Shown: piece by piece, positions 1 through 64,000 of the stretch
How the letters are laid out: each line of letters begins with the position of its first letter
Numbering within the stretch: the stretch's first letter is position 1
Sequence record: PZ386969.1
Length of the DNA stretch: 64,000 nucleotides
Strand: one strand, 5' to 3'
DNA from: a phage
Position numbers and translations under genes: made by a program
Notes under the pieces: generated by a model
Told to the model about the DNA's origin: nothing
Seen by the model: the letters and a program-made list of their open reading frames with translations, nothing else
Databases searched by the model: none

Positions 1-459
1 AGTAATGTTATCGAAAGCAAATGGCAGGGTCTCAGCAACCAGTAAGATTTCGTTAGTACGCCAGCAGTTGTCATACCCGTCAGTCATGAACGCCAGGTTG
101 TTGACGTAGCCGGGTTTCTTCAGGCCGCGCGCAGTATCCATCGCCAGTTTCAATGGCTCAACAAAACCAGTACAGCCGGATGGTTGCAGGAAACGGTCGA
201 TCAGTTTGTTCATCTCGCTCAGGTCAGATGCTGCACTAACCTGACGGCCAGCGAACACAGTACCAAAGTCGCCTTTGGAGGAGAAATACAGAACGCTCAC
301 AGTGTCTTCCGGCTTCACCAGGGATGGCAGGTTCTCCTTCAGGTGCTTGCGGACTTCAGGGAGCGCGCGGTACATAGAGCCGGAAATGTCTACAACGATT
401 ACATGGTTGGACGGAGCAGCAGTCGCAACCGCATTCTTAAATTCTAATGATTCAATCAT
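1..459 (-). CDS. von Willebrand factor A (vWA) domain protein; 3' end lies beyond the left window edge
   Basis: Minus-strand ORF from ATG at 457-459 running off the edge; N-terminus MIESLEFKNAVATAAPSNHVIVVDISGSMY carries the MIDAS DxSxS motif; ATGA overlap with upstream 71-aa ORF. Confidence 0.6.
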   Translation of the reverse strand, partial: MIESLEFKNAVATAAPSNHVIVVDISGSMYRALPEVRKHLKENLPSLVKPEDTVSVLYFSSKGDFGTVFAGRQVSAASDLSEMNKLIDRFLQPSGCTGFVEPLKLAMDTARGLKKPGYVNNLAFMTDGYDNCWRTNEILLVAETLPFAFDNIT

Positions 460-667
460 TGTTCTCTTCGCCTTGTGCGTAAGGGTTAAGTTCAGACTCA
501 TCAGCGGCTTCGATGCGCGTCTTTACAGAGTCCAGCATATTGTTGATAAACTCACGAGACTGCTCCAGCTGAGCCAAGAGCACATCCTTTGGAGCATAGT
601 TCTGAATGCAAGCCGGAATACTTTCAGACGTCGCCTTCAGGTCGGTAAAACATTCTTTCAGTATCAT
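452..667 (-). CDS. hypothetical protein (71 aa)
   Basis: ORF in track; stop overlaps vWA start (translational coupling); no recognisable motif. Confidence 0.4.
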   Translation of the reverse strand: MILKECFTDLKATSESIPACIQNYAPKDVLLAQLEQSREFINNMLDSVKTRIEAADESELNPYAQGEENND

Positions 668-735
668 TAGATCTCACTTAACAGAGACGACGCCCTGTTG
701 GGATTTAATAGCGGTCTTCACAGACATCAGGTTTC

Positions 736-762
736 CCTCAAAACAGGGGAGTCTCCTCCCCT
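736..762 (-). terminator. rho-independent terminator after the Nampt-like gene
   Basis: Stem AGGGGAG/CTCCCCT, loop TCTC, followed by TTTTG on the minus strand. Confidence 0.55.
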
Positions 763-769
763 TCGGTTA

Positions 770-2434
770 TCAGATTTGTGATGCCAGTTCTGCTACCAGA
801 GGAGCGGCGCGGACACGCGCATCTTCCAGTGTTTGAGTATTGAAGAACTCGCCATCACGATACACCAGCTGGTGCTGGTTGTCGGCGTCTTGCACCTGAT
901 CAAAGGTGATACCGTCAACCAACACTAGTTTACCCTGAGAGTCTTTAATGACTTTAAGGAAACCACGCGCAGACTTTTTAGTCCCGCCTTTATCGGTCTT
1001 CGGCTCTTTGAAGATCTCACGGAATTCACCGTTCACCTTACCAGCCGTGGCTTTCACTGCCGTGCCAGTACTGTCGCGGGTGTTCATCTGGTAGGTGTAG
1101 GAACCGATACCGAACACCACGTTGATGGAAGCGAAGTTCCGGCCAGCCAGACGGCTAAAGATCTGGTCTTCACGTGCCAGAGTGATGGAGTCACCGTAGA
1201 TCAGACCGATGTGTTCGTCCAACAGGAAGTGGCCAGTTTCAGTCTGGGTTCCACCAAAGATCTCCCACAGGCGCTGGATAGAGCCGACTGCTTCAGAACG
1301 GCTGATGATATTACGGTCATCTGCCATCAGAGAGTTGATCGTGCCTTCGCCTGTGATCAGGTGATAGGTGTTCGTCTCTTCGATGTGAATAACTTCGGTA
1401 CTGCTAGACACGCCGCTGATGTTCAGCGTGGCACGGTCTTTGAACCCCTCGATGCGGTAGCCGCCGACGATGTGCACAGGGTCGCCCGAGTCGGGGCGAA
1501 TCACGACTTTACCATTGCGCGCCATGATAATGTCTTTCAGGCGAGGTAGATAGTCGTCGATGACCTGCCAGTAATCCCACGCATCAGACACGATACTGAC
1601 GATGCCATCAGGATACACGTCCTGCACTAGGCGGCGGAAGGTTTCGAATTCACCATCCTTCGTGCCCATACACATCACCGCATGTTCCGTTGCGGCAACC
1701 GACCCAGCAACGACATAGTCTTCGTCGATGTCTGCGCCATAATACTCTTCTACGAAGTCCAGGGCAGGGTTGGTGTCGGTGCCTTTGAAGAACACCAGAT
1801 GACCGGAACCGGAAGACGCCGCGTCATGCCATCCGCTCATACCACGGAAGGAGAAGTCGTGGCCTTGGTAGTCGATGAACCAATGGTCTGGTGATACTCC
1901 CGTAGCGAGGGCAGCTTTCACCATCAGTGCCTTGTAATGCAGAGCTATGGTGGCGTTCGTCATCGGCTTCCAGATCTCAGAGCTGAACACAGTCTCCAGA
2001 TAGTTGGTCAGCCAGTAGAACTCCGGCAGGGTATTGAACATCACATACACCGGAACACCATACGGGCACATGGTGCCTTCAGGCAGCGCACGGACTTCGA
2101 TAGGCAGGTAGCCGAGGTCATGCAGGGCTTCAATATGCTCTGTGCCGACGCGGCCTGGACCCAGGACTTTGTTCATGCGACGGGCATACTTCTTCAGCAC
2201 CTTGGCCTTCGGGCACTGGAAGAATGCTTCGTCAAACAGTTCGTGGAACCAGGTCATGAAGCCCTGGATGCCCCAGACCACCACGCCGTTCTTCGGCAGG
2301 TGAGAGTTGAACAGTTTGTTAGAGCGCGGAGTTCCGTTGGAGAACACCAGCTCACTGCCTTCAGGGAACTGATAGATGTGCCCCGATTTGTAGAAGTCGA
2401 TTGCATGGATTGGGTCTAAGTGGCGCATGCTCAT
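770..2434 (-). CDS. nadV: nicotinamide phosphoribosyltransferase family protein (NadV/Nampt-like; candidate Namat)
   Basis: 554-aa ORF with ATG start and AGGA RBS; Nampt-like sequence recognised from memory; ATGA overlap with upstream Prs-like gene. Confidence 0.75.
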   Translation of the reverse strand: MSMRHLDPIHAIDFYKSGHIYQFPEGSELVFSNGTPRSNKLFNSHLPKNGVVVWGIQGFMTWFHELFDEAFFQCPKAKVLKKYARRMNKVLGPGRVGTEHIEALHDLGYLPIEVRALPEGTMCPYGVPVYVMFNTLPEFYWLTNYLETVFSSEIWKPMTNATIALHYKALMVKAALATGVSPDHWFIDYQGHDFSFRGMSGWHDAASSGSGHLVFFKGTDTNPALDFVEEYYGADIDEDYVVAGSVAATEHAVMCMGTKDGEFETFRRLVQDVYPDGIVSIVSDAWDYWQVIDDYLPRLKDIIMARNGKVVIRPDSGDPVHIVGGYRIEGFKDRATLNISGVSSSTEVIHIEETNTYHLITGEGTINSLMADDRNIISRSEAVGSIQRLWEIFGGTQTETGHFLLDEHIGLIYGDSITLAREDQIFSRLAGRNFASINVVFGIGSYTYQMNTRDSTGTAVKATAGKVNGEFREIFKEPKTDKGGTKKSARGFLKVIKDSQGKLVLVDGITFDQVQDADNQHQLVYRDGEFFNTQTLEDARVRAAPLVAELASQI

Positions 2435-3285
2435 TTTACACGTCCTGTATTTTCAGTTTTGAAAGGAAGCCCGTCGGCGGTGATGTTCTCCCACCAGACA
2501 GTGTCGGCATACACAGCATCATAGATCCCGTCGAAAACAGAGAGACCTTTGCTGAAGATGCCATGGGTAACGAAGAGCGTCATGTGCTTAGGCTTGTGCT
2601 TCTGAAGCTCTTTGCCTAACTCAACGAAAGTGCGCCCGCCGTCGCAGATATCATCAACCACAACCAGATAGCGGTCTTTGATCAGTTCAGGGTTCGTAAT
2701 ACTCACCCCAATGATCTCACCAGTCTTGGTGTCACGGTTCTTGTGACCGTAGACAACAGGAACACCGTCCAACGACAGGCTGAGGGCTTCGGTCTTCTTA
2801 GCCGCGCCGCCGTCAGGGGCTACCAACACAGCGTTGTTCCCACGGATGAACCAGCCCAGATACTGACGCACGATGTAATCTTGCGGGACAACATGGACGT
2901 TGTTGATCAGAGAAGACACAACATGGCTGTGAGGATCTTTGATCGCCACGCGGTCAAAGTTCATGCTATTGATGAACTCAGCCGCCCACTTCACAGACAG
3001 AGGCTCACCGAAGTCACAATGGCGGTCCTGGCGAGCATACGGGAAGTAAGGGATATACGCATGGAATGTCGTCAGACGGTCCACGTTACCCAGACCACGA
3101 ACGGCATTAACCAGAAGCGCCAGCTCAATGAAGTCGGCTGATGATTTGATGTGAGCATCAATCACCACGTTCTGAACGTGGCCGATAGGGATACCAGACT
3201 TTTGAATCTTGATATGTTCCTCACCACCTGGGAAGGTGAAGTGTTTGTAGAACACATCTTGGTCGTTCAATTTCAAACGAAACAT
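2431..3285 (-). CDS. ribose-phosphate pyrophosphokinase family protein (Prs-like; candidate ADP-ribose pyrophosphokinase Adps)
   Basis: 284 aa; FPYARQDR signature and VVVDDICDGG phosphoribosyl-binding loop; GAGG RBS. Confidence 0.7.
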   Translation of the reverse strand: MFRLKLNDQDVFYKHFTFPGGEEHIKIQKSGIPIGHVQNVVIDAHIKSSADFIELALLVNAVRGLGNVDRLTTFHAYIPYFPYARQDRHCDFGEPLSVKWAAEFINSMNFDRVAIKDPHSHVVSSLINNVHVVPQDYIVRQYLGWFIRGNNAVLVAPDGGAAKKTEALSLSLDGVPVVYGHKNRDTKTGEIIGVSITNPELIKDRYLVVVDDICDGGRTFVELGKELQKHKPKHMTLFVTHGIFSKGLSVFDGIYDAVYADTVWWENITADGLPFKTENTGRVK

Positions 3286-3393
3286 AATGCAGCCTCATGG
3301 TGTATTGTACAACCGTATTATACTGTGATGCACAAATTGAAACGTCCAGCATTTACGCTGGACGTTATTGATATTGAAAAGGTTTTGACAAAC

Positions 3394-3627
3394 TCAGGAT
3401 TTGGAGGAAGCGCCCTTCCATGTCTGACGTTTGTAGTGGGAAGCCATGGCCATCGACCCGGCGTATTGCGTTTCACCCCTGACTACCACAGCCACAACCA
3501 GCTTATGTCGCAACAGGAAGTCTAGACCTGACTTAGACGGGATATCGCCAATGCTCAGTGGACCACGATTGTACAGGGCATACATGGTGTCAAGCGCCGC
3601 CCCGGTAAAGATAATCTCTTTAGACAT
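3394..3627 (-). CDS. hypothetical protein
   Basis: ORF 3394..3732 in track; start moved to internal ATG (MSKEIIF) to remove a 98-nt overlap with the upstream gene. Confidence 0.3.
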   Translation of the reverse strand: MSKEIIFTGAALDTMYALYNRGPLSIGDIPSKSGLDFLLRHKLVVAVVVRGETQYAGSMAMASHYKRQTWKGASSKS

Positions 3628-3634
3628 GGCGGTC

Positions 3635-3940
3635 TCACTTAAACGAGTCAACGATGGATGTAAGAATTTCGGGGGTGGGTTTGGCGTCTTGTGGTTCACG
3701 GAAACCCACCTTTGCGATGCGGCCCAAGACATTGTACACTTCGCGCGGAAGGGTGTCTACGACCGTGTCCGACATGAACGCCACGTCTTCTTGGATGGCG
3801 TTGTATTCGGCCAGTTTAGCCAGTTCTGATTCTACCAGGGACTTCAGCTTTTGCAATGGGTCGTTGCAATAGTTGAGACGGTTGCAGTTGGTGAGCGCCT
3901 GAGTTAAATTCTCAAACGCTTCTTGTATTTCCTTTGACAT
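3635..3940 (-). CDS. hypothetical protein
   Basis: ORF in track; start taken at ATG MSKEIQEAF. Confidence 0.35.
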   Translation of the reverse strand: MSKEIQEAFENLTQALTNCNRLNYCNDPLQKLKSLVESELAKLAEYNAIQEDVAFMSDTVVDTLPREVYNVLGRIAKVGFREPQDAKPTPEILTSIVDSFK

Positions 3941-4322
3941 TGATATGTGCCTCGTATTGTTGACAGACAACAACTACTTTACGGCACATGTCGATATCGA
4001 ACAAGCCAATATGACACTCACGCTTCTTTATCCCCAGCTTATGCGCCAGCCAACTGTAAGCGTCGCTCCTGCTCCTCTCTCCGCTTTTCCACAATGGGTC
4101 AAACGATCTATGGGCTTCCTGCTTAGCAGCACGGAGAGCGGCATTCGCCATCCTTCCCAAAGGTTGTCTGCCGTCGCCATGGGCATGGCAACCGACACGG
4201 GCATCACATGGAGTGCATACCCAGAACTTCAGATTGCGGAGGTCAGGGCGATGAGGGTAGAGAACATCACCACCGACGAATTCGGCTGGGAGGCCACAGT
4301 AATCACATATAACAGGTTTCAT
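3912..4322 (-). CDS. zinc-ribbon protein (four-Cys CxxC...CxxC motif)
   Basis: MKPVICDYCG...CTPCDARVGCHAHGD; start at internal ATG 4322; follows a terminator hairpin at 4341-4360. Confidence 0.45.
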   Translation of the reverse strand: MKPVICDYCGLPAEFVGGDVLYPHRPDLRNLKFWVCTPCDARVGCHAHGDGRQPLGRMANAALRAAKQEAHRSFDPLWKSGERSRSDAYSWLAHKLGIKKRECHIGLFDIDMCRKVVVVCQQYEAHINVKGNTRSV

Positions 4323-4340
4323 ATTCTTTGTCCAAAAGAA

Positions 4341-4360
4341 ACCCCGCACATGGCGGGGTT
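4341..4360 (-). terminator. rho-independent terminator
   Basis: Stem CCCCGC/GCGGGG followed by TTTCTTTT on the minus strand. Confidence 0.55.
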
Positions 4361-4382
4361 GCTCAGGCCGAGGCCAACAGGG

Positions 4383-4754
4383 TTATTTCAGGAGTGCTTC
4401 CAGTTCTTCAACAGATTTGCTTTCCAGCTCTTGCTGTTTCTTACGCTGGATCAGCTCCAGGATAACCTGGTTGTTCGCCTTACGCTCTGCCGCTTCTCTG
4501 CTGTCGTCACGTTCTTTCAGCTTAACGCCGATGATGTGCTTGACAACGTCGAAGCGCAGCTGCAGTTCGGAGTCAACGTTGCTTTTGGTACCAATGAAAT
4601 CTTCTTCATCGGTTTCTGCTGCTTTCACCTGACGGCTCAGACCTTTCGCCATTTCGTTCAGGGCAGTCAGGCTCAGGTCCCAGACCTGCTCAACAGACAG
4701 CAGACCTTTGTTAGACTCGAAGCGCAGTTTCATACGGGTTGCTTTATCAAACAT
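4383..4754 (-). CDS. hypothetical protein (charged, predicted helical)
   Basis: ORF in track; followed by terminator hairpin 4341-4360. Confidence 0.45.
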   Translation of the reverse strand: MFDKATRMKLRFESNKGLLSVEQVWDLSLTALNEMAKGLSRQVKAAETDEEDFIGTKSNVDSELQLRFDVVKHIIGVKLKERDDSREAAERKANNQVILELIQRKKQQELESKSVEELEALLK

Positions 4755-4798
4755 TTTACTATCCTCAATGATGAATGGGTTACAATTTCAAATCAGGT

Positions 4799-6817
4799 TT
4801 AGAACACAACTTTCACAGTGCGGTTGAAAGAACCGCTCACCTTCACGAACACGTGGTTGCGTTGGGTGGTAGAGAAGCCCAGACCGGACAGCTGCTCAGT
4901 GCTTGGCTGTACTTTAATCTTACCACCTAACATTTCAAAAACCTTGCGGTGTTTATCAAGTTCCGGCTTCAGATATTCGTTATAGAAACCACGGGTGCCG
5001 ACAGGGTTAGCACAACCTTCCAGGATGAAGAACACGTGCTTGTTGCCAGTCTGCTCGCCGTCCCAATGGTTTGGTGAGTTCAGAACCAGCTGTACCTTCT
5101 GGAAGACGGAGGTCTTGATGCCCCAGATTTCCTGAGAGCGAGCGTCGTCTTTCAGGGTAGAACGGATGTCTACCACTTGTCCAGCGCGGACATCAATCAC
5201 AACAGCCAGAGTGCGATCTTTGTGCTTCAGGCCAGGATGCGAAAAACGCTTGGTCTGGCCTTTGTATTCAACTTCGATTTCGAAGCCCATATCACAGGTT
5301 TCACGCTGGCTGAAGTTAGTGACATAGAACTCGTACAGACCATCACGCAGCTTGCGTTCATCGCTGAAGAAGATGTTCTCCACCGGACGGCGGTTTGGAT
5401 CAATGCCGTCCATACCGTTCATGTCGATGTCTAGAGTTGCGCCAGTTGTCGAACGACGGTTGTGATAATACACGTGGTTGTGAAGAGGATCGTTCAGGCT
5501 CAGATCCAGGTCGTCGTTGTTATGCCAAGCCAGTGACACACGGAGGAAGCTGTCGACATTGCCGCCTGCGGTCTTCACGCGCTCTTTGATGGAGTCGGCC
5601 ACTTCGCCATTGTACGACCAGCTGAAGCCGTTGTTCCACTTGAACAGGTTAGGAGCGCCTGCGGTGGCCGGAGCGATCAGGGACATCAGGTTGCCAATGT
5701 GAGAGTTTTCGACCAGCACTTCCAGGGAATGCGCCTTTGGCAACAAGTTGGTCAGGAAGTCGTCGATCGTGATCTCTTCAACCTTGTCCAGGGACTTGGT
5801 CGGAGTCTTCACTTCAGACGCCAGCTGAGCAAACGGGTCCATCTTCTTCTGAGCTGCCAGATCGGCGAACAGAACGTTGTTGATGGTCAGATCGTCATAC
5901 ACGGCATAACGGCGACCCAGTGAATCAGTCAGACCCAGCGCTTCGACTTCTTTCTGCGCGTTTTCAATCATCGACTTCGTGACCAGCGCGGTTGGGCGCT
6001 TGTAGTTCGTCGGAGCGACTTTGGCTTCAAAGGACTTCACGGCGGTTTCCAGATCCCGGCCTTCATTGAGGTCTACCAGCAGAGAGCCAATCACGGTATT
6101 ACGAATGCCGTGAGGGGTATGACCGTTTGCACGGTAGCCAGTGCGCCAAGCCCACAGAGCGCGTTTCTCTTCTGCAGTTTGTTCGTACAGGGTCTTGTTC
6201 ACCACGAACGCCTGCACTGCCGCTTTGTGCTCTTCACCGCGATACAGAGAATTCTGGTCAATCAATTCCAGAACGATTTCAGCCGATTCCAGAGACAGTT
6301 CACGCAGGCCGCGCTCAAACACTTCAATCGCCTGGCGGATTTCACCCTTCTTAGAAGCGATGGTATCTGCCCGCAGAACATAGCTGCCCAGCAGGTCGGT
6401 GTGGAAGTGGTTGTAGGTGCGGACAATACCATCTTTCATTTCGTGATTCGACTCAACACCAACTTTCTTGGTGTCGTTGAAGTACACGTCGACGATTGCG
6501 TGCTGCTTAACGTATGCTGACAGCGCCGCAGCGACAACGTCGTATTCGTTACCCAACTGAATGTTATCCCAGATAGAGATCACGTTCAGGTCGGAGTCGA
6601 TGGTGACCACACCGCCGATGTTACGGATGAATTGTTTACAGCAGGTGCAGTCGTGCTCGGTACGCTCACGATAAAGCGGGTTAGTGCCAGCAGGGAAAGA
6701 AGACAGATACAGATCCCACAGAGCATCTTTATCGATGTTGGTCATGAACAGACCAGTTGCTGACATGGCCAGCACGTTATTGTTGACAGCTACTGCGAAG
6801 GGCTTAAAATCTGACAT
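4799..6817 (-). CDS. large hypothetical protein (672 aa) with N-terminal Cys cluster
   Basis: ATG start with AGGAAG RBS; HDCTCCKQF motif; no P-loop or other catalytic motif recognised. Confidence 0.6.
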   Translation of the reverse strand: MSDFKPFAVAVNNNVLAMSATGLFMTNIDKDALWDLYLSSFPAGTNPLYRERTEHDCTCCKQFIRNIGGVVTIDSDLNVISIWDNIQLGNEYDVVAAALSAYVKQHAIVDVYFNDTKKVGVESNHEMKDGIVRTYNHFHTDLLGSYVLRADTIASKKGEIRQAIEVFERGLRELSLESAEIVLELIDQNSLYRGEEHKAAVQAFVVNKTLYEQTAEEKRALWAWRTGYRANGHTPHGIRNTVIGSLLVDLNEGRDLETAVKSFEAKVAPTNYKRPTALVTKSMIENAQKEVEALGLTDSLGRRYAVYDDLTINNVLFADLAAQKKMDPFAQLASEVKTPTKSLDKVEEITIDDFLTNLLPKAHSLEVLVENSHIGNLMSLIAPATAGAPNLFKWNNGFSWSYNGEVADSIKERVKTAGGNVDSFLRVSLAWHNNDDLDLSLNDPLHNHVYYHNRRSTTGATLDIDMNGMDGIDPNRRPVENIFFSDERKLRDGLYEFYVTNFSQRETCDMGFEIEVEYKGQTKRFSHPGLKHKDRTLAVVIDVRAGQVVDIRSTLKDDARSQEIWGIKTSVFQKVQLVLNSPNHWDGEQTGNKHVFFILEGCANPVGTRGFYNEYLKPELDKHRKVFEMLGGKIKVQPSTEQLSGLGFSTTQRNHVFVKVSGSFNRTVKVVF

Positions 6818-6847
6818 GATGTAATCTTCCTGTTTCAGTTCAAATGT

Positions 6848-6868
6848 GCGCCCCGTTTGCCAGGGCGC
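6848..6868 (-). terminator. terminator-like hairpin
   Basis: Stem GCGCCC/GGGCGC; weak U-tract. Confidence 0.35.
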
Positions 6869-6931
6869 TTCGTTTAAGTGAGGTTAATATACGCTGGATT
6901 GAGTTATTGAAGAACGAAGTAAAGGGAATCT

Positions 6932-8155
6932 TTATTCAGGTTTCTTCAAACGGTCCAGCAAATTGACGGAACCACGTTTGAGCACGACTTCATCACAACG
7001 TTGCTTATACGCACTACCATTCCCGTCATACCCCACCTTTCCTCGAGGTTTCTCCCCGCGCATCACTGCCTCAACACAGCGGGTATATTTCTGAAGTTCA
7101 CAGAACATGTTCTCCAGCTGCATAACATTCATGCAACGATCTTCCGGTTCTTCTGCCGACCAAAATTCATTACGTTTATACCCATACTGAGCGAACAATT
7201 GATCTTGATGATCACGAACCCAGAATATGCATTCTTCATGCGTCATGCCGTCCTTGTCCAAAAATAACAGATCGATACCAGCACGGCAACCTGGACCAGC
7301 GATAGTGAAGTGGTTTTCACTGAATGGATATTCATCGATGTATGTAAAATCAACCCAAATCTGGTATGCCAAGAATGGTCCAAGCCCCTCAATGTCGTCA
7401 TACATCGCCTGGTAAACAGAGTCGGGACGGCTAAATTCCCTGAGGCGATCAAAGTAATGAGGGTGTTTGTTGACGAATGCCTTCAGGGAGCGGATGACAC
7501 GCATTGGCATGTACGGTTCCCAACCTTCGATGGTGTAGAAGTCCGGCTCTGCTTCAGCGATGGCCTTGGCTTCCTTGTAATCCATGTTCTGGGTTGAACC
7601 GTCTTTACAGATCAGATTCACCATCATCCCACCGAAGCGCTGCTCCTTGTGGTTGACAACTAGTTCGGGGAAAGCCAGGCATTGTTTCAGACCGCCTGTA
7701 TTAAACGCATTGGTGAAAACTTTGCCACCTTTAGATTCGAATTCCTGAAGAACACTTCGACACCATTCAAGATTTATGTTTCCGAATTCTTCGATCGTCC
7801 ATGGACCACCCAAAGCCTGTATAGGTTCCCACATGTTGTACATGCGGAACAATACACAGTTGAACATTTTGTCAGATAGCGTGAGATCCTGATTGAGGAT
7901 GATATTATTGATCAAATTTCGAGACTGTCTATCGTGCTCTCTCCGCACGTTACAAAACTTGACTTGGCGTAATACCGGATTATCCGTCCATGGCGCTGGA
8001 AGGCATTGCACGTCCTTCTTGACATGTATCGCATAACGATCCCTCATCCATTCATATGCCAGCTGACGGTGGAATGAACTTAACATAGGATGGGCTGATT
8101 TGATTTTGGTTTCACGGACACCGCAATATGGGATGTCATATGGTTTATCTTTCAT
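6932..8155 (-). CDS. hypothetical protein (407 aa)
   Basis: ATG start with AGAGGA RBS; flanked by terminator hairpins 6848-6868 and 8179-8199; function not recognised. Confidence 0.6.
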   Translation of the reverse strand: MKDKPYDIPYCGVRETKIKSAHPMLSSFHRQLAYEWMRDRYAIHVKKDVQCLPAPWTDNPVLRQVKFCNVRREHDRQSRNLINNIILNQDLTLSDKMFNCVLFRMYNMWEPIQALGGPWTIEEFGNINLEWCRSVLQEFESKGGKVFTNAFNTGGLKQCLAFPELVVNHKEQRFGGMMVNLICKDGSTQNMDYKEAKAIAEAEPDFYTIEGWEPYMPMRVIRSLKAFVNKHPHYFDRLREFSRPDSVYQAMYDDIEGLGPFLAYQIWVDFTYIDEYPFSENHFTIAGPGCRAGIDLLFLDKDGMTHEECIFWVRDHQDQLFAQYGYKRNEFWSAEEPEDRCMNVMQLENMFCELQKYTRCVEAVMRGEKPRGKVGYDGNGSAYKQRCDEVVLKRGSVNLLDRLKKPE

Positions 8156-8178
8156 GGTATCCTCTTAGAATACGAAAA

Positions 8179-8199
8179 CAGAGGCCATTATAGCCTCTG
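8179..8199 (-). terminator. rho-independent terminator
   Basis: Stem CAGAGGC/GCCTCTG followed by TTTTCG on the minus strand. Confidence 0.5.
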
Positions 8200-8223
8200 T
8201 TGTTTAGTGAATAACCGTATATC

Positions 8224-9096
8224 TTAATCGATACGGGTCAGTTGGGTGATAGATGATTGCACTGGGCTGGCCACATAGATACGGACGTTGGCTTTCCATT
8301 CACCCCAGATCAACGGTAGAGTTGGGAAGTTGTCTTCATTGAAAACAAACACGGGAATGTAGCTCTCGACTGTTTCGCCAGAGAACGCCTGGAAGCCCAT
8401 CTTGGTGTATCCCATGATCTCGTCAATAAAATCGAACGGAGCGAAGGCAACACCAGCGTGTTCGTTAGAGCCGAGCTGGCCTGGAATGGCCGTACCCGTC
8501 AGAATGATTTCAGTGATCTGGCGCTTAGGCTCGGCAGTCAGCATATCAGAGAAGTCAGGCTCTTTGAAGGTTGCCATGTTCTTCAGGAACTTGCCAGCCG
8601 GGTATTCTTTGCCGTCGACGGTGATGGTGTCTACCACTTTGATGCACGCCTGAGGGAATTCCCCTTCGATGCGCAGACTTTCGCGTGGGAAGCCTTTGTT
8701 GTAGTAGTAATCCAGTGCAGGCACAACTTCACCTTCATTGCGAATGAACTTGCTCATGTTAGACGCATACACGCGCTGTAGGCATTCGTCGCCGTCGAAA
8801 CCAGCAATATGAGCCAAACCGTCGTTGACTGTTGTGATGTCGCCCTGGGCATCCATGATCTGGCGCATGATGCCTTTGATGTCCACAACGGCAGGTTCTT
8901 TCAGGACTCGTGGAGTTGCAGTGAATTCCACCTTCACATCATGGTCAAAGAACACCGCTTCCAGCAGTTCGCGGGTCTCTTCCAGCACCAGTTTCGCCTG
9001 ATTGCGGATCTTACCAAAGTCAGGCGATGTGACGTCGCCCTTTGCATTACCGAAAGCCAGATTCAGATTCACGTTCTTAGAAAATGTAGTTGTCAT
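8224..9096 (-). CDS. hypothetical protein; N-terminal segment weakly resembles MazG/HisE-type pyrophosphohydrolase helices
   Basis: 290 aa; LVLEETRELLEAV segment; GGAG RBS; weak call. Confidence 0.45.
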   Translation of the reverse strand: MTTTFSKNVNLNLAFGNAKGDVTSPDFGKIRNQAKLVLEETRELLEAVFFDHDVKVEFTATPRVLKEPAVVDIKGIMRQIMDAQGDITTVNDGLAHIAGFDGDECLQRVYASNMSKFIRNEGEVVPALDYYYNKGFPRESLRIEGEFPQACIKVVDTITVDGKEYPAGKFLKNMATFKEPDFSDMLTAEPKRQITEIILTGTAIPGQLGSNEHAGVAFAPFDFIDEIMGYTKMGFQAFSGETVESYIPVFVFNEDNFPTLPLIWGEWKANVRIYVASPVQSSITQLTRID

Positions 9097-9112
9097 GATT
9101 TAGCGACTCCAG

Positions 9113-9577
9113 TTATTCGCTCTTGGCCTTCGTAGGCCGGATAATGTATTTTGGGACCAGCTTCCATTCAGGAACCTGATCGTGTTTAACCACTTTAATG
9201 CGTGACATATCGGCGGCTTCGGTGACCTGCTCGGGATGAATGACCTTCACCATGTTCCACTGCTCCAGCAGCTTGATGATGCGGTTCATCCTCAGGACAT
9301 CTTCGCGGTTAAATCCGTTGTAATGCCCGTCCAGCATGAATAGATGCTTAAAGTGGACGATATAATACTTACCACACTTATGAAGAATATGGCAAGTCTG
9401 ATACAGAGTATTCGGCTCTTGGCGCGTGTTTACCCCAATCCGGCTCAGTGTTTCCTTGATCCCCAGGAATATTCCTGGCCGATCTTGGTTCAATTGAACT
9501 TCAACCATACAATCAACGATGCTGGCCTCATCGTTGACGGCTGAAATGTTCAATATGTCTAGCGTATTGCGCGCCAT
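9113..9577 (-). CDS. regA: translational repressor RegA
   Basis: LYQTCHILHKCGKYYIVHFKHL and EWKLVPKY match T4 RegA (LYQSCHILQKKGLYYIVHFKEM, EWKLVPKY); AAGGAG RBS; about 25-aa N-terminal extension relative to T4. Confidence 0.8.
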   Translation of the reverse strand: MARNTLDILNISAVNDEASIVDCMVEVQLNQDRPGIFLGIKETLSRIGVNTRQEPNTLYQTCHILHKCGKYYIVHFKHLFMLDGHYNGFNREDVLRMNRIIKLLEQWNMVKVIHPEQVTEAADMSRIKVVKHDQVPEWKLVPKYIIRPTKAKSE

Positions 9578-9606
9578 GACTCATTCTCCTTTCACAATAG
9601 TTTGAA

Positions 9607-10029
9607 CTACTTAGCCTTGCGCGGTTTCGCTTTGGCGTTCAGCTCAGTGCGTCTCATCTTCTCGCGTATTTCGGCCAGGACTTCCTTCGGCAAGAAACGG
9701 ACGTACTCGGATGCCTTCTCCATGCTGATGTAGAAGTACTCGGAGAGTAACTTCACGTCAGGATCAATCGGACCTTTCTTAGACCATTTGTCGTAGCGTT
9801 TCCGCGCCGGAATGGTGTGAAAGGCATATGACCATTGCATCCATGGAGTAACAGCATGCAGTTTGTTCATCTGCTGAGCGGTCACTAGAGTGTCTTTGCT
9901 CTGAGCTAAACCACGCCGCGTCATAAACGGGTCGAATCCTTTCAACACTTCTGGGTCATCAGTCCGCAGAAGGTTTTCTTTGCTGCTGTTCAGAGCAGAC
10001 AGGTAATCGAACAATCCAAGGGCGGCCAT
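9607..10029 (-). CDS. gp62: clamp loader small subunit (gp62-like)
   Basis: TIPARKRYDKWSKK resembles T4 gp62 AVPRGKRYGKWAKL; position between gp44 and regA as in T4. Confidence 0.7.
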   Translation of the reverse strand: MAALGLFDYLSALNSSKENLLRTDDPEVLKGFDPFMTRRGLAQSKDTLVTAQQMNKLHAVTPWMQWSYAFHTIPARKRYDKWSKKGPIDPDVKLLSEYFYISMEKASEYVRFLPKEVLAEIREKMRRTELNAKAKPRKAK

Positions 10030-10033
10030 AGTA

Positions 10034-11023
10034 TCACTTCCACTTGATGTTGAGCATGACGTTGGTCAGGAAATACACAGCATGCAGCCAGACATCGCCG
10101 ACCTGACGGTGTTCAATCTGAGACTGACCACACACGCATACCAGATCAGGGATAGACTCATTCTGAACCAACATTTGCTTCTCTTTATCCTGTGGTACAC
10201 AGAACTGGAAGAAGCGGGAATAGAAGTCTTCAGTGATATAGTTCTGGTTGTCGGTCACCCACTGCTTCATCCCAGCCCAGTCATTATCCTTCAACATATT
10301 CACCAACATGCCCATATCGGCCGATTTTAACACAGCCAGTGCACGTTCGTCGATCTTGCCGTAAGTGGTGACGTTATCCTGTAGAACACCCATGATGCGG
10401 CGGTTATCAGGGAAATGGCGCTTGACAATAGCAGCCAACACAGGAGGGTCATACTCAACACCTTCGCAGCGAAGGATTTCAGCACAGCGGCGCATGAACT
10501 GAAGTTTTACCTCATCAGCCTCAGCCTCATTCCAGATAAAGTCGATTTCACGGCAACGAGAGCGCAGAGGTTCGTTCACACGTTGCTTGGCGTTGGTGGT
10601 CAGGATGAATGAACAGTTCTTGGAGACCTTCTCCACAATACCCTTCAGCGACTCCTGTGCCGCCATAGACAGACGCTCTACTTCGTCGAGGATAACGACT
10701 TTGCGACCACCGAATACGCTCACACCAGTAGAGTACTGAATCACGCGGTCACGGATAACGTCGATGCTGTTGTCCAGGGATGCGTTGATCATCAGTGGTT
10801 GCTTACAACCGATTTCATTACACACGGCCAGGGCGGAGGTAGTCTTGCCAGTACCAGGCTGAGGGGAGTAGAACAGCATAGACGGGATGTTGCCGTTGCC
10901 GCTGGTGATGTAGCCATGGATTTTAGCGCGGACGTCTTGAGGGATGATAATCTCGTCCAGGTTGTCAGGGCGGTACTTGTTTTCCCATGCGTACTGGTCG
11001 GAAACGATAGTGATATTAGACAT
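10034..11023 (-). CDS. gp44: clamp loader large subunit (gp44-like AAA+ ATPase)
   Basis: ENKYRP and SPQPGTGKTT Walker A match T4 gp44; start moved from track alternative start (11080) to ATG MSNITIV with GAGG RBS. Confidence 0.85.
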   Translation of the reverse strand: MSNITIVSDQYAWENKYRPDNLDEIIIPQDVRAKIHGYITSGNGNIPSMLFYSPQPGTGKTTSALAVCNEIGCKQPLMINASLDNSIDVIRDRVIQYSTGVSVFGGRKVVILDEVERLSMAAQESLKGIVEKVSKNCSFILTTNAKQRVNEPLRSRCREIDFIWNEAEADEVKLQFMRRCAEILRCEGVEYDPPVLAAIVKRHFPDNRRIMGVLQDNVTTYGKIDERALAVLKSADMGMLVNMLKDNDWAGMKQWVTDNQNYITEDFYSRFFQFCVPQDKEKQMLVQNESIPDLVCVCGQSQIEHRQVGDVWLHAVYFLTNVMLNIKWK

Positions 11024-11103
11024 TTCAGCCTCGTGTAGAAGAATCATTTCAAATAGGCGGGGAACGCCCCGCCCACACATTATAGCATCAGGCTGGAGAT
11101 TGA

Positions 11104-11772
11104 TTACTCAATCTGTGCGCCGACGAAGTAATTGATCGTCGCGTCGGATGATTGGAAGTTCACCATCTGTAGATCAGCACAGGCACGCAGAGTGTAGTTG
11201 CCTTCGATCATTTTCAGGTTGGCAACATCCAGCGGCATTACGAAGTCCGGCAGCGCGGTTTCGCCCAGCTCAACAGTGTAGTTGTTGGAGTTGTCCAGGG
11301 TAGTGGTGGTTGCAACCAGGCGAGTTTTGCCACCCTGAGCAACCAGGCGCACAGTCTTGTGTCCGAGGGTAGAACAGGCGCGGGTCAGTTCTTTCATCTT
11401 CTCTGGAGTGATGATCGCTTCAAAGTCGACAGACGGCAGTTCAATGGTGTCAGCCGGAACAACAGTGAGTTCTTTAGCAGAACGCCAGAATTGCAGCTGA
11501 GAGTTTTCGCCTTTCAACAGGATGTAGTCCTGATGGAATTCGGCTTTACCACCTTTGAAGGAAGGCAGGCGCTGGATGGCCAGAAGTTTGGTCAGGTCCA
11601 GGATAGGGAACTCAAACGGGAAGTCTTCTTCGATCTGTGCCACGGCGATAACAGTAGACGAATCGTTAATGCTGCGCAGCATCTTACCCGGTGTCAGGAC
11701 GATAGATGGGTTGATGGTCTCAAAGTTGGCCAGCAACTGAAGTGTACGTTCGGAGAGAGTGATCTCTTGCAT
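11104..11772 (-). CDS. gp45: sliding clamp (gp45-like)
   Basis: N-terminus LQLLANFETINPS resembles T4 gp45 ALLKNFATINSG; 222 aa; GAGGATA RBS. Confidence 0.8.
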   Translation of the reverse strand: MQEITLSERTLQLLANFETINPSIVLTPGKMLRSINDSSTVIAVAQIEEDFPFEFPILDLTKLLAIQRLPSFKGGKAEFHQDYILLKGENSQLQFWRSAKELTVVPADTIELPSVDFEAIITPEKMKELTRACSTLGHKTVRLVAQGGKTRLVATTTTLDNSNNYTVELGETALPDFVMPLDVANLKMIEGNYTLRACADLQMVNFQSSDATINYFVGAQIE

Positions 11773-11904
11773 TTGTATGTATCCTCAAAATATAGTGGGG
11801 GTTCAAGTCATGTTTGACGCAATCTAGTATCGCTGTGTTTTGTTTATAGAACAAGTGGCAAATTGCGCTACGCGTTATTAATAAATGCCTTCGGCATTTA
11901 TGGA

Positions 11905-11951
11905 CTTTATTAAAGATAATAACCTTTATTAAAGATAATAATCTTTATTAA
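11905..11951. repeat. AT-rich tandem direct repeat (19-nt unit CTTTATTAAAGATAATAAY, about 2.5 copies)
   Basis: Direct reading in the gp45 / plus-gene divergent region; hairpin AAATGCC-TTCG-GGCATTT just upstream at 11883-11900. Confidence 0.6.
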
Positions 11952-11980
11952 TCCTATTCGCTTCGCTCATAAAACAAATA

Positions 11981-12008
11981 CTCGTTGTTCGTTAACACTC
12001 ACAACTCG
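11981..12008. repeat. 28-nt motif CTCGTTGTTCGTTAACACTCACAACTCG, second copy at 52651-52678
   Basis: 27 of 28 identical between the two copies. Confidence 0.6.
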
Positions 12009-12014
12009 TATAAT
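11985..12014 (+). promoter_or_regulatory. sigma70-like promoter TTGTTC-N18-TATAAT
   Basis: -35 at 11985-11990, -10 at 12009-12014; about 120 nt upstream of plus gene 12136. Confidence 0.4.
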
Positions 12015-12135
12015 ACCACGCCATTGTTCAACAGGAAAGCAATTTTTTATTCAACAGCAAAATTAATTTAATTTGGTCTAAACATGCATGCGAAATAATA
12101 TGTATGTCAGGTTAACCAACACACGAGAGTAATAT

Positions 12136-12507
12136 ATGAAACAGTTCGTAGGATTATATGCGGTCGGATGCAGTAAGCCAGACGCCATCCTCACCGCAGG
12201 GCAATTTGTCACAGGCACCCCAGTTTATCTGGCACAGCTGGCGTCAGACAAGAACTTACCATCGGAGCCGCGATTTGTCCCTCTTGGCTTGATGACAGGC
12301 CTGAAAGTTGGTCTGTATGTCGGTGTTGTGACGTTTGAAAACGGCATCGAAGCGAAGGTTCTACCATTCAAAATGGGCAGCGAACAAATGCTGAAGGATA
12401 CGATCAGTGAACACCTGAACTCACAATGTCTGGCTTCTCTGGACAAATTGTTCGGCGTAGTATCTGATGAAGGCGAGGCCACCCCCGCCTATGTGAATCA
12501 AGATTAA
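12136..12507 (+). CDS. hypothetical protein (123 aa), plus strand, divergent from gp45
   Basis: ORF in track with ATG; 4-nt convergent overlap with UvsW 3' end; sigma70-like promoter about 125 nt upstream. Confidence 0.5.
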   Translation: MKQFVGLYAVGCSKPDAILTAGQFVTGTPVYLAQLASDKNLPSEPRFVPLGLMTGLKVGLYVGVVTFENGIEAKVLPFKMGSEQMLKDTISEHLNSQCLASLDKLFGVVSDEGEATPAYVNQD

Positions 12508-14012
12508 TCGTGATTACCCAGCGCCACCTTCATGAATTCCACAGGGTGGCGCTCTGCCAGGTAAAACTTGTAACGCTCGTGAGAGTGCCTAAGAGCGTGG
12601 TTCGTGCTGGCGTTGTACGATGCATCATCCACTAAGTCCCATATCCACGCGACGTCCTTAGAGGAGTGCTGACGCATCAGACGACCCAATGTCTGTATGA
12701 CGCGGATATATGACTTGCTCGGGTGTGCCAGTACAAGGTGGTGTAGCTTCTTGATCGACACTCCCTGCTGCATTGTCCCGTATGATGCCAACAGGGTGAT
12801 GTCCTCTCCATCCTCCATCGCTTTCTGTATGCGGCGGCGGTCTTCGATCTTCACTTCCCCGTTGATGACAAACACGTTGGGCTTGACTGCGCTCAGCATA
12901 TCATACACGACCATCATGTGACCATCAATACGTTCGAACATGATGGCCACGTTTCCTTTCAGATTCAGTGCCATCTTGGCGATCAGTTCGTTGCGGGACT
13001 GGTGTGTGATAAGGTATTCTATTTCCTTGGAATAATCCCCGTCTAGACCAACAGCATCCGCCGGAGTGTGCTTCAGCTGAATCATCTTCACTTTGATGTC
13101 AGTGGCGTACCCGAGATTGATAAGATCGCGAGCCGTGATGATCTTATGGTACGCCCCGAAGTGAGCCACCACCTGAAGCCCGGCAACTTTGGTATTCGCC
13201 AGCGTACCTGTAACCCCCAGGCGCTGGTCGGCATAGATGCAGTTGTTTAGGATGTAAGACAGTTTCTCAGACTTGGAGGTGTGCACTTCATCCACCACGA
13301 TATCACCGAACTGGTGGAACCATTCCTTCGGCTGGTCTTGAATACCCTGCCATGTACTGATGACGATTGGTTTGCTGATTTCCTTTGTCGCGCCCTCAAA
13401 GATCAATTGAGTGTTGACAACGGGCTTCCAATCACTGCCGTGTGCGTACTCTTCAAAGTTGTCGTACAGCTGAGTGACCAGGTGAATTGACGGAACCACG
13501 ATAAGCGTCTTCAGAGGACTTTCGAGAGCTTCTCTGCGCTGCCTGTAGTACCGCGCCATGACATACAGAATAAAGGACTTACCGGCACTCGTAGCCAGTT
13601 CACAGACGCATCTGGTTTGACGCATAGCCTTGGCGATGGTGTCGTACTGGTAGTCACGAGTCTCGGCATCGATATATTCGTGATTTTCGGTGCGGATCTT
13701 TGGATGCAGACTGTTGATGAAGTCATGGATTTCTTGGTCTGGGATGTCCTGAATGTACTTCAGAGCCGGATCCAGTTCAATGGTGTAGTTGTTGTTCTTG
13801 CAGAACTTGAACACCTCAAACAGTAGGCCGATATCAATCAGGCCGGATGACTTGGTGAACAAGCGAACAACCCCGTCCCATTTAGAGAAGGGGTTGGGAA
13901 CGAAGTTCGGGTCTTCGAATTTGAAGTAGTCATTCAGTTCTTCCCTGATAGAAAGATCTGCGATGCAACGCATGCGGACTTCGTTAACCTTAACAATCTG
14001 GATGTCTGCCAT
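12504..14012 (-). CDS. uvsW: UvsW-like SF2 DNA helicase
   Basis: ATSAGKS Walker A, DIVVDEVH box, and extended similarity to T4 UvsW (WQGIQDQPKEWFHQFG vs WQTVVKQPKEWFSQFG; KKLHHLVLAHPSKS vs KNLHHVVLAHGVKS); start at ATG MADIQIVKV with GGGAGA RBS. Confidence 0.85.
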   Translation of the reverse strand: MADIQIVKVNEVRMRCIADLSIREELNDYFKFEDPNFVPNPFSKWDGVVRLFTKSSGLIDIGLLFEVFKFCKNNNYTIELDPALKYIQDIPDQEIHDFINSLHPKIRTENHEYIDAETRDYQYDTIAKAMRQTRCVCELATSAGKSFILYVMARYYRQRREALESPLKTLIVVPSIHLVTQLYDNFEEYAHGSDWKPVVNTQLIFEGATKEISKPIVISTWQGIQDQPKEWFHQFGDIVVDEVHTSKSEKLSYILNNCIYADQRLGVTGTLANTKVAGLQVVAHFGAYHKIITARDLINLGYATDIKVKMIQLKHTPADAVGLDGDYSKEIEYLITHQSRNELIAKMALNLKGNVAIMFERIDGHMMVVYDMLSAVKPNVFVINGEVKIEDRRRIQKAMEDGEDITLLASYGTMQQGVSIKKLHHLVLAHPSKSYIRVIQTLGRLMRQHSSKDVAWIWDLVDDASYNASTNHALRHSHERYKFYLAERHPVEFMKVALGNHD

Positions 14013-14015
14013 ACA

Positions 14016-14044
14016 AAATCTCCCAAGAATTATGGGGTATTTAG
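14016..14044 (-). promoter_or_regulatory. late promoter motif CTAAATACCCCAT with imperfect inverted partner TGGGAGATTT upstream of uvsW
   Basis: Minus strand reads CTAAATACCCCATAATTCTTGGGAGATTTTGT then ATG. Confidence 0.5.
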
Positions 14045-14787
14045 TGATCTGGCCAGACTCCGTTCTGTTCTTTATCCATGCGATGGTACAGACGAACACG
14101 CTCAAACATCTTTGTCAGGATGTCATCACGGTTGAACTCAATGACGGTTGGTAGAGGGGAAGACTCGTTGGCGATCACATTGATGAGGCGGGTGATCTTG
14201 ACACCGAACATCTGCTGGAACATGACCGAATATAAGCACAGCTGGATACTGTAGTCCTCGATCATTCCCCGCGTCTTCATGATGTTCGATGTCTTGAAGT
14301 CGATGATAGCAGGTTTACCCTCATAAATCCCAATAAGGTCCACTCGACCTGCAAGACCAAGCACCTCGCTGTATAATGGGATCTCCTGAGCATAGATCTT
14401 TGTCATCTTGTTCAGATAGGGGAACAGCTGCTTGAACATGAACATGTATTCGCCAGCCGCTTCCAACACTTCTTTCATTGGGCGGTTCTTCAAATACAGT
14501 TCGCATGCAAGGTGCAGCTTCTCCCCTCGGTCAGCGCAACGCATGGTCTCAAGGTCGGCGGCCTCTGCACCTAGCTTCTTCCTCCAAGCCTCAAGCCATT
14601 CATGATCACCAGTACGCCCCAGCATAGTCGTGACGGATGTCAGCTTGACGCCAGTCGGCGATACATAATGACGACCGTTTTCCGTCGTCACACACTCCAG
14701 TTCCTTGTAAGGAAGTTCGTACTGCTGGAATGTGTAATGGCGGTTTTCGAAGTCATTCAGCTTGCGTAGATCCTGGAGAGATGCCAT
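14041..14787 (-). CDS. PD-(D/E)xK nuclease-like protein (Cas4/RecB-type motifs)
   Basis: GRVDLIG, IIDFKTS and QLCLY motifs in canonical order. Confidence 0.5.
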   Translation of the reverse strand: MASLQDLRKLNDFENRHYTFQQYELPYKELECVTTENGRHYVSPTGVKLTSVTTMLGRTGDHEWLEAWRKKLGAEAADLETMRCADRGEKLHLACELYLKNRPMKEVLEAAGEYMFMFKQLFPYLNKMTKIYAQEIPLYSEVLGLAGRVDLIGIYEGKPAIIDFKTSNIMKTRGMIEDYSIQLCLYSVMFQQMFGVKITRLINVIANESSPLPTVIEFNRDDILTKMFERVRLYHRMDKEQNGVWPDH

Positions 14788-14802
14788 TATGTGTGATCCT
14801 TG

Positions 14803-15255
14803 TTATACACCATCGAGATACTTTCTCCATTCAATAGCATTTTTCACTTCGTATCCCAGTTTGTTCAGGCGATCCAAACAAGTCTCTATGAACTTGACTT
14901 TTGCTTTTTGTTCTTGTAACAGAACAGACAACTCCACATAGTCATCGTCTGCTTTGACCCATGTATCCAGGTCAGACTTCAGGGGGCGAACCTTCAGGGG
15001 GCGCTCTGCGTAGATGTTCGGGGGTAACTCCCCTGCATAGTAGCGGCGCAAATAGAGATCTATCTGACGGAAGCGCCCATTGAGGAATTCAAGATAACGC
15101 CCCTCGCGCAGATAATGCCGCTGTACAGCCATCCAAGAGTGCCCGATTTTCAGCGAGATCTGGTCAAGGTTCATGTCTTCTGGGTCCACTGTGATCAGTG
15201 GCTCCAGTTCGTTCATGATGTCCTCGGTAGCCATTGTCTGTAGTTGTTCTTTCAT
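14803..15255 (-). CDS. hypothetical protein
   Basis: ORF in track; start moved from GTG (15303) to ATG MKEQLQT. Confidence 0.45.
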   Translation of the reverse strand: MKEQLQTMATEDIMNELEPLITVDPEDMNLDQISLKIGHSWMAVQRHYLREGRYLEFLNGRFRQIDLYLRRYYAGELPPNIYAERPLKVRPLKSDLDTWVKADDDYVELSVLLQEQKAKVKFIETCLDRLNKLGYEVKNAIEWRKYLDGV

Positions 15256-15299
15256 AAAATATCCCAGCTTGTCAATGTCATAGAGAATTATACCGCATT

Positions 15300-16103
15300 T
15301 CACTGATTAGAATCAATCGCCTTCCCACCAGATAGTGGAACCAGCTGTTGGAACTTGAAGGTCACTGTCGTCACCAGCTGAGGTACAGCCGCGTCTACGT
15401 CCACCAGTACGTTGTCCAAAGCAGTCGGGCGGGCTTCCTCCAGCACTAGAGTGAGGCCAATCGGTCGGTTGAGGTTATCCAGCAATTCAATGGTAATGTC
15501 CTTGCTGACAGGCAAATCCTTGCCGACGTTGCTGGTAATCCATTGGTGGATCTGTAACCATGATTTCCAGTCCTCGTCTATAACGAAAGTAAATACGACG
15601 GGATCATAGGTTAAACGTTCTGAAGGAATAGAAACCAGTACGTCTCCTGGCGACGGACCATCGATGCCTTCGGAGTACACCCCTGGTATACTGAAGTCGT
15701 GGATGTTACGGGTTAGGAGTACAAGGTCTCCGATAGTCAGACGCCACTTATCGGACGCCGCGAAATTAGGGTTTTCGTTCTTGAATTGTACGTTGGACAT
15801 AATAGCACCTTTGCTGTGGAGATATTTTGTGACCCTGATGCGCGGGATCAGTAGATTGTTGTTGGCATGCTCGATGCTCTTGTTTACGAGCTGTCGTATC
15901 TTTGTCACGCCAATAATTTCTGTTTCCGAACTCTGGACCCCGGAAGTGCGCACCGTACCTGTGATGTTGTCGGCCAGCGTTCCCACTTGTAACAAGGGTA
16001 TGCTGGACATCATCGTGCAAGAGTTCCAGCCCTTCCAGAAGCTCGTACCTTTAGGTTGCTTTGATGAGAACATGAGCACCCTCAAGCCATACTGGAAGAC
16101 CAC
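15300..16103 (-). CDS. hypothetical protein (start uncertain; internal ATG at 15800 also possible)
   Basis: GTG start with GGAGAGG RBS; C-terminal two thirds look protein-like; N-terminal 100 codons ambiguous against an opposite-strand ORF. Confidence 0.45.
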   Translation of the reverse strand: MVFQYGLRVLMFSSKQPKGTSFWKGWNSCTMMSSIPLLQVGTLADNITGTVRTSGVQSSETEIIGVTKIRQLVNKSIEHANNNLLIPRIRVTKYLHSKGAIMSNVQFKNENPNFAASDKWRLTIGDLVLLTRNIHDFSIPGVYSEGIDGPSPGDVLVSIPSERLTYDPVVFTFVIDEDWKSWLQIHQWITSNVGKDLPVSKDITIELLDNLNRPIGLTLVLEEARPTALDNVLVDVDAAVPQLVTTVTFKFQQLVPLSGGKAIDSNQ

Positions 16104-16479
16104 AATTCCTCTCCTGCGGCGTGGCGATGAAGGGAAGATTCCATACCTTTCAGCCAGTATTTATTACTCTCAGAACAACAGCATCATTATCACTTTTAAT
16201 CCATCATTCTATGCCAAGCTGAAGCAACGCATGGTTGGACGACTGGGTACAACATCGGATATAATCGTGACGTTCAAGATCATGAATGACTCAGATAAAC
16301 CAGTACGAATCGCAACTCAGGGTGTGTTCGTTAACAACGACGCGGTTGGAAATGGGATGAGTATCTTTGAAGTTAACCCAGGGGGAACGATCTTGATCAG
16401 ACTGAGTAATGTGGGTGTGAACTCCCTGCTGTTGGATGGCATCGAACCAGTGGGAGTTCTTCCGGCGCGGGAGCACTGA
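16072..16479 (+). CDS. hypothetical protein (135 aa), plus strand, embedded in minus-strand block
   Basis: 3' part of plus ORF 15664..16479 fills a 376-nt gap with no minus ORF; protein-like composition; weak RBS. Confidence 0.3.
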   Translation: MSTLKPYWKTTIPLLRRGDEGKIPYLSASIYYSQNNSIIITFNPSFYAKLKQRMVGRLGTTSDIIVTFKIMNDSDKPVRIATQGVFVNNDAVGNGMSIFEVNPGGTILIRLSNVGVNSLLLDGIEPVGVLPAREH

Positions 16480-17250
16480 TTACTTCAGTGCGTTCTTCAG
16501 ATTATCGGAACCAATGCTGTTGATGACACCTCCGGCGCAGATATCTTTCGCCCACTCTGAGATCACGTTGGCAAAAGAGAAGTTAAGACACTTACCAACC
16601 ATGTCTTGGATATGGGCTAACTCTGCTGCAATACCGTTCGTGATGTCCTGAGCAATAGAGGCTACTGATGCGACAGCAGTGTCGATGGCCTGAGTAACTT
16701 CAGCAGCCAGTGCCCGAATAGCATCAAGACCAGCACTGACACCCTGAGCTACCAATTCAGCCAACTCATTCATCTTGTTTGTGATAGTTGTGAGAACACT
16801 TTGCATGGTATTGATCCACTGTTTGCCGAGGTTCTGAATAACCCCAAATGCATTATTGATCAGGTCACAGTTGTTCGGTTCTCGACCTATAGACTTCAGA
16901 GCGGACTTATAAGACACAGATGTACCGATGCGGGAATATGCCTCGTTCACTGACTGGTCGCCATAGTTGATCAGCGTGGTGATGCTGGTGTTTGCTGAGT
17001 CGAACATCGCCGTAGATTCGTTGAGTTTGGCTACAGTCAACCCACCTGCCGTCAGCGCTTCCTGAATCTGCGTATTTCCGGTGTTAGCCAGTGACGCTGT
17101 AGTCGCCTTACCACTGGTGATTAACCCCTGTGAGGCGCTGCTGAGGGACGGGAGAGGATTGGTAAAGGCGTTGCCCTGCGATAGGGCGTCATAGATCTGT
17201 GCGTTCATAAGAAAATACCCCCATGGATGATGGGGGTATTTAGGGATCAT
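16480..17250 (-). CDS. hypothetical late protein (Ala-rich, helical); alternative start at 17208
   Basis: ATG at 17250 overlaps the stop of an upstream small ORF (ATGA); second ATG at 17208 lies just after a late-promoter hairpin. Confidence 0.5.
   Translation of the reverse strand: MIPKYPHHPWGYFLMNAQIYDALSQGNAFTNPLPSLSSASQGLITSGKATTASLANTGNTQIQEALTAGGLTVAKLNESTAMFDSANTSITTLINYGDQSVNEAYSRIGTSVSYKSALKSIGREPNNCDLINNAFGVIQNLGKQWINTMQSVLTTITNKMNELAELVAQGVSAGLDAIRALAAEVTQAIDTAVASVASIAQDITNGIAAELAHIQDMVGKCLNFSFANVISEWAKDICAGGVINSIGSDNLKNALK
17213..17243 (-). promoter_or_regulatory. late promoter CTAAATACCCCC as 5' arm of a 10-bp hairpin; 3' arm GGGGGTATTT 9 nt before ATG 17208
   Basis: Perfect inverted repeat AAATACCCCC / GGGGGTATTT with 9-nt loop. 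Confidence 0.55.
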
Positions 17251-17417
17251 GGTAGTTTGTAAACGAAGTTGGACCAGAACTTACGAACAAACTTCTTGAC
17301 ATAAACCATTCGGTTGGCGTATTCCCCATCCTTCAGGTCATTGTAGGTCTCGATCCATACCGCGCCCAAGAAGTACGCCGTGAAGATATAGCAGAACAGA
17401 TTGATGACGACAAACAT
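17247..17417 (-). CDS. small membrane protein (56 aa), absent from ORF track
   Basis: ATG with GGAG RBS; MFVVINLFCYIFTAYFLGAVWI hydrophobic helix; stop overlaps next start. Confidence 0.35.
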   Translation of the reverse strand: MFVVINLFCYIFTAYFLGAVWIETYNDLKDGEYANRMVYVKKFVRKFWSNFVYKLP

Positions 17418-17458
17418 GATGTATCTCCGCTGTGTGTACTCAAATTATTTATGATATG

Positions 17459-17881
17459 TTACAAAAGGCGCTTGGTCTTCGGCTTACCCATTAGAGTGAT
17501 ATCCACAGGGAGGCCAGCTTTCTTGCAACGGTTGATCATGTCCAGGGTGCCAGTGGACGAACCATCCCACATCGCAATCGGATACACTTCCAGCTTGGTC
17601 TGCCTGACGAGATCCAATGCCTTGTCTAACATGTCCTGATTGCGTTTGTTGCCCATCCCGTTCCCATACTTTTCATAATAGCTCGGAGGGATCGGCATGG
17701 GGGTGATATGAACATAATTGATTTCAGCCCAATCACGGCAAATCGTGTCGACACCCGTGGCCTCACCCTCGATCAACGTATAGACTTCATGAGGATCGAG
17801 GAGTTCGTCCAGCTTGGCGAATACCTTATCCCGCTCGGTGATTGAGCGGGAACCCGTAATGAGAACGATATACTTCTTCAT
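17459..17881 (-). CDS. hypothetical protein
   Basis: ORF in track; start moved to ATG MKKYIVLITGSR. Confidence 0.45.
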   Translation of the reverse strand: MKKYIVLITGSRSITERDKVFAKLDELLDPHEVYTLIEGEATGVDTICRDWAEINYVHITPMPIPPSYYEKYGNGMGNKRNQDMLDKALDLVRQTKLEVYPIAMWDGSSTGTLDMINRCKKAGLPVDITLMGKPKTKRLL

Positions 17882-17886
17882 AGAAC

Positions 17887-18231
17887 TCACAGCGCCCCAA
17901 GATTGCCGATTACGTACAGGGAGCACAGAGGAGTGCCTGACGAACGAGGTTCGATCGTCATCCCGCTCAGGCGGATCAGTTCCAGTAAGCCGTCAGTGGT
18001 CTGATACGCGCGTGTCGAACCGTTCGGTCGATATAGTTCCAGCTCAGTTCGCCCTTCCTTTAATGCATTTCGAATGCGCGTGAACACGCTGTGGTCGCCG
18101 AACTTCTGTTTCAGAATATCCAGTTTGGTGACCAGGCGACGCGATTTGCGTGGCTTACGCTCGCTCGGCTTTTCGAATTTGACGATGTGGGGGATCTCCA
18201 CGGATTTGTTCAGTTTGGTGTCTGCTGCCAT
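17887..18231 (-). CDS. hypothetical protein (basic)
   Basis: ORF in track with ATG. Confidence 0.45.
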   Translation of the reverse strand: MAADTKLNKSVEIPHIVKFEKPSERKPRKSRRLVTKLDILKQKFGDHSVFTRIRNALKEGRTELELYRPNGSTRAYQTTDGLLELIRLSGMTIEPRSSGTPLCSLYVIGNLGAL

Positions 18232-18300
18232 GGTAAAGTCCTCTATTTGTAGGGGATAGGGTATGCGGTTAACATACCCTGTTCAAAGGTTTAGAACAAA

Positions 18301-18630
18301 TCACAGATCCTGACACTGATCGCAGTATTCATCGTATGTGAAGGACTCATCACACAGGCCGTCCACGATCATAGCCGCTTTTGCTTCAGAGAAGATCGCG
18401 AGAGTGATATCATTGTCATCCAAGTCTTGACGGATGAACGGTTCATCTTCAGGGCGATTGAAGAAGACTTCAGCAGGTTCGATATAGAACTCCGCTTCAA
18501 GATCCTTTCGGGTTTGATGGCCAGTGATCCCCATCACCCACTGGCGCATTTCAGAGATGGTTTCCAGCTGCGGGTTGCTCAGCACGTTGGTTTTGGTTGC
18601 GTCGAATGCTACAAAGCCTTTAAAAGTCAT
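18301..18630 (-). CDS. hypothetical protein (acidic)
   Basis: ORF in track with ATG; early-type promoter upstream. Confidence 0.45.
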   Translation of the reverse strand: MTFKGFVAFDATKTNVLSNPQLETISEMRQWVMGITGHQTRKDLEAEFYIEPAEVFFNRPEDEPFIRQDLDDNDITLAIFSEAKAAMIVDGLCDESFTYDEYCDQCQDL

Positions 18631-18679
18631 GATATATTTCCTTCATTTCAGAGTCAATGTTGTGCTGCTTATGGAATGA

Positions 18680-18708
18680 AGTATACGGGGTTTATTGAAG
18701 AATTAAAC
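18680..18708 (-). promoter_or_regulatory. early-type promoter GTTTAA-N17-TATACT (minus strand) with AT-rich upstream region
   Basis: T4 early -35 consensus is GTTTAC; element shares about 75 percent identity with 60352-60414. Confidence 0.4.
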
Positions 18709-18714
18709 CCCGTA
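18683..18714. terminator. terminator hairpin overlapping the early-type promoter
   Basis: Stem TACGGGG/CCCCGTA with long loop. Confidence 0.35.
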
Positions 18715-18733
18715 TATTGAATAAATTTAAAAT

Positions 18734-18970
18734 TTATTTGAAGCGGTCGGGAAGGGTGTCGTGAACCTCGGCGCTCAGCACCAGAAACTTACCATCCGTC
18801 GTTGGGAAGCAATAGTCTTTCTTGATGTGTCGCAAGTGTTCAGCTACAGCTGTCACGCAGTCATCTGTCACGTCGGTCTTCTCACCAACCCACATGCTGG
18901 TTTTGGTGTTCAACCTGCCCTGGAATATAGTACCAGTGAGAGGACTTGCGCCGATCTTTTTGATAATCAT
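18734..18970 (-). CDS. hypothetical protein
   Basis: ORF in track with ATG; terminator hairpin downstream. Confidence 0.4.
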   Translation of the reverse strand: MIIKKIGASPLTGTIFQGRLNTKTSMWVGEKTDVTDDCVTAVAEHLRHIKKDYCFPTTDGKFLVLSAEVHDTLPDRFK

Positions 18971-18978
18971 GTTTGACC

Positions 18979-19422
18979 TCAGTTGTTAATGCGGAACAGT
19001 TGTGGATAACCACCTGGATGCCCTTCTCCGGTCACGAAGACCTCGTACCGGGCACCTTTAACCAAACCGGGCAAATTGCCTGAGTCGAGAAGATAGCGGA
19101 TTTTATCCATAGTGTCCATCCAGGACTTAGCAGGTTCAGCTTCAGCCTCTCCACGATTGAGGACGAGTTCACCTTCAGAATAATACTTCCCGCTGTCCTT
19201 CATGTAGTACAGCTTGATATGGATATACTGAGGGGATGGGACCAAACGCCAGCCGTCATCAATCAGATCCTGGCGATCATTATCCAGGGACTGGTAATCG
19301 ATCTCACCAGACGCCAGACCATAGCTGCGCATGTAGCGGAACTTCTCAACACGGTCTTTCACGTCAGAGATGAAGAACTCCTTCGTGGCTGGACTGATAA
19401 AAATGTATTTCTCTTTTGACAT
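18979..19422 (-). CDS. hypothetical protein
   Basis: ORF in track; start moved to ATG MSKEKYIF. Confidence 0.45.
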   Translation of the reverse strand: MSKEKYIFISPATKEFFISDVKDRVEKFRYMRSYGLASGEIDYQSLDNDRQDLIDDGWRLVPSPQYIHIKLYYMKDSGKYYSEGELVLNRGEAEAEPAKSWMDTMDKIRYLLDSGNLPGLVKGARYEVFVTGEGHPGGYPQLFRINN

Positions 19423-19439
19423 GATATAGTTCCTTCCTT

Positions 19440-19664
19440 TCAAAGAATGATGTGTTTGTCGATATCGGACTGCGTTGCAATCTCCCAGCGGACGATGTTC
19501 TCGGTTGTGATGAAATCACGGTTCAGGTGAGAGGCTGGCACATACACCAATGTGTTGACCATGAAGTAGCGCTGCTCATTGTTCCAGGAGTCAACATAAG
19601 CCTCAATAAGGCACACTTCGATCACTTCGCCTTTCGGCTTCTTCACAGTCTTTTTCAGGTACAT
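19440..19664 (-). CDS. hypothetical protein
   Basis: ORF in track; start moved to ATG MYLKKTVKK. Confidence 0.4.
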   Translation of the reverse strand: MYLKKTVKKPKGEVIEVCLIEAYVDSWNNEQRYFMVNTLVYVPASHLNRDFITTENIVRWEIATQSDIDKHIIL

Positions 19665-19724
19665 GGCACAACCCTCGGATAGTAGACGGGGCAATAATAC
19701 CTCTCGCCCCGTTATTGAAAACTG

Positions 19725-19925
19725 TTATCCTTCTTGTTCTTCCCAACCCCATTCATCTTCCCAAGACTGGCGAGGGGTCTTGCCTGCTTCGTAATCATCA
19801 CGCCAGGCGTCGGCGTCGGCGGCTGAACCGCCCTGGCTTTTCGCGACTTTGCACAATACGTCGTGCCACTCACGGAAAGTGGAGTTGGCGACTGTGGTGT
19901 TTACAGAATCTTCTTTCAGGCTCAT
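19725..19925 (-). CDS. hypothetical protein (66 aa, acidic, Trp-rich)
   Basis: ORF in track with ATG. Confidence 0.35.
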   Translation of the reverse strand: MSLKEDSVNTTVANSTFREWHDVLCKVAKSQGGSAADADAWRDDYEAGKTPRQSWEDEWGWEEQEG

Positions 19926-19977
19926 ACACGTTATCTCCGGTTAAGTTTGGCACATCATATAACGAATCCCCAAAATG

Positions 19978-20003
19978 AAAAACCCCGCCGAAGCGGGGTT
20001 TGT
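19978..20003 (-). terminator. strong terminator after the major capsid gene
   Basis: AACCCCGCCGAAGCGGGGTT flanked by A/T runs. Confidence 0.65.
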
Positions 20004-20026
20004 CAGGGTTAAGGACAACTATTCGA

Positions 20027-21361
20027 TTAGAAAAGTCCCTTAATTAACCCTTTGCGGAAATACACGTTGGTGTCCTTGGCGATACCATCCGCAGTCACAT
20101 AGACCTGTGGATCCTGGTTCGCTGGGATCTGAACGAACGGGTTGGCACAAATCCCGTAGCGGGTCTTGAACGCCATGCGTGGAGCGAAGGTGGTTTCACC
20201 CTGGGTGCGGTACATCTCCAGCGGAACGTATGGGGCGAAGAAGATACCAGCATCCAGCGCGGTTGCGCCTTTGTATGCCAGGGTGATGTACTCTGCTACT
20301 GCATACGGGTCGATGTAGACACGCATACCATTAGACAGCACACCAGCGAAGGTCTGGCCAGTCGGATCAATCGCCAGCTTGGTGTTTTCCTGCAGCGCCG
20401 GAGCATAATCCAGCATGCCGGACATCGCCAGAGCGGATGCTACGTTCGGGGAGCACAGAACACGGTTGCCTTTACCACGACGGGTGTCAACACCGATGCC
20501 GTTCGCTTCGACTTCCAGCATGAAAGTCATGTACTTCCATTTTTCCAGCGCCCAACGACCGGAGATGTCAGTGGAGATATCTACGATACCGTTGGTGCCG
20601 AATTTTTTGAAGCGTACTGCGCTGAAGTTCATGGTGCGGATAAACTCACGGTTCATCTCTGCCTGAATTTCAGTTACCATCACGTCGGACAGGATGCTGT
20701 CAACGTCTTCGCCGTGGATCGCCATCATGTCCTGGCGCAGTTCATGGCTGTAGTCAGCGTACAGGCCGCGAGACTTCGCAGTCACGGTTGCTTTCTGAAC
20801 GGTGATACCAACACGTGCCCATGGGTTAGTGGTGGTGCCCAGCAGTTCAGCGTCGGAAGTTGACATGCCTTTACCGATGGTGGTGGTGGCAGCGCCGGAA
20901 CCTTCGATCTCAGTCTGGGTAAAGCCAGATGGGTCGCCAGCCTGAGCAGTGTCGTCACCAGAGTAGCCAGAATCAGCTTCCTGCATGAACAGTTCTTTAC
21001 GGGAATGTTGGGTGTTGGATCCGCCGTCTGAAATGCCCTGGCGAGCACGCAGAGCAAAGATCTGACCGTCAGGACCAGACAGCGGCTGAACGCCGAAGAA
21101 GTCCATCGCGATGTTGACCGGAGCCAGACGTTTGGCCATGTCGATCAGGACTGGCTGCCATTTGCCCACAGAGGCGTTCACGGAGCCAGGAGCGTCGGAT
21201 TCGCCCAGGTTTTTGGCGTTCCACTCAGCCTGGTTTTGCAGCAGACGGACGGCAACGTTTTCGGCAGAAAGCGGCTGGATGCTTTCAGATTCTTTCTGAA
21301 GAACTGGCAGCCACTGCTCGCGCATTTGTTCGGTAACAAGTTTCTTAGCCATGATGGTCAT
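20027..21361 (-). CDS. gp23: major capsid protein (gp23-like)
   Basis: FGVQPLSGPDGQIFALRA, FAGVLSNGMRVYIDPYA and C-terminal FRKGLIKGLF match T4 gp23; strong terminator hairpin immediately downstream. Confidence 0.9.
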   Translation of the reverse strand: MTIMAKKLVTEQMREQWLPVLQKESESIQPLSAENVAVRLLQNQAEWNAKNLGESDAPGSVNASVGKWQPVLIDMAKRLAPVNIAMDFFGVQPLSGPDGQIFALRARQGISDGGSNTQHSRKELFMQEADSGYSGDDTAQAGDPSGFTQTEIEGSGAATTTIGKGMSTSDAELLGTTTNPWARVGITVQKATVTAKSRGLYADYSHELRQDMMAIHGEDVDSILSDVMVTEIQAEMNREFIRTMNFSAVRFKKFGTNGIVDISTDISGRWALEKWKYMTFMLEVEANGIGVDTRRGKGNRVLCSPNVASALAMSGMLDYAPALQENTKLAIDPTGQTFAGVLSNGMRVYIDPYAVAEYITLAYKGATALDAGIFFAPYVPLEMYRTQGETTFAPRMAFKTRYGICANPFVQIPANQDPQVYVTADGIAKDTNVYFRKGLIKGLF

Positions 21362-21412
21362 TCCTTACATTGATATTCAGTTAAGTTGAAATTACTTAGT
21401 AGTTCAAAATCA

Positions 21413-21430
21413 AGCCCCCTTTCGAGGGCT
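21413..21430 (-). terminator. terminator-like hairpin between scaffold C-part and MCP
   Basis: Stem AGCCC/GGGCT followed by TGATTTTG on the minus strand. Confidence 0.4.
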
Positions 21431-21443
21431 GTGGCTGCTAAAA

Positions 21444-21776
21444 TTAGCCGTTGATGCCGAAGCGACGATTATAGTCGGCCAACTGACGCTTGATAGATTC
21501 TTTCAGCTCTTTGTCTGTTTCATCTTCATCGTCATCTTCATCGCCTTCTTTCTTAGGCTTTTTGCCTTCGGCTTTAACATCTTTGTTGTCGTCATCGCCG
21601 TCTTTTCCGCCGACTTTGTCTTGGAAGTCATCGTCATCGTCATCGCCTTCTTTCTTCACGGACTTACCTTCTACCAGGTTGCGGAAGGTGTGTACGCGGG
21701 AAGCGAATTCGCTTTCGGTGGTGAACTGCACAGCTTCCAGCAGATTGACAACCGTTGCTTTCTTGGTGTCGACCAT
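21444..21776 (-). CDS. acidic protein; probable C-terminal part of the scaffold (gp22-like) gene in a shifted frame
   Basis: VVNLLEAVQFTTESEFASRV resembles T4 gp22 VSALVEGMDYSDAFSSKLSAIV; poly-Asp/Glu tail; overlaps the 3' end of the upstream ORF by 106 nt. Confidence 0.5.
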   Translation of the reverse strand: MVDTKKATVVNLLEAVQFTTESEFASRVHTFRNLVEGKSVKKEGDDDDDDFQDKVGGKDGDDDNKDVKAEGKKPKKEGDEDDDEDETDKELKESIKRQLADYNRRFGING

Positions 21777-22294
21777 ACCTCACAGATACGGGCGATCACA
21801 GAGTCACGCAGAGTCGCATTCGCGGCTTCTTTGATTTGACGGTTTTCGCTTTCGGCAATCGCAGCACGTCGTTCTGCTTCGGTCAGGCGGGCAGTCAGCG
21901 CAGCGATCTGGCCGTTTTCGTCGGTGGCAAAGTTGATACCAGCTTCTTTCAGAACACCAGTCAGGCCAGCCAGCAGATTTTCAGCCGCTTCACGTTTGAT
22001 CTGAGCGTCGATGGCAGGAGCGTTCTTGTTAGCCCACTCTTCTACAACCGCGTTCAGGAAGCCATCGACTTTGGTCGCAATTTCCATCAAGTGAGACTCT
22101 TTCAGCTGAGCAATCTCAGCCTGATGAGCTTCAACCAGACGCAGGCGCTCAATATTGGCAGCGTTTTCGGTTTCTTGAATAGCGGTCAGGCGAGCGGCTT
22201 CTACTTTAGATTCCAGCAGACCAGACACTTTATCCAGGAAGTCGGTGCTGAGGCCGTTAACGCCCTCAAACAGTTTTTGCAATTCAGGTTTCAT
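21671..22294 (-). CDS. gp22: prohead scaffold protein (gp22-like), N-terminal part; 3' tail probably out of frame
   Basis: Helical Ala/Glu-rich sequence similar to T4 gp22; last 35 codons Cys/Trp-rich and atypical; late motif ACTAAATA 27 nt upstream; AGGAAA RBS. Confidence 0.65.
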   Translation of the reverse strand: MKPELQKLFEGVNGLSTDFLDKVSGLLESKVEAARLTAIQETENAANIERLRLVEAHQAEIAQLKESHLMEIATKVDGFLNAVVEEWANKNAPAIDAQIKREAAENLLAGLTGVLKEAGINFATDENGQIAALTARLTEAERRAAIAESENRQIKEAANATLRDSVIARICEVWSTPRKQRLSICWKLCSSPPKANSLPAYTPSATW

Positions 22295-22319
22295 GATTGT
22301 TTCCTTCTGAACGATTTTC

Positions 22320-22330
22320 AGTATTTAGTG
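22320..22330 (-). promoter_or_regulatory. late promoter motif ACTAAATACTG upstream of scaffold gene
   Basis: T4 late consensus is TATAAATA; motif 27 nt before ATG. Confidence 0.45.
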
Positions 22331-22339
22331 AGGCTGAAT

Positions 22340-23008
22340 TCAGCCCAGATGTTTCAATGCGATATCGAGGCGGCGCAGGAAGTCGTCTTCTAACTGAATA
22401 TTGGTTTTCACCAATGAATCGACCACATGCCCCTTAATGTCCTTAGGAACCCAGATTCCTGAAGATTCATCAAGCTGCCATTCCACAGATTCGCTCACAG
22501 CCTTTACATAACAAACTTGTCCAGAAGGACGGTCGACTGCATCAACAGCAGTGAGCATAAAGCCGGGTTGAACGTCATCATAGCCGTTCACTGACTTGGT
22601 CTCACCAAGGCCACGTGTAGACACGGCCAGGTTGAAGTCTGCTTCAGCCAGAGCACGAATGATCTGACCTTTCGGTGTATTCAGGATCCGCGCTCGACCG
22701 ATAGCGTTGGTGCCTTCCCAGCGCAAAGATTCGGTTTTGAGTGCAGCGTGTTCGATATCGGGGAAAGGATAATCCGGATGCTTGAGTTCACCGATTGCAC
22801 GACGATCCTGGATATACTCTTTGTCGTATGCTTCGACAGCAGGGATACCCACCTTTTGGAGATCGTAGTTGCGACCATTACGGTTCACCTGGTTACACAT
22901 CACGAATGGACCTTCGATGTACATGGCTTTGCCGCCAGTAGCCGTGGCCGCTTCACCAATCTGAAGGTCTTTCCCTATCGCAGTGATCTCACGCAACAGT
23001 TTCATCAT
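22340..23008 (-). CDS. gp21: prohead core protease (gp21-like)
   Basis: YIEGPF..NRNGRNY, GELKHP and STRGLG resemble T4 gp21. Confidence 0.8.
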   Translation of the reverse strand: MMKLLREITAIGKDLQIGEAATATGGKAMYIEGPFVMCNQVNRNGRNYDLQKVGIPAVEAYDKEYIQDRRAIGELKHPDYPFPDIEHAALKTESLRWEGTNAIGRARILNTPKGQIIRALAEADFNLAVSTRGLGETKSVNGYDDVQPGFMLTAVDAVDRPSGQVCYVKAVSESVEWQLDESSGIWVPKDIKGHVVDSLVKTNIQLEDDFLRRLDIALKHLG

Positions 23009-23015
23009 TCGCTCC

Positions 23016-23321
23016 TTAACTCAGCCCCATCATACGACGGAACTTCATTGCTTTTTTCTTACGACGCTCGATTTTGCGTTGGTATCCCATACCCATGCGT
23101 TTCTTGGCTCGGATCGCCTTGCGGTTGCCCAGCTTGCGGGTACGGCGCTCACTGGCGACCATCACCTCACAACGGGAACCATCCGCAGACAGTTTGAAAC
23201 CAGGAGCACACTGCAGACGGCGACGGCGTTTGCCTTTTGCGTTCACCTTGTCAATGACTTTCTGCTCATCCATGCGGGAAGCCAGGAAATCAGCGAACGT
23301 TGCAACTTCTTCGATTTCCAT
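23016..23321 (-). CDS. basic prohead core / internal protein (gp68 position)
   Basis: 101 aa, Lys/Arg-rich; synteny between portal and protease. Confidence 0.45.
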   Translation of the reverse strand: MEIEEVATFADFLASRMDEQKVIDKVNAKGKRRRRLQCAPGFKLSADGSRCEVMVASERRTRKLGNRKAIRAKKRMGMGYQRKIERRKKKAMKFRRMMGLS

Positions 23322-23333
23322 GATACATTCCTC

Positions 23334-23504
23334 TTACTGGTCGTCGCCGAAAGGACCCATGTCTTGGCTCAGGGAGTTCAAGACATATTCAGTACCCTGC
23401 TGGACCAGTTCTTGGGCGCGAGCGGACAGCTCCATTTCGCATTCAGCAGCAGCGGCATCAGTATCACCAGCGATGATTGCTTTTACCAGATCGATAGCAG
23501 CCAT
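23334..23504 (-). CDS. small prohead core protein (gp67 position)
   Basis: Track ORF starts at GTG 23555; moved to ATG MAAIDLV with AGAGGA RBS; variant motif CTAAGTA upstream. Confidence 0.35.
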   Translation of the reverse strand: MAAIDLVKAIIAGDTDAAAAECEMELSARAQELVQQGTEYVLNSLSQDMGPFGDDQ

Positions 23505-23541
23505 GTTCATATCCTCTAAATGTTTTCTATACTTAGTCGAA

Positions 23542-25236
23542 TTATTCTTCACCACCAGGAGGGTTAGTCGCTGGGATGACGTTAGGTCTGAATTTCAGTG
23601 GACTGACTTCCCCGCTGCCGAAGCCGCCGGACTCATCTGCCTGCACTTCAGGGTATTTGCCTTCTTTCTTCTCTTTCGCGATCTTCTCTTGCTGGTCTTT
23701 GATGTCTTCATCGGACATACGCAGCAAATTGCGTTGAGCAAAATCGATAGAGAAGAGAGTGCCGATATATGGTTCGATCTGACCGAGAGCCGCCATACGC
23801 TGTGACAAGATTTCGTTCTCTTGTTGTTCACGGATGAAGCTGTCAGAAGTGAATTCGAACTTGACGAACGGCTTGATCTTCTCATTCCAGTCAGCCTGAT
23901 CTGTAATGCCTTTCAATATCAGTTGACGGCGCAGAAGTTCCAGGAAGATACCAGAAGAATAACGACGGCGCAGGCTCGCACAGAACTTGTTGAAGCGCAG
24001 TTCTTCCTGGGTGATTTCAGCAAGATTGGAACCACCAATGTTGATGGAACCTTCCTCTTGTAGACGGCTCTTAGGGATCATCAGAGCCTCGTAGAGCTTC
24101 TCGCGGAAGTATACCACATGATCCATTTGACCCAGTTGATCGCCACCGCCTACGTTGGAGATCTCGGTTGCGTTCTGCCCTTCGCGACGTGGTAGCCAGT
24201 AGTCCTCAGCGATACCCATCAAATGAGTGTTGCCAGCCACCTTACCAGTGGTGCGATCATACGCCAGACGGTTCTTGAATTTACCCATCATGGCTTGCAT
24301 GTATTCTTCGGCCGACTTCTTACCCAGCGTACCCACGTCGAGATAGAACGCTCGCTTCTCAGGAGCACGTGTGATCGCATAGATCACAGTTGCATCTTCA
24401 GTTGTAACAAGGTTGTTCAGGGGACGGATAGCTGGGTTCAGCAGGCTTGGTACAACCCCATTCGCCAGAGGCTCTTCACCACTGTCCAGATACACGATGC
24501 TCTCATCGTCGAACACCAGCTCTTGCTGTGACGGTTGGAAGTTCTGAGACGTACCGGACTGGCCAGTGAATTGGTTGCGGTTGTAGTTCGGGTTGTAGTA
24601 GTATTGAAGTTTTACGTCATTGATGACTTCGATACCGTCGCGCATCGCCTTTTGAACGATGTACACTGGGCGGATACAGCGTGAGTCCATCATGATGAGT
24701 TTGGCGATACCCGCTTTCTTGTTCTTCGGGTCCACTACAACGTGGAATGCCTGACGGCCTTCAATATACCATTTGCGGATCTTCTGATACGCCGTGTTGT
24801 CAAAGTCAAGGAGATGCATGATCTCTTTGAATGCTTCAGTGATCTTCTCTTTGACTTCGTTTGTGATGCCATCTACCTTTTCCAGGTTGATGGTTACAGG
24901 AGTCTCGTCCTCTTCACAGGTGACGATGTCGTTGACAATGATATCCACAGCCTTACGAATCTCAGGCTGCTGAGCCATAGACTGGTACTCTTCGACCAGC
25001 TGTTTGACGTTGAGCAACTCATTCTCAACACCAACGAAATTGAATGTGTTCGCGCCGCCCTGGAGGATGATCGAACCATCCTGAGAATCGTCCAGCGCAA
25101 CAACAGTCGCTTTTGAAAGCAACTTCTCTTCTTGGTTCGTGACCATCTTGTCGGTATCAATCGGCGCTTCTACTTTGCCGCCTCTGCCGAACAAGCCGAA
25201 GAACCCATTTCCGAATGCACCATTACCGAATGCCAT
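23542..25236 (-). CDS. gp20: portal protein (gp20-like)
   Basis: ITRAPEKRAFYLDVGTLGKKSAEEYMQ and EDYWLPRREGQ match T4 gp20 RITRAPDRRVWYVDTGNM and EDYWLQRRDGK. Confidence 0.85.
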   Translation of the reverse strand: MAFGNGAFGNGFFGLFGRGGKVEAPIDTDKMVTNQEEKLLSKATVVALDDSQDGSIILQGGANTFNFVGVENELLNVKQLVEEYQSMAQQPEIRKAVDIIVNDIVTCEEDETPVTINLEKVDGITNEVKEKITEAFKEIMHLLDFDNTAYQKIRKWYIEGRQAFHVVVDPKNKKAGIAKLIMMDSRCIRPVYIVQKAMRDGIEVINDVKLQYYYNPNYNRNQFTGQSGTSQNFQPSQQELVFDDESIVYLDSGEEPLANGVVPSLLNPAIRPLNNLVTTEDATVIYAITRAPEKRAFYLDVGTLGKKSAEEYMQAMMGKFKNRLAYDRTTGKVAGNTHLMGIAEDYWLPRREGQNATEISNVGGGDQLGQMDHVVYFREKLYEALMIPKSRLQEEGSINIGGSNLAEITQEELRFNKFCASLRRRYSSGIFLELLRRQLILKGITDQADWNEKIKPFVKFEFTSDSFIREQQENEILSQRMAALGQIEPYIGTLFSIDFAQRNLLRMSDEDIKDQQEKIAKEKKEGKYPEVQADESGGFGSGEVSPLKFRPNVIPATNPPGGEE

Positions 25237-25302
25237 GATTAAGTCCTCAACATTTTCTTGTAATTAGTGAGGGGGAATATAGATCCCCCAGCACTGAGGA
25301 CA

Positions 25303-25836
25303 TTAGAGAGACTTGTCTGAAATGGCCTGGAAGTAACGCAGGTCAACAGTGAACTGAGTATAAGAGTCCATTGCAGACATGTCCAGTTCCAGCTGACCGA
25401 GGTTCTGAGGCCAGGCGCCCTGAAGGGTCCAGGTCTTGGTGACATTGTCATTCGCATCCAGCAGTTCCATGATTACATCACGGAAATAATCATCTGGGTT
25501 AGCAGACGCACGGTTGTTGTTGCTGCCGTTGATGTACTGCTGCCAGACTTCGAATGCGTTGTACGGGGCGTTGTCCACAACGTTGATAAACGTTACAGGC
25601 AGAGCCTCAAAACGACGGTCACCTGGGAATGGAAGTTCACGACCACCCCATGGGACGAGTATCTCCCCGAGCTGGCCTGTTGGGGTATTTGTGGTCACCG
25701 CCAACAGCGAAACATCACGGATGGTATCGCTTCCAGCCACGAAGGAAGGGAAGTTAACAGTCACACGCCAACGGTGTTGGCGCTGAACGCCACCCCCGCG
25801 TGACATAGCTGCTCTGAATTCATTAACTGTAGCCAT
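25303..25836 (-). CDS. gp19: tail tube protein (gp19-like)
   Basis: 177 aa; position and C-terminal similarity to T4 gp19; late motif ACTAAATATTT and GAGGAGAA RBS. Confidence 0.75.
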   Translation of the reverse strand: MATVNEFRAAMSRGGGVQRQHRWRVTVNFPSFVAGSDTIRDVSLLAVTTNTPTGQLGEILVPWGGRELPFPGDRRFEALPVTFINVVDNAPYNAFEVWQQYINGSNNNRASANPDDYFRDVIMELLDANDNVTKTWTLQGAWPQNLGQLELDMSAMDSYTQFTVDLRYFQAISDKSL

Positions 25837-25860
25837 GGTCGTTCTCCTCTGAATAGTGTA

Positions 25861-25871
25861 AATATTTAGTT
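25861..25871 (-). promoter_or_regulatory. late promoter motif ACTAAATATTT upstream of tail tube gene
   Basis: Motif about 25 nt before ATG. Confidence 0.45.
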
Positions 25872-25917
25872 TTGAAATAAATGGGGGTTAAAATACTCCA
25901 AAGTGAGGATATTTATT

Positions 25918-27702
25918 ATGCCATTCCCCGATAAAAATTGTTTATGCTGCCACAAACCGTTCACCCCAACCAGGAAGGCTGCGTTGTATTGTAGTGACGA
26001 ATGTAAATCATTCATGCTGGGAACGATGAAACGTAATCCGGGTTTGTTGGATGACATCCCGACGACCGAAACCGAATGCCGCTCTTGGGTTGATAGTAAA
26101 CTCAGGAAGAAAGATGGTTCGTTGAACTACAAACTTATCTCTCATCCCCTACTCACGGCCCATACTGGGGTTGATGTTGTTGGATACGTGGTGTCACACA
26201 ACGACCTATTAGAAGAACCACAAGCGATAACTGCTTGGCTGTACGATATTCCGAAGTCGCAGTGTGCCACTTGCGGTGCTGACGTCGGCTTAGAAATGGA
26301 AGTCCAACCACCTAGATACAAAAAGTTTTGTTCCGAAGAATGCCAACGAGAATCAATGAAGGTGGGAGGCTCAGAACGGGCCAACCTAGAAAACGCCATA
26401 ACAGAGAAATATGGCGTAGCCAACATATTCCAACTGGAAGAAGTAAAACAAAAGTCACGGGAAACTGCCCTTAAGAAATATGGGGTCGACCACCCTATGA
26501 AGTCTGATGTTATAAAGGACAGAGTGGCTGCTTCCGTCATGGAACGCTATGGCGTATCACACGTCATGAAAATGCCAGAAGTGAGGGAAAGGGTGATTGA
26601 GACTTGGAGGAAGATCTATGGTGTGGATCATCCAATGTTCCTCAATTCCATTATAGAAAAGAGAAAGAAAACATGCGTCTTAAAATATGGGGTTGATTAT
26701 CCGTTGAAGGTAAAGGCTATATGGGATAGAAGCCAGGCCAATATCAGGATCATTTCAAAAGAAAAATACGGCGTACCTCACTATTTCTCTTCTGAAGAAT
26801 ATAGGAACTCTTTCACATACCCCAGCAGTCAAAGCCAAACACAGCCAGAAATAGAAATATGTTCATACCTGGATTCATTGGGCGTCGTTTATGAATCTGG
26901 TAATTTCTCCGTCCTCAGAGGTAAAATGTTCGACGGGAGGGCGACCACACGCCAGATAGACATATACTGCCCAGAACATAAGTTGGCAATAGAATTTAAT
27001 GGGTTGTATTGGCATTCGGAGAAACATCGATACAAAGACTACCATCTTGAAAAGACCATGCACTGTGAATCACAGGGTATTCAATTAATCCATATCTGGG
27101 AAGATGAGTGGCGTGACAAACAGGAAGTGGTTAAATCACTCCTTAAAGCAAAATTGGGGATAGGGAAACCATTGTCATACGCTCGCCAACATACCATTTT
27201 GGAAGGCTCCTATAGGACGTCCAAGGACTTTCTCGACCGATTCCATATACAAGGCGGTGTGGTGGCGACAGATTATATACACCTTGTAGACAAAACTGGG
27301 AATATCCAGGCGGTGATGTTGTTTACCAAACGAGTGCATGGTATTGAATTGGTGAGATTTGCTTCTAACAATTGCCATGGCGCATTCTCACGCTTGCTGA
27401 AATATTATATCGCTCGACATCGGGGTGAGACAGTATATTCTTTTGGTGATCGTTGTGTTGTCAGTCGTCTGAAAAATGTTTACCTGAATAACGGATTTGT
27501 TGAAAAGGAAATCCTTCCCCCTGATTACAAATATGTGACACCAGACTATAGCTTACGTATACACAAATTCAATTTCAGGAAAGAGAAATTCCTTAAACTT
27601 GGATATGATATAGAAGGTAAAACAGAGGATATGCTGTCGGTAGAAGCTGGGTTGGGGCGTATCTGGGGGTGTGGTCTCATCCGGTATGAACTGGAAAACT
27701 AA
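25918..27702 (+). CDS. free-standing nuclease, probable homing endonuclease (zinc ribbon + five KYGV repeats + PD-(D/E)xK Vsr/DUF559-like domain)
   Basis: Plus-strand ORF between minus-strand sheath and tube genes; RQIDIYCPEHKLAIEFNGLYWHSE...IWEDEW nuclease motif; start moved from GTG 25903 to ATG with GTGAGGA RBS. Confidence 0.7.
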   Translation: MPFPDKNCLCCHKPFTPTRKAALYCSDECKSFMLGTMKRNPGLLDDIPTTETECRSWVDSKLRKKDGSLNYKLISHPLLTAHTGVDVVGYVVSHNDLLEEPQAITAWLYDIPKSQCATCGADVGLEMEVQPPRYKKFCSEECQRESMKVGGSERANLENAITEKYGVANIFQLEEVKQKSRETALKKYGVDHPMKSDVIKDRVAASVMERYGVSHVMKMPEVRERVIETWRKIYGVDHPMFLNSIIEKRKKTCVLKYGVDYPLKVKAIWDRSQANIRIISKEKYGVPHYFSSEEYRNSFTYPSSQSQTQPEIEICSYLDSLGVVYESGNFSVLRGKMFDGRATTRQIDIYCPEHKLAIEFNGLYWHSEKHRYKDYHLEKTMHCESQGIQLIHIWEDEWRDKQEVVKSLLKAKLGIGKPLSYARQHTILEGSYRTSKDFLDRFHIQGGVVATDYIHLVDKTGNIQAVMLFTKRVHGIELVRFASNNCHGAFSRLLKYYIARHRGETVYSFGDRCVVSRLKNVYLNNGFVEKEILPPDYKYVTPDYSLRIHKFNFRKEKFLKLGYDIEGKTEDMLSVEAGLGRIWGCGLIRYELEN

Positions 27703-27728
27703 AACCCCGCCGAAGCGGGGTTTGTTTT
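27703..27728. terminator. bidirectional terminator between nuclease gene (+) and sheath gene (-)
   Basis: AACCCCGCCGAAGCGGGGTT with T-runs on both sides. Confidence 0.65.
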
Positions 27729-29622
27729 AAGAGGCTGCAACGATACCACCGCCGGATTCGATCTCACTGAATTCCATGTCTGGTCGAACGGAAGCAAAAT
27801 CCAAAAATATCCAATTTATTGAGTATTCCGGCTTGAGCCAAATGCCCGCGACCATGGTGTTGGCTGCGATAACTTCCGCAGTATTGTTGTCCTCATCACA
27901 CTTCACCATCCCGTCATAGATCGCGCCCATGTTGGCCAACTGGCGGATATATGGGCGGACAGCGTTGCTGAACAACCCACGAGTGAATGCATCGTTGTTC
28001 TCACCAAGGTAGTATTTGGCGATGGCTGCGATGTTTTGCTCTGCCATAATGAACAGACCACGAACGTTGATGCGGTCGAACGCAGATGGGCGGGTCAGGC
28101 CAGTCTTGTCGCCGTACAACACGATGCCTTCGTTGGAGAAGGTGACAATGCTGTTGATCTGGTTGCGATACAGCACAGCACGCTCATCAGAAGACGCAGA
28201 CCACGCCATTCGATTATAGTTGTTGTATTTACCACGGTTGTGGAACGCCGGAGATTTGTAGATACCCGCGATTTCAATGCTTCGCGCCCAAACACCTGCG
28301 GTGCCGCCACAAGCCGGAATCCAACGCATTTTGTCGTTGTACTTGTCGTACACATACGCCCAGTTGTCATCCATGAAGAAGTAGGAGGAGTCGCGAACAA
28401 GGCTTTCACGCCAGGCCACAACATCATCCATCTCACGACCACGGTTCCCGACGACCGCATCGCGAAGAGGAGACACGAAGGACACGGTGTCTTTACGCTC
28501 AGTGGACAGGTCGATCAGCGCCTGCTGCTCAATCAGTTCTTCACAGAAACCGAACACTGGCTTGGCATCATATGCTTCGGCGTTGTTCAGTGCCTGGATA
28601 GCCGCAACACGGTTCCCAGTGTAATCGTCTACACCACCTTCGAGTTCAATGACACCAGCAGCCAGGGTAGTGGCGAAGGTGTACACCCAATTTGAGGTGC
28701 CGTTGATCACGTCTTTGAAGTACGCATTGGATCCATCAGATTTCTTAGAACCCTGAGCGGTCTGCACCAGTTCATACTTCTCGATGATCGTACCGGAAGC
28801 ACCAACAGTGGTGACGGCAGCGGTAGCAGTCAGACCATTCGCGTCTGGAACAATCGCAGTCGCAGCCTGAGGACCGATTGCTTTGTGAGTGACGGTGACG
28901 GTGTTGGACTTCACAACAACAGAAGAATATACTTCAGACAGCTCCGTCAGCGCAGTTCCGATCTTGGTCGCCAGAGTCGCCGGGGTGTCAGCGTCAGTGT
29001 ACGCCACGGCTTTACCAGCAACAGAGATGGAACCAGCAGCGGTGGCAGTACCGGATACAGAGATACGATCAACCTGACTAACAGCGCCAGAAGAGTCGGT
29101 AATGCGCCCTACTTTGTCAACGATGGCGATATGGTACTCGCCATCCTGCGGAGCATATGCGAAGTTGTTACGGAATTCCCAGGTCGGGAACAGCGTAGCA
29201 TCACAGATGTTCACAGCAATGTCGTTACCCAGAGAGCCAGCATAGCGGCCTGTCCAGGTAATAGACGCAGATGGGGACGCGGTTTCGAAGTCTAGTTTGT
29301 TGCGGATAAGGATTGCAGTCTGACCTTTGGTTACAGCGTTGCGTGCCGCCGGACCGACCACACGGGTCACCCATGCAACAGAGCTGTAAGACAGGAAGTC
29401 AGCAATCACTAAGAAGTCGGTGGCAGTTGCATCGTTTGGCTTGAAGAATTTCTTCACCAGACCAGTTTCACCACCAGTGACCAACACAGGGAGTTCTGCC
29501 TCACCCCATTGGAATTTGCCGACAGTCGCACCCTGAACAACAACGGATGGAGACGTCTGAAGCGTGGCATCACGCTCAGTCCACTGTACGGACGGCGCAA
29601 CGCTGAAGCTTTGAGTTGCCAT
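27727..29622 (-). CDS. gp18: tail sheath protein (gp18-like)
   Basis: GKFQWG near N-terminus as in T4 gp18; 631 aa; late motif CTAAATATC about 35 nt upstream; start moved to ATG MATQSF. Confidence 0.9.
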   Translation of the reverse strand: MATQSFSVAPSVQWTERDATLQTSPSVVVQGATVGKFQWGEAELPVLVTGGETGLVKKFFKPNDATATDFLVIADFLSYSSVAWVTRVVGPAARNAVTKGQTAILIRNKLDFETASPSASITWTGRYAGSLGNDIAVNICDATLFPTWEFRNNFAYAPQDGEYHIAIVDKVGRITDSSGAVSQVDRISVSGTATAAGSISVAGKAVAYTDADTPATLATKIGTALTELSEVYSSVVVKSNTVTVTHKAIGPQAATAIVPDANGLTATAAVTTVGASGTIIEKYELVQTAQGSKKSDGSNAYFKDVINGTSNWVYTFATTLAAGVIELEGGVDDYTGNRVAAIQALNNAEAYDAKPVFGFCEELIEQQALIDLSTERKDTVSFVSPLRDAVVGNRGREMDDVVAWRESLVRDSSYFFMDDNWAYVYDKYNDKMRWIPACGGTAGVWARSIEIAGIYKSPAFHNRGKYNNYNRMAWSASSDERAVLYRNQINSIVTFSNEGIVLYGDKTGLTRPSAFDRINVRGLFIMAEQNIAAIAKYYLGENNDAFTRGLFSNAVRPYIRQLANMGAIYDGMVKCDEDNNTAEVIAANTMVAGIWLKPEYSINWIFLDFASVRPDMEFSEIESGGGIVAAS

Positions 29623-29662
29623 AATCTTATTCCTTCTCTGTAGAGTTTCGCTCAATTTGAAA

Positions 29663-29673
29663 GATATTTAGTG
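29663..29673 (-). promoter_or_regulatory. late promoter motif CACTAAATATC upstream of sheath gene
   Basis: Motif about 40 nt before ATG 29622. Confidence 0.45.
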
Positions 29674-29674
29674 A

Positions 29675-31885
29675 TCACCGTCTCAGCCATTCTTCCATAG
29701 ACATACCAGAGCGTTCATCATAAACCTGAATTCCACCGAACCCTGGGATGTTCTCCACAGAGTGAGGATCTGGCGTCGACATCATACCCCCAAATGGTAG
29801 CATCTGAGATTCTTCCATCGCAGACAACCGTCCTCTCATGTCGACTGAGATACTGGAGTTGGTGAGGTCACTAAACCATTCTTGTTTCACCGCCCATGCA
29901 TACAGCACAAGAGGCATTACACAGTCATCATGACAACCATCATCGGCTTCATACCTTGTTCCAGTCCATACGAATGTACTGAGTTCATCTATCGTGTCCT
30001 GGTCATCTATCACCAGCATTTCACGTTCAATCAGGGCTTTCAGGTTGGCACAGCCGTTTGTGCGCACCTTCTTGTTGGTATTGATACCAGGCTCAGGGCG
30101 GCGACCACCGATTCTCTTGCCTGTGCCCTTGGTATCTGTTGTAGTGAAGATGATCTCGGGATATTCAATTTCCTGGTATAGAATTGTGATCACCTGACCA
30201 CCCACGTCGTTGTTAGTCTCGACTAGCATCGGGCACGTTCCATACTTCTCGCCCATATCGGCGATTGTGTACGCGTACATCATTGGAGGTATCGTGTTAT
30301 TTCGATACTTGGCTGCGATCTTGTGAGGATAGTCTGTGATGTCGATAATGGTCAGCACAGAATAATCCCCTTCGACACCCTTGCCTGTATCTGCGATACC
30401 CATATAGATGCGCTTAGGATCGTAGTCGTGATAAATCTTGGTGAACTCGTTCGGCTCCTGATACAGCTTCGAGGTCATCTTGTCCAGACACTTGGCAGGT
30501 ATCAGTGATCCCACAGAACCACGGAACTTAATGCCAAATTCTTGATCGAAACGTGCATCACCCAGCTTCGCCCTTTGTTTGGATTCCCAGTCTGGATCTT
30601 TGGTGTACGTTGGAACACGATACCATGGGACCTCGGTGAGTTTGAAGTCGTTGTATTGTGGGTGTTCTGGGTTCGCCTTGGTGACGATGTCGTAGAACAA
30701 CCCGCGCTGACCTTTCGGCGTACTGGTCAGAATACAACGTGAAGTCTCTGCAGATGCAATCGCCGGGAATGTAGACTCCCAGAATTCAAAGTCGTTTTCA
30801 ATGAACGCCACTTCGTCCACATACAGGAGCGATACGGATCGACCACGGATGGAGTCGGAAGATGTCGCATAGGCGTAGATCTTTGATCCGTTTTCGAACT
30901 CGATCAGCGTGGAACCGAACTTCTCACAACCCTGTTGGAGGAAGAATGGCAAATCTTGATATGCTTTGCGAATACGATCTAGGATTTCAATCGCCTGCTT
31001 CTCTTTGTTCGCCAGTACTGCGATCTCTTTGTCGGAGTGGAACATCGCATACCAGAGCAGGAACGCTGCCACGACTGTCGTGTTGTGGCTGAGGAAGCCG
31101 TTGGTGTAGTAGCGCTGATCACTAGATTTCACCTGTAGGTCATACATGTGATGTGTCTCACCAGTCTGCCAAATCTCACGGATTTCTTCTGGACCTTCTG
31201 ACGTCATGATGTATGACCCAGAATTCAGGTCTTTGGCAAATATCTCCTTCATTTCCGGAGTGAAGAATATATGTTCGTCGGCCACGTTAATTCGCCGCCC
31301 AGTAACAGTCACAATAACGAATTCCGCATATTTCTTCGTCTTATGCGCTGCGATAACCGGAACCCAACCACTATCGGATTGCACAAAGTAACGTTTGCCG
31401 AAGCGGCTGTCCACGAACTTGTCATGGTTGCCAATGGTATTCAGCGGCACAGCGTGGTTGACGTCCTCGAAGCGGCTGTGAAGCTCCCCTATGGTCAGGA
31501 GCAACTGCTCTTGGCTGAGAGTATCGTAAACTGTGACAAGCGTGTCACCTTTTACACATTTCCCAGACTGACGAGCCTGGACGACCGCATTGAATCGATA
31601 GTCCTGGAAGTCATGGAACAACTGCTTCTGGTAATCGTGCATGTCAAAGAGGATGAAGCCTTTATCGATGGTCGTGATCTTGTAGTAGTTGGCGGCGAAG
31701 TAATGGGCGTCCATCGCGCACTCGACGAACTCCGATTCCTGCTCATCTGTTAGCATCAACTCCACACGAGGAGCGCGCACAGACGGCTTGCGCATGAACG
31801 TTTGGTCCATACGCAGTCTGACGTCTTCTGTCTTAAACCCCGTCTTGAGTGGGGCGTATTCTACATCACGCTTCTGATACGCCAT
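29675..31885 (-). CDS. terL: terminase large subunit (gp17-like) containing a mini-intein
   Basis: ARQSGK...TTVVAAFLLWYAMFHSDKEIAVLA matches T4 gp17 [30 protein letters not shown] once the insert is removed; C-terminal HDDCVMPLV; start at ATG with AAGGTG RBS. Confidence 0.9.
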   Translation of the reverse strand: MAYQKRDVEYAPLKTGFKTEDVRLRMDQTFMRKPSVRAPRVELMLTDEQESEFVECAMDAHYFAANYYKITTIDKGFILFDMHDYQKQLFHDFQDYRFNAVVQARQSGKCVKGDTLVTVYDTLSQEQLLLTIGELHSRFEDVNHAVPLNTIGNHDKFVDSRFGKRYFVQSDSGWVPVIAAHKTKKYAEFVIVTVTGRRINVADEHIFFTPEMKEIFAKDLNSGSYIMTSEGPEEIREIWQTGETHHMYDLQVKSSDQRYYTNGFLSHNTTVVAAFLLWYAMFHSDKEIAVLANKEKQAIEILDRIRKAYQDLPFFLQQGCEKFGSTLIEFENGSKIYAYATSSDSIRGRSVSLLYVDEVAFIENDFEFWESTFPAIASAETSRCILTSTPKGQRGLFYDIVTKANPEHPQYNDFKLTEVPWYRVPTYTKDPDWESKQRAKLGDARFDQEFGIKFRGSVGSLIPAKCLDKMTSKLYQEPNEFTKIYHDYDPKRIYMGIADTGKGVEGDYSVLTIIDITDYPHKIAAKYRNNTIPPMMYAYTIADMGEKYGTCPMLVETNNDVGGQVITILYQEIEYPEIIFTTTDTKGTGKRIGGRRPEPGINTNKKVRTNGCANLKALIEREMLVIDDQDTIDELSTFVWTGTRYEADDGCHDDCVMPLVLYAWAVKQEWFSDLTNSSISVDMRGRLSAMEESQMLPFGGMMSTPDPHSVENIPGFGGIQVYDERSGMSMEEWLRR
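31082..31558 (-). mobile_element. mini-intein (159 aa) in the TerL Walker A motif
   Basis: Insert begins CVKGDTLV right after SGK and ends SHN followed by Thr; no endonuclease domain. Confidence 0.8.
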
Positions 31886-32588
31886 TGTCTTCACCTTCTT
31901 CCTTCGGCTGCGGCTCGGCCTGAACGTCGATTACATCTTCTTCGGGATCAGGTCCTTTGGACGCAGCTTTCGCTGCAGCACGTTCTTCAGCACGTTTACG
32001 GGCGTCTTCGATGGTCTTCAGTAGATCACGGGAAGACCTGGCCTGTTTACCGACGTTGACCGTGGTTGTGCCATCAGGGGACGTGGTGACCTCGACGGTT
32101 GTTTCATCTCCAGGAGGTGGCTCTCTGTCGCCCGTGACTGCCTTGATAGTTTTCTGGTTCTCCATCAGGTCTTTGTTCAGACCGCGCATGAGTTCACCCA
32201 ACTCTTTAAAGACTGTGAAGGCACGGGGTGCTTCAGTCGTCGTCGCAAGTTTGGCTGCCTGTCCCATCATGAACATCGTGGCTTCCTGCATGGCATAAGT
32301 CGTGTCACGGATGCGTTTGTAGTCGGTGGTGGCATCAGTGTCTTCGAAGTCTGGAACCTTAGACTCCTTGGGCTTCAGCTCTTCTGGGTCCAATGAAGGA
32401 GGAAACACCACAGGCTCATACCCCGCAGACTCATACCCCGCAGGCTTTTCACCCAACCATTCACCTGTATCCGGATCGTAATCTTTTCCAGCCACAGGCG
32501 AGGTCTTCTCCATGACTTCTTGAGCGACCTCATCTCGCGCTTGGATAGCACTGAGGGTGGATAATAGGCGTTCTGACATAGCACTCAT
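31866..32588 (-). CDS. terS: terminase small subunit (gp16-like)
   Basis: Central region resembles T4 gp16; overlaps terL start by 20 nt; start moved from TTG to ATG with GGAG RBS. Confidence 0.6.
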   Translation of the reverse strand: MSAMSERLLSTLSAIQARDEVAQEVMEKTSPVAGKDYDPDTGEWLGEKPAGYESAGYEPVVFPPSLDPEELKPKESKVPDFEDTDATTDYKRIRDTTYAMQEATMFMMGQAAKLATTTEAPRAFTVFKELGELMRGLNKDLMENQKTIKAVTGDREPPPGDETTVEVTTSPDGTTTVNVGKQARSSRDLLKTIEDARKRAEERAAAKAASKGPDPEEDVIDVQAEPQPKEEGEDNGVSEA

Positions 32589-32590
32589 AA

Positions 32591-33286
32591 TCAATCTCCA
32601 GGATGATGTACACCGTCTTTGTCAACACGGAACCACTCTGGCAGTTCCGTCCACGGTGTTTTCAAATCATTAGACATTTCGATAATTATCTCTTTGATCC
32701 CGTTAGGATCCCCACCTCCACCGTTGTCCACCCAATAGTCATACCCGTAGATGAAGCCACTCAGCTGGAACATGAAGGAGCAGTCGACGTGTGGTGAATC
32801 AGAAGCATCCCCTTCCCAGTTATCGGACATCTGGTGGCTAACCAGTTGGATCTTGATCTTCTGGTCTTGCTGTAGTGTATCGTTGTCCTTGATACCACAG
32901 TCTAGAGAGGGAGTGAATACCGAATAAACCTGCTCTAGCACCTGTAACATCTCAACCAATTTCTTGGTTCGGATATTGTACTCAAAATCGATAATCAGGG
33001 GGATTCGCTGCTTCGCCCCTGCTGTTGGTGTCGATTGTCGATTGTGGTACGTCTTCGTCACCTGTTTGTTGATCTCAAACTGACCAAAAGAGAAAGTCGC
33101 AAATGGAAGCATGTTGGACGGCACGTTCCTGTTGAGGTCATTGCGTCTCCCGATGGCCATGTGTAATGGGACTTCCATAAGTCCACGCTCTGTGTTCACC
33201 TTCAGGTCAGACATAATGGTGGCAAACAGATTGATGTATTTCATCAATGAATCATGGTAGAAGTAATTTTCAAATGGTCTGGCCAT
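32591..33286 (-). CDS. tail sheath stabiliser / tail completion protein (gp15 position)
   Basis: Synteny between gp14 and terS; weak resemblance to T4 gp15. Confidence 0.5.
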   Translation of the reverse strand: MARPFENYFYHDSLMKYINLFATIMSDLKVNTERGLMEVPLHMAIGRRNDLNRNVPSNMLPFATFSFGQFEINKQVTKTYHNRQSTPTAGAKQRIPLIIDFEYNIRTKKLVEMLQVLEQVYSVFTPSLDCGIKDNDTLQQDQKIKIQLVSHQMSDNWEGDASDSPHVDCSFMFQLSGFIYGYDYWVDNGGGGDPNGIKEIIIEMSNDLKTPWTELPEWFRVDKDGVHHPGD

Positions 33287-33288
33287 GA

Positions 33289-33939
33289 TTATTCTCCAAA
33301 GTCGATCTTCATCTTGTCTGTTGCAAGTCCCTTCTCAAGAACATCTGCTAAAGCATTGTCGGTCTGTAGAGAAGAATCCTTGTACACGTCCGGTTCGTTC
33401 TCTTCGTCCAAGATGGACAGACGTTTGTCGATATCGTCGATCTCCGGAACGCCCGTATCGAAGTTTTCGTTGCCGTACTGGAACAACGTGCACGGTAGAG
33501 AGAACGTATACCATTTGCCAAATTGCATGAAGTCTTCATCGTTGTTCGGGTTGTTGACCTTGAAGATCTTGTTCGCCAGTGGTAGATAGATCAGGTCACC
33601 TTCCTGAGGTTGTTGTTCAAACCCAACACCGTTGCCTATCACCTCAGCAAATCGGCGGCGCGAGATAGAGAACGTCACTTCGTCTTGCAATTGGATACCC
33701 CCAAACTTCTCCCACATCTGGGTGTTGAAGCCCTGGTAATCCTGCATGTATGCTTCGATGTCGAACGCCTGGTCGAATCTGTGGTTAGCATCGTTGGTGA
33801 TAGGAAATTTTTCAACGATGGAACGGGGTATATACTTGATGTCTATCCCGCGCAACTCAATCATTTCCTGTACCAAATCTTCAATCAGCTTCTGTGTGCC
33901 TTGGTGATTGGTGGCGTTGAAATATTTAGAAGTGGCCAT
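33289..33939 (-). CDS. neck protein (gp14 position)
   Basis: Synteny; late motif GACTAAATACC about 25 nt upstream. Confidence 0.5.
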   Translation of the reverse strand: MATSKYFNATNHQGTQKLIEDLVQEMIELRGIDIKYIPRSIVEKFPITNDANHRFDQAFDIEAYMQDYQGFNTQMWEKFGGIQLQDEVTFSISRRRFAEVIGNGVGFEQQPQEGDLIYLPLANKIFKVNNPNNDEDFMQFGKWYTFSLPCTLFQYGNENFDTGVPEIDDIDKRLSILDEENEPDVYKDSSLQTDNALADVLEKGLATDKMKIDFGE

Positions 33940-33960
33940 ATCGATACCCTCAATTTTGAA

Positions 33961-33971
33961 GGTATTTAGTC
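33961..33971 (-). promoter_or_regulatory. late promoter motif GACTAAATACC upstream of gp14-position gene
   Basis: Motif about 25 nt before ATG 33939. Confidence 0.45.
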
Positions 33972-33998
33972 GAAGTTTATTCTTTTGAGGAATAGCTC

Positions 33999-34211
33999 AT
34001 GCAAGTGGAAGACATCAAAGAAGTTCGCAGCGGTCGTCGCGTCCGAATCATCTGTGTAGACGCCAAGATTGGAGGTGGTGATTACGACATCGTCGGTCTG
34101 GTGAAAGAAGTAGATGGCACAGACTTCATTGAGTGGTGGAACTCCAAAGACAAGACAGAAGACGGTCTGCTGCGTGGTAGTGGCAACGGAAACCTGGATT
34201 TGAAAATCTAA
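33999..34211 (+). CDS. hypothetical protein (70 aa), plus strand inside the neck module
   Basis: ATG with GAGGAA RBS; bidirectional terminator hairpin downstream. Confidence 0.4.
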   Translation: MQVEDIKEVRSGRRVRIICVDAKIGGGDYDIVGLVKEVDGTDFIEWWNSKDKTEDGLLRGSGNGNLDLKI

Positions 34212-34217
34212 AAGAAG

Positions 34218-34240
34218 GGCGGGTAATCCCGCCTTTCCTT
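34218..34240. terminator. bidirectional terminator
   Basis: Stem GGCGGG/CCCGCC, loop TAAT, T-runs on both strands. Confidence 0.55.
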
Positions 34241-34997
34241 ATCCCATGTAGAAGTCGATAGGGTACTGCTGACCAGTACGCAATTCTTCCTCTAAACGCT
34301 CGATCTCCGCTTCAGCCTCACTGAACATACTATCGCCATCCAGCTCGATACCGCCAGGGAGACGGATGCCTCTTGCCTTCTTGAGCACTTCTGCCCAGCG
34401 GCGCTTGACCAACGCAGTTGCATATGCCTTCAGCCACATATCATTCCATGCTTCTTCATTACCCTCAACCTCTGGGTCGATGTTCTGGAAGCATTTGAAC
34501 GCCAACACCTCGTCCTTTATCAGGGCGAATTGTGGGTAGAGTTTGCGCTGGAATTTCTTGTAAACGAAGGTGCGCTTCACGTTCAGCACACTGGTTATGT
34601 CAGACAAACGCTGTTGCATTGAAACATAGTCGACCAAGCGGATGGAAACGAGGGCGGCCTTTGGTACCAACATGGCTTGGGCCATCTGCCATTGAGGGGT
34701 TGCCCAGTTACCGATCGATTCAATCGGAGGGCCAACGATGACTTCAACCACGTCGTCGATGTCTTTGGGGAATTCGATGTAACCGTTGGTGATAGTTTCT
34801 TCAGTCACCTGGTGAACAAAGAATGCGTCCTGACTGCCATCACGATGATACTCCCAAAACTTCTGTAGAGCATCGTCTACAGCATCCGAAACTTGCGTTG
34901 GGTCAAGGTTGATCTGAATTACAGGTGCCCCCAATTTCTTGAGAATGTAATTCATAAATCCTTTACGATCAACAATAGAATTAACGGCCATTGCCAT
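34239..34997 (-). CDS. gp13: neck protein (gp13-like)
   Basis: KKLGAPVIQINLDPTQVSDAVDDAL matches T4 gp13 [25 protein letters not shown]; C-terminal LPGGIELDG. Confidence 0.8.
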   Translation of the reverse strand: MAMAVNSIVDRKGFMNYILKKLGAPVIQINLDPTQVSDAVDDALQKFWEYHRDGSQDAFFVHQVTEETITNGYIEFPKDIDDVVEVIVGPPIESIGNWATPQWQMAQAMLVPKAALVSIRLVDYVSMQQRLSDITSVLNVKRTFVYKKFQRKLYPQFALIKDEVLAFKCFQNIDPEVEGNEEAWNDMWLKAYATALVKRRWAEVLKKARGIRLPGGIELDGDSMFSEAEAEIERLEEELRTGQQYPIDFYMG

Positions 34998-35343
34998 TCC
35001 CCTTGTTGCTCTGGATATCAGCGACGGTGATACGTAAAGTGCGAACGTCGTCAGATAGACTGTTGCTATTGAGTTTCAACTCAGCAACGTTCTGCTTAAC
35101 GTAGTTGACGTCTGTGTTTAACACAGCAATCTTCTCATTCATATCGTTCACCTTGGTGAGGATTAGGTCGACCTTGTTGGAGTCACGCTCAACCACATCA
35201 AGGCGATTCTCAAATTTACCCATCATCCAAACAACCGAGCCAACAGAGACTATCGTCGCCGTCAGCACCCCGGTGAGGATCGCTTTCACATCGATCACAG
35301 TGTCAGTTTGGGTTGCCATCTTGGCCTCCTGACGGGAGTTCAA
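34981..35343 (-). CDS. membrane-anchored coiled-coil protein
   Basis: Hydrophobic helix ILTGVLTATIVSVGSVVWMMG followed by heptad-like segment. Confidence 0.45.
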   Translation of the reverse strand: MNSRQEAKMATQTDTVIDVKAILTGVLTATIVSVGSVVWMMGKFENRLDVVERDSNKVDLILTKVNDMNEKIAVLNTDVNYVKQNVAELKLNSNSLSDDVRTLRITVADIQSNKGNGNGR

Positions 35344-35551
35344 TCCCGAGGTGTTCTGCCATGAGTTGTACCATCGCTGTCAGTTGATCTATTTGCGCTG
35401 CCTGCGCTGCAATAGTTCTGTCCTTTTCTTCCTGATTTCGACGAGCGTTCAATGCTGCCAAACCGGCAGCATTGTCTGTGCAGATGATAGCCCCAGGGCA
35501 AGAGCTACTTCTCATCATCGATGCATGCCCTTGTACTTTTACACCACGCAT
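35303..35551 (-). CDS. hypothetical protein (82 aa)
   Basis: ORF in track with ATG; overlaps downstream gene by 41 nt. Confidence 0.35.
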   Translation of the reverse strand: MRGVKVQGHASMMRSSSCPGAIICTDNAAGLAALNARRNQEEKDRTIAAQAAQIDQLTAMVQLMAEHLGIELPSGGQDGNPN

Positions 35552-35600
35552 GATAATATCCTCTGTTAATGGCGGGGCAACCCCGCCTTGTTAATACTAC

Positions 35601-38600
35601 TTATGCCAGAGCAATCAAACGGAAATCTTTGAATGACGGCGGTGCTATGCGGTTGCCTCTGACCAGCAGGCGGATCTTCAGGCCAACGAAAGGATTGGTG
35701 CTGTCTACAGTCTTGTCATACTCATATTCGAAGAATGTAGAACCGTCATTGACCAGAGGGGATGTCGGTGCCACAGTTTCCCATGCCACATTATCCATCT
35801 CCTGGCCTGCGCGCAGCAGTTTAACCTGCACAGTCATTGAAGACTGAGAAGGTAGCATCGCGCCGAAGTATTGCTTCAGAGTGGTGCAAGGGTTATCGAA
35901 TCCGATATCCTTGGTCACATAGCTGAACACATCTTCAAACGGATCCACACCGTAGGTGTTGAAGATGATAGTGAAATCATCACCGTCGATCATTGGAGCC
36001 GTGTAGACATTACTCTCGTTGCGAGTCATGGTTGCACGAACCTGGAAGTCGCCCACCTGACGATAGATACCTTCTGTCTCCAGAGACACGTCCGTGTCGG
36101 ATTCGAACTCAACCCAATCAGAGAATGAGTTGGAGGTCGCATCGCGATAGCGGTATTCCAGTTTCAATACAGATCCTTCTAGGGCTGAATTGGTGACGCT
36201 TGCGTAGAACATGTCTACCAAGTAGTTGCCTAGGAAAGAAGCCGCTTCACCACCAATCTGACCGTCGGAGTCGGCGTTGGAACTCAGAACGAATTTGAAC
36301 GTCGTGAACGTCGCATCAGTCACAGTGTGTTGAGCGTTCAGTTGCTCAGGAGTGAAACCGCAACCACCCGTCAACCCAGACAGAGTAACACTTTCACCCG
36401 CAGTCAGGCCATGCCCCGGAGCGTACACAGTAACAGTTGAAGAACCGTTGACACATTTCACGGTGTTCAGACCCAGAGGGCGGATCTTCGGACCGACTTT
36501 AGCATCGAAGGTCACGATGTTTGAACCAGCGGAGAAGTTACAGCGATACACACGGAACTTCATATCGGCAGTCTGGTTTGGAGTCCAGGTCGTACCATTT
36601 GAAGATGTGAAGAACACGCCAGTGTACGGCTGTTTGGCAATGAACTCGTTGGTCAGCAAGTTCTTCTTACCCATCTCTGCGATGTATGCGTTGTAGTCCT
36701 GAGTGTTGGCCAAGAGAACAATCGCGAACTCAGTCTGCGCCTGCAGATACACAGGATAATCAAACTTGAACATCGTCGGCACAGAAGAGTCTGTGGAGAT
36801 GGAAACTTCTGATGGATTCAGAGTCTTACGAGTGACGACAGTCGTCGCTGGCAGACCATTGCTCATCTCACGGATTTCCAGAGTGATCGGGATATCACGG
36901 GACTTGGTAGAGAAGAACACTTCAATACCTTCGATGTATTCGCCGCCGATATTGGTGGCAACCATGAAGGACTGGGCGATAGGATCTTTCCACTTCGCGA
37001 CTTCAACCGTCTCTGTTTTGTTTTCCGTAGACTTGGTCGCAGTGTATCCCAGGACGCGAGTGTTGACATAAGTCTTCTGGATGCCCTGTTTCTTGCCGAA
37101 GGACTTATGAACAGCCTCGGCATTGGTCAGGGTATCATCAGCAGACTTGCTATCCACAGGACTGTCAGTCAGACGGAAGACGTTGTCGCCCGTGTTAAAC
37201 TTGATAGTCTCGTTCTGAGGAACCGCAAACACACCTTTGATGTTGCCGTTGGCATCAGTGTTCAACGCACCACCCAGTACACCACCGTTTGGGGTACAGT
37301 ACGCGCTCACATCACGTCCAGAGAAGAACGGATACACACGAGTGAACGGACGTAGACCTGTGGCTTCGAAGTTGATATTCGTTTTGCGCATGTATGGGAT
37401 TACCTGCGTTTCAACGATCTGCTCGCCAGTCAGGGTAGTGGTCGTCTTGTCGGTGTACGTGTACGTGGTGACGTCACGGGTAGACACAGTCGTGCGGTAG
37501 CGATAGCCCCACCATACACCACCTGCACCATGCGGTTCCCACACACGCTCAGACACAGACACAGTACGCCATGTGCCATACACAGAACCTTCTTTGATCG
37601 CACCACGGGTGTTGATCGTTTCGTTGATCACACGTGGGGTGACATAGTAGTTCTCAAACCAGTAATCAGTAGTCGGGTTCAGCTTCAAGAAGCCTTCCCA
37701 GTTGAACACCGCATACGGGTTCACGTTGATGGTCGTGGTTGCATAGTCCTGGCGGACAGAGATCTCACGGGTGTAGTTGCATACAACCATGCCATCCTGA
37801 ACGTTGTTCCAACCGACTGGCGTCAGGTCAATCGCGTTCTGCTGAACAAACGGGCGTAGGCGACCATTGTCAGTGTCGATTGAACCCACCCAGTCTGCAG
37901 ACAAATCGTCGATCAGACGGAAGTCTTTGAACGGGTCTGCTGCGATACCGTTCTTGAAGCGCGGGTTACCAGTAATTGGATCGAACACCTGTTGTGACAT
38001 CGCCGAGGATTCCAGCTGAGACAGTGAGGTGTAATATTCGACATTGGAGATACGGGTCTCCAGTTTACCGATATCGCGCATCGTGTAGCGGCGGTTGTCG
38101 ATAGTACGAATCTGGATGTCGTCAATGTTGGCCGTGTATGGTGGGATCATCAATTCATACAGGCGCATGCCGTTGTCTGGGATCGCAGGGGAAGCCAGGT
38201 TGTTGGAACTCACACCACGAGCAACGTTGAACACGCCGTTGTCTGCCAGATACACAGCATCAATACGAGGCAGATAGTACTCTGCATCTAGGATGATCGC
38301 GGTGTTCGGACGAACCATGTCCGTGTCAGACGCTCCGCTGGTGATCTTGGGACGGAAATCCAGACTGTCGGCCAATCCATACACAGTACCAGAACTGGAT
38401 GAAACATAGTTCGGGATGTCTGGGTAGTTGATGGACGAATAGGAGTCCGCTGTGAAGAAATCACCAGAGCTGTGAGCGAAATACTGATACACCACCGTGA
38501 ACGTCCCTGAAATGGCTCCTGTGGACGATATGAGGTTAGAAAGGTAGTATGCCGCATCGCGTTGACCACCGTCCAGAGTGAAGTTCGAGGTGACGTCAGC

Positions 38601-40439
38601 GCCATTTGCGTTCTTCACGCTGATCAGCTTGTAACCATCATGGTTCCCAAGTTGTGCGCTGGCCGCCGCAGTAAACGTCACAGTCTCGGTGGCTTCGGTA
38701 ACAGTCTTGGTCTTGATCGTCGCTGTGGTGCGGACCATCAATGCCAACAGGTTGATAGACTGGTTGGCATACCCCGCACCCAGGGAAATCTGCAGTGCTG
38801 AACCAACCGGAGTACCAGCCAGGGACAGTCCCGAAGAGATATCAAACTGAGCTGCAGTGCCATCTGCCTTCGCTGCGGAGTACAGTGAAAACTCAGGGCT
38901 GAAGCTGTAACCCAGAGGAGCAGAGATTGAGCCTGCACCAGCGGCGTTCAACGTGATCTTGTTTGACCGCAGGACGGTGTAGTTGATGTCGATGGTGCCT
39001 GTAGGTGCTAGAGTCTTCACACCAAATACAGGCAGAGGGAAGATCAGGTCAATTGCTGAACTCTGGCTGAACTGATTGGACTCCAGTTCGCAGGAGAACA
39101 TGGTTGTGCCGCTTTCTTCGTATGCAACTTTGGTAACAGTACCCATGTCCCCAGTCACAACCAGGTCGCGCATATACAGACGGAATTCAGTACCGGAGCG
39201 CTCTGCCGAAATCAGCAGGGCGGTGGCCTGCACATCGCTGGATGCGTTCAGGAACTTGTAGCGGATTGTGCGGGAGACAACCGGAACCCCTTTGGAGTTC
39301 TTGGACACCAGATAGTTGCCAGTCGAAACAGCCACAGGGTTGTTGTTCAGGATATCAGTGTCACGGGCTTTGTCAATTATGACCAGCTCTTCGCCGAGGT
39401 TTTCGATACGACGACCACGAACGTAGGAAATGCCTGGCTTCATAACAGCCACGAATTTGCTTTCATCACCACCTTCAGCCGGAGTGTATACGCCACCGTT
39501 GTTGTTCTGTTTCAGATGTTCGCGTAGGTCGATCTGGTGAGTAGAGACGTTGTAGTCACCATTGGTCTCATAGGTACGCTGAGCCATGGCGTCTTCGAGG
39601 ATGTTGTATGTTGACTGGGTGACCATGGACTGAATGCGACCGTCTTTCACCTTCGCCAGTTCGACGAAGTCGGCCACTTCTTCATCATAACCGTAGCGAG
39701 ACAACACGAGGTCGACGCGCAGGCGATGCGCACCAGGGGCTTTAGAGTTCGGAGTACCCTGAGCATTGGAGAACAGACTTTCATCTTCTGCTTCAGTCAC
39801 GATTGTTTCTGTAACTTTGAAGCCAATGCGGTGAGATGTAGAGTTCGATGCGTTGTCTACGATCAAAGTGGTTGGTTCAACATCCAGGAACATACCACGA
39901 ACGAAATAAACACCCTTTGTCATGCGAGCGACAATCGAACCGCCAACAGTATCGGCCACACCATAGCCGACACGGATGAAGTTATCGTTCACGTCATAGG
40001 TGTTGAAGTATAGATTGTCACCAGCTTCGAAACCGTCTGAACTACCACTCTCAGTCATCTCTAAGATGGCATACATTGTATCCGGCTCAGCTGGATAACG
40101 TTCCAAGGACAGGACGCGTGCTTTCGCATTGTTGTCCTTGCCCAGAACATAGAGTTCGGAGATACCTTCCAGATCAGTGAACTCACTACCGCCAGCCAGA
40201 GTGAACTTCATGGACACAGCAGTGTTGGTGATCGTTAGGCCGCCGGGGATAACCATTGAACCGTCTTTGAACAGATGGTTGCCAAGTTTCTCCAGTTGAT
40301 CCTGGAAGATGGTCTGCATCTGGTTCAGTTCACGCGTCTGAACTTTGATAGGTGCCGGACGGAATAGGATGCGCGAAAAACGCTTCTCTGGATTCCAGTC
40401 ATCCCAATATGGGCGGCGGTTGAGGTTCATTTCTTGCAT
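35601..40439 (-). CDS. giant virion structural protein (1612 aa), function unknown
   Basis: Continuous ORF; start moved from TTG 40487 to ATG MQEMNLN with GGAG RBS; late motif ACTAAATATC upstream; Ser/Thr/Asn/Gly-rich. Confidence 0.7.
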   Translation of the reverse strand: MQEMNLNRRPYWDDWNPEKRFSRILFRPAPIKVQTRELNQMQTIFQDQLEKLGNHLFKDGSMVIPGGLTITNTAVSMKFTLAGGSEFTDLEGISELYVLGKDNNAKARVLSLERYPAEPDTMYAILEMTESGSSDGFEAGDNLYFNTYDVNDNFIRVGYGVADTVGGSIVARMTKGVYFVRGMFLDVEPTTLIVDNASNSTSHRIGFKVTETIVTEAEDESLFSNAQGTPNSKAPGAHRLRVDLVLSRYGYDEEVADFVELAKVKDGRIQSMVTQSTYNILEDAMAQRTYETNGDYNVSTHQIDLREHLKQNNNGGVYTPAEGGDESKFVAVMKPGISYVRGRRIENLGEELVIIDKARDTDILNNNPVAVSTGNYLVSKNSKGVPVVSRTIRYKFLNASSDVQATALLISAERSGTEFRLYMRDLVVTGDMGTVTKVAYEESGTTMFSCELESNQFSQSSAIDLIFPLPVFGVKTLAPTGTIDINYTVLRSNKITLNAAGAGSISAPLGYSFSPEFSLYSAAKADGTAAQFDISSGLSLAGTPVGSALQISLGAGYANQSINLLALMVRTTATIKTKTVTEATETVTFTAAASAQLGNHDGYKLISVKNANGADVTSNFTLDGGQRDAAYYLSNLISSTGAISGTFTVVYQYFAHSSGDFFTADSYSSINYPDIPNYVSSSSGTVYGLADSLDFRPKITSGASDTDMVRPNTAIILDAEYYLPRIDAVYLADNGVFNVARGVSSNNLASPAIPDNGMRLYELMIPPYTANIDDIQIRTIDNRRYTMRDIGKLETRISNVEYYTSLSQLESSAMSQQVFDPITGNPRFKNGIAADPFKDFRLIDDLSADWVGSIDTDNGRLRPFVQQNAIDLTPVGWNNVQDGMVVCNYTREISVRQDYATTTINVNPYAVFNWEGFLKLNPTTDYWFENYYVTPRVINETINTRGAIKEGSVYGTWRTVSVSERVWEPHGAGGVWWGYRYRTTVSTRDVTTYTYTDKTTTTLTGEQIVETQVIPYMRKTNINFEATGLRPFTRVYPFFSGRDVSAYCTPNGGVLGGALNTDANGNIKGVFAVPQNETIKFNTGDNVFRLTDSPVDSKSADDTLTNAEAVHKSFGKKQGIQKTYVNTRVLGYTATKSTENKTETVEVAKWKDPIAQSFMVATNIGGEYIEGIEVFFSTKSRDIPITLEIREMSNGLPATTVVTRKTLNPSEVSISTDSSVPTMFKFDYPVYLQAQTEFAIVLLANTQDYNAYIAEMGKKNLLTNEFIAKQPYTGVFFTSSNGTTWTPNQTADMKFRVYRCNFSAGSNIVTFDAKVGPKIRPLGLNTVKCVNGSSTVTVYAPGHGLTAGESVTLSGLTGGCGFTPEQLNAQHTVTDATFTTFKFVLSSNADSDGQIGGEAASFLGNYLVDMFYASVTNSALEGSVLKLEYRYRDATSNSFSDWVEFESDTDVSLETEGIYRQVGDFQVRATMTRNESNVYTAPMIDGDDFTIIFNTYGVDPFEDVFSYVTKDIGFDNPCTTLKQYFGAMLPSQSSMTVQVKLLRAGQEMDNVAWETVAPTSPLVNDGSTFFEYEYDKTVDSTNPFVGLKIRLLVRGNRIAPPSFKDFRLIALA

Positions 40440-40481
40440 TTTGATGCTCCATCGATAGGTGCCATTATAGAGATATTTAGT

Positions 40482-40492
40482 ATACAACCAAC
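40482..40492 (-). promoter_or_regulatory. late promoter motif ACTAAATATCT upstream of giant structural gene
   Basis: Motif about 45 nt before ATG 40439. Confidence 0.45.
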
Positions 40493-40643
40493 CGAGGAAT
40501 AGAAAGAAATAAGCCCGAAGGGGCTTTGATTATCTTTCTGTGGTTATGGTCATGGATTCGAGACCTCTGCCATTCATGGTAGATGGTATTCAATTAGGTA
40601 TGTTTAATATATCAGGTCAGACTATTACCTTAACTGCTGTATC

Positions 40644-40681
40644 GATTAGGGTAATGCAAACAGTAAACTCTATATAAAAAG
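40644..40681. repeat. 3'-flank repeat shared by tailspike cassettes (copy 1)
   Basis: AGGGTAATGCAAACAGTAAACTCTATATAA aligns with 45503-45535. Confidence 0.55.
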
Positions 40682-40696
40682 TATTATTAATAAGTA

Positions 40697-40727
40697 AAAA
40701 CAACCCCATAGAAGTGGGGTTGTTTTT
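40697..40727 (-). terminator. terminator after tailspike 1
   Basis: Stem CAACCCCA/TGGGGTTG followed by T5. Confidence 0.6.
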
Positions 40728-40740
40728 AAGTGATTATTAC

Positions 40741-42657
40741 TTACATAACAACTGCGGCAGATATGTATCCTGAATCTTGATACGATCCAGAAAGGTCAAA
40801 AACTTCTAAGTTAAAAGAGTCAGGGGATGTACTTACGACATTAATTACTAATTTCCCTCCGCTAGTGGTATTGCCAACACTGCATAAAACAGCATAAGCA
40901 GAGGAGGGCATAGTATTAGATAGGTTGACGGTATATTTACCGGTCCCGGTTTTAGTTACAGTTGCTCCATCCGCATACACTGACGACCCCGAAATTCCAT
41001 TAAAATTGATCATTGCCCGTGTACATGCACTCGACCTTTTTGCGACGGTAGACCCAATAAATGCGTATTCTTGGGCCTTGTTAATATAAATCTTATTAAC
41101 AGAAGTGTCAGGTACTTGTAAGACGTTATCTATAACAACATTACAGGCTGTTGCTCCAGATACGGTAGAGCATCTATCTATCTCATAATTGTCGATATTA
41201 ATAGCCCTTACAAAACCTATACCCCCAAATGCTGACCAGTTTTGTTTAACAAGAACACCGGAAATACCGGACAGGAAAATAAGATCGCCTGTCGTATCTT
41301 TGCTAAACGTGTTGTTGGTTATTGAAACAGAAGAAGAACGCGGTGAGTGACTATCATCTGCAACATATACCCTGGCTAAAGAAGAAGCAGTATTCTCTTC
41401 AAAGTAGTTACCATCTACCAGTAACTGCTGTGCACCCCCGGCGACAACACCTACGTCATAGCCCGTGTTTGCTTCAAATAGAGAGTCTCTGACTATGAAA
41501 TTTCGTACACTACTTGCAGTACCTGAGTCTCCGATAAGAACACCGTTAACACCATCAAAGAAAGTACAATTATCAACTTTAACTACGTTGATATCTACTT
41601 TTGACGTTTTTACACCATTTGCACATTTAGCGAAATAGCATGAAGTTAGCTCAGCCACCCCGGAAAAATAGTCTGGGGCGTCGTAATGTAAATAAACACC
41701 GTACCGGGCGTTTCTGACAACGCAATCTTGAAGTTTTAGGTACCAAGCCCCTCCGAAATCAAAACCATCAGACGATGAGTCCTGAATATCCAAGAAAAGT
41801 CCAGAAATCTTAGCTCCTATCGCACCACCTTGAACCCGAATGGCGGGTGACGCTAACCCGGTAAACTTAATTACTGAACCTGTTGTTTGGTCATTAACAT
41901 GTCCAAAACTATTACCAACAATACATAGACTATCAGTGGCAGTTATGATTAAAGTAGAGCTTATAAGATAAATACCATCCGGTATGTATAAACTCTTTTT
42001 CGAATCTATTGCTGCCTGAAACGCGGCGGTATCATCGGTCACACCGTCGCCAACAGCCCCGAAGTCCTTGACTGACACCAGGTCTTTATTTTTATCATGT
42101 AGTGTTCGCTTAATGGAGTTGGCCAGAGGTGACTTAAATCCGACCAGACCAGCGCCATCATCAGATGCAAGATTGATTCTCAAGGCTGCATCACCAACAC
42201 TAACCCACTTGTCTAACCCAGTACCTCCAGCACTTTCAGGAGTTGAGCCAGAAGAAACGGTTTTAGGTAACTCACCATCCCAGCGATACTTACCTGTTGT
42301 ATGGGTAAGCAATTCATTTTTAACATTAAGTGTAGCACCATTGTCAAACGACCCAGACAATGTAACGTATTCTTCACGAGATACGGCTAATTCCCCAAGA
42401 TCTACGGAACCAGCTGAATGTACAAGTACGGCATTAGTACCAAGACTTACAGCAGTCACCCCCGAACCAATGTCAGCAGGCAAGGAATAGGCACGCTGAG
42501 TAGCCTTATCATAAATTACTTTGTAACCACCTAAGTCTACACCTACAGCAAAGTAGACTACCTCATTCTGTTTAACACCAAACTTACGGGCAATGGCTTG
42601 CTTATTGGTAAGAATACCAGTAGAGCCTTTACCACCTTGTGAGAACATTTCGTTCAT
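40741..42657 (-). CDS. tailspike-like protein 1 (638 aa)
   Basis: Gly/Ser/Thr/Asn-rich repetitive body; N-proximal module shared with the other two spikes; own terminator. Confidence 0.7.
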   Translation of the reverse strand: MNEMFSQGGKGSTGILTNKQAIARKFGVKQNEVVYFAVGVDLGGYKVIYDKATQRAYSLPADIGSGVTAVSLGTNAVLVHSAGSVDLGELAVSREEYVTLSGSFDNGATLNVKNELLTHTTGKYRWDGELPKTVSSGSTPESAGGTGLDKWVSVGDAALRINLASDDGAGLVGFKSPLANSIKRTLHDKNKDLVSVKDFGAVGDGVTDDTAAFQAAIDSKKSLYIPDGIYLISSTLIITATDSLCIVGNSFGHVNDQTTGSVIKFTGLASPAIRVQGGAIGAKISGLFLDIQDSSSDGFDFGGAWYLKLQDCVVRNARYGVYLHYDAPDYFSGVAELTSCYFAKCANGVKTSKVDINVVKVDNCTFFDGVNGVLIGDSGTASSVRNFIVRDSLFEANTGYDVGVVAGGAQQLLVDGNYFEENTASSLARVYVADDSHSPRSSSVSITNNTFSKDTTGDLIFLSGISGVLVKQNWSAFGGIGFVRAINIDNYEIDRCSTVSGATACNVVIDNVLQVPDTSVNKIYINKAQEYAFIGSTVAKRSSACTRAMINFNGISGSSVYADGATVTKTGTGKYTVNLSNTMPSSAYAVLCSVGNTTSGGKLVINVVSTSPDSFNLEVFDLSGSYQDSGYISAAVVM

Positions 42658-42681
42658 AACGACCTCTTTGTTTTTCTAAGA

Positions 42682-42705
42682 AACCCCGCCGAAGCGGGGT
42701 TAGTT
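42682..42705 (-). terminator. terminator after tailspike 2
   Basis: AACCCCGCCGAAGCGGGGTT, same sequence as at 19981 and 27703. Confidence 0.6.
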
Positions 42706-45210
42706 TTACGAGTAAGCACTCTCGAACTTACAAAACCAGGTTGCTCCTTCATCAGTTGTTGACAACCTAAAAACTTGTGTTCCAGCTGCTGTCAAAGATG
42801 GGGTATTGCTTGCTAATTTAACATTTGCACCAAATGTTATTGTTTTAGATGTTGTTGAACAGACAGCCAAAAGAACCTCAACATAACCAATTAGTGTATT
42901 TGTTAATACTGCTGGAGTTATTGTTACATCTCCTGTAACTGTAGCTGCGATGTAAGATGCGTCTGAAAAGTCAGGCGCATAACTTGCTGTTGGCGTCTCG
43001 AACTTTGGATTTCTTACCAATACAGGAACTCCAACATTTTTCCTGAAAATTGTACTATTGCAAACCATATCATACTCTATACCAACAAAATTCTTAGCTG
43101 CAAGTATGTTAGTAAATGTCTGGTCCGCAGAGTAAATATGAGTTATCAGCCTTGCCACCCATGCTGGTGAGTTTGAGTTTTCACACTCAATGAATGAACA
43201 GTTGATACTACCAACGGCGAATGGCATTAGTGATGCCGTATATGAAGATAGCCCTGCGTCATTAAACGCATTCATATTCACAAACGTCTGGCATTGAGAG
43301 AACGTATTACCGGTGGCTCCACCATCAATAAAAAAGCCAATCCCGCCGTTAATATAACCATCTACAGGATCTAAATTAGCTTTCGCGTAGTCCCATTTTG
43401 ATGGAGAATCTGCAAAACATTGATTGAAGGAATTGTTTATTGAGTTCTGTACAACAAAGCAGCATTTCATCCTTGAGTTCTGGTCAGTGACTGTATCGTC
43501 ATACATGCCCCAGTTGTGCACCTTACTAATTCTGTTATTGCCACCACCACGAACCCAGGTACCAAATCGGAAATAACGACCTTCACCCATACTAACCTGA
43601 TGATCGCTACCTTCAACAATGTGGGCTGTGCTGAGTGGATTAGTTGGTTTTAATACACCAACAGCATAAAACTTCAATAGGTGCACACCCATACCGCCAG
43701 CAATATGGATGCCATGACCATCAATATTGGCTACGTAAATGCCATCTAACTTGTTGGCATAACCATCAGATATTTTAAATCCATTAACAGTTTTTGCACG
43801 GGCATCAATTAAAAGATTGCTAATGTGCCCAGCGTATTGATTACCTGTACCTTTATCACACTTTACAGCATAACCAGATGAGTCTGCTATGAAGTCATCT
43901 GTCAGGTATACCCCACCGAAACCAGCATCAATGCTAACATCTCCGTGAATGTGTAGTGTCGTACTGATAGGATATTTCTTCCCATTCAGCCTGATAACTT
44001 TGCTTACAGTGTTAGGTTGTAGCCAGTCAGGATGGTTAGCAGCACTACTTGGTGCATGTTCTAAACCTGTTAAAGCTGCCGCAGCATCAATCGCATCCTG
44101 TAATGATGGATACATATCCGGGTTGACATTTATAATTTTCTTAAGCGCATTGCCAACAGTACCAGTTTCGTAATCAATTGACTTATCAAAACCTGAAAAA
44201 CCTGCTCCTGTAGGTTTAGCCAATTCTGACTTCAATGAAGCATCACCAACACTAACCCATGCACCTGTTCCAACACCACCGGTTGATGTAGTGGTTGAGT
44301 CAGCGGGGACAACTTTAGGTAGTGCACCCTCCCACGTATAGCACTGACCACCAGCGATGTGCCAAACAGCATCCGTTTCACTATTAACTGTTGCACCTTC
44401 TTCAAAGCTACCAGCAACGAGAGATAAACCTGCTTCTGCAAGTAAACGTCTCCACAATTCTCTGGTATTCGACTCTTGATGAGTAGGTAACAAAGTAACA
44501 GTAATATTACCTGGATTGTACGTTAACTGCCCATTACTAACGGATGAGATGTATATGTTAGAGGGTAATGAAGGTAACCCATATGACTTCTGCTCACTAA
44601 CAGAGTAGACAATCTTTTTACCATTCAATAATTGCGTAGTGTCAGTGCTAAGAATTACTTCACTGTCCTTAACGTTAGTTGCACGAGCGATTTCTTGAAT
44701 ACTTCGGTCAAACAACGGACTGATATTCGGTTGTTTAACAGACATTTCAGCGACTACCCAAACGCCTGCAGTCAGCGCAGTTTGTAAAGACACTTTCCCT
44801 GTCGTGCTGTCATAGGAATATTCAATTTCGGGTGTTTTGTACTCACCACCGATATAAAGAGATTGGACTCCATAATATGTGTAATCAGGAGTGAACTCGG
44901 TTTCACCTCCTATAGCCTGAAACTTATAGATTCGAACCCCGGTTTTATAATCTTCTGGAGACAGAATCTTATCAAACAGACAGAACACAACGTCACCTTT
45001 GGATAATGCGCGTCCGAGATTCAACGTATTTCCATCGATTTCAAAGTTGTCTAACGGAACTTGCATGCCACCGTTGATTGTGACTATACCAGTGACAGGG
45101 TAGAAAGGGAGGGAGATAAACTTCTCTCCACCCGTTGCTGTGTAAGTGTATGGAATCTGGTGCGGAGCTGTTACGACCGCTCCAAAGATGCTCTCGACGT
45201 TTCTGGTCAT
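42706..45210 (-). CDS. tailspike-like protein 2 (834 aa)
   Basis: Shared NVKD[ST]EV ... GGVGxGAW.SVGDA module; start moved to ATG MTRNVE after a late-promoter hairpin. Confidence 0.7.
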   Translation of the reverse strand: MTRNVESIFGAVVTAPHQIPYTYTATGGEKFISLPFYPVTGIVTINGGMQVPLDNFEIDGNTLNLGRALSKGDVVFCLFDKILSPEDYKTGVRIYKFQAIGGETEFTPDYTYYGVQSLYIGGEYKTPEIEYSYDSTTGKVSLQTALTAGVWVVAEMSVKQPNISPLFDRSIQEIARATNVKDSEVILSTDTTQLLNGKKIVYSVSEQKSYGLPSLPSNIYISSVSNGQLTYNPGNITVTLLPTHQESNTRELWRRLLAEAGLSLVAGSFEEGATVNSETDAVWHIAGGQCYTWEGALPKVVPADSTTTSTGGVGTGAWVSVGDASLKSELAKPTGAGFSGFDKSIDYETGTVGNALKKIINVNPDMYPSLQDAIDAAAALTGLEHAPSSAANHPDWLQPNTVSKVIRLNGKKYPISTTLHIHGDVSIDAGFGGVYLTDDFIADSSGYAVKCDKGTGNQYAGHISNLLIDARAKTVNGFKISDGYANKLDGIYVANIDGHGIHIAGGMGVHLLKFYAVGVLKPTNPLSTAHIVEGSDHQVSMGEGRYFRFGTWVRGGGNNRISKVHNWGMYDDTVTDQNSRMKCCFVVQNSINNSFNQCFADSPSKWDYAKANLDPVDGYINGGIGFFIDGGATGNTFSQCQTFVNMNAFNDAGLSSYTASLMPFAVGSINCSFIECENSNSPAWVARLITHIYSADQTFTNILAAKNFVGIEYDMVCNSTIFRKNVGVPVLVRNPKFETPTASYAPDFSDASYIAATVTGDVTITPAVLTNTLIGYVEVLLAVCSTTSKTITFGANVKLASNTPSLTAAGTQVFRLSTTDEGATWFCKFESAYS

Positions 45211-45216
45211 TTGAAG

Positions 45217-45253
45217 ATACCCCATAGAGGATTTGCCAATATGGGGTATTTAG
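45217..45253 (-). promoter_or_regulatory. late promoter CTAAATACCCCAT as 5' arm of hairpin; 3' arm ATGGGGTAT 6 nt before ATG 45210
   Basis: Inverted repeat ATACCCCAT / ATGGGGTAT with 15-nt loop. Confidence 0.55.
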
Positions 45254-45290
45254 TCTGAACTAATAAATTTATGAACAAAGGTATAACAAG

Positions 45291-45314
45291 AACCCCGCCA
45301 AAGCGGGGTTTGAC
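45291..45314 (-). terminator. terminator
   Basis: AACCCCGCCAAAGCGGGGTT followed by TG-rich tract. Confidence 0.5.
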
Positions 45315-45318
45315 ACTC

Positions 45319-45474
45319 CTATTCCAGACACATTTCAAAATGTATACCAACATCACCCCACCCATCATAAACAGACGACCCCGATATTCTTGATCCATCT
45401 ATGTTGGCGAAATAAAAATACGCTGACCCATCATTGATATCACCTATAAAGTTCTTATACCCGTTTGATGACAA
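45319..45474 (-). pseudogene. possible remnant of a tailspike C-terminus (51 codons, TTG start only)
   Basis: Frame reads ...ANIDGSRISGSSVYDGWGDVGIHFEMCLE stop, resembling the C-terminal end of spike 1; lies between a 3'-flank repeat and a terminator. Confidence 0.3.
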
Positions 45475-45490
45475 CCCGAGAGAGAGCCAA

Positions 45491-45540
45491 CAGCATTATC
45501 AATCAGGGTAATGAAAACAGTAAACTCTATATAATAAAAG
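45491..45540. repeat. 3'-flank repeat shared by tailspike cassettes (copy 2)
   Basis: AGGGTAATGAAAACAGTAAACTCTATATAA. Confidence 0.55.
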
Positions 45541-45562
45541 CCCCCAAAATTGGGGGCTTTTT
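45536..45562 (-). terminator. terminator after tailspike 3
   Basis: Stem AGCCCCC/GGGGGCT flanked by A/T runs. Confidence 0.6.
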
Positions 45563-45568
45563 ATTATA

Positions 45569-48500
45569 CTACCAGTAATACCAATCACCTTTTTTACTTC
45601 TGACTAGAATAGAACAATCGGTAACAGCTACTGTAGACACCCCACCAATCCTTATCTCATACAGTTTACTAGGCAATCTTTTCTTAGTTAGAGAGACTTT
45701 AAAATCTGTACCAGTTACAGTGATATATTCCGTCCCATCCTCACTATCTATCTGTAAATCTAGGCCGCTGGGACTTGCTGGGAGCTTAACATAAAGCTGT
45801 TGTTCTGCTGTACTACCAGCAAAATGACCGATAACTGTAGATGTCCACTCACTTAAAGTCAACCCTGAACGCACAAAGTCTACATTGAGCGGTTCCTTAA
45901 TAAGTGCAGCAGGTGCATTGTAATTATGCCCGTTAAGTACATAGTAGTTGCTGCTACCAACCTCTACTGTGTCTGCTGTGCAGTAAGAGTGGAAGGTTTT
46001 TGCGTTATCAAAGCGATATAGACTTCTGATTAGCACACGCTCTTGATTGCTTCTGGTTAAAATGCCACAACCTGCGGAAAGGTGGAGTGTGGAGATGGTA
46101 AGCGTATGACTTTCACTGTTGGCCTTGGATGACAGCAATGACACCTTGGGTTCACCCTCTTGAGTAAAGTCTTTACTATTACCCTCACAGTACATGACCC
46201 CAATGTCCCACGCAGCAGGGTCCATTGTTACTACCCCAGCACCTGCCGTATTCTCAGAGCAAATCACACCAACACTGGTAGACAAACCACGACCTAAGAT
46301 AATACCAGCACCTATTGTATATTTACTCGCATCATCCGTGATTGGGTCATAACCTAGTCCCGTAGACTTATCAGTACCCCATGCACTAATGTGAGGGAAG
46401 TGTGTAGCATTCACATAGGTATCCCCTTGCTCACCTTCTGTTGAATAACCTAATGCCATACCCCTTGCACAGTTGTTTGCATGGAGAGTGCCCATTTGAA
46501 AATACCAGCAAGCAAACATTACAATGCCATATCTATTAGCATTATATGCATAGATGCTACCCATCTCAGATTCTGCACACAGAAGACGTGCATAAAAACC
46601 ATATGATGCAATATCTGCACAGTCTACGTTTAAGCTACCGATTAAGCGTAATCCTCGCACTTGATTCTCTGTATTAGCCACATCCACTGTTGCTGTACCG
46701 ACAGGAAATTTACTAACGCGTACAACAGCTTTTAACGTAGGCCATACGGAGCCAATTGCTTTAATTGTTGCCCCGTTTAGATTCCCACGTAAGTAAGAAG
46801 GTATAACAACCTCATCCGTTACGTGGTAGGTAGAATTCCCATTCAGATTTAATGTACCTGTGGCTATAGCTAGTTTTATAGCAGGTAAACAGTCAAAACT
46901 AGGGTCATTGGGGATTGCACCAAAATTCTCAGGTGAGTGTTCATTAAACCCTGTTAGCTTACCAACGTTAGTCCAAGAAGAGTCTGGGGCAGCACCATAA
47001 CTAACAGGTAGTGTCCCATTGTACTTGTACCAGAACCCATCTGAATGTAGAACAACCTGATATTTATCGGATACATTCCCACCATCACCGAATACACCGC
47101 TCTTTTTGTAAAGAGACAGACTACCGGAATCAATAAGAGAAGAACCTTTCCAGGAGGCTAAACGTTGCTCTAATCCAACAACACCAACTACAAGCCATGC
47201 CCCTGGACCAACACCTCCTGTACCCAATGGGGTAGATTCTGGAGGGACTACTTTGGGTACAGAACCATCCCAACGATATTTAATATCGTTACTCACAACC
47301 AACTCATTCTTGGTATTAACAGTTACACCTGTATCGAATGAACCAGGTAAGGTCACATACTCCTCACGAGATACGGCTAATGCGCCCAGATCAACACTAC
47401 CAGCAGAATGCACAAGTACAGCCGAAGAACTAAGGCTGACTGCCGTGGTTCCAGTCGGTAGCTCTGGAATAAAATATGATCTCTGTGTTACTTTATCATA
47501 GATAACTTTATACCCGCTTAGCACAGCACCAACACTAAAATAAACGACCTCTGTATCTTTAACATTGGTTACACGAGCCACTTCCCGCAAAGTATGATCA
47601 ATTTGATTATAGATGTTTGGTGTTCCATTGATAATTACAACAACTTCATCTTCTGGTTCCAGTTCTTGCGCCAGAGTGATTTTACTGGTTAATGGATCGA
47701 ATGTGAATCCCAGATTTTTATACTGACGACTTCCGTTTATATCAATGGCCGGAACATCATCAACAACGACGTCCAACGTGATTTCGGTTTCACCGCCAAT
47801 CGCTGAACCCCCATTATAGACCCAAGTAATCGTAGAAGAACTAGAACCACCGCCATTACCCAATTGAATAGGAGTATATTCAATCACCTGAAGTTCTGTG
47901 CTGGCTGGCAAAGAAGGACTGAAAGTGATTACATTCCCATCTAGTGAATATTTGGATTCCGCAAGGCGTTTTCCGTCAGCATACACGTCCACGATTGTTG
48001 GTGGAGTATTGAGAGTGACAGTACTTGTTTCAGACGCCAAAATTTTTGTAAAGATTTCACGACTGTAGACACGGCCTTGGCCAAGACCGACGCCGGATGT
48101 AATAATCCAACCTTGTTCAGGTCCAGACCAAGTGAACGTTGCTGATACGTTATCAGTTGTTATAGCCATGTCTTCAGTGGAGCCATACAAATTATTTCCA
48201 GAAGGAGACACGGTCAATGGGTAAGTGGCAAATTTCCCATAAGCATCACAAATAGTAACGGAATCCCCAATACGCGTAGGGGAAGGGAGAACCACTGTAG
48301 ATGCCCCTGTGGTATTATTAATGAGATAGCCTCGCCCTTCAGTGAGCGTTGCCGTAGAGGCATGCGGAAGGACTTCCCAGCGGATGCCACCGCCACCCAG
48401 CGGCAACCAACCACCATTTTCGTAATAACCTTCGAATTCGTCGGAGTCGGCATTGTAGCGAACGGAAGACGGGAGTCCTGCGCTGGCATTACCCTCGGGT

Positions 48501-48622
48501 AAAGTCAGGACAGCATCTGGTCCATGCTCAATCGTACCCGTGTTGAGGACACCAGCCAAAGTAGACTGCTCTTCAGCCGCCAGACCGAGAGGGAAAACAG
48601 GCTGTGTTGGTTTATTAGCCAT
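45569..48622 (-). CDS. tailspike-like protein 3 (1017 aa) with extended N-terminal region
   Basis: Shared module in mid-protein; start moved to ATG MANKPTQ after a late-promoter hairpin. Confidence 0.7.
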   Translation of the reverse strand: MANKPTQPVFPLGLAAEEQSTLAGVLNTGTIEHGPDAVLTLPEGNASAGLPSSVRYNADSDEFEGYYENGGWLPLGGGGIRWEVLPHASTATLTEGRGYLINNTTGASTVVLPSPTRIGDSVTICDAYGKFATYPLTVSPSGNNLYGSTEDMAITTDNVSATFTWSGPEQGWIITSGVGLGQGRVYSREIFTKILASETSTVTLNTPPTIVDVYADGKRLAESKYSLDGNVITFSPSLPASTELQVIEYTPIQLGNGGGSSSSTITWVYNGGSAIGGETEITLDVVVDDVPAIDINGSRQYKNLGFTFDPLTSKITLAQELEPEDEVVVIINGTPNIYNQIDHTLREVARVTNVKDTEVVYFSVGAVLSGYKVIYDKVTQRSYFIPELPTGTTAVSLSSSAVLVHSAGSVDLGALAVSREEYVTLPGSFDTGVTVNTKNELVVSNDIKYRWDGSVPKVVPPESTPLGTGGVGPGAWLVVGVVGLEQRLASWKGSSLIDSGSLSLYKKSGVFGDGGNVSDKYQVVLHSDGFWYKYNGTLPVSYGAAPDSSWTNVGKLTGFNEHSPENFGAIPNDPSFDCLPAIKLAIATGTLNLNGNSTYHVTDEVVIPSYLRGNLNGATIKAIGSVWPTLKAVVRVSKFPVGTATVDVANTENQVRGLRLIGSLNVDCADIASYGFYARLLCAESEMGSIYAYNANRYGIVMFACWYFQMGTLHANNCARGMALGYSTEGEQGDTYVNATHFPHISAWGTDKSTGLGYDPITDDASKYTIGAGIILGRGLSTSVGVICSENTAGAGVVTMDPAAWDIGVMYCEGNSKDFTQEGEPKVSLLSSKANSESHTLTISTLHLSAGCGILTRSNQERVLIRSLYRFDNAKTFHSYCTADTVEVGSSNYYVLNGHNYNAPAALIKEPLNVDFVRSGLTLSEWTSTVIGHFAGSTAEQQLYVKLPASPSGLDLQIDSEDGTEYITVTGTDFKVSLTKKRLPSKLYEIRIGGVSTVAVTDCSILVRSKKGDWYYW

Positions 48623-48625
48623 TTC

Positions 48626-48666
48626 AAATACCCCTAAATGTGTTCGTTTCATCTAGGGGTATTTAG
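48626..48666 (-). promoter_or_regulatory. late promoter CTAAATACCCCTA as 5' arm of hairpin; 3' arm TAGGGGTATTT 3 nt before ATG 48622
   Basis: Inverted repeat AAATACCCCTA / TAGGGGTATTT with 17-nt loop. Confidence 0.55.
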
Positions 48667-48668
48667 TT

Positions 48669-49859
48669 TTAGAAAGAAGCTACAATAGAATAATCGACCG
48701 AACAAGCAGTTGTTGTATTCGCATTAACAACGGAAACTCTCAATTTACCACCCACCACAGCCCCTGTGAACGTCACTGTACCGCTCGTACTTTTCTGAAC
48801 CAACAACTCCGACTTGATAGTTCCGTCGCGAGTTATGGTTACTCGATATGTATCAACAACGTTACCTGTTCCCCATTGCGCGGTCACCAGTATTTGACAA
48901 AGGTTCACCAAATCAAAATCTGGAAGAGCCGTCGTCCCAGAAGCCGAAACCGTGTAAGAAGACAAATTCGTTTTGGTACGATAAACGGCGTTCCCTAAAC
49001 TATTGTCGACAGAGGTCATCTTGGCATTATACGTTGATACGCTAACTTTATCACTGGAAAGAGAACTGATGCTGTTATCCAGAGATGACATCTTCGTGTT
49101 GTACGTGCTAACCTCGACTTTATTACCCAGAGACGTATTGATATTGGAGATACTCAAATCCAATGACGCCATCTTCGTGTTGTAAGTCGAGGTGTTAACT
49201 TTCCCGTTTAACGATGTGTTGATGTTATTGATTCGGGACTCTAGACTCAGCATATCTGCGTCATACGCTGTCGTTGTCACATATCCATTAAATCGGTTAT
49301 CTGCAAACAACGCATCAAAAAATGCAGTCATTGTCCAATAACGCGCTCCAGAATCTGTTTGTACTGGAATTGAAGTTGGCATCGTTGATCCGGTATACGC
49401 AGACAATCTGGTGAAATCCAAATTGAATTTGTAATATCCGGATGTCAACAACTCCCCAGCCAAACCAGAACCAGGTGGGGTAGTGTCTTCACTGACACCA
49501 TGCTTTCTCAACATGCTCAGGTTAACACCATCTGTCGCTATCGTAGGCTCATCCACGATAGACAGTTTCTTCCCAGCCGGAACAGTCAGGCCGCCGTTGG
49601 CGGTCAACAACGCAACAAAAGTCTTGCTCCCATTGATCGTTTGTTCACCACCGTCGGTGCGGATCACTTTGTTTTTCAGTGTGTCGTAGATATTATCCAC
49701 AGAACGCTTCAGCTCGTATGTCAGATGAGCTGAAGGAGGGAACAACGGATCATCAACAGCGAAATCGTTGACAACATCAGTCTTGCTTATTTTATCGTCA
49801 ACAGAAGAAAGGATTGCATCAATCTGCTGACCTGTGTATCGACTCAGAAAATCGGCCAT
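48669..49859 (-). CDS. tail fibre protein with tandem 20-aa repeats
   Basis: Repeats of the STYNTKM..SISNINTSLGNKVEV type; AAGGAG RBS. Confidence 0.6.
   Translation of the reverse strand: MADFLSRYTGQQIDAILSSVDDKISKTDVVNDFAVDDPLFPPSAHLTYELKRSVDNIYDTLKNKVIRTDGGEQTINGSKTFVALLTANGGLTVPAGKKLSIVDEPTIATDGVNLSMLRKHGVSEDTTPPGSGLAGELLTSGYYKFNLDFTRLSAYTGSTMPTSIPVQTDSGARYWTMTAFFDALFADNRFNGYVTTTAYDADMLSLESRINNINTSLNGKVNTSTYNTKMASLDLSISNINTSLGNKVEVSTYNTKMSSLDNSISSLSSDKVSVSTYNAKMTSVDNSLGNAVYRTKTNLSSYTVSASGTTALPDFDLVNLCQILVTAQWGTGNVVDTYRVTITRDGTIKSELLVQKSTSGTVTFTGAVVGGKLRVSVVNANTTTACSVDYSIVASF
48990..49245 (-). repeat. in-frame tandem repeats (about 60-nt unit, 4 copies) inside the tail fibre gene
   Basis: Protein-level repeats of the STYNTKM..SISNINTSLGNKVEV type. 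Confidence 0.55.
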
Positions 49860-49860
49860 T

Positions 49861-50715
49861 TTAACTCCTTGAACTTTCTAGGAATACAGTAAACCCAGCA
49901 GGATGGAAATGCTGACGGAAGACGCGATCAAACACACCTTCAAAATCAGATACGTTGCCAGGAACTCTTATCACATACGTGAATTCATCATAGTAGTAAT
50001 CGTCACGCATTCCTGTCGCGCCGTCACATTCAAAGTTGTCATCCAGGCCACCAATTTCTTCCTTGGGATAATACACACTCACTGGGCAACCAAAGTAAAT
50101 CCAGAAGAACAATTCAATCGCTTTCTTCGTCCCGCGAATGCGATAAATGTGTTTAAGTAACTTCAACCAGCGTACATGGTCCAGTGTCCGGCGTTCAGTT
50201 CCCTCGACATACACAGAGAGAGTGTCTCCGTCTGAAGTCACCAAACTGTCCGAACCAACTGGCACAAACTTCCCGAACTCCAGGAAGGACTTATCAACCG
50301 TTCTCTGGAATCCAAAATCAGCATACCAATCGTCGATGCGTTCGTTCTTGTCTTCCATTGAGATTAATGGCCGACCGTCCACGTCCAGCAAATCTTCGAA
50401 GTCTAGCGCCATCATGTTCTCAAACGTGCGCGTCAGGAACTTGTCTTCCAAGAAGTCTTTGGCCTCAGTACCTGGCGTCTTGCGCTTCTTGATGTCAATC
50501 AACTGCTCAATAGGAGACTGATCCGTATTTGGGTTCACCCAGCCACCAGTGTCTGCCAGATACGCCAAGATCTCCTCTTCGGTGAATCCCTGCTGGCGGT
50601 ACAACCAGTTGAAGAACGTATCCATAAACTCGATGAATACTGGGAATTCATTCTGGTAAAACAATGGGGTTTCATATTTCACCCCATTGTGTCCGTTATT
50701 AAGATCTTTGGACAT
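49861..50715 (-). CDS. baseplate wedge protein (putative)
   Basis: GGAGG RBS; directly downstream of and overlapping the gp6-like gene; assignment by position only. Confidence 0.45.
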   Translation of the reverse strand: MSKDLNNGHNGVKYETPLFYQNEFPVFIEFMDTFFNWLYRQQGFTEEEILAYLADTGGWVNPNTDQSPIEQLIDIKKRKTPGTEAKDFLEDKFLTRTFENMMALDFEDLLDVDGRPLISMEDKNERIDDWYADFGFQRTVDKSFLEFGKFVPVGSDSLVTSDGDTLSVYVEGTERRTLDHVRWLKLLKHIYRIRGTKKAIELFFWIYFGCPVSVYYPKEEIGGLDDNFECDGATGMRDDYYYDEFTYVIRVPGNVSDFEGVFDRVFRQHFHPAGFTVFLESSRS

Positions 50716-52477
50716 AACGCACCTCCGGCTCCACAGTCACAGCACCGATGCGGAGCACCTGATTCTGTGTGGCCTGAATGTTCTGGTCAAGACCGTCTGG
50801 AGACACAATTATTGTCACACCCTCAGTGTTGTAGTTGGATACTATGATACGCTGGAGTTCAACAACGCCAGTCACATAATCAACCATTCCAACAGCTTGT
50901 ACCAGATATTCCTTGGTCGTGTCTGTTGTACTCACCTTGTACATATTCAGGACACCACTGACGTCGCGTATGTAGTAAGTGAATTCGACCTCGGCCGGAA
51001 GCGGCTTAAACCCACTGATACGCACAGAACCAGACGCAATCGAGCGCCCATAATCGAATGTGAAGCTGTCCAGTACCCCATAGTCTGGCTTGAAATGGCG
51101 CTTATACTTCACAGAAGTGATGTTTGACACTATCGATCTGTCCATGTCGGTGATGGCCGACTGCAACTGCTCTTTATCGAACAGTTCGTCGAATCCTTCT
51201 AGGTTCCCCAAGCCCCAGTTGACAACACCGTTCTTCACGACTGTCTTCAACTGCTCTTCGGTATAGGACGTGGAAGTCGGATCCCAGAACACGCGGGTGG
51301 TGACATCAACATAAGTCAGTTCAGCGTCGACAATCTTGGGTGTGATCGTGCCCACATTGTACTTGTCTAACGTCGCCACGATATCTGCCTTCTCAGCGTC
51401 CGAGAGCGCCTCACCAACAGAAGGTATCACAGCAATGTAAACGTATCCGGAGTCAGGCGGAGAGAGCGTGTCGCCGCCATATGCTTTGGCGCGGGAGACG
51501 TTGGAGAACAGACGCTCGGTCAACACAGCATAATCGACTTCGGCCACTGCCGCACCCTCAGCCTGATAAGCCAGCGGAGCAAGGCGCTTGATGTCCTCAA
51601 TGCTCTCTGGGTCCGCACCGCCGGAAGAACGTTCTGACACCAGCTCAACATCCACAAGGTTGAATCCCCCGATGGAAGACGCGGAGGACAAGGTAGTGAT
51701 GTCATTGCCGTCTGCACCAGCTGTCTCCAGATACTGGAGGTACACGACGTTCCCGTCTTCTACTCGCTTACAGATATACCCATCACCGAATTCGAACGTG
51801 TACATCCCGTCCAACCCCAGCTCAACGAAGTAGAGTTGCGCATACTGGCTCAAATCGAACGGGCTGACATATCGTGAGAAGGTAGACCGCACGTCAGATG
51901 TCTCAGATTCCTGCACCTGCACCACCATATGGTCGATGTCCACGGAAGAAGATGGGATCACATAGGTAGAGATCGCGCTACCTTCCACATCATAGGACTT
52001 GTACAGCCAGTTACCCTGTATGAGTTTGATGTTCTCGAACTTGTAAGAGCCGTCTACAAGAGAGGCGCTCACAGGTTGGTCAACCGTGAAGTTGTAGGAT
52101 TTGCCATCCTTCGCCCCAATGAACATCGCGCGGCGATCCATTATAATCGTGTCCGGAGCCGTGCTGGCGTCATATGGAGTGACTGTGACGTTTGCGTACA
52201 GGTACGCCGCCTGGTAGTTGTGAGGGGTGTACGACAAGAACCCGGCCGCAAGACCGACATTAGAACGCTGTTGAGCAGAGTGAAGATGGCTTTCGCCATT
52301 CAGCATGTTCTGCATGAACCCGATAGAGTTGGCATCCGAGGCCAAGATACGCACGATTGCACTGAGACCAGAACCTTCAAAGTCATAATCCTTGAAAGTT
52401 GGATCAGCTTTCATGCGCTTCTTGATAAGATACTCGAAAGCCCTGACATCGAGTGAAGGGACTGTTTGCGTGGCCAT
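50699..52477 (-). CDS. baseplate wedge protein (gp6 / J-like, putative)
   Basis: 592 aa; start moved from TTG 52528 to ATG MATQTV with GGAGA RBS; late motif GCTAAATATC upstream. Confidence 0.55.
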   Translation of the reverse strand: MATQTVPSLDVRAFEYLIKKRMKADPTFKDYDFEGSGLSAIVRILASDANSIGFMQNMLNGESHLHSAQQRSNVGLAAGFLSYTPHNYQAAYLYANVTVTPYDASTAPDTIIMDRRAMFIGAKDGKSYNFTVDQPVSASLVDGSYKFENIKLIQGNWLYKSYDVEGSAISTYVIPSSSVDIDHMVVQVQESETSDVRSTFSRYVSPFDLSQYAQLYFVELGLDGMYTFEFGDGYICKRVEDGNVVYLQYLETAGADGNDITTLSSASSIGGFNLVDVELVSERSSGGADPESIEDIKRLAPLAYQAEGAAVAEVDYAVLTERLFSNVSRAKAYGGDTLSPPDSGYVYIAVIPSVGEALSDAEKADIVATLDKYNVGTITPKIVDAELTYVDVTTRVFWDPTSTSYTEEQLKTVVKNGVVNWGLGNLEGFDELFDKEQLQSAITDMDRSIVSNITSVKYKRHFKPDYGVLDSFTFDYGRSIASGSVRISGFKPLPAEVEFTYYIRDVSGVLNMYKVSTTDTTKEYLVQAVGMVDYVTGVVELQRIIVSNYNTEGVTIIVSPDGLDQNIQATQNQVLRIGAVTVEPEVRYVQRS

Positions 52478-52515
52478 GATAATCTCCATCACCTGAGTTT
52501 GAATATGGTGTTGAA

Positions 52516-52526
52516 GATATTTAGCC
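52516..52526 (-). promoter_or_regulatory. late promoter motif GCTAAATATCT upstream of gp6-like gene
   Basis: Motif about 40 nt before ATG 52477. Confidence 0.45.
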
Positions 52527-52650
52527 AACGGGAATCAAAACGCTCGCGCGCGTTTAATTTATTCGAATATAACTCGCGAGGGGGCTGACGCCCTCGCTCG
52601 TAACACCGCCCTATGCGGGCAGCACCATTCCACAGCCATGGAGGCTGCTT

Positions 52651-52678
52651 CTCGTTGTTCGTTGACACTCACAACTCG
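52651..52678. repeat. 28-nt motif CTCGTTGTTCGTTGACACTCACAACTCG, copy of 11981-12008
   Basis: Located in the strand-switch region between the baseplate block and the plus-strand block. Confidence 0.6.
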
Positions 52679-52842
52679 AAGGGCACTGCGTTAGGATACA
52701 GTTTCTTGATGTTGTAGAAAAGTAGTTTTTACCTATTAATAATCACTGTCATTATTTTATTGGTCATTCCTGTGTTTATATTCAATAAACATACTCCCAA
52801 TATAATAACGGAGACATTTAATCAATCCAGTGAGGCTCCGGA

Positions 52843-53412
52843 ATGCACATTAACACAGCAATCATGAAACACATTATTCCTTTGTTAGCAAAATACGAAG
52901 GGGAACGCGCCGCGAAAATCCCTTTTGGAACAATTACCGAAGAAGTGAAACGCCTGACAGGTAAAAGTATCAATTTCCGTCGCGTTATTGAATCTGCCTT
53001 AGAGTTGGCTCGTTCTGATTTACGAAATCCAACATTTTCATTTAATATTGACATAACTTCTTCGCTTCGACAAGAAATGGAAGAATCATCACAAGCGCGG
53101 CGCAATCGTTTCCGTCATTTATATGTTCGTAACGAATTCTCTGAAGGTCGTGTTGGTATGAAACTGGAGTCTATTCGTTCTGACATTTGCTTCACTGTCA
53201 ACTATGTTTTAGAGCCAGAAAGCGGGCGCATTTATTTTGGCGCGATTATCGGTTTCTATGGGAACTCCATTAATGGTTGGGCAGAACGCGTTGGATTAAA
53301 AGAAACCCAGAACACTCATTCCACACCTTCTACCCATTATATGACGCATGAAGCTGCTGGCGAATATGTTTACCTTCTGCGTCGTGTTGTGAAGTTAGAA
53401 GTGTTAAAATAA
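52843..53412 (+). CDS. hypothetical protein (189 aa)
   Basis: ATG with GAGG RBS; first gene of the plus-strand block. Confidence 0.5.
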   Translation: MHINTAIMKHIIPLLAKYEGERAAKIPFGTITEEVKRLTGKSINFRRVIESALELARSDLRNPTFSFNIDITSSLRQEMEESSQARRNRFRHLYVRNEFSEGRVGMKLESIRSDICFTVNYVLEPESGRIYFGAIIGFYGNSINGWAERVGLKETQNTHSTPSTHYMTHEAAGEYVYLLRRVVKLEVLK

Positions 53413-53469
53413 CGCTTTATTCAATAAATAATTGCAGTAAAGTTATTTGCATGGAAGGGAGGGAACACT

Positions 53470-53616
53470 ATGTTTTACATGATGTTACTCCTCATCCTTC
53501 TGATCGGGATTACCTTTACTCTCCTGGGTCTACTCGATCAGTCCGGTAAACAGACGCCCACTTCGGCGCATCCGGTTTTGTGTGAAGGTTCGTCCGCACT
53601 GCTGTGGGCAGTGTAG
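53470..53616 (+). CDS. small hydrophobic protein (48 aa), absent from ORF track
   Basis: ATG preceded by AAGGGAGGG RBS; MFYMMLLLILLIGITFTLLGLL transmembrane-like segment. Confidence 0.4.
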   Translation: MFYMMLLLILLIGITFTLLGLLDQSGKQTPTSAHPVLCEGSSALLWAV

Positions 53617-55444
53617 CACAAAGAGGAGAGGACTTTTCAAATTAGCTTGGCTGTAGTAAAGTATTAAACACGAGGCGAATAGCGCGGTGGTAGTAGGGCT
53701 GGAACCCGAAACCAGGAAAGCCCAGTCTCAGGGCACCGTGACGAATAGAGGCGTAATATCAACCTCGCTGGTGTCGGTGGACGCACTGACCGTCGGAGAA
53801 CGAAACTCCCTGTTGTAGCGTGATTAGCTCAGAGAAGAGAGCGCCCCGTTGGCGAGTCGACACCAACACATAGGGGAGGTCGGGTCTGCCAAAATCCATC
53901 ACGCCGACAACATTATGAGTCTTCCATAGAGGGTTCATAATGTTGCGTCAAAGGGCAACACAAAGGTTCCTGTTGGTTGAATTAACTTGATTCATAGTTC
54001 CTACTGATCTTCCCGGATTCGAAGGATCACCAACAGGCGAGGCCGGATGCGTAAGTTCCGGTAAATCGATGGTGACGCCCTCGCAAACAAAAATAAAAGG
54101 TTTTATCAATAACGGGTTACAAAGTATAGTTAACCCACTGAACGGCAAGCTGTTTGAGTCCTGGCCACTCATAGTGTTGTGAGACCAAGACAGGTACGTT
54201 TAGGACTCAAACAGGTTTTCGTTTTCGTTGTGCGTGACTTTGCGGGTTTTTAGAAACTGACCAAGCAAATAACTGCTAATGATTCCGAAGTTCTGATGGC
54301 GGCGTAACAGCCTATAAGTCAGTGAGGTCTTCCGATTCCTCATCACCAAATTCGGCGCACTAAAATAGACGGGAGGGTGTGATTAATAAGCTCCCGTCGA
54401 CAATGCCGTTATATCTGACTGTCCAAAGGGGATAAGCTCCTGAGTAAGCAGAGGTGGGTTGCCTAAGTCAGATGGGATGTAAGGTCAGCGCTGGCCAAGC
54501 ATTTGGGTTCGACTCCTAAAAACGGCTCCACATCTTTGAGGATATTCTCACGAGTATCTTGAAAGATGTGAGCGAAGTCTTGCCATCAGCCCTGATCCCT
54601 GGCAGGTGAAGGGCACACAAATCGAAGTGCCTTGACAATTTATCTTAAACCCAAAGGTTGATCTACAAATTTGGGCGGCCAATCCGGTGGACGATAACAG
54701 CATATTGGGCCATACTGTTGAGTCAGGGCACTTCGATTTGTGAACTTTAGAGAGCATTGGGTGAAATAGACCATGCCTTGCAGATTGCGATGCCTACACA
54801 TTCCGGACACTGGTGGGCACCAAGAAGAACTCAGTAGCAGACGAGCCATCAGGGTTAGCTACCCGGCGCGGCGAGGACTGGGAGGCCGAACTAAGGGGAA
54901 ACCCGAGACAGGCGTAGTATTCTCAAGTTCACAAAATGAAGAGCATTTAAAGAGTTCGATTCTCTTTCAGGCCATTCGTGGTGTGATGTGAGTCATGAAT
55001 GTTCTTCATCTTTGGGTGATTCTATGTTGTCGGGCTATCAACCCATGCTTGCTGGAGCAACCAGCGGCTCTGAATCAACCAGCCAGCCTCGTTTGGTCCG
55101 AGCGTTAGAGGACAAGTTGCTTCTACATGGAAGCTGCGAGTTGCGACATTGGTTGCAACTTTGATGGCTCTGGATTTTATAAACCATGTCTATGGGTGAC
55201 GCGGGATCTTTAGTACCAGAGCTATCAAAGTTGTGTCCAACCCGATCTTACAAGCCCGTATCCCGGTCTGGTTAAGACTTGTAAGTGGAAAGCCCTGGAA
55301 AAATAAACGCCTGTGGCGAGGCTATGGTGCAAGCCAAAGACCCACAGAAGCGCGTTGCCGTGAGGCGCACAAACAGGCATGCATGAACTGATCATGCACA
55401 AACGGGATAAAGGGTTGACAGTCCTTGGTTGGTCACAATAATTT

Positions 55445-55521
55445 GGTCCTGTAGCTCAGTCGGTTAGAGCAGTGAACTCATAATTCATTGGTCATTGGTT
55501 CAAACCCAATCAGGATCACCA
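55445..55521 (+). tRNA. tRNA-Met (CAU)
   Basis: Manual cloverleaf: acceptor GGTCCTG/CAGGATC, D-arm GCTC-AGTCGGTTA-GAGC, anticodon loop CTCATAA, T-arm ATTGG-TTCAAAC-CCAAT, encoded CCA. Confidence 0.8.
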
Positions 55522-55655
55522 TATTGAGGGGCGATAGTTTAATGGATAGCTGTCCGGACAGTGAATCCTCATAGAGAACGGCTGGGCGGCCAAACCCAGC
55601 AGGTGAGGTGAAAAGCCTCAGACCCCGCCAATACAGTTTGTTGTAAAATAAATGT

Positions 55656-55683
55656 TTGTTCAATAAACTTTATATGGTATAGT
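55656..55683 (+). promoter_or_regulatory. sigma70-like promoter TTGTTC-N16-TATAGT upstream of tRNA-Asn
   Basis: -10 ends 9 nt before tRNA 5' end. Confidence 0.4.
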
Positions 55684-55692
55684 GATTTGCAA

Positions 55693-55768
55693 GACGATGT
55701 AGTTCAGTCGGTAGAACGGCGGTCTGTTAAACCGTATGTCGCAGGTTCAAGTCCTGCCATCGTCGCCA
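55693..55768 (+). tRNA. tRNA-Asn (GUU)
   Basis: Acceptor GACGATG/CATCGTC, anticodon loop CTGTTAA, T-arm GCAGG-TTCAAGT-CCTGC, encoded CCA. Confidence 0.8.
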
Positions 55769-56025
55769 GACAATGGGTGTGAACGAAAGTGAATAGGCAT
55801 AAAGTACGCGACCGACAAGCTCCAAGCCTCTGTCCAATAGCCGAACGGAATCCGAAGACGACGATAGTAGCGCCCACCAAATTCAGAGTGTAGAGGCTAC
55901 AGTAGTGCGCACCTCACGGGTTGCTACACCGGACACTCTGATACAAATCTACCGCCGCGTGGATTAGCTGAGGAAGGATGGCCGATGTCCTCGAGCGTGG
56001 CCCAGCACGCAGCGGCAGACCAAAT

Positions 56026-56109
56026 GTGAGTGTGGCAGAGCGGTCGAATGCAGGAGACTGTAAATCTCCCCGTAACAGCGCGGTGGTTCGAATCCATCCA
56101 CTCACACCA
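56026..56109 (+). tRNA. tRNA-Tyr (GUA), long variable arm
   Basis: Acceptor GTGAGTG/CACTCAC, anticodon loop CTGTAAA, T-arm GGTGG-TTCGAAT-CCATC, encoded CCA. Confidence 0.75.
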
Positions 56110-56329
56110 AACACAGTAAGCGTTGCAGCCAGCTGTGTATAAAATGGGGTGACTCCACATCGGAAACGATGCCCCAACTTCCAGAAATGGTCGGGCGCAA
56201 AGTCTGTAAAGTTCCAGGAGATCGAACCAGAAGGCACTGGTCGCCAGTTAACCAATCGGCGCTGAGAAGCGCGGGGAGTTGGGCTACGGCAGATCAAATG
56301 CTCAATCGGGTGTGAAGCCCGTCCAAATT

Positions 56330-56418
56330 GGAAGGTTGCCCGAGAGGTTTAAGGGACTCGACTGCTAATCGAGTGGGGCTTTTAGCCCCCGAAGGTTCGA
56401 ATCCTTCACCTTCCGCCA
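56330..56418 (+). tRNA. tRNA-Ser (GCU), long variable arm
   Basis: Acceptor GGAAGGT/ACCTTCC, anticodon loop CTGCTAA, variable-arm hairpin GGGGC/GCCCC, T-arm GAAGG-TTCGAAT-CCTTC, encoded CCA. Confidence 0.8.
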
Positions 56419-56634
56419 AATTACGGGCGTGACTTCCTGAAGAGTTAGAAGATGTGCATGTCGACTCTCTCGTAATCGGGTGTTTAGGAAGTTAAGAAAA
56501 TCGCGGCGAGGATAGTGAAATGCAAATAGCTTTCTCTACGTCGACGACTTCAGGTTCGACTCCTGACGCGCTCTCCCATAGGGTAGTACCAGTGCAAGCG
56601 TGTAGTCTTTCAACCCATCCCATCGATGTGGTGT

Positions 56635-56665
56635 AGCCGGATATCCTATCCGGCTTTCTTTTTAT
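56635..56665 (+). terminator. rho-independent terminator closing the tRNA cluster
   Basis: Stem AGCCGG/CCGGCT followed by TTCTTTTTAT. Confidence 0.65.
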
Positions 56666-56787
56666 CCCTGTCTTATTATCTTCTTATCGACCCAAGCATG
56701 TCCTCCTTTATCGTAGTTTGTTCAATGATACAAAGGGGGTTTAAAATTTAACCGTTAACCCCCTATCATAGATTTGAGGATACACTA

Positions 56788-57444
56788 ATGCGTAATGTTT
56801 CTATCTGGGAATTGAACGAAGTGATTTCCCGTGACACCCCTCCAATTGTCAGACTCTTCCGATACAAGGGTGTCAAGCGTACTCTGAATGAGTTCCTGTC
56901 GCCTGTTTACGTCTACCGTGATGGCGGGTTCTTCCGCCGCGATAAAAACATCCCGAACCTTGGTATGACGTTTGATTTGAGTATCAAAGGCCAGGTTGTA
57001 TTGATGGGTTATGATAGCCTGGAACAATCTGAGAAAGGCCAGGGCGCTCCACTTATGGTCTTCGGTTCGTTTGAACAAGCCGTGCACTGGCTGATCAGAA
57101 ACGGATATGATTTCTATGGCGAAGAAAGCGCCAATTGGCGTCGTCGCAAGGTCAAGTCTGTTGATCTGGTGGATTTGAATCTGATGTACCAGGCCATGGC
57201 TCGCGAGTACGAAAAGAATCTCGTCAAGCCTGTCGCCCAGGAGAACAATGTTGTTAACGACGCAACTGAGTCTTCTCATCATGACGTGAACATCGTTCCA
57301 GCCTGTGAAACGAAAGCGCCGACACCGCCCACTCCTCCGGCCAGTCGTGTTCTGAATGATCAGGGTGCTCCAGTAAAACAAAAGGTCAAAAAGCCAACTT
57401 TCATGGATAACATGATGAAGTTCCTTCGTCTGTTCAAGAAGTAA
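56788..57444 (+). CDS. hypothetical protein (218 aa)
   Basis: ATG with GAGGA RBS; follows the tRNA-cluster terminator. Confidence 0.5.
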   Translation: MRNVSIWELNEVISRDTPPIVRLFRYKGVKRTLNEFLSPVYVYRDGGFFRRDKNIPNLGMTFDLSIKGQVVLMGYDSLEQSEKGQGAPLMVFGSFEQAVHWLIRNGYDFYGEESANWRRRKVKSVDLVDLNLMYQAMAREYEKNLVKPVAQENNVVNDATESSHHDVNIVPACETKAPTPPTPPASRVLNDQGAPVKQKVKKPTFMDNMMKFLRLFKK

Positions 57445-57513
57445 TCCGAGATTCTCCTTTTCTATATTCCTGTAGATACGCTATGATAAGCCAATGTCTA
57501 CAGGAGAAATAGA

Positions 57514-58707
57514 ATGAACAAGACCATCTTCGATACCCTTTCCCTCGACCGCAACCTGGTCCATTGGGAAGATTATCTCTACAAGCACACCCCGTGCGAA
57601 CTTGTCGTCAACCCCGAAACCAACCAGCAGGTCTGGTTCAAGCGTGAAGATTATTTTGCGCCGCTGTCTAACTATGCCAACGCCAAGCAGGGCATCAATG
57701 GCAGCAAACTCCGCCAGGCCATCTGGTTGATGGTTGAGCACCTCAAGGCCGGAGGCTCCCCTGACATCATCCATGGTACTGTCGTTGGTAGTCCGCAGTC
57801 CCCTATGGCGACAGCAGTCTCTCGGCACTTCGGCGGCAAGACAACCACTGTACTCGGAGCGACCAAACCCACCACCTGTATGAACCACGACATGGTGGCA
57901 ATGTCAGCCTGGTTTGGTAGTGAGTTCAACTTCGTCGGCTCGGGTTACAACAGCACGATCCAGCCGCGCTGTAAGAAGTTGATCGAACAACAGAATCCAA
58001 AGGCGTATTATCTGGAGTATGGTATCACCCTCGACCATACAACCCACTCCCCTGAGCGCATTGCTGGGTTCCATATGCTGGGTGGCGAGCAGGTTGCCAA
58101 CATCCCTGACCATATTACCGATCTGATTATCCCTGCTGGATCCTGCAACTCGTGCACAAGCATCCTGACCGGGCTGGCAATGCATCCGAAGCCTAATCTG
58201 AAGCGTGTGTATCTGATCGGCATCGGTCCGAACCGCCTGGACTTCATTGAGAGCCGTCTGCGCATCATCGGCAAACATGCCAATCTACCGCACATTGTCG
58301 ACTTCACCCGTCGCTATCACGACAACCCAGACTATGTACACGGCAAGAAGGAGCTTCAGCATGCCTCTAAGAGCGTTTCGCTGGCTGGCCTCCTGAGTGG
58401 TATCAGGCAGAAGGAAGAGCCAGAGGTCGTGCTTCCTCGCTTTGAGGTACACCATTGGGATCTTCATACCACTAATTGGGTTCGTTATAATGACCTGATG
58501 GAATATCAGTGGGGTGATATTGAGTTGCATCCTCGCTATGAAGGCAAGGTCATGACCTGGGTTCAGCAACACAAGCCCGAGTTGCTCAATGAGAACACTC
58601 TGTTCTGGATTGTGGGTAGCAAGCCGTACATTGAGCCAATGAAGGCTGCATGCCCTGAACTGGCTATCCCTGAAACAGTTCCTGTAAACGACTTCACCCC
58701 TTCCTGA
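57514..58707 (+). CDS. PLP-dependent enzyme, fold type II (ACC deaminase / D-cysteine desulfhydrase family)
   Basis: TPCELV...FKREDY...NGSKLRQ (PLP-lysine region) and IIPAGSCNSCTSILTGL Gly-rich loop align with E. coli DcyD motifs KRDD, GGNKLRK, VVASGSAGTHAGL. Confidence 0.7.
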   Translation: MNKTIFDTLSLDRNLVHWEDYLYKHTPCELVVNPETNQQVWFKREDYFAPLSNYANAKQGINGSKLRQAIWLMVEHLKAGGSPDIIHGTVVGSPQSPMATAVSRHFGGKTTTVLGATKPTTCMNHDMVAMSAWFGSEFNFVGSGYNSTIQPRCKKLIEQQNPKAYYLEYGITLDHTTHSPERIAGFHMLGGEQVANIPDHITDLIIPAGSCNSCTSILTGLAMHPKPNLKRVYLIGIGPNRLDFIESRLRIIGKHANLPHIVDFTRRYHDNPDYVHGKKELQHASKSVSLAGLLSGIRQKEEPEVVLPRFEVHHWDLHTTNWVRYNDLMEYQWGDIELHPRYEGKVMTWVQQHKPELLNENTLFWIVGSKPYIEPMKAACPELAIPETVPVNDFTPS

Positions 58708-58713
58708 TCCATC

Positions 58714-58747
58714 CTAAATACCCCATACAAACCAGTGTGGGGTATTT
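58714..58747 (+). promoter_or_regulatory. late promoter CTAAATACCCCAT as 5' arm of hairpin; 3' arm TGGGGTATTT abuts ATG 58748
   Basis: Inverted repeat AAATACCCCA / TGGGGTATTT with 11-nt loop. Confidence 0.55.
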
Positions 58748-59212
58748 ATGAAAACCTTTCTTGAATATCTTAAAGAGGCGTCTGAGGCTGAACCCAAGTT
58801 CGATAACATGCGCCTCTTTCACGGCTCCAACGTAGAATTCGATGTCTTCGACTTTGAGCGCTTCGGTCAGACCGACTGTGGTACGATGGGACCTGGGTTC
58901 TATCTGACAGGCAACGAAGAAGAGGCACAGCGCTATGCAGAGAATGCCGTCCGCTACCGCCAGAGTGGTGAACCCCATGTTCTGGTGTTTAACGTCAGTG
59001 TTAAGAAGCCCCTCGAACTTGACTCTAACAATGTCTCGGCCTGGGAAGACGCTATGCGTGAACTTGGTATCGAACCGGGTAAGATCCATGAGAACGCCGC
59101 CGAGCTAATTGCTCAGGGCTATGACTCCACCATCGTGCTGGACCGCTTTGGGTTGCCTATGGTACGTGAGATCGTCCTGTACAAACCAGGCCTGGCAGTG
59201 CGGGAAGCCTAA
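58748..59212 (+). CDS. PARP-like (H-Y-E class) ADP-ribosyltransferase domain protein (154 aa)
   Basis: LFHGSNVEF ... GPGFYLTGNEEEAQRYA ... REIVLY parallels the PARP catalytic signature LWHGS ... GKGIYFADMVSKSANY ... NEYIVY; late-promoter hairpin immediately upstream. Confidence 0.5.
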   Translation: MKTFLEYLKEASEAEPKFDNMRLFHGSNVEFDVFDFERFGQTDCGTMGPGFYLTGNEEEAQRYAENAVRYRQSGEPHVLVFNVSVKKPLELDSNNVSAWEDAMRELGIEPGKIHENAAELIAQGYDSTIVLDRFGLPMVREIVLYKPGLAVREA

Positions 59213-59221
59213 ATACCCCCA
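59209..59221 (+). promoter_or_regulatory. late promoter motif CTAAATACCCCC upstream of acidic protein gene
   Basis: Motif 28 nt before ATG 59249. Confidence 0.45.
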
Positions 59222-59248
59222 TATGGCTAACCCACTGAGGAACCTAAC

Positions 59249-59707
59249 ATGCCAACCTCCAAATTGTTTGAATCAGAATACACCAATGACATCCCTGTAT
59301 GGACTGGTGTTCAAGACGGTATCACGATTGAGCTGTTTAATCGTGAAGAGACAGGCGCGGAAGAGATCTATGCAGGCGTTGAAGGCACTGATGTTGTCCG
59401 CGCCGCCGTAGCACTTGCTACCTTCCTGGAAGATGCACCGATTGATGGTGTGCCGTTCGAGGCGCACGTAGATCCCAAGGATCCGACCTCTATCATCATT
59501 ACAGTGAATGGGGTGCCATACACTTCGTACAGTATCGAGACGGACGAAGAGGGAAGCGGAGCGCTGTATATTGCCACCGACCTGCAGCTGGAAGACGATG
59601 AGATGGATTATCTGATTCAGAACGGGGTGCTGCCACCGTTTACCGATGAAGAACTGGACACGGAACTGGCTGCTGTCGGGGACGACGAAGACTTCTGGGA
59701 AGAATAA
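59249..59707 (+). CDS. acidic hypothetical protein (152 aa)
   Basis: ATG with GAGGAA RBS; CTAAATACCCCC motif upstream; Asp/Glu-rich. Confidence 0.5.
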   Translation: MPTSKLFESEYTNDIPVWTGVQDGITIELFNREETGAEEIYAGVEGTDVVRAAVALATFLEDAPIDGVPFEAHVDPKDPTSIIITVNGVPYTSYSIETDEEGSGALYIATDLQLEDDEMDYLIQNGVLPPFTDEELDTELAAVGDDEDFWEE

Positions 59708-59709
59708 GA

Positions 59710-59740
59710 AAAGGGGCGTTAAGCCCCTTTCTTATTTCTT
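59710..59740. terminator. bidirectional terminator between convergent genes
   Basis: Stem AAGGGGC/GCCCCTT with T-rich flanks on both strands. Confidence 0.6.
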
Positions 59741-59744
59741 CACA

Positions 59745-60302
59745 TTAAAGGCGGGAATCCAGCCAGGCGTTCTTTTCGTTCTGCCACTCCCAAGCGGCCT
59801 GACCGCCTGCCATGATCACTTCCAGGGAAGGAGTATTGTCATCCTCGCCACCGTGAAGGTCAGGGTCGAAGCCGTCATCTTCAGGATCGTCTTCGCATTC
59901 ATTCTGATAAGCGGAATATTCGATGTAATGGGCTTCAGCATCGCAATCCATGTCACCCAGAGCAGCCTCAAGAGTCATTTTACCTTCGGCAATCAGCTCG
60001 GCAGTCGCATCGTCCAGGCCTGCGTCTTTCGCTTCAACGAACAGTTCGTGACGTTTCTGGAAAAGGAAGAAGTTCATGGCTTCAATGCGTGAGTCGAAGT
60101 ACTCTTTGCGGGGAATCATGATTTCACGACCATCGACTTTGCTTACCATCAGCAGGCATGAACCGTATTCAACCAGGTAGCGACCGCCTTTCACTGGGTT
60201 GGAACCGTCAATTGTTCCCAGAGTGGTGATTGCGCGGCCTTCTTCAGTTCCGTACATTACAGTTTTACCAGATTTGGATTGAGTGATAATTTCGATTGCC
60301 AT
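59745..60302 (-). CDS. hypothetical protein
   Basis: Track ORF starts at TTG 60389; moved to ATG MAIEIITQ with AAGGAA RBS; early-type promoter upstream. Confidence 0.45.
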   Translation of the reverse strand: MAIEIITQSKSGKTVMYGTEEGRAITTLGTIDGSNPVKGGRYLVEYGSCLLMVSKVDGREIMIPRKEYFDSRIEAMNFFLFQKRHELFVEAKDAGLDDATAELIAEGKMTLEAALGDMDCDAEAHYIEYSAYQNECEDDPEDDGFDPDLHGGEDDNTPSLEVIMAGGQAAWEWQNEKNAWLDSRL

Positions 60303-60351
60303 GATGTATTTCCTTCTCTTCAGATTGTTGTTTGTTCGTACTACAATTAGA

Positions 60352-60380
60352 AGTATACGCCAGTTATTGAAGAAGTAAAC
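60352..60380 (-). promoter_or_regulatory. early-type promoter GTTTAC-N17-TATACT (minus strand)
   Basis: Exact T4-like -35 GTTTAC; AT-rich upstream block; drives gene 59745..60302. Confidence 0.45.
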
Positions 60381-60397
60381 TTTATTCAATAAATATT

Positions 60398-60610
60398 TTA
60401 ATAAATTTTGAACTCTGCTCCCCTGTACGTCGCCTTCCCTCGTTCTATGAGGCCGTCAGGGACAATTACCTTTGTCGGCCAACCACCATCTGGAGCCTTA
60501 ACAGTCAGGCGCGTCTTGTGATCGCCTAGCTGTGTTTGTTCATAAATCCTTCCGCGCACTATCGTCGCCCCGCCTTGGGTGACAAGCAATCTCTTGTTTA
60601 CCACATTCAT
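60398..60610 (-). CDS. hypothetical protein (70 aa)
   Basis: ORF in track with ATG. Confidence 0.4.
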   Translation of the reverse strand: MNVVNKRLLVTQGGATIVRGRIYEQTQLGDHKTRLTVKAPDGGWPTKVIVPDGLIERGKATYRGAEFKIY

Positions 60611-60652
60611 TCCCTAAACACCAAAAGAAAGGGGAGTTTCCTCCCCTTGAAC

Positions 60653-61225
60653 TTATTTCTTCAGATCAGGCCACGCACCAGAGGTCGCAGTAGACCCAGC
60701 TGGGGGAGCAGACTCAAGATCGGGAGCACCCGACTGAGTAACAACAGTGGGATCTTTCTGTACGACCCGAACCCCAAATTGCTTGAGAGCATCCATAGCT
60801 TGGGCTTTTCGCCTGTTGCTTTTGTAGTGGTTGTAGCCTTTGATACCGAATGATGCACTAATTGCTGTCAATAACGAATAGGTATACCATTCAGGTGCGG
60901 TATCTAGTGCCTGAAGGCCACCGATTACTGCTTTGATGAAATCCCCTTTATGATACTCACCAGGGAACAGAAACAGTTCCACAACCGGAGCAGTCATGAC
61001 GAGGATGGCGGGTATGGCCAACACGATAGTCCAGAATTCGTCTTTCCAAGACCCGCCGACTTCGGTAATCTTAGACAGCTCCCAATCTGAGGAGGACTTG
61101 ATGGCCTCCAGCTTGACGTCGTGTTTGGCCTGTACAACTTCCCGCTTATATTGGATCAAATCAGTCCCGAGGTTCCAGAGTTGCTTGAGCGCCCCTGGGA
61201 TCATACCAACGAGGGGGATTGCCAT
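60653..61225 (-). CDS. membrane protein (two hydrophobic segments)
   Basis: Start moved to ATG MAIPLVGM with AAGGAG RBS; segment FWTIVLAIPAILVMTAPVV. Confidence 0.45.
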   Translation of the reverse strand: MAIPLVGMIPGALKQLWNLGTDLIQYKREVVQAKHDVKLEAIKSSSDWELSKITEVGGSWKDEFWTIVLAIPAILVMTAPVVELFLFPGEYHKGDFIKAVIGGLQALDTAPEWYTYSLLTAISASFGIKGYNHYKSNRRKAQAMDALKQFGVRVVQKDPTVVTQSGAPDLESAPPAGSTATSGAWPDLKK

Positions 61226-61304
61226 AATAAACTCCTTGGTCAATGAATGGCTCTATGGTTAAATATGCCCACGTGCTAACGGCACGGATAACCTGGAGAA
61301 TTAC

Positions 61305-64000
61305 ATGACCGTTTTCTATACGAACGTTGCCCGCAGGGGCAATGACCTGTTGATTCGAATTGCAGATGACATGGGTAATCGCCGTCTGTTGAAAAAGAAA
61401 TTCGAACCCACTCTCTATTTACCCACGGCTGACTATTCAAATGTTGAAAAGGTCGGCCTTCTCAATGAACCCCTGGTAGCCAAGCAGTTCCCTTCCATGC
61501 GTGACGCTGATAACTATCTTGAAGAGTACAAGGAAGTCCAGGGTGCTGCCATTTACGGGCAGACCGATTATGCATACCAGTTCATCGCCCATAGCTTTCC
61601 TGGAAAGATTGAGCCGGATTATTCCAACATCCATATTGCTAACCTCGATATCGAAGTGTTCTCCGCCGGGTGGAAAGATGGAAAGATGACCAAAGGTCCA
61701 TTCCCTCACCCAACCATTGAGCAGCAGACGTTCAAAGGGAATGAGGCGCGCATTCGCCGCTTCCATCAGCAGGTACTGGCCAACCATGACTTCATCCGTG
61801 AGCACTTTCCCAGTTCCTTTATCAGCAACAACGTCACTGATAAGTTCCCTATCATTGACAGCAACGGCAAGATCACCCAAGACATGAATGCGGCGTTCCC
61901 CATTACCCTGATCCAGCTTCAGGACATGGCGACCAATAAGTTCATGGTGTGGGGTATGCCGTGCGCGAAGGATCGTGCGAAGTTCAGATACGATCCAGAA
62001 GACGCGGAGATCGGTGGACTTGAGGTGGAGTACAAGGAGTTTGTCACCGAGCAGGATCTGCTGCGATCTTTCCTTGACTTCTGGTCACAGCGTCAGTTCG
62101 ACGGCTGGACAGGTTGGAACATTGAGACGTTTGATAGTCCTTATCTTGTTGAGCGCATGAATCAGGTTCTGGGTGAGGCTGAAACGTCGCGCCTCAGTCC
62201 TTGGGGCATCATTAAGAAGCGCATCATCCGTGATAAGAAGGGTGACATCACGACGTATCAGTTCGTGGGTTGCCCTATGCTCGATTATATGCAGATCTAC
62301 AAGAAGCACACGTACACCACCCGTGAACGCTACTCTCTTGACTGGATTGCTTACTGTGAGCTGGGTGAGAAGAAGATGGACTACAGTGAGAGCAAGTCGC
62401 TCTTTGATCTGTACTTCAACGACTACTGCAAACACACCCGATATGGTATCAAAGACGTTAAGCTGGTATGGCGACTTGAACAGAAGCTGCGCCTGCTCCA
62501 GCTGATGTTCGTCCTGGCCTACCGCACCAAGTCCAACTATGAAGACGGTCTGGGCACTGTGGCTCCGTGGCTGGCCATGTGCTACTATCGCCTGTACGAG
62601 AAGGGGATAGTGCCTAAGATCCAGCGTGTATACGATGGTCCGACCGAATTTGAGGGTGCATACGTCATGGATGTGACACCAGGAATCTACTTCTGGGTCT
62701 TCTCGGAAGATTTGAACTCCCTGTATCCTCACATCATTCAGCAGTACAACCTCGGTCCTGAGACTATCGTTGGCGACAAACACCAGCGCCGTGAGATCAT
62801 TGAGGCTATGTGTGAAGAGCTTGCTGCTCAGATGAATAACATGGCAACGCCGATGCACAAACGTCGGTTGATGAAAGCCCTTCACGACAAGCTGTTGCGT
62901 GCGGTTGACGAACGCCTGCAGGTTGTTGATGAGTTGGTTGCCCTGGGTGAGTTCCACTTTGAAACCCTGCGCCGCTACAACGTGTCGTTCACGCCGAACG
63001 TTCAATTCTTCAGCAACGAGAAGATGTCGTTCCTGTCTGAAATCATGCGTGGTATCTACAGCGACCGTAAAGTAGAGAAAGCCAAGGGTCTGAAGTATGA
63101 GCAGTGGGCTGGTTGGTGTAAAGAGATGTCGAAGGGCGACTTCCATCTTGAGTCTGCCATGAAGTCTCGCTACTATGACCCAGAGTGGTATGAAGAGCAC
63201 AAGAACATTGATCTTGATGCCCTGACCGAAGTGATGAAGAAGTGGGAAGATCTGGGTGTTGCTCAAGATACCCTTCAGCAAGGTCTGAAGATCTTGATGA
63301 ACGCAGGTTATGGCGCGATCTCAAACGTCTGGTTCAAAGAGTACTTCAACCTCAACATTGCCGAAGCCATCACCACATCCGGTCAGCTGATCAACAAGTG
63401 GAACAAGCGTTACACTGATGACTATCTGAACAAGCTGTGTGGTACAACAGGCCAGGACTTCGTCATCGCAGGGGATACCGACTCCAACTACATCTGTATT
63501 GAGCGTCTTGTCAAGCAGTTGTGGCCTGATGTTACTGACCATCATGCTATGGTTGATAATATCGACCAATGGATCAAAGACAACTACCAGCCGAAGACCA
63601 ATGAGTGGGCACAGCTTCTGTGTAACACCATGAACGGATTTGAACAGCGTATGGTATGGGAGCGTGAGGTCATTGCGTCAGCCGCTGTCTGGCGAGCCAA
63701 GAAGATGTATGCCATGGCCGTGTACGACAGTGAGGGTATCAAGTATGAGAAGCCGAAGATCAAGTTCAAAGGTCTGGAAGCCCGCAAGTCCACCACGCCG
63801 GAATGGTGTCGTGAGCGCCTTGTCAAGTGCTATGAGAAGATCCTACTCGGCACCGAAGAGGAAGTACAGACGCTCATCTCCCAGTACAAAGAGGAGTATA
63901 TGAAACTCTCTGTAGACGATATCGCCAAGGCGTCAGGCGTGTCCGACATAGAGAAGTGTGTGGCTGCTGACGGATCGTTTATATCTGGTGCTCATTTTGC
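61305..64000 (+). CDS. gp43: DNA polymerase, family B (gp43-like); 3' end beyond right window edge
   Basis: Open frame from ATG 61305 with GGAG RBS to the window end; exo I ANLDIEVF, motif A DLNSLYPHII, motif C IAGDTDSNYI; N-terminus resembles T4 gp43. Confidence 0.9.
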   Translation, partial: MTVFYTNVARRGNDLLIRIADDMGNRRLLKKKFEPTLYLPTADYSNVEKVGLLNEPLVAKQFPSMRDADNYLEEYKEVQGAAIYGQTDYAYQFIAHSFPGKIEPDYSNIHIANLDIEVFSAGWKDGKMTKGPFPHPTIEQQTFKGNEARIRRFHQQVLANHDFIREHFPSSFISNNVTDKFPIIDSNGKITQDMNAAFPITLIQLQDMATNKFMVWGMPCAKDRAKFRYDPEDAEIGGLEVEYKEFVTEQDLLRSFLDFWSQRQFDGWTGWNIETFDSPYLVERMNQVLGEAETSRLSPWGIIKKRIIRDKKGDITTYQFVGCPMLDYMQIYKKHTYTTRERYSLDWIAYCELGEKKMDYSESKSLFDLYFNDYCKHTRYGIKDVKLVWRLEQKLRLLQLMFVLAYRTKSNYEDGLGTVAPWLAMCYYRLYEKGIVPKIQRVYDGPTEFEGAYVMDVTPGIYFWVFSEDLNSLYPHIIQQYNLGPETIVGDKHQRREIIEAMCEELAAQMNNMATPMHKRRLMKALHDKLLRAVDERLQVVDELVALGEFHFETLRRYNVSFTPNVQFFSNEKMSFLSEIMRGIYSDRKVEKAKGLKYEQWAGWCKEMSKGDFHLESAMKSRYYDPEWYEEHKNIDLDALTEVMKKWEDLGVAQDTLQQGLKILMNAGYGAISNVWFKEYFNLNIAEAITTSGQLINKWNKRYTDDYLNKLCGTTGQDFVIAGDTDSNYICIERLVKQLWPDVTDHHAMVDNIDQWIKDNYQPKTNEWAQLLCNTMNGFEQRMVWEREVIASAAVWRAKKMYAMAVYDSEGIKYEKPKIKFKGLEARKSTTPEWCRERLVKCYEKILLGTEEEVQTLISQYKEEYMKLSVDDIAKASGVSDIEKCVAADGSFISGAHF

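What the first reader, a model, noticed from the sequence alone, without database searches (positions are those of the whole stretch)
770..3285. Coupled Prs-like + Nampt-like gene pair: candidate phage NAD+ reconstitution (NARP1-type) or NAD+ salvage module
Two minus-strand genes overlap by ATGA at 2431-2434. The first is a 284-aa ribose-phosphate pyrophosphokinase-family protein (FPYARQDR, VVVDDICDGG); the second is a 554-aa nicotinamide phosphoribosyltransferase-family protein. A Prs-homologue plus Nampt-homologue pair in a phage is the architecture reported for NARP1 (Adps + Namat), which rebuilds NAD+ from ADP-ribose and nicotinamide to counter NAD+-depleting defences. The alternative is classical PRPP-to-NMN salvage, which would need an NMN adenylyltransferase that I do not see here. 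The operon has its own -10 TATAAT and continues into a 71-aa gene and a vWA gene.
Basis: partly seen in the sequence, partly recalled or inferred. Interest (0 to 1): 0.75.

Follow-up and report, generated by a model that had tools for sequence, protein, structure and literature searches.

The report
Phage NAD+ rebuilding gene pair (NARP1)
This is an intact copy of NARP1, a known two-enzyme phage pathway that rebuilds NAD+ from the fragments left by NAD+-destroying bacterial defences; near-identical copies in sister phages are already listed in the discovery paper, so it is a correct call but not a new one.

Summary
Two minus-strand genes, 2431-3285 (284 aa, Prs family) and 770-2434 (554 aa, Nampt family), overlap by ATGA. 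The window comes from an Agtrevirus-like Ackermannviridae E. coli phage.

The NARP1 reading is supported.
- The Prs-like protein is 98.6% identical to the Salmonella phage SKML-39 protein in Table S1 of Osterman et al. That table marks it as having Namat nearby. Table S2 labels the SKML-39 Namat 'Adps-associated'.
- It scores like tested Adps enzymes on the Prs model: 107 bits, against 96-139 for tested Adps and 423 for E. coli Prs.
- The Nampt-like protein's closest solved structure is SPbetaL1 Namat, ahead of bacterial NadV and human Nampt.
- It keeps 16 of 20 NAD+-contact residues, the catalytic His and Arg, and a Namat-type clamp motif (GSYTYQMNTRD).
- I found no Nmnat, Macro or RyR partner in the window.

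Caveats: two adenine-stacking positions are non-aromatic (L41, M450), and no Ackermannviridae NARP1 has been assayed. A 2024 Ackermannviridae review already makes this link.

New here: conserved hairpins bracket the cassette, and close relatives (Ag3, RPN242, fGh-Ecl02) carry three different deletions of it. Already known; low interest.

The parts
2431..3285 (-). adps: 284-aa ADPR-pyrophosphate synthetase (Prs-family, Adps clade)
   Evidence: ORF. Pfam Pribosyltran_N plus Pribosyltran and phrog_619. TIGR01251 106.6 bits, below the cut-off of 113. 98.6% identical to SKML-39 JX181829_00048, listed in Osterman Table S1.
770..2434 (-). namat: 554-aa nicotinamide ADPR-transferase (Nampt-family, Namat clade)
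   Evidence: ORF. PF04095 and phrog_448. Best PDB match is SPbetaL1 Namat 9W5X, 453 bits, Foldseek TM 0.95. 46% identical to Bas63 Namat.
2431..2434 (-). ATGA stop/start overlap between adps and namat (translational coupling)
   Evidence: Sequence; AGGA lies about 10 nt upstream of the namat ATG.
2713..2742 (-). Adps flexible-loop motif K182-x-R184-x3-T188-G189-x-I191, containing the catalytic Lys equivalent to SPbetaL1 Adps K162
   Evidence: MAFFT alignment with tested Adps sequences and E. coli Prs. The K162A mutant is inactive in Osterman et al..
2285..2323 (-). Namat selectivity-clamp loop (SCL), residues 38-50, SNKLFNSHLPKNG
   Evidence: Aligned to SPbetaL1 R40 (K40 here) and to Bas63 SDKWF. 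The SCL is defined in PMC12774641.
1073..1105 (-). Namat selectivity-clamp helix motif (SCH), GSYTYQMNTRD, residues 444-454
   Evidence: Motif scan. Matches the consensus GSX-phi-X-phi-X-phi-TRD from PMC12774641, with Met instead of an aromatic residue at position 7.
1286..1459 (-). 58-residue insertion (residues 326-383) after the catalytic RPDSGDP strand, predicted to fold as a small beta/alpha subdomain
   Evidence: Gap against 9W5X. AF2 block-mean pLDDT is 83-96 across this stretch, with strands 328-331, 348-351 and 356-359 and helices 366-371 and 379-383. The site is hypervariable among homologues.
3317..3322 (-). TATAAT -10-like element 31 nt upstream of the adps ATG; no -35
   Evidence: Sequence. 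Not called by the sigma-70 scan. Conserved in LHE287 and in Kuttervirus allotria.
3341..3366 (-). 10-bp stem-loop between the upstream gene and the -10 element (likely terminator of the upstream unit, or a regulatory element)
   Evidence: dG -17.1 kcal/mol, z -4.63, 0 of 200 shuffles fold as well. In allotria the stem survives through G.U changes. It is retained in fGh-Ecl02, where the cassette is gone.
745..762 (-). Terminator-like hairpin AGGGGAG-GAGA-CUCCCCU followed by GUUUUG, 8 nt after the namat stop
   Evidence: Fold (not significant against shuffles, z -0.96). The stem is conserved and the loop changed in allotria. Not called by the terminator scan.

Best explanation
The two genes are an intact NARP1 cassette of an Agtrevirus-like Ackermannviridae phage. 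When a host defence (SIR2-HerA/Nezha, DSR1/2, type I Thoeris, SEFIR and the like) cleaves NAD+ into ADP-ribose and nicotinamide, the first enzyme, Adps, uses ATP to pyrophosphorylate the free ribose of ADPR, giving ADPR-PP. The second enzyme, Namat, swaps that pyrophosphate for nicotinamide and gives NAD+ directly, with no NMN intermediate and no adenylyltransferase. The genes are translationally coupled through the ATGA overlap. They appear to form their own short transcription unit, bracketed by conserved hairpins. Shown here: gene structure, family and clade assignment, conservation of catalytic and most clamp residues, absence of an Nmnat partner in the window, and the accessory, frequently deleted nature of the cassette. 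Inferred by homology: the two reactions and the anti-defence phenotype.
For: (1) Osterman et al. Table S1 lists SKML-39 JX181829_00048 with 'Namat within 10 genes: Yes'. It is 98.6% identical to the window Adps. Table S2 lists JX181829_00049 as 'Adps-associated'. Klebsiella phage 0507-KN2-1 and Shigella phage Ag3 orthologues are also listed. (2) The best PDB sequence match for Namat is 9W5X/9W5W, the SPbetaL1 Namat, at 453 bits. H. ducreyi NadV 9KE8 scores 353 bits and mammalian Nampt about 171 bits. Foldseek on an AF2 model (pLDDT 91.9) gives the same order. (3) 16 of 20 NAD+-contact residues of SPbetaL1 Namat are identical, including D13, Y15, F194, R197, D220, R313 (equivalent to R306), D315, T452, R453 and D454. 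The catalytic His251 is kept. (4) The SCH motif GSYTYQMNTRD is of the Namat type. Bona fide Nampts have GAQTYQRNTRD (HdNadV), GGALLQKVDRD (Xcc) and GGGLLQMVNRD (Aeromonas phage 25 NadV). (5) Identity is 46% to Bas63 Namat (tested in vivo) and 49% to SPbetaL1 Namat, against 29% to a T4-like phage NadV. (6) Adps scores 106.6 bits on TIGR01251. Tested Adps score 138.5 (Bas63), 106.0 (SPbetaL1) and 96.5 (FADO); E. coli Prs scores 422.7. The catalytic Lys (K162 of SPbetaL1, K182 here) and every Adps-conserved position that differs from E. coli Prs in a 12-sequence alignment are kept. (7) No CTP_transf_like/Nmnat, NUDIX, Macro or RyR domain was found in the ORFs I scanned with Pfam: the finding's neighbours and all selected ORFs of at least 100 aa beyond 8.2 kb. 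(8) The cassette is accessory and often deleted in close relatives, as expected for an anti-defence module.
Against: No Ackermannviridae NARP1 has been assayed; I found no paper that holds both NARP1 and an Ackermannviridae name. Two of the three adenine-stacking positions of the selectivity clamp are non-aromatic here: L41 after K40, where Bas63 has W, and M450, where SPbetaL1 and Bas63 have Y. Double clamp mutants of SPbetaL1 Namat lose 2.4- to 16.6-fold activity, so ADPR-PP preference could be weaker. Pairwise BLAST does not by itself separate Adps from Prs: the window protein scores 73 bits against E. coli Prs and 65 against FADO Adps. Only 64 kb of a roughly 150-kb genome was swept for an Nmnat.
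Confidence: 0.87

Rival explanations
1. Classical salvage: the first enzyme is a true PRPP synthetase and the second a true Nampt. Together they make NMN, and host NadR or PncC/NadD/NadE finishes NAD+.
For: Both proteins match the Prs and Nampt families. SPbetaL1 Namat can still make NMN from PRPP in vitro. The clamp is weakened at L41 and M450. E. coli has NadR and PncC, as stated in Osterman et al..
Against: The Prs-like protein scores four-fold below E. coli Prs and below every NCBIfam Prs cut-off, in the range of tested Adps. Osterman et al. conclude that SPbetaL1 Adps is not a Prs: it gave no product in the Prs-type control but made ADPR-PP from ADPR and ATP. Bas63 still overcame defence in delta-pncC delta-nadR cells. 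The Namat-type motif and the closest structure argue against a plain Nampt.
Confidence: 0.06
2. NARP2-type pathway: a Nampt that works with a phage Nmnat encoded elsewhere in the genome.
For: About 20% of phage Namat/Nampt homologues belong to that pathway. Only 64 kb of the genome was examined here.
Against: Osterman Table S2 puts the SKML-39 orthologue in the Adps-associated class, and the authors found no phage with both pathways. Identity to a T4-like phage NadV is only 29%, and that protein has a different SCH-equivalent motif. No Nmnat domain was found in the window.
Confidence: 0.02
3. Nucleotide-precursor supply: the pair boosts PRPP for purine and pyrimidine synthesis during replication, as suggested in the AV101 genome paper.
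For: Proposed in PMC10791037. The phage carries other nucleotide-metabolism genes, including a 5-hmdU DNA kinase at 6932-8155.
Against: A Nampt-family partner has no role in PRPP supply. Osterman et al. conclude the tested Adps is not a Prs. The pair is dispensable, being absent or broken in close relatives.
Confidence: 0.03

Closest known systems
NARP1 of Escherichia phage Bas63 (JohannRWettstein) genes 79-80, Felixounavirus (Osterman et al. 2024)
   Same: Same order (adps then namat), same host genus, and the same Gram-negative-type Adps motif DDICDGGRTF. The Namat SCL has the same length and a similar sequence (SDKWFNSPL in Bas63, SNKLFNSHL here). Both Namats carry an insertion after RPDSGDPVHIV.
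   Different: Adps is only 36% identical and Namat 43-46%. The genes overlap by ATGA here; Bas63 has a 45-nt gap. SCL position 4 is Leu, not Trp. SCH position 7 is Met, not Tyr. The insertion is shorter (58 residues against about 95) and unrelated in sequence.
NARP1 of Bacillus phage SPbetaL1 (Adps WIT26982.1; Namat PDB 9W5X/9W5W)
   Same: Namat is 49% identical over 461 residues. 16 of 20 NAD+ contacts, the catalytic His and R306 are kept. Foldseek TM 0.95 normalised to the target. The Adps catalytic Lys is kept.
   Different: Adps is 32% identical, with the phosphoribosyl loop DDICDGGRT instead of DDLSSFGGT. Namat differs at R40K, A362S, F392Y and Y396M, has a 4-residue longer SCL, and has a 58-residue inserted subdomain that SPbetaL1 lacks.
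Orthologous pairs in Ackermannviridae: Salmonella phage SKML-39, Shigella phages ChubbyThor and MK-13, E. coli phages LHE287, AV101 and YX22, Kuttervirus allotria
   Same: 95-98% DNA identity in Agtrevirus-like phages and 92-93% in Kuttervirus. Synteny with the small ORF, vWA and ACP-like genes is the same, as are the flanking hairpins.
   Different: None of substance; this is the same cassette. In Kuttervirus the upstream neighbour differs, and the gap downstream of namat is 39 nt instead of 102 nt.
NARP2 (Nampt plus Nmnat) of Vibrio phage KVP40 and T4-like phages
   Same: A Nampt-family enzyme that uses nicotinamide, with the same end product (NAD+) and the same anti-defence logic.
   Different: NARP2 needs an Nmnat and goes through PRPP and NMN. 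There is no Prs-like partner. The SCH-equivalent is GGGLLQMVNRD in Aeromonas phage 25 NadV, which is 29% identical to the window Namat.
Bacterial Prs (E. coli prs b1207) and bacterial NadV (H. ducreyi, PDB 9KE8)
   Same: Same folds and shared catalytic cores.
   Different: E. coli Prs is 27% identical, and Adps lacks the N- and C-terminal extensions of Prs. HdNadV lacks the aromatic clamp residues, having GAQTYQRNTRD.

Membership tests
NARP1 (Adps + Namat) | Prs-family gene and Nampt-family gene adjacent and co-oriented, Prs-like gene first | tested here: met
   ORFs 2431-3285(-) and 770-2434(-) overlap by ATGA.
NARP1 (Adps + Namat) | The Prs-like protein belongs to the Adps clade, not to bona fide Prs | tested here: met
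   98.6% identical to the SKML-39 protein in Osterman Table S1, which is marked as having Namat nearby. TIGR01251 gives 106.6 bits, against 96-139 for three tested Adps and 423 for E. coli Prs.
NARP1 (Adps + Namat) | Adps catalytic lysine (SPbetaL1 K162) | tested here: met
   K182 aligns with K162 and is conserved in all 11 Adps-clade sequences aligned.
NARP1 (Adps + Namat) | Namat catalytic core (F189, R192, D215, H245, R306, D308 of SPbetaL1) | tested here: met
   F194, R197, D220, H251, R313 and D315 are all identical.
NARP1 (Adps + Namat) | [quoted passage not shown] | tested here: inconclusive
   The motif is GSYTYQMNTRD: right length and pattern, Y at position 3, but Met at position 7. 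Met at this position recurs in about 12 of the 120 closest homologues.
NARP1 (Adps + Namat) | SCL supplies an adenine-stacking residue: the third residue is R, K or Y, and if it is K or Y the fourth residue stacks | tested here: inconclusive
   The third residue is K40 (allowed). The fourth is L41, not aromatic; F42 follows. [KR]-L-F is a recurrent variant among homologues.
NARP1 (Adps + Namat) | ADPR plus ATP gives ADPR-PP; ADPR-PP plus nicotinamide gives NAD+ | not testable with these tools
   Needs enzyme assays with LC-MS.
NARP1 (Adps + Namat) | Protects the phage from NAD+-depleting defence systems | not testable with these tools
   Needs plaque assays with a deletion mutant.
NARP1-AP (NARP1 with Macro-domain phosphatase Adpp) | Macro-domain gene within two genes of the NARP1 pair | tested here: not met
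   The two upstream and two downstream neighbours have no Macro domain. The matches found were VWA (on the LHE287 orthologue of the vWA gene) and a sub-threshold NagJ_C hit on the second upstream gene; the rest had none.
NARP1 with RyDEP (RyR-domain glycosidase) | PF02026 RyR-domain gene inside or next to the operon | tested here: not met
   No RyR match in the neighbours or in the window sweep.
NARP2 (Nampt + Nmnat) | Nmnat (CTP_transf_like) gene in the same phage | tested here: not met
   None in the ORFs scanned with Pfam. The rest of the genome was not examined. The SKML-39 orthologue is classed as Adps-associated in Table S2.
Ribose-phosphate diphosphokinase (Prs, EC 2.7.6.1) | Reaches NCBIfam curated cut-offs for Prs models | tested here: not met
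   TIGR01251 gives 106.6 bits against a cut-off of 113. PRK01259 gives 83 against 297. All equivalog models are far below cut-off. E. coli Prs passes with 423 and 533 bits.

The most novel reading that the evidence does not exclude
The Ackermannviridae Namat may be a functional variant of NARP1 rather than a plain copy. Two of its three adenine-stacking clamp positions are non-aromatic (L41, M450). It also carries a confidently folded 58-residue subdomain inserted right after the catalytic RPDSGDP strand. Together these could relax or shift donor specificity (dual use of PRPP and ADPR-PP, or acceptance of modified ADPR derivatives). The insert could instead mediate regulation or hand-over of the labile ADPR-PP from Adps.
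Probability: 0.1. Interest if true: 0.45.

Novelty: already known. Interest (0 to 1): 0.2.

Why it matters
It matters little as a discovery. NARP1 was described in 2024, its Namat structure was solved in 2025, and orthologues 98-99% identical to these two proteins are in the discovery paper's supplementary tables. A 2024 Ackermannviridae review already links the 'NAMPT plus RPPK' genes to NAD+ reconstitution. Two practical points remain. GenBank records still label the pair 'ribose-phosphate pyrophosphokinase' and 'nicotinamide phosphoribosyltransferase', which misstates the chemistry. And Ackermannviridae are therapy and biocontrol candidates, so whether a given isolate carries an intact cassette (this phage, LHE287, AV101) or a broken one (Ag3, RPN242, fGh-Ecl02) should predict its ability to plate on strains with NAD+-depleting defences. 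These natural variants form a ready-made isogenic-like panel for testing that.

Tried and rejected
- Pairwise BLAST as a discriminator between Adps and Prs. It is not decisive: the window protein scores 73 bits against E. coli Prs and 65 against tested FADO Adps. I used curated-model scores with controls instead.
- A sigma-70 promoter for the cassette. The TATAAT is real and conserved, but no -35 exists at any 15-18 nt spacing, and the scan did not call it.
- An intrinsic terminator after namat. The hairpin is conserved, but the tool did not call it and it is not better than shuffles (z -0.96). I kept it as 'possible'.
- Extended NARP1 variants (Macro-domain Adpp, RyR-domain RyDEP). I looked for them in the neighbours and across the window and found none.
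- Compositional anomaly as a sign of recent acquisition. GC is 0.52-0.55 against 0.47-0.51 in the immediate flanks, but 5.2-6.4 kb is similar. Not informative.
- Literature on an Adps structure or signature. None exists; the NAR 2026 paper says the structure is unresolved.
Full report
**Observation.** The window holds two minus-strand ORFs exactly as described: 2431..3285 (284 aa) and 770..2434 (554 aa). Plus-strand 2431-2434 is TCAT, so on the coding strand the stop of the first gene and the start of the second share ATGA. An AGGA lies about 10 nt upstream. The first protein matches Pribosyltran_N plus Pribosyltran and phrog_619 'ribose-phosphate pyrophosphokinase' (E 1e-90). The second matches PF04095, NF006629 (469 bits) and phrog_448 'nicotinamide phosphoribosyl transferase' (E 1e-192). 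The quoted motifs are there. A TATAAT sits at 3322..3317, 31 nt upstream of the ATG. It has no -35 partner, and the sigma-70 scan did not call it.

**Source.** The region is 97-98% identical to the E. coli phages LHE287, YX22 and AV101, and about 95% identical to Salmonella phage SKML-39 and the Shigella phages MK-13 and ChubbyThor. It is 92-93% identical to Kuttervirus phages. The window also carries a 5-hmdU DNA kinase, T4-like portal, capsid, sheath and clamp-loader genes, and TSP-type tail spikes. It is therefore an Agtrevirus-like member of the Ackermannviridae.

**What it is.** NARP1 was defined by Osterman et al. (bioRxiv 10.1101/2024.02.11.579819).
- A Prs-like enzyme, Adps, pyrophosphorylates ADP-ribose to ADPR-PP.
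- A Nampt-like enzyme, Namat, joins ADPR-PP and nicotinamide to give NAD+.
- The pair lets phages escape SIR2-HerA, DSR1/2, Thoeris and SEFIR.

Their Table S1 lists SKML-39 JX181829_00048 with 'Namat within 10 genes: Yes'. Table S2 lists JX181829_00049 as 'Adps-associated'. Klebsiella phage 0507-KN2-1 and Shigella phage Ag3 orthologues are listed too. The window Adps is 98.6% identical to the SKML-39 protein. The window Namat is 99% identical to the ChubbyThor cluster. The cassette is thus among the 859 phage NARP1 loci already counted.

**Independent checks on Namat.**
- By sequence, the best PDB matches are 9W5X/9W5W at 453 bits (E 1e-134). The NAR 2026 paper identifies these as SPbetaL1 Namat. 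Next come 9KE8 (H. ducreyi NadV) at 353 bits and mammalian Nampt at about 171 bits.
- An AF2 model (pLDDT 91.9, pTM 0.92) gives the same order by Foldseek: Namat at E 7e-56 and TM 0.95, HdNadV at E 2e-48, Nampt at E 8e-40.
- I mapped the published NAD+ contacts of SPbetaL1 Namat onto the window protein. 16 of 20 are identical, as are the catalytic His (H251) and R306 (R313). The changes are R40K, A362S, F392Y and Y396M.
- The published Namat signature is GSX-phi-X-phi-X-phi-TRD. It reads GSYTYQMNTRD here. Bona fide Nampts read GAQTYQRNTRD (HdNadV), GGALLQKVDRD (Xcc, 7YQO) and GGGLLQMVNRD (Aeromonas phage 25 NadV).
- All 120 closest database homologues carry the Namat-type motif. One of them lies in the Fibrella aestuarina chromosome, and it too sits directly after a Prs-like gene.
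- Identity is 46% to Bas63 Namat and 49% to SPbetaL1 Namat, against 29% to the T4-like phage NadV.

**Independent checks on Adps.** No Adps structure exists, and pairwise BLAST is not decisive. On NCBI's curated Prs models the window protein scores 106.6 bits on TIGR01251 (cut-off 113) and 83 bits on PRK01259 (cut-off 297). The same scan on controls gave the following:

| Protein | TIGR01251 (bits) |
|---|---|
| Window Adps | 106.6 |
| Bas63 Adps (tested) | 138.5 |
| SPbetaL1 Adps (tested) | 106.0 |
| FADO Adps (tested) | 96.5 |
| Fibrella Namat-adjacent protein | 122.8 |
| E. coli Prs | 422.7 |

E. coli Prs also scored 532.6 bits on PRK01259. In an alignment of 11 Adps-clade proteins and E. 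coli Prs, the catalytic Lys (SPbetaL1 K162; K162A is inactive) is K182 here. Every position that is conserved in the Adps set but different in E. coli Prs is kept in the window protein: P82, N106, P118, S120, V122, A161, K182, T188, G189, I191, F220 and L237.

**Partners.** I found no Nmnat/CTP_transf_like, NUDIX, Macro (NARP1-AP) or RyR (RyDEP) domain. This covers the two genes on each side and a Pfam sweep of 47 further ORFs of the window. This is the plain two-gene form.

**Caveats.** Nobody has assayed an Ackermannviridae NARP1. Two of the three adenine-stacking positions are non-aromatic. L41 follows K40, where Bas63 has W. M450 stands where both tested Namats have Y. Double clamp mutants of SPbetaL1 Namat lose 2.4- to 16.6-fold activity, whereas single mutants lose under 2-fold. 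[KR]-L-F in the loop and Met at motif position 7 both recur among homologues, so this looks like family variation. Weaker ADPR-PP selectivity still cannot be excluded.

**Anatomy beyond the finding.**
- The Namat has a 58-residue insertion (residues 326-383) after the RPDSGDP strand, predicted as a small folded beta/alpha unit. The site is hypervariable across homologues, with 0 to about 80 extra residues. Bas63 Namat has a longer, unrelated insert at the same place.
- The cassette is bracketed by two hairpins. The first is at 3341-3366 (dG -17.1, z -4.6), just upstream of the -10 element. The second is a GGGGAG/CUCCCC stem plus GUUUUG at 745-762, 8 nt after the stop.
- Both hairpins are conserved in Kuttervirus allotria. 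The upstream one survives through G.U changes, and the downstream one has a changed loop.
- This favours a separate two-gene unit over an operon that runs on into the 71-aa and vWA genes. Synteny with those genes is nevertheless conserved.

**Loss in relatives.** The upstream flank occurs in 239 phage records, but the cassette in only 95.
- Ag3 has an in-frame 864-bp deletion (window 1757-2620). It fuses Adps 1-222 to Namat 229-554, which explains phrog_12872 and P0129.
- RPN242 is 98.7-98.9% identical in the upstream flank. It has lost window 722-1164 and 1310-3134, keeping the -10 element, 49 Adps codons and a 145-nt Namat scrap, annotated as a 77-aa gene.
- fGh-Ecl02 has window 464-3334 replaced by about 570 nt holding a 120-aa ORF.

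These are three independent events. They fit the report that 8 of 14 Agtrevirus genomes carry the pair, and they fit an accessory anti-defence role.

**Comparison and verdict.** The pair works like NARP1 and meets its membership tests, except that two clamp features are met only in variant form. It fails the tests for bona fide Prs, NARP2, NARP1-AP and RyDEP-linked NARP1. A 2024 Ackermannviridae review already links these genes to Osterman et al..

Noticed in passing
window 722-3334 compared with L009 (Shigella phage Ag3), L007 (E. coli phage RPN242) and L008 (Enterobacter phage fGh-Ecl02): Three different deletions of the NARP1 cassette occur in close relatives. Ag3 has an in-frame 864-bp deletion that fuses Adps 1-222 to Namat 229-554. 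RPN242 has two deletions, leaving 49 Adps codons and a 145-nt Namat scrap annotated as a 77-aa gene. fGh-Ecl02 has the whole cassette replaced by about 570 nt holding a 120-aa ORF. The cassette is being lost repeatedly rather than gained.
   Followed up: yes
window 1286-1459 (Namat residues 326-383): A 58-residue insertion after the catalytic RPDSGDP strand is confidently predicted as a small beta/alpha subdomain. The same site holds inserts of 0 to about 80 residues, unrelated in sequence, across phage Namats, Bas63 included. The Namat structure paper does not mention it.
   Followed up: partly
L003 3361-8174 (Fibrella aestuarina chromosome HE796683): A chromosomal row of genes encodes an NrtR-like Nudix regulator, a Prs-like 302-aa protein, a Namat-type 488-aa protein (GSYTYEYVTRD), DUF4291 and an ADP-ribosylglycohydrolase. 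It looks like a housekeeping ADPR-to-NAD+ recycling operon under NAD regulation.
   Followed up: partly
window 58748-59212 (+): A 154-aa stand-alone protein matches ART-PolyVal (E 2.7e-10) and DUF3990. It is a putative NAD+-consuming ADP-ribosyltransferase in the same phage that carries NARP1.
   Followed up: no
window 17459-17926 (-): A 155-aa protein matches the YAcAr (YspA-related) SLOG family (E 3.5e-11), a domain class predicted to bind nucleotide-derived ligands.
   Followed up: no
window 3341-3366: A strong 10-bp stem-loop (z -4.6) lies between the upstream gene and the adps -10 element. It is kept in Kuttervirus through G.U-compatible changes, and it is retained in fGh-Ecl02 even though the cassette is gone. 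It is probably the terminator of the upstream unit.
   Followed up: partly
window 1-459 and 452-667 (-); L001 3493-6268: Downstream of NARP1, and conserved across genera, lie a small ORF (71 aa here, 56 aa in Kuttervirus), a 733-aa protein with an N-terminal vWA domain that overlaps it by 8 nt, and a 107-aa acyl-carrier-protein-like gene (PP-binding). Their function is unknown.
   Followed up: no
window 4799-6817 (-): A 672-aa protein has no Pfam match but a full-length match to phrog_1735 (unknown function). Some GenBank records annotate it as 'putative DNA-directed RNA polymerase'. It sits between NARP1 and the 5-hmdU DNA kinase gene.
   Followed up: no
window 27727-63281 (Pfam sweep A2): One of the large ORFs in this stretch matches Intein_splicing (E 7.6e-7), and Terminase_6N and Terminase_6C also match. 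The terminase large subunit may carry an intein. I did not localise the match.
   Followed up: no

What the first reader, a model, noticed from the sequence alone, without database searches (positions are those of the whole stretch)
4799..8155. Two large unknown proteins between the NAD+ module and the replication genes
The 672-aa and 407-aa proteins each have an RBS-supported ATG and flanking terminators, so they are probably independently expressed. Neither shows a P-loop, nuclease, methyltransferase or polymerase motif that I can recognise; the larger has an N-terminal Cys cluster (HDCTCCKQF). Their size and neighbourhood make them candidates for anti-defence or DNA-modification functions.
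Basis: inference. Interest (0 to 1): 0.5.

Follow-up and report, generated by a model that had tools for sequence, protein, structure and literature searches.

The report
DNA-modification enzyme plus unknown two-gene cassette
Of the two "unknown" phage proteins, the smaller belongs to a known family from the pathway that chemically decorates thymine in the phage's DNA and seems to ride on the replication clamp, while the larger is half of a very widespread two-gene unit whose function nobody has worked out.

Summary
Both ORFs exist exactly as described. The window comes from a ViI-like (Ackermannviridae) phage.

**407-aa protein: not unknown.**
- It is the orthologue of Salmonella phage ViI gp160 (79% identity). 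It matches Pfam HMUDK_hel, also called aGPT-Pplase clade 1, at E 2e-83.
- This family belongs to the thymidine-hypermodification gene set. Its own reaction has never been assigned.
- It keeps PUGT's catalytic Glu-x3-Cys dyad.
- It ends in a disordered tail with the same short motif as the phage's own DNA polymerase, serine:DNA transferase and kinase 2. This motif co-varies across three lineages, which suggests tethering to the sliding clamp.
- My preferred reading is a clamp-tethered enzyme that resolves kinase-activated 5-hmdU. It may carry out the still-unassigned conversion of 5-hmdU to thymidine.

**672-aa protein: still unknown.**
- It belongs to a very large uncharacterised family (PHROG 1735).
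- It contains a TerD-like beta-sandwich domain.
- A homologous ~125-140-aa partner gene accompanies it in 157 of 160 phage and bacterial loci, directly downstream in all but a few. The other three loci have no room for one.

It was wrong that both proteins are unknown and that the larger one is expressed on its own.

The parts
6932..8155 (-). Gene for the 407-aa protein. It is the orthologue of Salmonella phage ViI gp160 (Vi01_130c) and belongs to family HMUDK_hel, also called aGPT-Pplase clade 1.
7100..7114 (-). Codons for E348-N-M-F-C352, the candidate catalytic Glu-x3-Cys dyad of the 407-aa protein.
   Evidence: E348, N349, C352, E353 and K356 are invariant in 30 homologues down to 43% identity. 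The only local hhalign match between this family and PUGT pairs DRCMNVMQLENMFCELQ with DRPVNIQEVETILCKWK. That puts E348 on E243 and C352 on C247. E243 and C247 are the PUGT residues mutated in PMC11472151; the corresponding conserved Cys and neighbouring Glu are essential in M6 gp51 and ViI gp247 (PMC8989533).
6947..6970 (-). Codons for S396-VNLLDR-L403, a C-terminal short linear motif in a disordered tail. Proposed sliding-clamp-binding peptide.
   Evidence: pLDDT is below 50 for residues 384-407. The same motif ends ViI DNA polymerase, gp247 (ADDT) and gp243 (HMUD2), and occurs in only 5 of 1232 six-frame ORFs of ViI. The orthologous proteins co-vary: K[RK]LW in Vibrio phage D509 and S[VL]xD[ILF]F(G) in metagenomic contig L173.
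8177..8201 (-). Intrinsic-terminator-like hairpin between the MazG-like gene and the 407-aa gene.
   Evidence: 11-bp stem followed by a T-run.
4799..6817 (-). Gene for the 672-aa protein. It is the first gene of a conserved two-gene cassette (PHROG 1735; precomputed Pfam PF26675; equals ViI orf158 and CBA120 gp119).
   Evidence: PHROG 1735 at 1013 bits over the full length. More than 5484 homologues, and 4726 representatives at 50% clustering. AF2 pLDDT 82.5. Every named member is 'hypothetical', apart from a few unsupported 'RNA polymerase' labels.
6629..6655 (-). It lies inside the most conserved N-terminal motif, FPxGTNPxFRERTEHDCxCCKxFIR.
   Evidence: E51, R52, E54, D56, C57, C60 and R65 are invariant in 32 sequences. 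C57 and C60 are at least 90% conserved in 58 more diverse sequences. The region is a low-confidence loop (pLDDT ~62).
5138..5560 (-). TerD-like beta-sandwich domain of the 672-aa protein (about residues 420-560).
4383..4754 (-). Gene for a 123-aa partner protein (PHROG 2018), the second gene of the cassette.
   Evidence: It starts 44 nt after the 672-aa stop with no flagged terminator between them. It is homologous to the gene directly downstream of the large gene in phiCbK, Pokken (N4-like) and Bacillus phage PBC6, with BLASTP E-values of 1e-17 to 1e-21 against the window protein. A partner is present on the same strand in 79 of 80 viral loci and 78 of 80 genome loci; the three loci without one have no room.
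4340..4360 (-). Intrinsic-terminator-like hairpin that closes the 672-aa + 123-aa operon.
   Evidence: 8-bp stem with 6 GC pairs, then a T-run.
11104..11772 (-). Context: T4/RB69-type sliding clamp (gp45 homologue), the proposed docking partner of the 407-aa protein's tail.
   Evidence: phmmer against PDB: RB69 clamp 1b77/1b8h E 5e-13 and T4 gp45 1czd E 3e-11, over the full length. The clamp-loader genes alongside it (10034-11080 and 9607-10029) are confirmed by Pfam.
57520..58701 (+). Context: orthologue of ViI gp226, the PLP-dependent decarboxylase that turns O-serinyl-T into 5-NeOmdU. It shows that the hypermodification pathway is encoded in this genome.
   Evidence: tblastn with ViI gp226 gives 92% identity. 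Weak Pfam PALP hit. Function taken from PMC8989533.

Best explanation
The interval holds two functionally unrelated things.

**(A) 6932-8155(-): the 407-aa protein.**
- It is the orthologue of phage ViI gp160, the 'aGPT-Pplase clade 1 / HMUDK_hel' protein of the Ackermannviridae thymidine-hypermodification gene set. (Shown.)
- It has a helix-hairpin-helix DNA-glycosylase-like fold. Its nearest solved relatives are QNG1 and the 5-PmdU glycinyltransferase PUGT. (Shown.)
- It conserves a Glu-x3-Cys dyad that lines up with PUGT's catalytic E243/C247. (Shown at motif level only.)
- It ends in a disordered tail carrying the same short motif as the phage's family-B DNA polymerase, its serine:DNA transferase (gp247/ADDT) and its second 5-hmdU DNA kinase (gp243/HMUD2). 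This motif changes in concert in three lineages. (Shown.)
- Inferred mechanism: the tail docks the enzyme on the gp45-type sliding clamp behind the fork. The enzyme flips out kinase-activated 5-hmdU (5-PmdU) in new DNA. Cys352 adds to C6, phosphate leaves to give the exocyclic C5-methylene, and the methylene is resolved by something other than serine.
- My favoured resolution is reduction to thymidine. That is the step of this pathway for which no enzyme is known. I hold this at about 0.3. A second group transfer is the main alternative.

**(B) 4799-6817(-) plus 4383-4754(-): the 672-aa protein and its partner.**
- These two genes form an operon. (Shown from gene spacing, terminator positions and the pairing found in 157 of 160 loci.)
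- The cassette moves as a self-contained unit among unrelated lytic phages and also resides in bacterial chromosomes. (Shown.)
- The large protein has novel N- and C-terminal domains rich in invariant polar residues, plus a TerD-like, probably Ca2+-binding, beta-sandwich. (Fold shown; Ca2+ binding inferred.)
- Its function is not established. I commit, at low confidence, to an enzyme with a helical adaptor subunit that acts on a universally conserved cellular component. It is not part of the hmU pathway.
For: **For (A):**
- Family and orthology: Pfam HMUDK_hel at 280 bits; 79% full-length identity and synteny with ViI gp160.
- gp160 was one of five ViI proteins that together rebuilt 5-NeOmdU in lysates, and was described there as the paralogue of gp247 with a DNA-glycosylase fold (PMC5889632).
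- Dyad: E348 and C352 are invariant, and the only hhalign match to PUGT falls on its E243/C247 motif. The conserved Cys and neighbouring Glu are essential in M6 gp51 and ViI gp247, PUGT's homologues.
- Tail: pLDDT below 50 for residues 384-407. The motif is found in 5 of 1232 ViI ORFs, including polymerase, gp160, gp247 and gp243.
- Independent replicates: K[RK]LW ends exactly the four orthologous proteins among 299 ORFs in Vibrio phage D509. S[VL]xD[ILF]F(G) ends HMUD2, ADDT and HMUDK_hel in contig L173, next to its clamp-loader genes and a 227-aa ORF in the sliding-clamp position.
- Clamp precedent: in T4, gp43, gp55 and gp33 use interchangeable C-terminal clamp-binding motifs after divergent linkers (PMC2988020). 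An RB69/T4-type clamp is encoded 3 kb away.
- The siphovirus homologues PaMx11 gp46 and gp50 are about 115 residues shorter and do not end in any of these motifs. Whether those phages encode a clamp was not checked here.
- Thymidine idea: 'How 5-hmdU is converted to thymidine ... is still unknown'. M6 gp51 + 5-PmdU + borohydride gives thymidine. The M6 homologue gp55 was dispensable for glycinyl-T formation, and only gp247 was reported as the necessary transferase in ViI.

**For (B):**
- Partner pairing in 79/80 and 78/80 loci, with no third conserved neighbour.
- Terminator only after the partner gene.
- 28 invariant positions across 58 sequences at 39-48% identity to the window protein.
- About 31 actinobacterial (Micromonosporaceae-type) loci carry copies 75-98% identical to one another, with near-host GC and ordinary neighbours.
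Against: **Against (A):**
- No activity of gp160 or any HMUDK_hel protein has been reported in the papers I could read.
- The alignment of the dyad to PUGT is short and not significant on its own (23 columns, E 0.13). I could not inspect the structural superposition.
- No reductant- or cofactor-binding domain is evident.
- SP10 is listed with no second PPlase-type protein; its HMUDK_hel domain (gp186C) is the only one tabulated. This argues that the family can be a group transferase rather than a reductase (Table 3 of PMC5889632).
- Clamp binding is inferred from motif sharing and the T4 precedent, not measured. The shared partner could be another replisome protein.
- ViI gp67 (kinase 1) and gp226 (decarboxylase) lack the tail.

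**Against (B):**
- Nothing indicates what the substrate is.
- There is no Pfam TerD match, and the Ca2+ ligands were not aligned residue by residue.
- The inter-domain arrangement is uncertain (pTM 0.49).
- Physical interaction between the two cassette proteins is inferred from gene linkage alone.
Confidence: 0.5

Rival explanations
1. The 407-aa protein is a second group transferase like gp247. It acts on 5-PmdU but uses a different donor or works in a different sequence context. It would make a minor or still-undetected modification, or add to 5-NeOmdU levels, rather than make thymidine.
Against: Only one hypermodified base, 5-NeOmdU, is reported for ViI and CBA120. gp247 alone carried out the serine transfer with purified components. 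The M6 homologue gp55 was dispensable for glycinyl-T formation. There is no Pfam ADDT match, even at E <= 1.
Confidence: 0.3
2. The 407-aa protein is a non-catalytic DNA- or hmU-recognition module, as the Pfam name 'kinase helical domain' implies. It would help the 5-hmdU DNA kinases find or hold their substrate, or set the sequence specificity of modification.
For: In SP10 the domain is fused to the P-loop kinase. In PaMx11 and M6 the homologue (gp50, gp55) is encoded directly next to the kinase gene. No activity has ever been assigned to it.
Against: A Cys/Glu dyad and many polar residues are invariant across 43-100% identity. The kinase domain of SP10 gp186 is active without the domain. ViI kinases gp67 and gp243 phosphorylate 5-hmdU DNA on their own. 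The protein also has its own clamp-type tail, like the catalytic enzymes.
Confidence: 0.1
3. The 672-aa + 123-aa cassette is a counter-defence or host-takeover module that lytic phages carry against a widespread bacterial function. One possibility is that its TerD-like domain interferes with Ter/TerD-type stress or phage-inhibition systems.
For: It is spread across unrelated virulent phages: Ackermannviridae, phiCbK, phiRSL1, N4-like and Herelleviridae. It lies among non-structural, mostly hypothetical genes in the three phages examined. It moves as a self-contained two-gene unit. It contains a TerD-like fold. That ter operons inhibit phage is my own recollection and was not tested.
Against: The same pair sits stably in about 31 actinobacterial (Micromonosporaceae-type) loci and in other bacterial chromosomes, with host-like GC and ordinary neighbours. 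That is unexpected for a purely anti-host weapon. Identity of 40-50% across phages of Firmicutes and Proteobacteria suggests a conserved enzymatic job rather than an arms-race protein. No experiment bears on the question.
Confidence: 0.2
4. The 672-aa + 123-aa cassette is itself a cellular stress or defence (exclusion) module that phages have borrowed. It would work the same way in bacteria and in phage-infected cells.
For: It is present in bacterial chromosomes from many phyla. Its flanks are variable even among actinobacterial loci whose large proteins are 75-98% identical, as for mobile accessory modules. Two-gene architecture is common among defence systems.
Against: No PADLOC match. Its neighbours in actinomycetes are transporters, two-component systems and reductases, not defence islands. 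It was found in 558 phage records, 273 of them ViI-like at the DNA level, which suggests a core phage function.
Confidence: 0.15

Closest known systems
Salmonella phage ViI gp160 (Vi01_130c, YP_004327501); Pfam PF18723 HMUDK_hel, also called aGPT-Pplase clade 1
   Same: 79% identical over the full length, with the same length (407 aa) and the same neighbours: the MazG-like gene upstream and orf158 downstream. The Pfam match is far above the cut-off. It has the same C-terminal motif...KRGSVNLLDRLKKPE.
   Different: Nothing of substance; it is an orthologue in a different genus (the closest genomes are Agtrevirus-like). The family's reaction is itself unassigned. gp160 was present in the five-lysate reconstitution but was never shown to be necessary.
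PUGT (PaMx11 gp46, PDB 8Z2M/8Z2N) and ViI gp247; Pfam PF18724 ADDT, also called aGPT-Pplase clade 2. These are amino acid:DNA transferases acting on 5-PmdU.
   Different: Only 9% identity. No Pfam ADDT hit, and no profile-level similarity outside the 23-residue motif. There is an extra inserted beta-hairpin region at about residues 160-215. No donor substrate is known.
T4/RB69 clamp-binding C-terminal peptides of gp43, gp55 and gp33. An analogy from memory: the PIP box of DNMT1, which binds PCNA.
   Same: A short hydrophobic motif at the extreme C-terminus after a variable, unstructured linker. It is shared between the polymerase and other clamp clients (PMC2988020). Here the polymerase is family B and the clamp is RB69/T4-like. 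The L173 lineage motif...SLNDFFG / ...SVLDLF, looks like the T4-type hydrophobic-acidic motif. That resemblance is from memory.
   Different: The clients here are DNA base-modifying enzymes, which I did not find described as clamp clients in the searchable literature. Binding has not been measured.
TerD family (Klebsiella TerD, PDB 2KXT; Streptomyces SCO6318, PDB 2QZ7)
PHROG 1735 + PHROG 2018, both listed as 'unknown function'
   Same: Full-length matches at 1013 and 162 bits.
   Different: These are only clusters with no function. Their obligate pairing and their presence in bacterial chromosomes were established here.

Membership tests
HMUDK_hel / aGPT-Pplase clade 1 (PF18723) | Profile match above Pfam's gathering score, covering the domain | tested here: met
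   280.2 bits against a cut-off of 25; residues 31-363 on profile positions 5-278 of 281.
HMUDK_hel / aGPT-Pplase clade 1 (PF18723) | Orthology with the reference protein ViI gp160, by sequence and gene order | tested here: met
   79% identity over residues 1-407. Same flanking genes in ViI and Gloob. The gp numbering was mapped through the 'orf00NNN' notes.
HMUDK_hel / aGPT-Pplase clade 1 (PF18723) | HhH DNA-glycosylase-like fold, as predicted in the literature | tested here: met
HMUDK_hel / aGPT-Pplase clade 1 (PF18723) | The same genome encodes the 5-hmdU pathway (dUMP hydroxymethylase, 5-hmdU DNA kinase, ADDT, tailoring enzyme) | tested here: inconclusive
   Only the gp226-type PLP decarboxylase lies inside the window (92% identity). 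The kinases, ADDT and thyA homologue are outside the 64 kb. They are present in ViI, D509 and L173, and the literature reports them as conserved across the family.
HMUDK_hel / aGPT-Pplase clade 1 (PF18723) | A defined enzymatic activity | not testable with these tools
   None is reported for any member in the papers I read.
ADDT / aGPT-Pplase clade 2 (PF18724) amino acid:DNA transferases | Pfam ADDT profile match | tested here: not met
   No ADDT hit at E <= 1. The same scan detects ViI gp247 and D509_0195 at 1e-58 and 1e-44.
ADDT / aGPT-Pplase clade 2 (PF18724) amino acid:DNA transferases | Essential active-site Cys with a nearby Glu (PUGT C247/E243) | tested here: inconclusive
   E348-x3-C352 is invariant and is the only segment hhalign aligns to PUGT. 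The alignment is 23 columns at E 0.13, and I could not inspect the structural superposition.
ADDT / aGPT-Pplase clade 2 (PF18724) amino acid:DNA transferases | Structural similarity to the solved member PUGT (8Z2M) | tested here: met
T4-type sliding-clamp clients (C-terminal clamp-binding peptide) | A short hydrophobic motif at the extreme C-terminus after a variable, unstructured linker | tested here: met
   pLDDT below 50 for residues 384-407. The linker varies in length and sequence while the terminal motif is conserved within each lineage. The criterion is taken from PMC2988020.
T4-type sliding-clamp clients (C-terminal clamp-binding peptide) | The cognate replicative polymerase carries the same motif, and the phage encodes a gp45-type clamp | tested here: met
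   ViI polymerase ends ...RRVNLLSMMGKKG. D509 polymerase ends ...KKARKLW, like its HMUDK_hel, ADDT and HMUD2. Both polymerases are family B. The window's clamp matches RB69 and T4 gp45. The window's own polymerase C-terminus lies outside the 64 kb.
T4-type sliding-clamp clients (C-terminal clamp-binding peptide) | Physical binding to the clamp | not testable with these tools
There is no experimental data.
TerD family (for the 672-aa protein) | TerD beta-sandwich fold | tested here: met
TerD family (for the 672-aa protein) | Pfam TerD sequence signature, including the Ca2+-binding acidic motifs | tested here: not met
   No TerD hit in the window protein or in any of 58 family members at E <= 1. 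Invariant D/E/N residues exist in the domain but were not mapped onto TerD's Ca2+ ligands.
Known anti-phage defence / candidate defence proteins (PADLOC-DB 2.0) | Profile match to any model | tested here: not met
   No hits for either protein at E <= 0.1.
PARP-like proteins (a weak lead for the 672-aa protein) | Consistent zf-PARP / PARP_reg / catalytic-domain matches across the family | tested here: not met

The most novel reading that the evidence does not exclude
In T4-like-replisome phages with hypermodified thymine, three DNA base-modifying enzymes carry the polymerase's own clamp-binding tail: kinase HMUD2, the amino acid:DNA transferase ADDT, and the HMUDK_hel protein studied here. Together they would form a clamp-tethered modification machine working directly behind the fork. 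Within it, the HMUDK_hel/gp160 family would be the enzyme sought since the early 1980s that converts the non-targeted, activated 5-hmdU residues to ordinary thymidine.

Separately, the 672-aa + 123-aa pair would be a new, very widespread two-component system shared by phages and bacteria.
Probability: 0.25. Interest if true: 0.8.

Novelty: new member of a known kind. Interest (0 to 1): 0.55.

Why it matters
**For the 407-aa protein.** Thymidine hypermodification is a major way for phages to evade restriction, and it is a source of DNA-modifying enzymes for biotechnology. Two gaps remain.
- No role has been assigned to the clade-1 Pplase / HMUDK_hel proteins. They accompany the pathway in ViI, M6, PaMx11 and SP10, and ΦW-14 gp72 is tabulated beside them.
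- The enzyme that turns the remaining 5-hmdU into thymidine is unknown (PMC5889632).

The conserved Glu-x3-Cys dyad and the polymerase-like tail turn both gaps into direct experiments. They also suggest how modification is coupled to replication, much as eukaryotic maintenance methylation is coupled to PCNA.

**For the 672-aa protein.** The family has thousands of representatives, 40-50% identity across phages of distant hosts, an obligate partner gene, and copies in bacterial chromosomes. It is among the larger blocks of conserved phage sequence with no known function. Knowing that it is a two-gene unit tells experimenters what to clone together.

Tried and rejected
- **Library searches.** NCBIfam and PADLOC gave nothing for either protein. 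Sequence searches of the PDB, with single sequences and with profiles, also gave nothing.
- **hhalign of the gp160 family against ViI gp247** aligned only the C-terminal tail. That is what led me to the tail observation.
- **'Putative DNA-directed RNA polymerase'.** Some GenBank records give the 672-aa protein this label. None of my searches supports it, so I rejected it.
- **PinA peptidase-inhibitor hit** (E 0.17). I treated it as noise.
- **Link to the neighbouring NAD+ genes.** I rejected a functional link for the 672-aa gene. ViI has the cassette without those genes, the review reports that their presence varies, and no neighbour other than the small partner is conserved.
- **Link between the two large genes.** I rejected this too. 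They are adjacent only in the Ackermannviridae loci (12 of 80 viral loci).
- **Two 'kinase + HhH enzyme' gene pairs.** This idea is only partly borne out. D509_0191, next to the gp160 homologue, is not gp67-like.
- **Literature.** PF26675, the precomputed Pfam accession for the 672-aa family, is absent from my Pfam copy and from the searchable papers. Iyer et al. 2013 and the EcoSal review were not available.

Full report
**What is there.** Both start with ATG preceded by a Shine-Dalgarno-like sequence. The 'HDCTCCKQF' cluster is at residues 55-63 of the larger protein.

At the DNA level the region is 97.8% identical to Enterobacter phage fGh-Ecl02. It is 80-92% identical to many Agtrevirus and Kuttervirus phages, with 273 matching records. 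The window therefore comes from a ViI-like phage of the family Ackermannviridae. Gene order around the finding matches Shigella phage Gloob and Salmonella phage ViI. In order, the genes are a NAMPT-like gene, a PRPP-synthetase-like gene, small genes, the 123-aa gene, the 672-aa gene, the 407-aa gene, a MazG-like gene, RegA, the clamp loader and the clamp.

**The 407-aa protein is a known family member.**
- It matches Pfam PF18723 (HMUDK_hel, '5-hmdU DNA kinase, helical domain') at E 2.4e-83.
- ViI gene products in the New England Biolabs papers are numbered after the 'orf00NNN' notes of the ViI record. gp226 is YP_004327553/orf00226 and gp243 is YP_004327565/orf00243. So gp160 is orf00160, which is Vi01_130c, a 407-aa protein in the syntenic position.
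- tblastn of ViI gp160 against the window gives 79% identity over residues 1-407.
- Lee et al. 2018 list gp160 as an 'aG/PT-PPlase' with a predicted DNA-glycosylase fold and as the paralogue of gp247. It was one of five recombinant ViI lysates that together rebuilt 5-(2-aminoethoxy)methyl-dU from 5-hmdU DNA.
- Lee et al. 2021 then assigned the chemistry. gp67 and gp243 are 5-hmdU DNA kinases, gp247 is the serine:DNA transferase, and gp226 is the PLP decarboxylase. gp160 was left without a role.
- One GenBank record already labels the orthologue 'Pplase1 ... clade 1', and one phage paper uses 'aGPT-Pplase1'.
- The gp226 orthologue lies in the window at 57520-58701. The kinases and gp247 fall outside the 64 kb.

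**What I could add about the 407-aa protein.**

*Catalytic motif.* In the family alignment E348, N349, C352, E353 and K356 are invariant, as is a GPGC hairpin. Profile comparison with PUGT aligns a single segment: DRCMNVMQLENMFCELQ against DRPVNIQEVETILCKWK. That places E348 on E243 and C352 on C247. In the clade-2 enzymes, mutating the conserved Cys or the nearby Glu to alanine abolishes activity in M6 gp51 and ViI gp247, and PUGT C247 and E243 are that pair. The alignment is short (E 0.13), so I count it as supportive rather than proven.

*Distribution.* PaMx11 gp50, encoded right after the kinase gp49, is also an HMUDK_hel homologue (hhalign probability 98.5%) and has the same E-x3-C-E-x2-K-Y motif. 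So the family accompanies the kinase in siphoviruses too. M6 gp55, which Table 3 of Lee et al. 2018 lists as a second PPlase-type protein of M6, was dispensable for glycinyl-T formation in vitro.

**A polymerase-like tail that co-varies.** The only part of ViI gp247 that aligned to the gp160 family was the extreme C-terminus. Listing the C-termini of ViI proteins gave the following:
- gp160: ...KRGSVNLLDRLKKPE
- gp247: ...KSTSVNLMSLLKR
- gp243: ...KTSSVSLLGLMRKA
- the family-B DNA polymerase: ...KRRVNLLSMMGKKG

A regular expression for this motif in the last 14 residues hits 5 of 1232 six-frame ORFs (>= 50 aa) in the whole ViI genome. The five are those four proteins and a 70-aa protein, Vi01_049c. 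In the window it hits the 407-aa ORF and one 112-aa ORF at 33251-33589(+) that I did not examine.

In distant gp160 homologues the tail differs by lineage, which allowed two independent checks.
- In Vibrio phage D509, the HMUDK_hel, ADDT, HMUD2 and DNA polymerase proteins all end in K[RK]LW. They are the only 4 of 299 ORFs in that 50-kb stretch to do so.
- In a metagenomic contig (L173), HMUD2, ADDT and HMUDK_hel end in ...NNVFDIFGA...HSLNDFFG and ...KSVLDLF. The genes lie beside the contig's clamp-loader genes and a 227-aa ORF in the sliding-clamp position.

In T4, the polymerase, gp55 and gp33 bind the gp45 clamp through interchangeable short C-terminal motifs that follow divergent, unstructured linkers. 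The RB69 clamp was crystallised with the polymerase's last 11 residues (PMC2988020). The window encodes an RB69/T4-type clamp 3 kb away. The siphovirus homologues PaMx11 gp46 and gp50 are about 115 residues shorter and end differently.

I therefore infer that kinase 2, the transferase and the 407-aa protein are clamp clients. [quoted passage not shown] I found no description of this in the searchable literature.

**Most likely mechanism for the 407-aa protein.**
- Shown: family, fold, conserved dyad, shared co-varying tail.
- Inferred: the enzyme is tethered to the clamp, flips out kinase-activated 5-hmdU, and uses Cys352 to add to C6. The phosphate then leaves and an exocyclic methylene forms, as proposed for the clade-2 enzymes.
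- What resolves the methylene is open. I favour reduction to thymidine, at about 0.3, for three reasons. [quoted passage not shown] The clade-2 enzyme already yields thymidine when borohydride is supplied. And this family is the pathway-associated protein with no assigned job.
- The main rival is a second group transfer. SP10 supports that rival, because its HMUDK_hel domain is the only Pplase-type protein tabulated for it.
- A purely non-catalytic role seems unlikely given the invariant dyad.

**The 672-aa protein.**

*Family.* It matches PHROG 1735 over its full length but nothing in my Pfam copy, NCBIfam, PADLOC or the PDB sequences. The family is very large: more than 5484 hits in the 90%-clustered database and 4726 representatives at 50% clustering, most about 670 aa long.

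*Distribution.* It occurs in Ackermannviridae, phiCbK, phiRSL1, N4-like phages, Bacillus Herelleviridae, Cellulophaga phages and others. It is nearly always annotated as hypothetical. ViI's own record splits it into two CDS, Vi01_128c and Vi01_129c.

**It is half of a two-gene cassette.**
- In phiCbK, the N4-like phage Pokken and Bacillus phage PBC6, the gene directly downstream encodes a 129-140-aa protein. These are homologous to each other and to the window's 123-aa ORF at 4383..4754, with BLASTP E-values of 1e-17 to 1e-21 against the window protein.
- An HMM of this partner finds it on the same strand in 79 of 80 IMG/VR loci and 78 of 80 loci from bacterial and archaeal genomes. It lies downstream of the large gene in all but one of them. 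The three exceptions have too little sequence downstream.
- No third gene family is conserved around the pair in either set.
- In the window the partner starts 44 nt after the large gene's stop, and the only flagged terminator follows the partner. The 672-aa gene is therefore not an isolated unit.
- The cellular copies include about 31 actinobacterial (Micromonosporaceae-type) loci that are 75-98% identical to one another. Their GC content is 65% against 69.5% in the flanks, and their neighbours are ordinary chromosomal genes. Myxobacteria, Bradyrhizobium, Sericytochromatia and Clostridia also carry copies.
- The cassette is linked neither to gp160 nor to the NAD+ genes.

I cannot name its function. 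My low-confidence commitment is an enzyme with a helical adaptor subunit that acts on a universal cellular component and has a Ca2+-binding TerD-like module. Counter-defence and borrowed cellular stress or defence roles are the rivals.

**Verdict.** One protein belongs to a known but biochemically unassigned DNA-hypermodification family, for which I add a catalytic-motif argument and a clamp-tethering argument. The other is a member of a ubiquitous uncharacterised family, and its genetic unit is now defined as two genes. The report contains no experimental result.

Noticed in passing
window 770-3285 (-): The 'NAD+ module' next to the finding is a NAMPT/NAPRTase-family protein (554 aa) plus a ribose-phosphate-pyrophosphokinase-like protein (284 aa). 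From memory, this pairing resembles the phage NAD+-reconstitution pathway NARP1, which counters NAD-depleting defences. ViI lacks these genes at this position, and a review reports that their presence varies among Agtrevirus phages.
   Followed up: partly
ViI genome: L005 356-568 (Vi01_049c); also ViI DNA polymerase, gp243 and gp247: A 70-aa ViI protein of unknown function (PHROG 4789) ends in ...DKVNLLSLMRK. This is the same tail as the polymerase and the hypermodification enzymes, so it may be another small clamp client. The ViI protein annotated as gp33 does not carry the motif.
   Followed up: partly
L002 10301-12320 (ViI Vi01_128c/129c): In the ViI reference record, the orthologue of the 672-aa gene is split into two overlapping CDS of 183 and 491 aa. 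The break lies inside the TerD-like domain. It is either a frameshift or a sequencing error, because other Kuttervirus genomes have the intact gene. PHROGs 23228 and 25920 seem to be artefacts of such splits.
   Followed up: partly
window 8224-9096 (-): The 290-aa protein directly upstream of the gp160 orthologue matches the PHROG 'MazG-like pyrophosphatase' (437 bits) but no Pfam family. It is a candidate dTTP/dUTP-clearing enzyme of the hmU pathway. It is only 59% identical to its ViI counterpart, against 79% for gp160.
   Followed up: no
L091 117147-128878 (Vibrio phage D509) and L173 7050-14311: In the Vibrio and marine relatives the hypermodification genes (thyA-like, HMUDK_hel, ADDT, HMUD2) are clustered. 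In D509 they lie next to the DNA polymerase gene. In L173 they lie next to the clamp-loader genes and a 227-aa ORF in the sliding-clamp position. In ViI the same genes are scattered.
   Followed up: partly
L123 6131-7405 and two other bacterial loci: An RtcB-type RNA ligase gene, recognised by eye from its sequence motifs, lies immediately upstream of the 672-aa homologue in 3 non-actinobacterial loci. This is too few to call an association, but it is a possible hint towards RNA repair.
   Followed up: no
window 40001-48000: GC content drops to 0.42-0.43 here, against about 0.49-0.52 elsewhere, and the GC skew is strongly negative. By synteny with ViI this should be the tail-spike and tail-fibre region, which is probably exchanged horizontally.
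   Followed up: no
window 3912-4349 (-): A DUF3268 zinc-finger-containing protein (E 2.6e-37) lies just downstream of the cassette's terminator. It is conserved at this position in ViI (Vi01_126c) and Gloob.
   Followed up: no

Follow-up and report, generated by a model that had tools for sequence, protein, structure and literature searches.

The 363-bp segment between gp45 and its plus-strand neighbour is best read, with a probability of roughly 55%, as a divergent transcription-control region that is kept throughout the phage family and heads the gp45-gp44-gp62-regA cluster, and not as an iteron-type replication origin. A sequence search with a 2.4-kb query around the feature matched 178 phage records, the best being Escherichia phages RPN242 and LHE287 (97.4%), followed by the Agtrevirus phages SKML-39 and Ag3 (96%), the Dickeya phages of Limestonevirus (about 91%) and Kuttervirus (ViI, CBA120), which fell in the 60–80% band. 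Based on these matches, the window (the whole 64,000-nt stretch of DNA analysed) was identified as the genome of an Ackermannviridae phage, ViI-like and Agtrevirus-related. The genes around the segment are arranged as follows:

Left of the gap, minus strand: the cluster regA, gp62, gp44, gp45
11773-12135: the 363-nt gap between gp45 (minus) and orf123 (plus), the second largest intergenic gap of the window
12136-12507, plus strand: orf123 (123 aa), assigned to PHROG 4255, a PHROG of unknown function
12504-14105, minus strand: uvsW, which overlaps orf123 tail to tail

The gap between gp45 and a plus-strand gene is thus as the original prediction had described it. The protein encoded by orf123 had no match in Pfam. 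Between uvsW and orf123 no good terminator was found, and, since the two genes overlap tail to tail, minus-strand read-through into the gap is to be expected.

The whole intergenic region is present in 273 phage records from four genera, and alignments were made of eight phages of four genera and then of about 20 unique sequences including IMG/VR contigs. Across the four Ackermannviridae genera the non-coding flanks are 70–90% identical in nucleotide sequence, which is the level of the gp45 (and gp44) coding sequence. Between genera the intergenic DNA is 70–78% identical, whereas the neighbouring orf123 protein shares only 36–41% of its amino acids with the Kuttervirus and Taipeivirus orthologues. 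The sliding identity to ViI or Menlow was 0.75–0.9 in the flanks and 0.2–0.5 in orf123, and the stretch from 11856 to 11972, which holds a GC hairpin and a repeat segment, forms a conservation trough (0.2–0.5). Two conserved elements of the flanks are:

11806-11817: a small hairpin, GTCA-TGTT-TGAC, in the gp45 leader, found in the alignments and by alifold
12024-12084: two invariant AT-rich blocks, TTGTTCAACARGAAAG (12024-12039) and ATTTGGTCTAAACA (12071-12084), separated by DNA that is itself AT-rich

The stem of the small hairpin is invariant, hence it offers no covariation test; in Taipeivirus its loop is 2 nt longer and the stem is kept. Alifold gave no clear covariation in 11800-11880 and, for the 5′ leader on the plus strand (12018-12140), no conserved RNA fold (energy 0). 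Positions 12043-12082 are 82% AT, and the 60 nt with the highest AT content in the 64 kb (83%) fall within the gap.

Within the conserved flanks, three pairs of hexamers could serve as sigma70-type promoters:

11826-11854, minus strand: P-1, TTGTTC (11854 to 11849)-N17-GATACT (11831 to 11826)
11985-12014, plus strand: P+1, TTGTTC (11985-11990)-N18-TATAAT (12009-12014)
12073-12101, plus strand: P+2, TTGGTC-N17-TAATAT, 35 nt upstream of the orf123 ATG at 12136

Both hexamers of P-1 are invariant in the eight phages of four genera and its 17-nt spacer is variable; transcription is predicted to start near 11819, which would leave about 47 nt before the gp45 ATG (11772). The hexamers of P+2 are likewise kept across genera (TAATAT or TATTAT), again with a variable spacer, and its extended motif TTGKTCTAAAC recurs at 18289-18299 on the minus strand, with a −10 element at N17 and 40 nt before a gene, as well as upstream of nrdA in phage LHE287. 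P+1, the promoter of the original prediction, is 122 nt from orf123 with P+2 in between; in other genera it reads TTGCTC-N17 followed by TATAAT, TATATT or TATAGT, with A2 and T6 of the −10 element invariant. The −10 hexamers (TATAAT, TAATAT and GATACT) are good. All three −35 hexamers match TTGACA at just 3 of 6 positions and a consensus scan listed none of them, while promoter-like sites in this 2 kb occur at shuffle frequency (3 found, 2.6 expected). P+1 is therefore not beyond chance as a consensus match, and its support comes from conservation across genera. The pattern TTGTTC-N16-18-TAWNNT occurs six times in the window versus 0.77 expected, and four of the six sites are intergenic and correctly oriented.

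The site TTGTTC-N18-TATAAT is thus present where it had been predicted, and the cross-genus conservation of its hexamers is consistent with a sigma70-like reading; likewise, the conserved non-coding flanks and the three conserved hexamer pairs, two of them with variable spacers, fit the proposed divergent control region. Promoter function would not, however, require a spacer nearly as conserved as that of P+1, and at 52.6 kb the same 28 nt recur with no −10 element, so that the TATAAT of P+1 may be partly a by-product of a hairpin.

In the searchable literature we found no transcript maps for Ackermannviridae and only in-silico promoter predictions, for LIMEstone1 (PMC3296691) and CBA120 (PMC3184105). 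According to the CBA120 genome paper, ViI-like phages are without MotA, AsiA, Alt and ModA, their early promoters could not be identified, and points of divergence must carry a promoter in each direction (PMC3184105). Two annotations of the LIMEstone1 record, a “putative middle promoter” (CTT...TAATAC) over the element named module A below and a minus-strand −10 element near 12096, were not adopted, both being based on matching to T4 consensus sequences in phages that have no MotA. A search of the 64 kb for the T4 late consensus TATAAATA gave no match.

The 28-nt sequence CTCGTTGTTCGTTAACACTCACAACTCG (11981-12008), which runs from the −35 region of P+1 up to TATAAT, recurs with 27 of 28 positions identical at 52651-52678. 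This second copy lies in an intergenic region of about 364 nt between gp6 (minus) and orf189 (plus), where AAGGGC follows in place of TATAAT. Both copies belong to hairpins, and the structured elements found at this and the related sites are:

11956-11970, probably minus strand: the module A mini-hairpin, invariant TCGCTTCGCTC; the plus strand reads AT-TC-GC-TTC-GC-TC-AT
11978-12011, probably minus strand: hairpin P4, AUAC-UC-GUUGU-UC-GU-[UAAC]-AC-UC-ACAAC-UC-GUAU as read on the plus strand
52572-52681: cassette L2 in the gp6/orf189 intergenic region, with module A carrying a GC-hairpin insertion (52572-52601), hairpins P2 (52608-52620) and P3 (52633-52647), and the second P4 copy (52648-52681)
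60918-61280 of LHE287: cassette L3 upstream of gp5, with module A, P2 and P3 and without P4, conserved family-wide

P4 has 11 pairs and two 2×2 internal loops, and it overlaps the −35 element, the spacer and part of the −10 element of P+1. Among 11 phage sequences, 95.7% of the cells are paired, four of the 11 pairs have changed on both sides, and none of 500 shuffles reached the observed score. Between the two loci the changes are A-U to C-G and A-U to U-A; further compensations are C-G to U-A in SKML-39 at L2 and U-A to C-G in an uncultured relative, and all exceptions to pairing are plus-strand C.A, equivalent to G.U on the minus strand. When bacterial homologues were included, 5 of the 11 pairs covaried, with 19 columns of this alignment (A5) fixed by the search pattern. 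On the minus strand module A reads AT-GA-GCGAAGC-GA-AT, a GCGAAGC core flanked by tandem G.A; it is 100% paired in 10 sequences, with one covarying pair (the closing C-G/U-A) and a variable apex (TTC, TAC, TGAA, GTT, or the long GC insertion in L2). Judged from these alignments, P4 and module A are conserved hairpins kept by compensatory substitution, the independent compensatory events being few (about 4–6).

A covariance model of P4 found exactly two copies in the window and the rest of the LHE287 genome, and it matched module A as the apical part of P4. L2 is conserved in four genera (covariance model score 50.9 bits), and L2 and L3 together gave an alifold z of about −12. By sequence and predicted fold, each genome thus has three paralogous cassettes, upstream of gp45, gp6 and gp5. 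Rfam 15 gave no match in 11000-13000 (E up to 1) or in 52300-53000 (E up to 5) and only tRNAs in the whole window, and a literature search for the motif strings returned unrelated primers only. A boxA/nut-like reading of module A (CGCTCATAA compared with CGCTCTTTA) was dropped, since it is the structure and not the sequence that is conserved and the strand evidence is contrary. The idea that orf123 and orf189 are paralogous regulators was also dropped, as the two have no mutual similarity and no Pfam domain.

Several observations bear on the strand and the molecule in which the hairpins form. The minimum free energy (MFE) of P4 is −10.8 kcal/mol on the minus strand versus −5.7 on the plus strand; where its plus strand has UC/UC loops, its minus strand has tandem G.A within CGAG; and a recurrent T/C polymorphism, seen at pair 13-26 in three lineages, reads as A-U/G.U on the minus strand. 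Alifold of the A+C block gave z −4.35 on the minus strand versus −1.6 on the plus strand, and DNA-parameter folding energies are weak. P4, P2 and module A thus favour the minus strand, whereas the helices P1 and E of L2 and L3 favour the plus strand; on this mixed evidence, P4 and module A most likely act as structures on the gp45-sense (minus) strand.

The data favouring the minus strand, together with the compensatory changes in P4 and module A, also speak for a tentative and less probable alternative, in which the functional core of the region would be a structured minus-strand, gp45-sense RNA that carries P4 and module A (P2 and P3 in the paralogues), with P+1 secondary or coincidental. 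The leftward transcripts would come from uvsW read-through, which the overlap of uvsW with orf123 would force, or would start at an unrecognised promoter, and the hairpins would be REP-like 3′-end or intercistronic elements that stabilise, process, attenuate or antiterminate RNA before gp45, gp6 and gp5. The second P4 copy without any −10 element, the L3 flanking genes, all on the gp5 strand, and the comparable hairpins in dispersed REP-like elements point in the same direction. However, no leftward sigma70-like promoter was seen by eye in 12017-12135, the helices P1 and E predicted in L2 and L3 contain G.U on the plus strand and favour that strand, the independent compensatory events are few, and Rfam has no match. 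Such an RNA would, moreover, be compatible with the promoters of the transcription-control reading.

Hairpins resembling P4 were also found outside phages. The pattern TCGTTGNTCGN{4,8}CTCACAACTC returned 34 loci in one metagenome scan and 6 loci in one genome scan, and four of the pattern loci are Ackermannviridae. About a dozen loci of uncultured Alphaproteobacteria, termed class I, have the hairpin within nested GC-rich palindromes beside unrelated genes. Their helix 1 covaries (GGC/GCC, GGU/ACC), and a neighbouring hairpin, CGAGCGAAGCGAG, has the same sequence as the module A minus strand; by their sequence organisation we regard these loci as dispersed REP/BIME-like repeats. At four further loci, class II, GTAG-GTCGGGTT doublets carry the hairpin at their apex. 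Helix 1 is missing from about half of the 34 metagenome loci, which are probably chance matches; by a rough estimate, tens of chance occurrences of the 19-base pattern are expected at that database size. Rfam scans of 13 bacterial loci gave nothing overlapping the P4-like hairpins, and in all Rfam scans the only hit besides tRNAs was one unrelated sRNA. It is conceivable, though we consider it improbable, that the three cassettes represent an undescribed cis-acting class common to Ackermannviridae and the alphaproteobacterial REP-like repeats, serving in the phages as origin, primosome or R-loop signals or as a new regulatory RNA module. In the latter case, the module would time replication and baseplate genes in a family without T4 MotA/AsiA.

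Also improbable, and slightly more so, is the view that the region and its two paralogues are origins of the T4 oriF/oriG type, each with a promoter, an AT-rich unwinding tract and displaced-strand hairpins, in which module A and P4 would be single-stranded DNA signals that stabilise an R-loop or recruit helicase and primase. The region does adjoin replication genes and UvsW, the most AT-rich 60 nt of the window lie here and the most AT-rich 100 nt in L2, GCGNAGC is conserved on the minus strand, and three copies per genome recall the several origins that T4 has. But no turn in GC skew occurs at 12 kb (in such phages skew mainly tracks transcription), L2 and L3 are without a −10 element, several paralogues (e.g., L3 of CBA120 and of FKP14) have a module A apex other than GCGNAGC, conservation does not extend to the AT-rich repeat, the region has no initiator gene beside it, the DNA-parameter folding energies are weak, and the case is inferential throughout.

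The conservation trough holds two elements that vary among the genera:

11881-11901: the GC-clamped hairpin ATAAATGCC-TTC-GGCATTTAT, with a 9-bp stem including flanking A-T pairs
11905-11951: a tandem repeat of the unit CTTTATTAAAGATAATAAY, period 19, 2.5 copies (TRF: 96% matches, score 87)

A hairpin does exist where the original prediction had placed one, but it had been written as 18 nt with a TTCG loop (11883-11900), and its core, AAATGCC-TTC-GGCATTT, in fact spans 17 nt (11883-11899) with a 3-nt loop. The MFE of the hairpin as RNA is −9.3 kcal/mol on the plus strand (z −3.5; none of 200 shuffles as good) and −8.8 kcal/mol on the minus strand (z −2.4). It passed the terminator scan on the plus strand only, with 9 pairs, 3 of them G-C, and the tail GGACTTTATT; on the minus strand it is not T-tailed. 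The hairpin is kept in Aglimvirinae (loop TTC) and in Kuttervirus (loop TGAC), where its plus-strand tail is richer in T, and Taipeivirus has in its place an AT-only palindrome, AATAGATTAATCTATT. A cross-genus fold of the GC hairpin and repeat segment was rejected (alifold energy about 0). The GC hairpin is possibly terminator-like on the plus strand and an insulator between the two divergent promoters.

A plus-strand terminator at this site would also suit an RNA of about 100 nt that runs from a TTGCAT-N18-TATAGT site (11767-11796) to the hairpin, antisense to the 5′ end of the gp45 transcript, and modulates gp45. That site was detected in the promoter-pattern search, its TATAGT and surroundings are invariant across genera, and the terminator-like features of the hairpin, including the more T-rich Kuttervirus tail, are those of the plus strand. 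We nonetheless hold such an antisense RNA to be very unlikely, because TTGCAT coincides with the gp45 start codon (ATGCAA) and is under constraint for that reason already, the translation-initiation region of gp45 may equally account for the invariant block, Taipeivirus is without the terminator hairpin, and 11800-11880 gave no clear covariation.

The tandem repeat itself, about 2.5 copies of a 19-nt AT-rich unit, was borne out by TRF as originally reported. Its 18-mer was found nowhere else in the 64 kb with three mismatches allowed (0.01 expected by chance). At 2.5 copies the window is intermediate: SKML-39, LIMEstone1 and fGh-Ecl02 have 1.5, and A221 has 3.5; both fGh-Ecl02 and A221 are >96% identical to the window in this region. 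SKML-39 and LIMEstone1 have a single unit plus CTTTATTAAT; the unit is absent from Kuttervirus, which has other AT-rich sequence at that place, and from Taipeivirus. Given that the copy number varies in near-identical phages and that the unit is absent in other genera, we read the repeats, on sequence grounds, as a recent slippage expansion with copy-number polymorphism (VNTR) and not as iterons. With these natural variants, viable phages already provide a series of deletions and insertions, which fits slippage between flanking CTTTATTAA repeats and is not what would be expected of a copy-number-dependent initiator or regulator array.

The iteron or origin interpretation first given to the repeats does not hold up against these data. 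The repeats are not a fixed set (1.5, 2.5 or 3.5 copies, the unit absent in Kuttervirus and Taipeivirus), they lie in the conservation trough, and neither another copy in the window nor a GC-skew turn was found; the neighbours are gp45 and the poorly conserved orf123, which has no Pfam match, and not an initiator. The proposal of a binding-site array for a phage or host regulator, for which the short dyad TTATTA-AAGA-TAATAA inside each unit and the position between divergent promoters could be cited, is highly improbable, since the copy number is free to vary among close relatives, the unit is missing in Kuttervirus and Taipeivirus though the rest of the region is kept, no further copies occur in the 64 kb, the repeats are farther from either promoter than upstream elements usually are (−40 to −60), and AT-only dyads are frequent by chance.

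In the transcription-control reading that we prefer, host sigma70 RNA polymerase would start leftward at P-1 for gp45 and rightward at P+2 for orf123, possibly also at the distal P+1. The weak, A/T-flanked GC hairpin and the AT-rich spacer would separate the two promoter sets. The 19-nt repeats would be a replication-slippage expansion of this spacer from an ancestral state of one unit plus CTTTATTAAT, with no copy-number-dependent function. Module A and P4 would be superimposed on the promoter region, P4 overlapping P+1, and candidate roles for these hairpins are a REP-like RNA element, a single-stranded DNA or origin signal, or a modulator of P+1.

ViI-like phages are widely used as biocontrol agents against Salmonella, E. 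coli O157 and Dickeya. By the account of the CBA120 genome paper, their early, middle and late promoters and their replication origins were not identified (PMC3184105). The present analysis removes a false iteron lead and puts in its place a testable set of candidate TTGKTC-type promoters, including the recurring TTGKTCTAAAC, and it adds as new candidates a small, covariation-supported hairpin family at three syntenic intergenic sites. If these hairpins were regulatory RNA or single-stranded DNA signals, this would explain why non-coding DNA is conserved better than the neighbouring gene, and it would tie REP-like repeats of bacteria to a control element of phages.

Among known systems, iteron origins (lambda ori, plasmid iterons, T4 oriE) resemble the region in having direct repeats of about 19 bp that are AT-rich and near replication genes, but here the copies vary from 1.5 to 3.5, are absent in sister genera, have no adjacent initiator and do not occur elsewhere. 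T4 oriF/oriG share with it a promoter-like site beside very AT-rich DNA, a T4-related replication module with UvsW next door, and occurrence at several loci; unlike T4, ViI-like phages have no MotA/AsiA (PMC3184105), and two of the three paralogous loci lack a −10 element. The GCGNAGC “mini-hairpin DNA” (Hirao) has been described in the G4 complementary-strand origin, RSF1010 ssiA and N4 early promoters (PMC13037366). Module A resembles it in its minus-strand GCGAAGC (GCGTAGC in phage May) with tandem G.A flanks in a CGAG context, whereas several paralogues have other apices and the phage has no N4-like virion polymerase.

REP/BIME elements are, like the cassettes, intergenic mosaics of imperfect hairpins with conserved mismatches, and P4-like hairpins occur within the alphaproteobacterial nested-palindrome repeats and the GTAG-flanked doublets. 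We did not class the phage cassettes with them, because in place of many dispersed copies the phage has three cassettes (two P4 copies) per genome at fixed syntenic sites across genera, no RAYT-type transposase is known in the phage, and the GTAG flank is found in bacterial class II only. Bidirectional intrinsic terminators likewise combine a GC stem with an A-tract and a T-tract and lie between units that diverge or converge, but the hairpin here has 3 G-C pairs, follows the T-tail rule on the plus strand only and is missing in Taipeivirus. With regard to E. coli sigma70 and T4 early promoters, the candidates differ in their −35 hexamers (TTGTTC, TTGGTC or TTGCTC, 3 of 6 positions to TTGACA), in the extended TTGKTCTAAAC of P+2 and in the embedding of P+1 in a conserved hairpin; they share with them hexamers 17–18 bp apart, a TAnnnT −10 element and AT-rich surroundings, as well as, at P-1 and P+2, conserved hexamers with variable spacers.

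The second conserved intergenic region of the window, about 364 nt in length (52479-52842), separates gp6 on the minus strand from orf189 on the plus strand. The true start of gp6 is near 52478 on the minus strand, and the start at 52528 given by the ORF caller is wrong. The 100-nt stretch with the highest AT content in the window falls inside this region, which carries the gp6-upstream hairpin cassette (L2), and a third paralogous cassette (L3) is located upstream of gp5 in Escherichia phage LHE287:

Within 52479-52842: module A, a mini-hairpin, with an inserted GC-hairpin
Within 52479-52842: second copy of hairpin P4
L032 10918-11280 (LHE287 60918-61280), 5' of gp5: third cassette, with module A, hairpins P2 and P3 and AAGGGC, without P4

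Two hairpins of the gp6/orf189 region covary, one as GCCC..GGGC vs GCCT..AGGC and the other as CAGCC-AUGGA-GGCUG vs AUGCC-AUGGA-GGCAU at L3. The genes flanking the gp5-upstream cassette in LHE287 are all on the same strand as gp5, a strong terminator lies ahead of the cassette, and the cassette is kept in Kuttervirus, Limestonevirus and Taipeivirus.

The same type of hairpin as P4, with double UC loops and here with a covarying outer helix, was also found in uncultured Alphaproteobacteria and other metagenomic contigs, at class I loci (L039, L042, L045-L048, L060, L061, L065, L068, L072 and L076) and class II loci (L041, L051, L055 and L056). These bacterial hairpins are embedded in dispersed nested-palindrome (REP/BIME-like) repeats beside unrelated genes, and no Rfam family covers them.

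This is a mosaic genome. Over the gp45 region (10800-13200) its identity is 96% with Agtrevirus SKML-39 and ~78% with Kuttervirus; over the gp6/orf189 region (52500-52900) the values are 91-95% with Kuttervirus and only 74% with SKML-39. uvsW is unbroken in the window (12504-14105); in LIMEstone1 (L001 4209-6803) and several Dickeya phages it is interrupted by a homing-endonuclease insertion (I-LimI). Many Kuttervirus records label the orthologue of orf123 (12136-12507) as a “clamp loader subunit”. The orf123 protein was assigned to a PHROG of unknown function and lacks any Pfam domain, so this name looks like annotation carry-over.

A plus-strand cluster of four tRNAs (Met-CAT, Asn-GTT, Tyr-GTA and Ser-GCT; 55445-56418) sits within the largest “intergenic” gap of the window, with a TTGTTC-N16-TATAGT site 10 nt ahead of tRNA-Asn.

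An extended -35-like motif, TTGKTCTAAAC, occurs three times in the window and L032:

Window 12073-12083: upstream of orf123
Window 18289-18299, minus strand: upstream of the ORF ending at 18231
L032 15396-15406, minus strand: upstream of nrdA

All three sites have a TAnnnT hexamer at N17 and a gene start 35-50 nt further downstream, and they represent a candidate phage-specific early promoter class.

A TAAATA-containing motif kept across genera precedes two late baseplate genes, gp6 and gp5, by ~40-50 nt:

Window 52516-52526, minus strand: GGCTAAATATC, 5' of gp6
L032 ~11227-11237: GCATAAATACC, 5' of gp5

The T4 consensus TATAAATA was not found anywhere in the 64-kb window, and the TAAATA-containing motif is a candidate that could serve as the late promoter of ViI-like phages.
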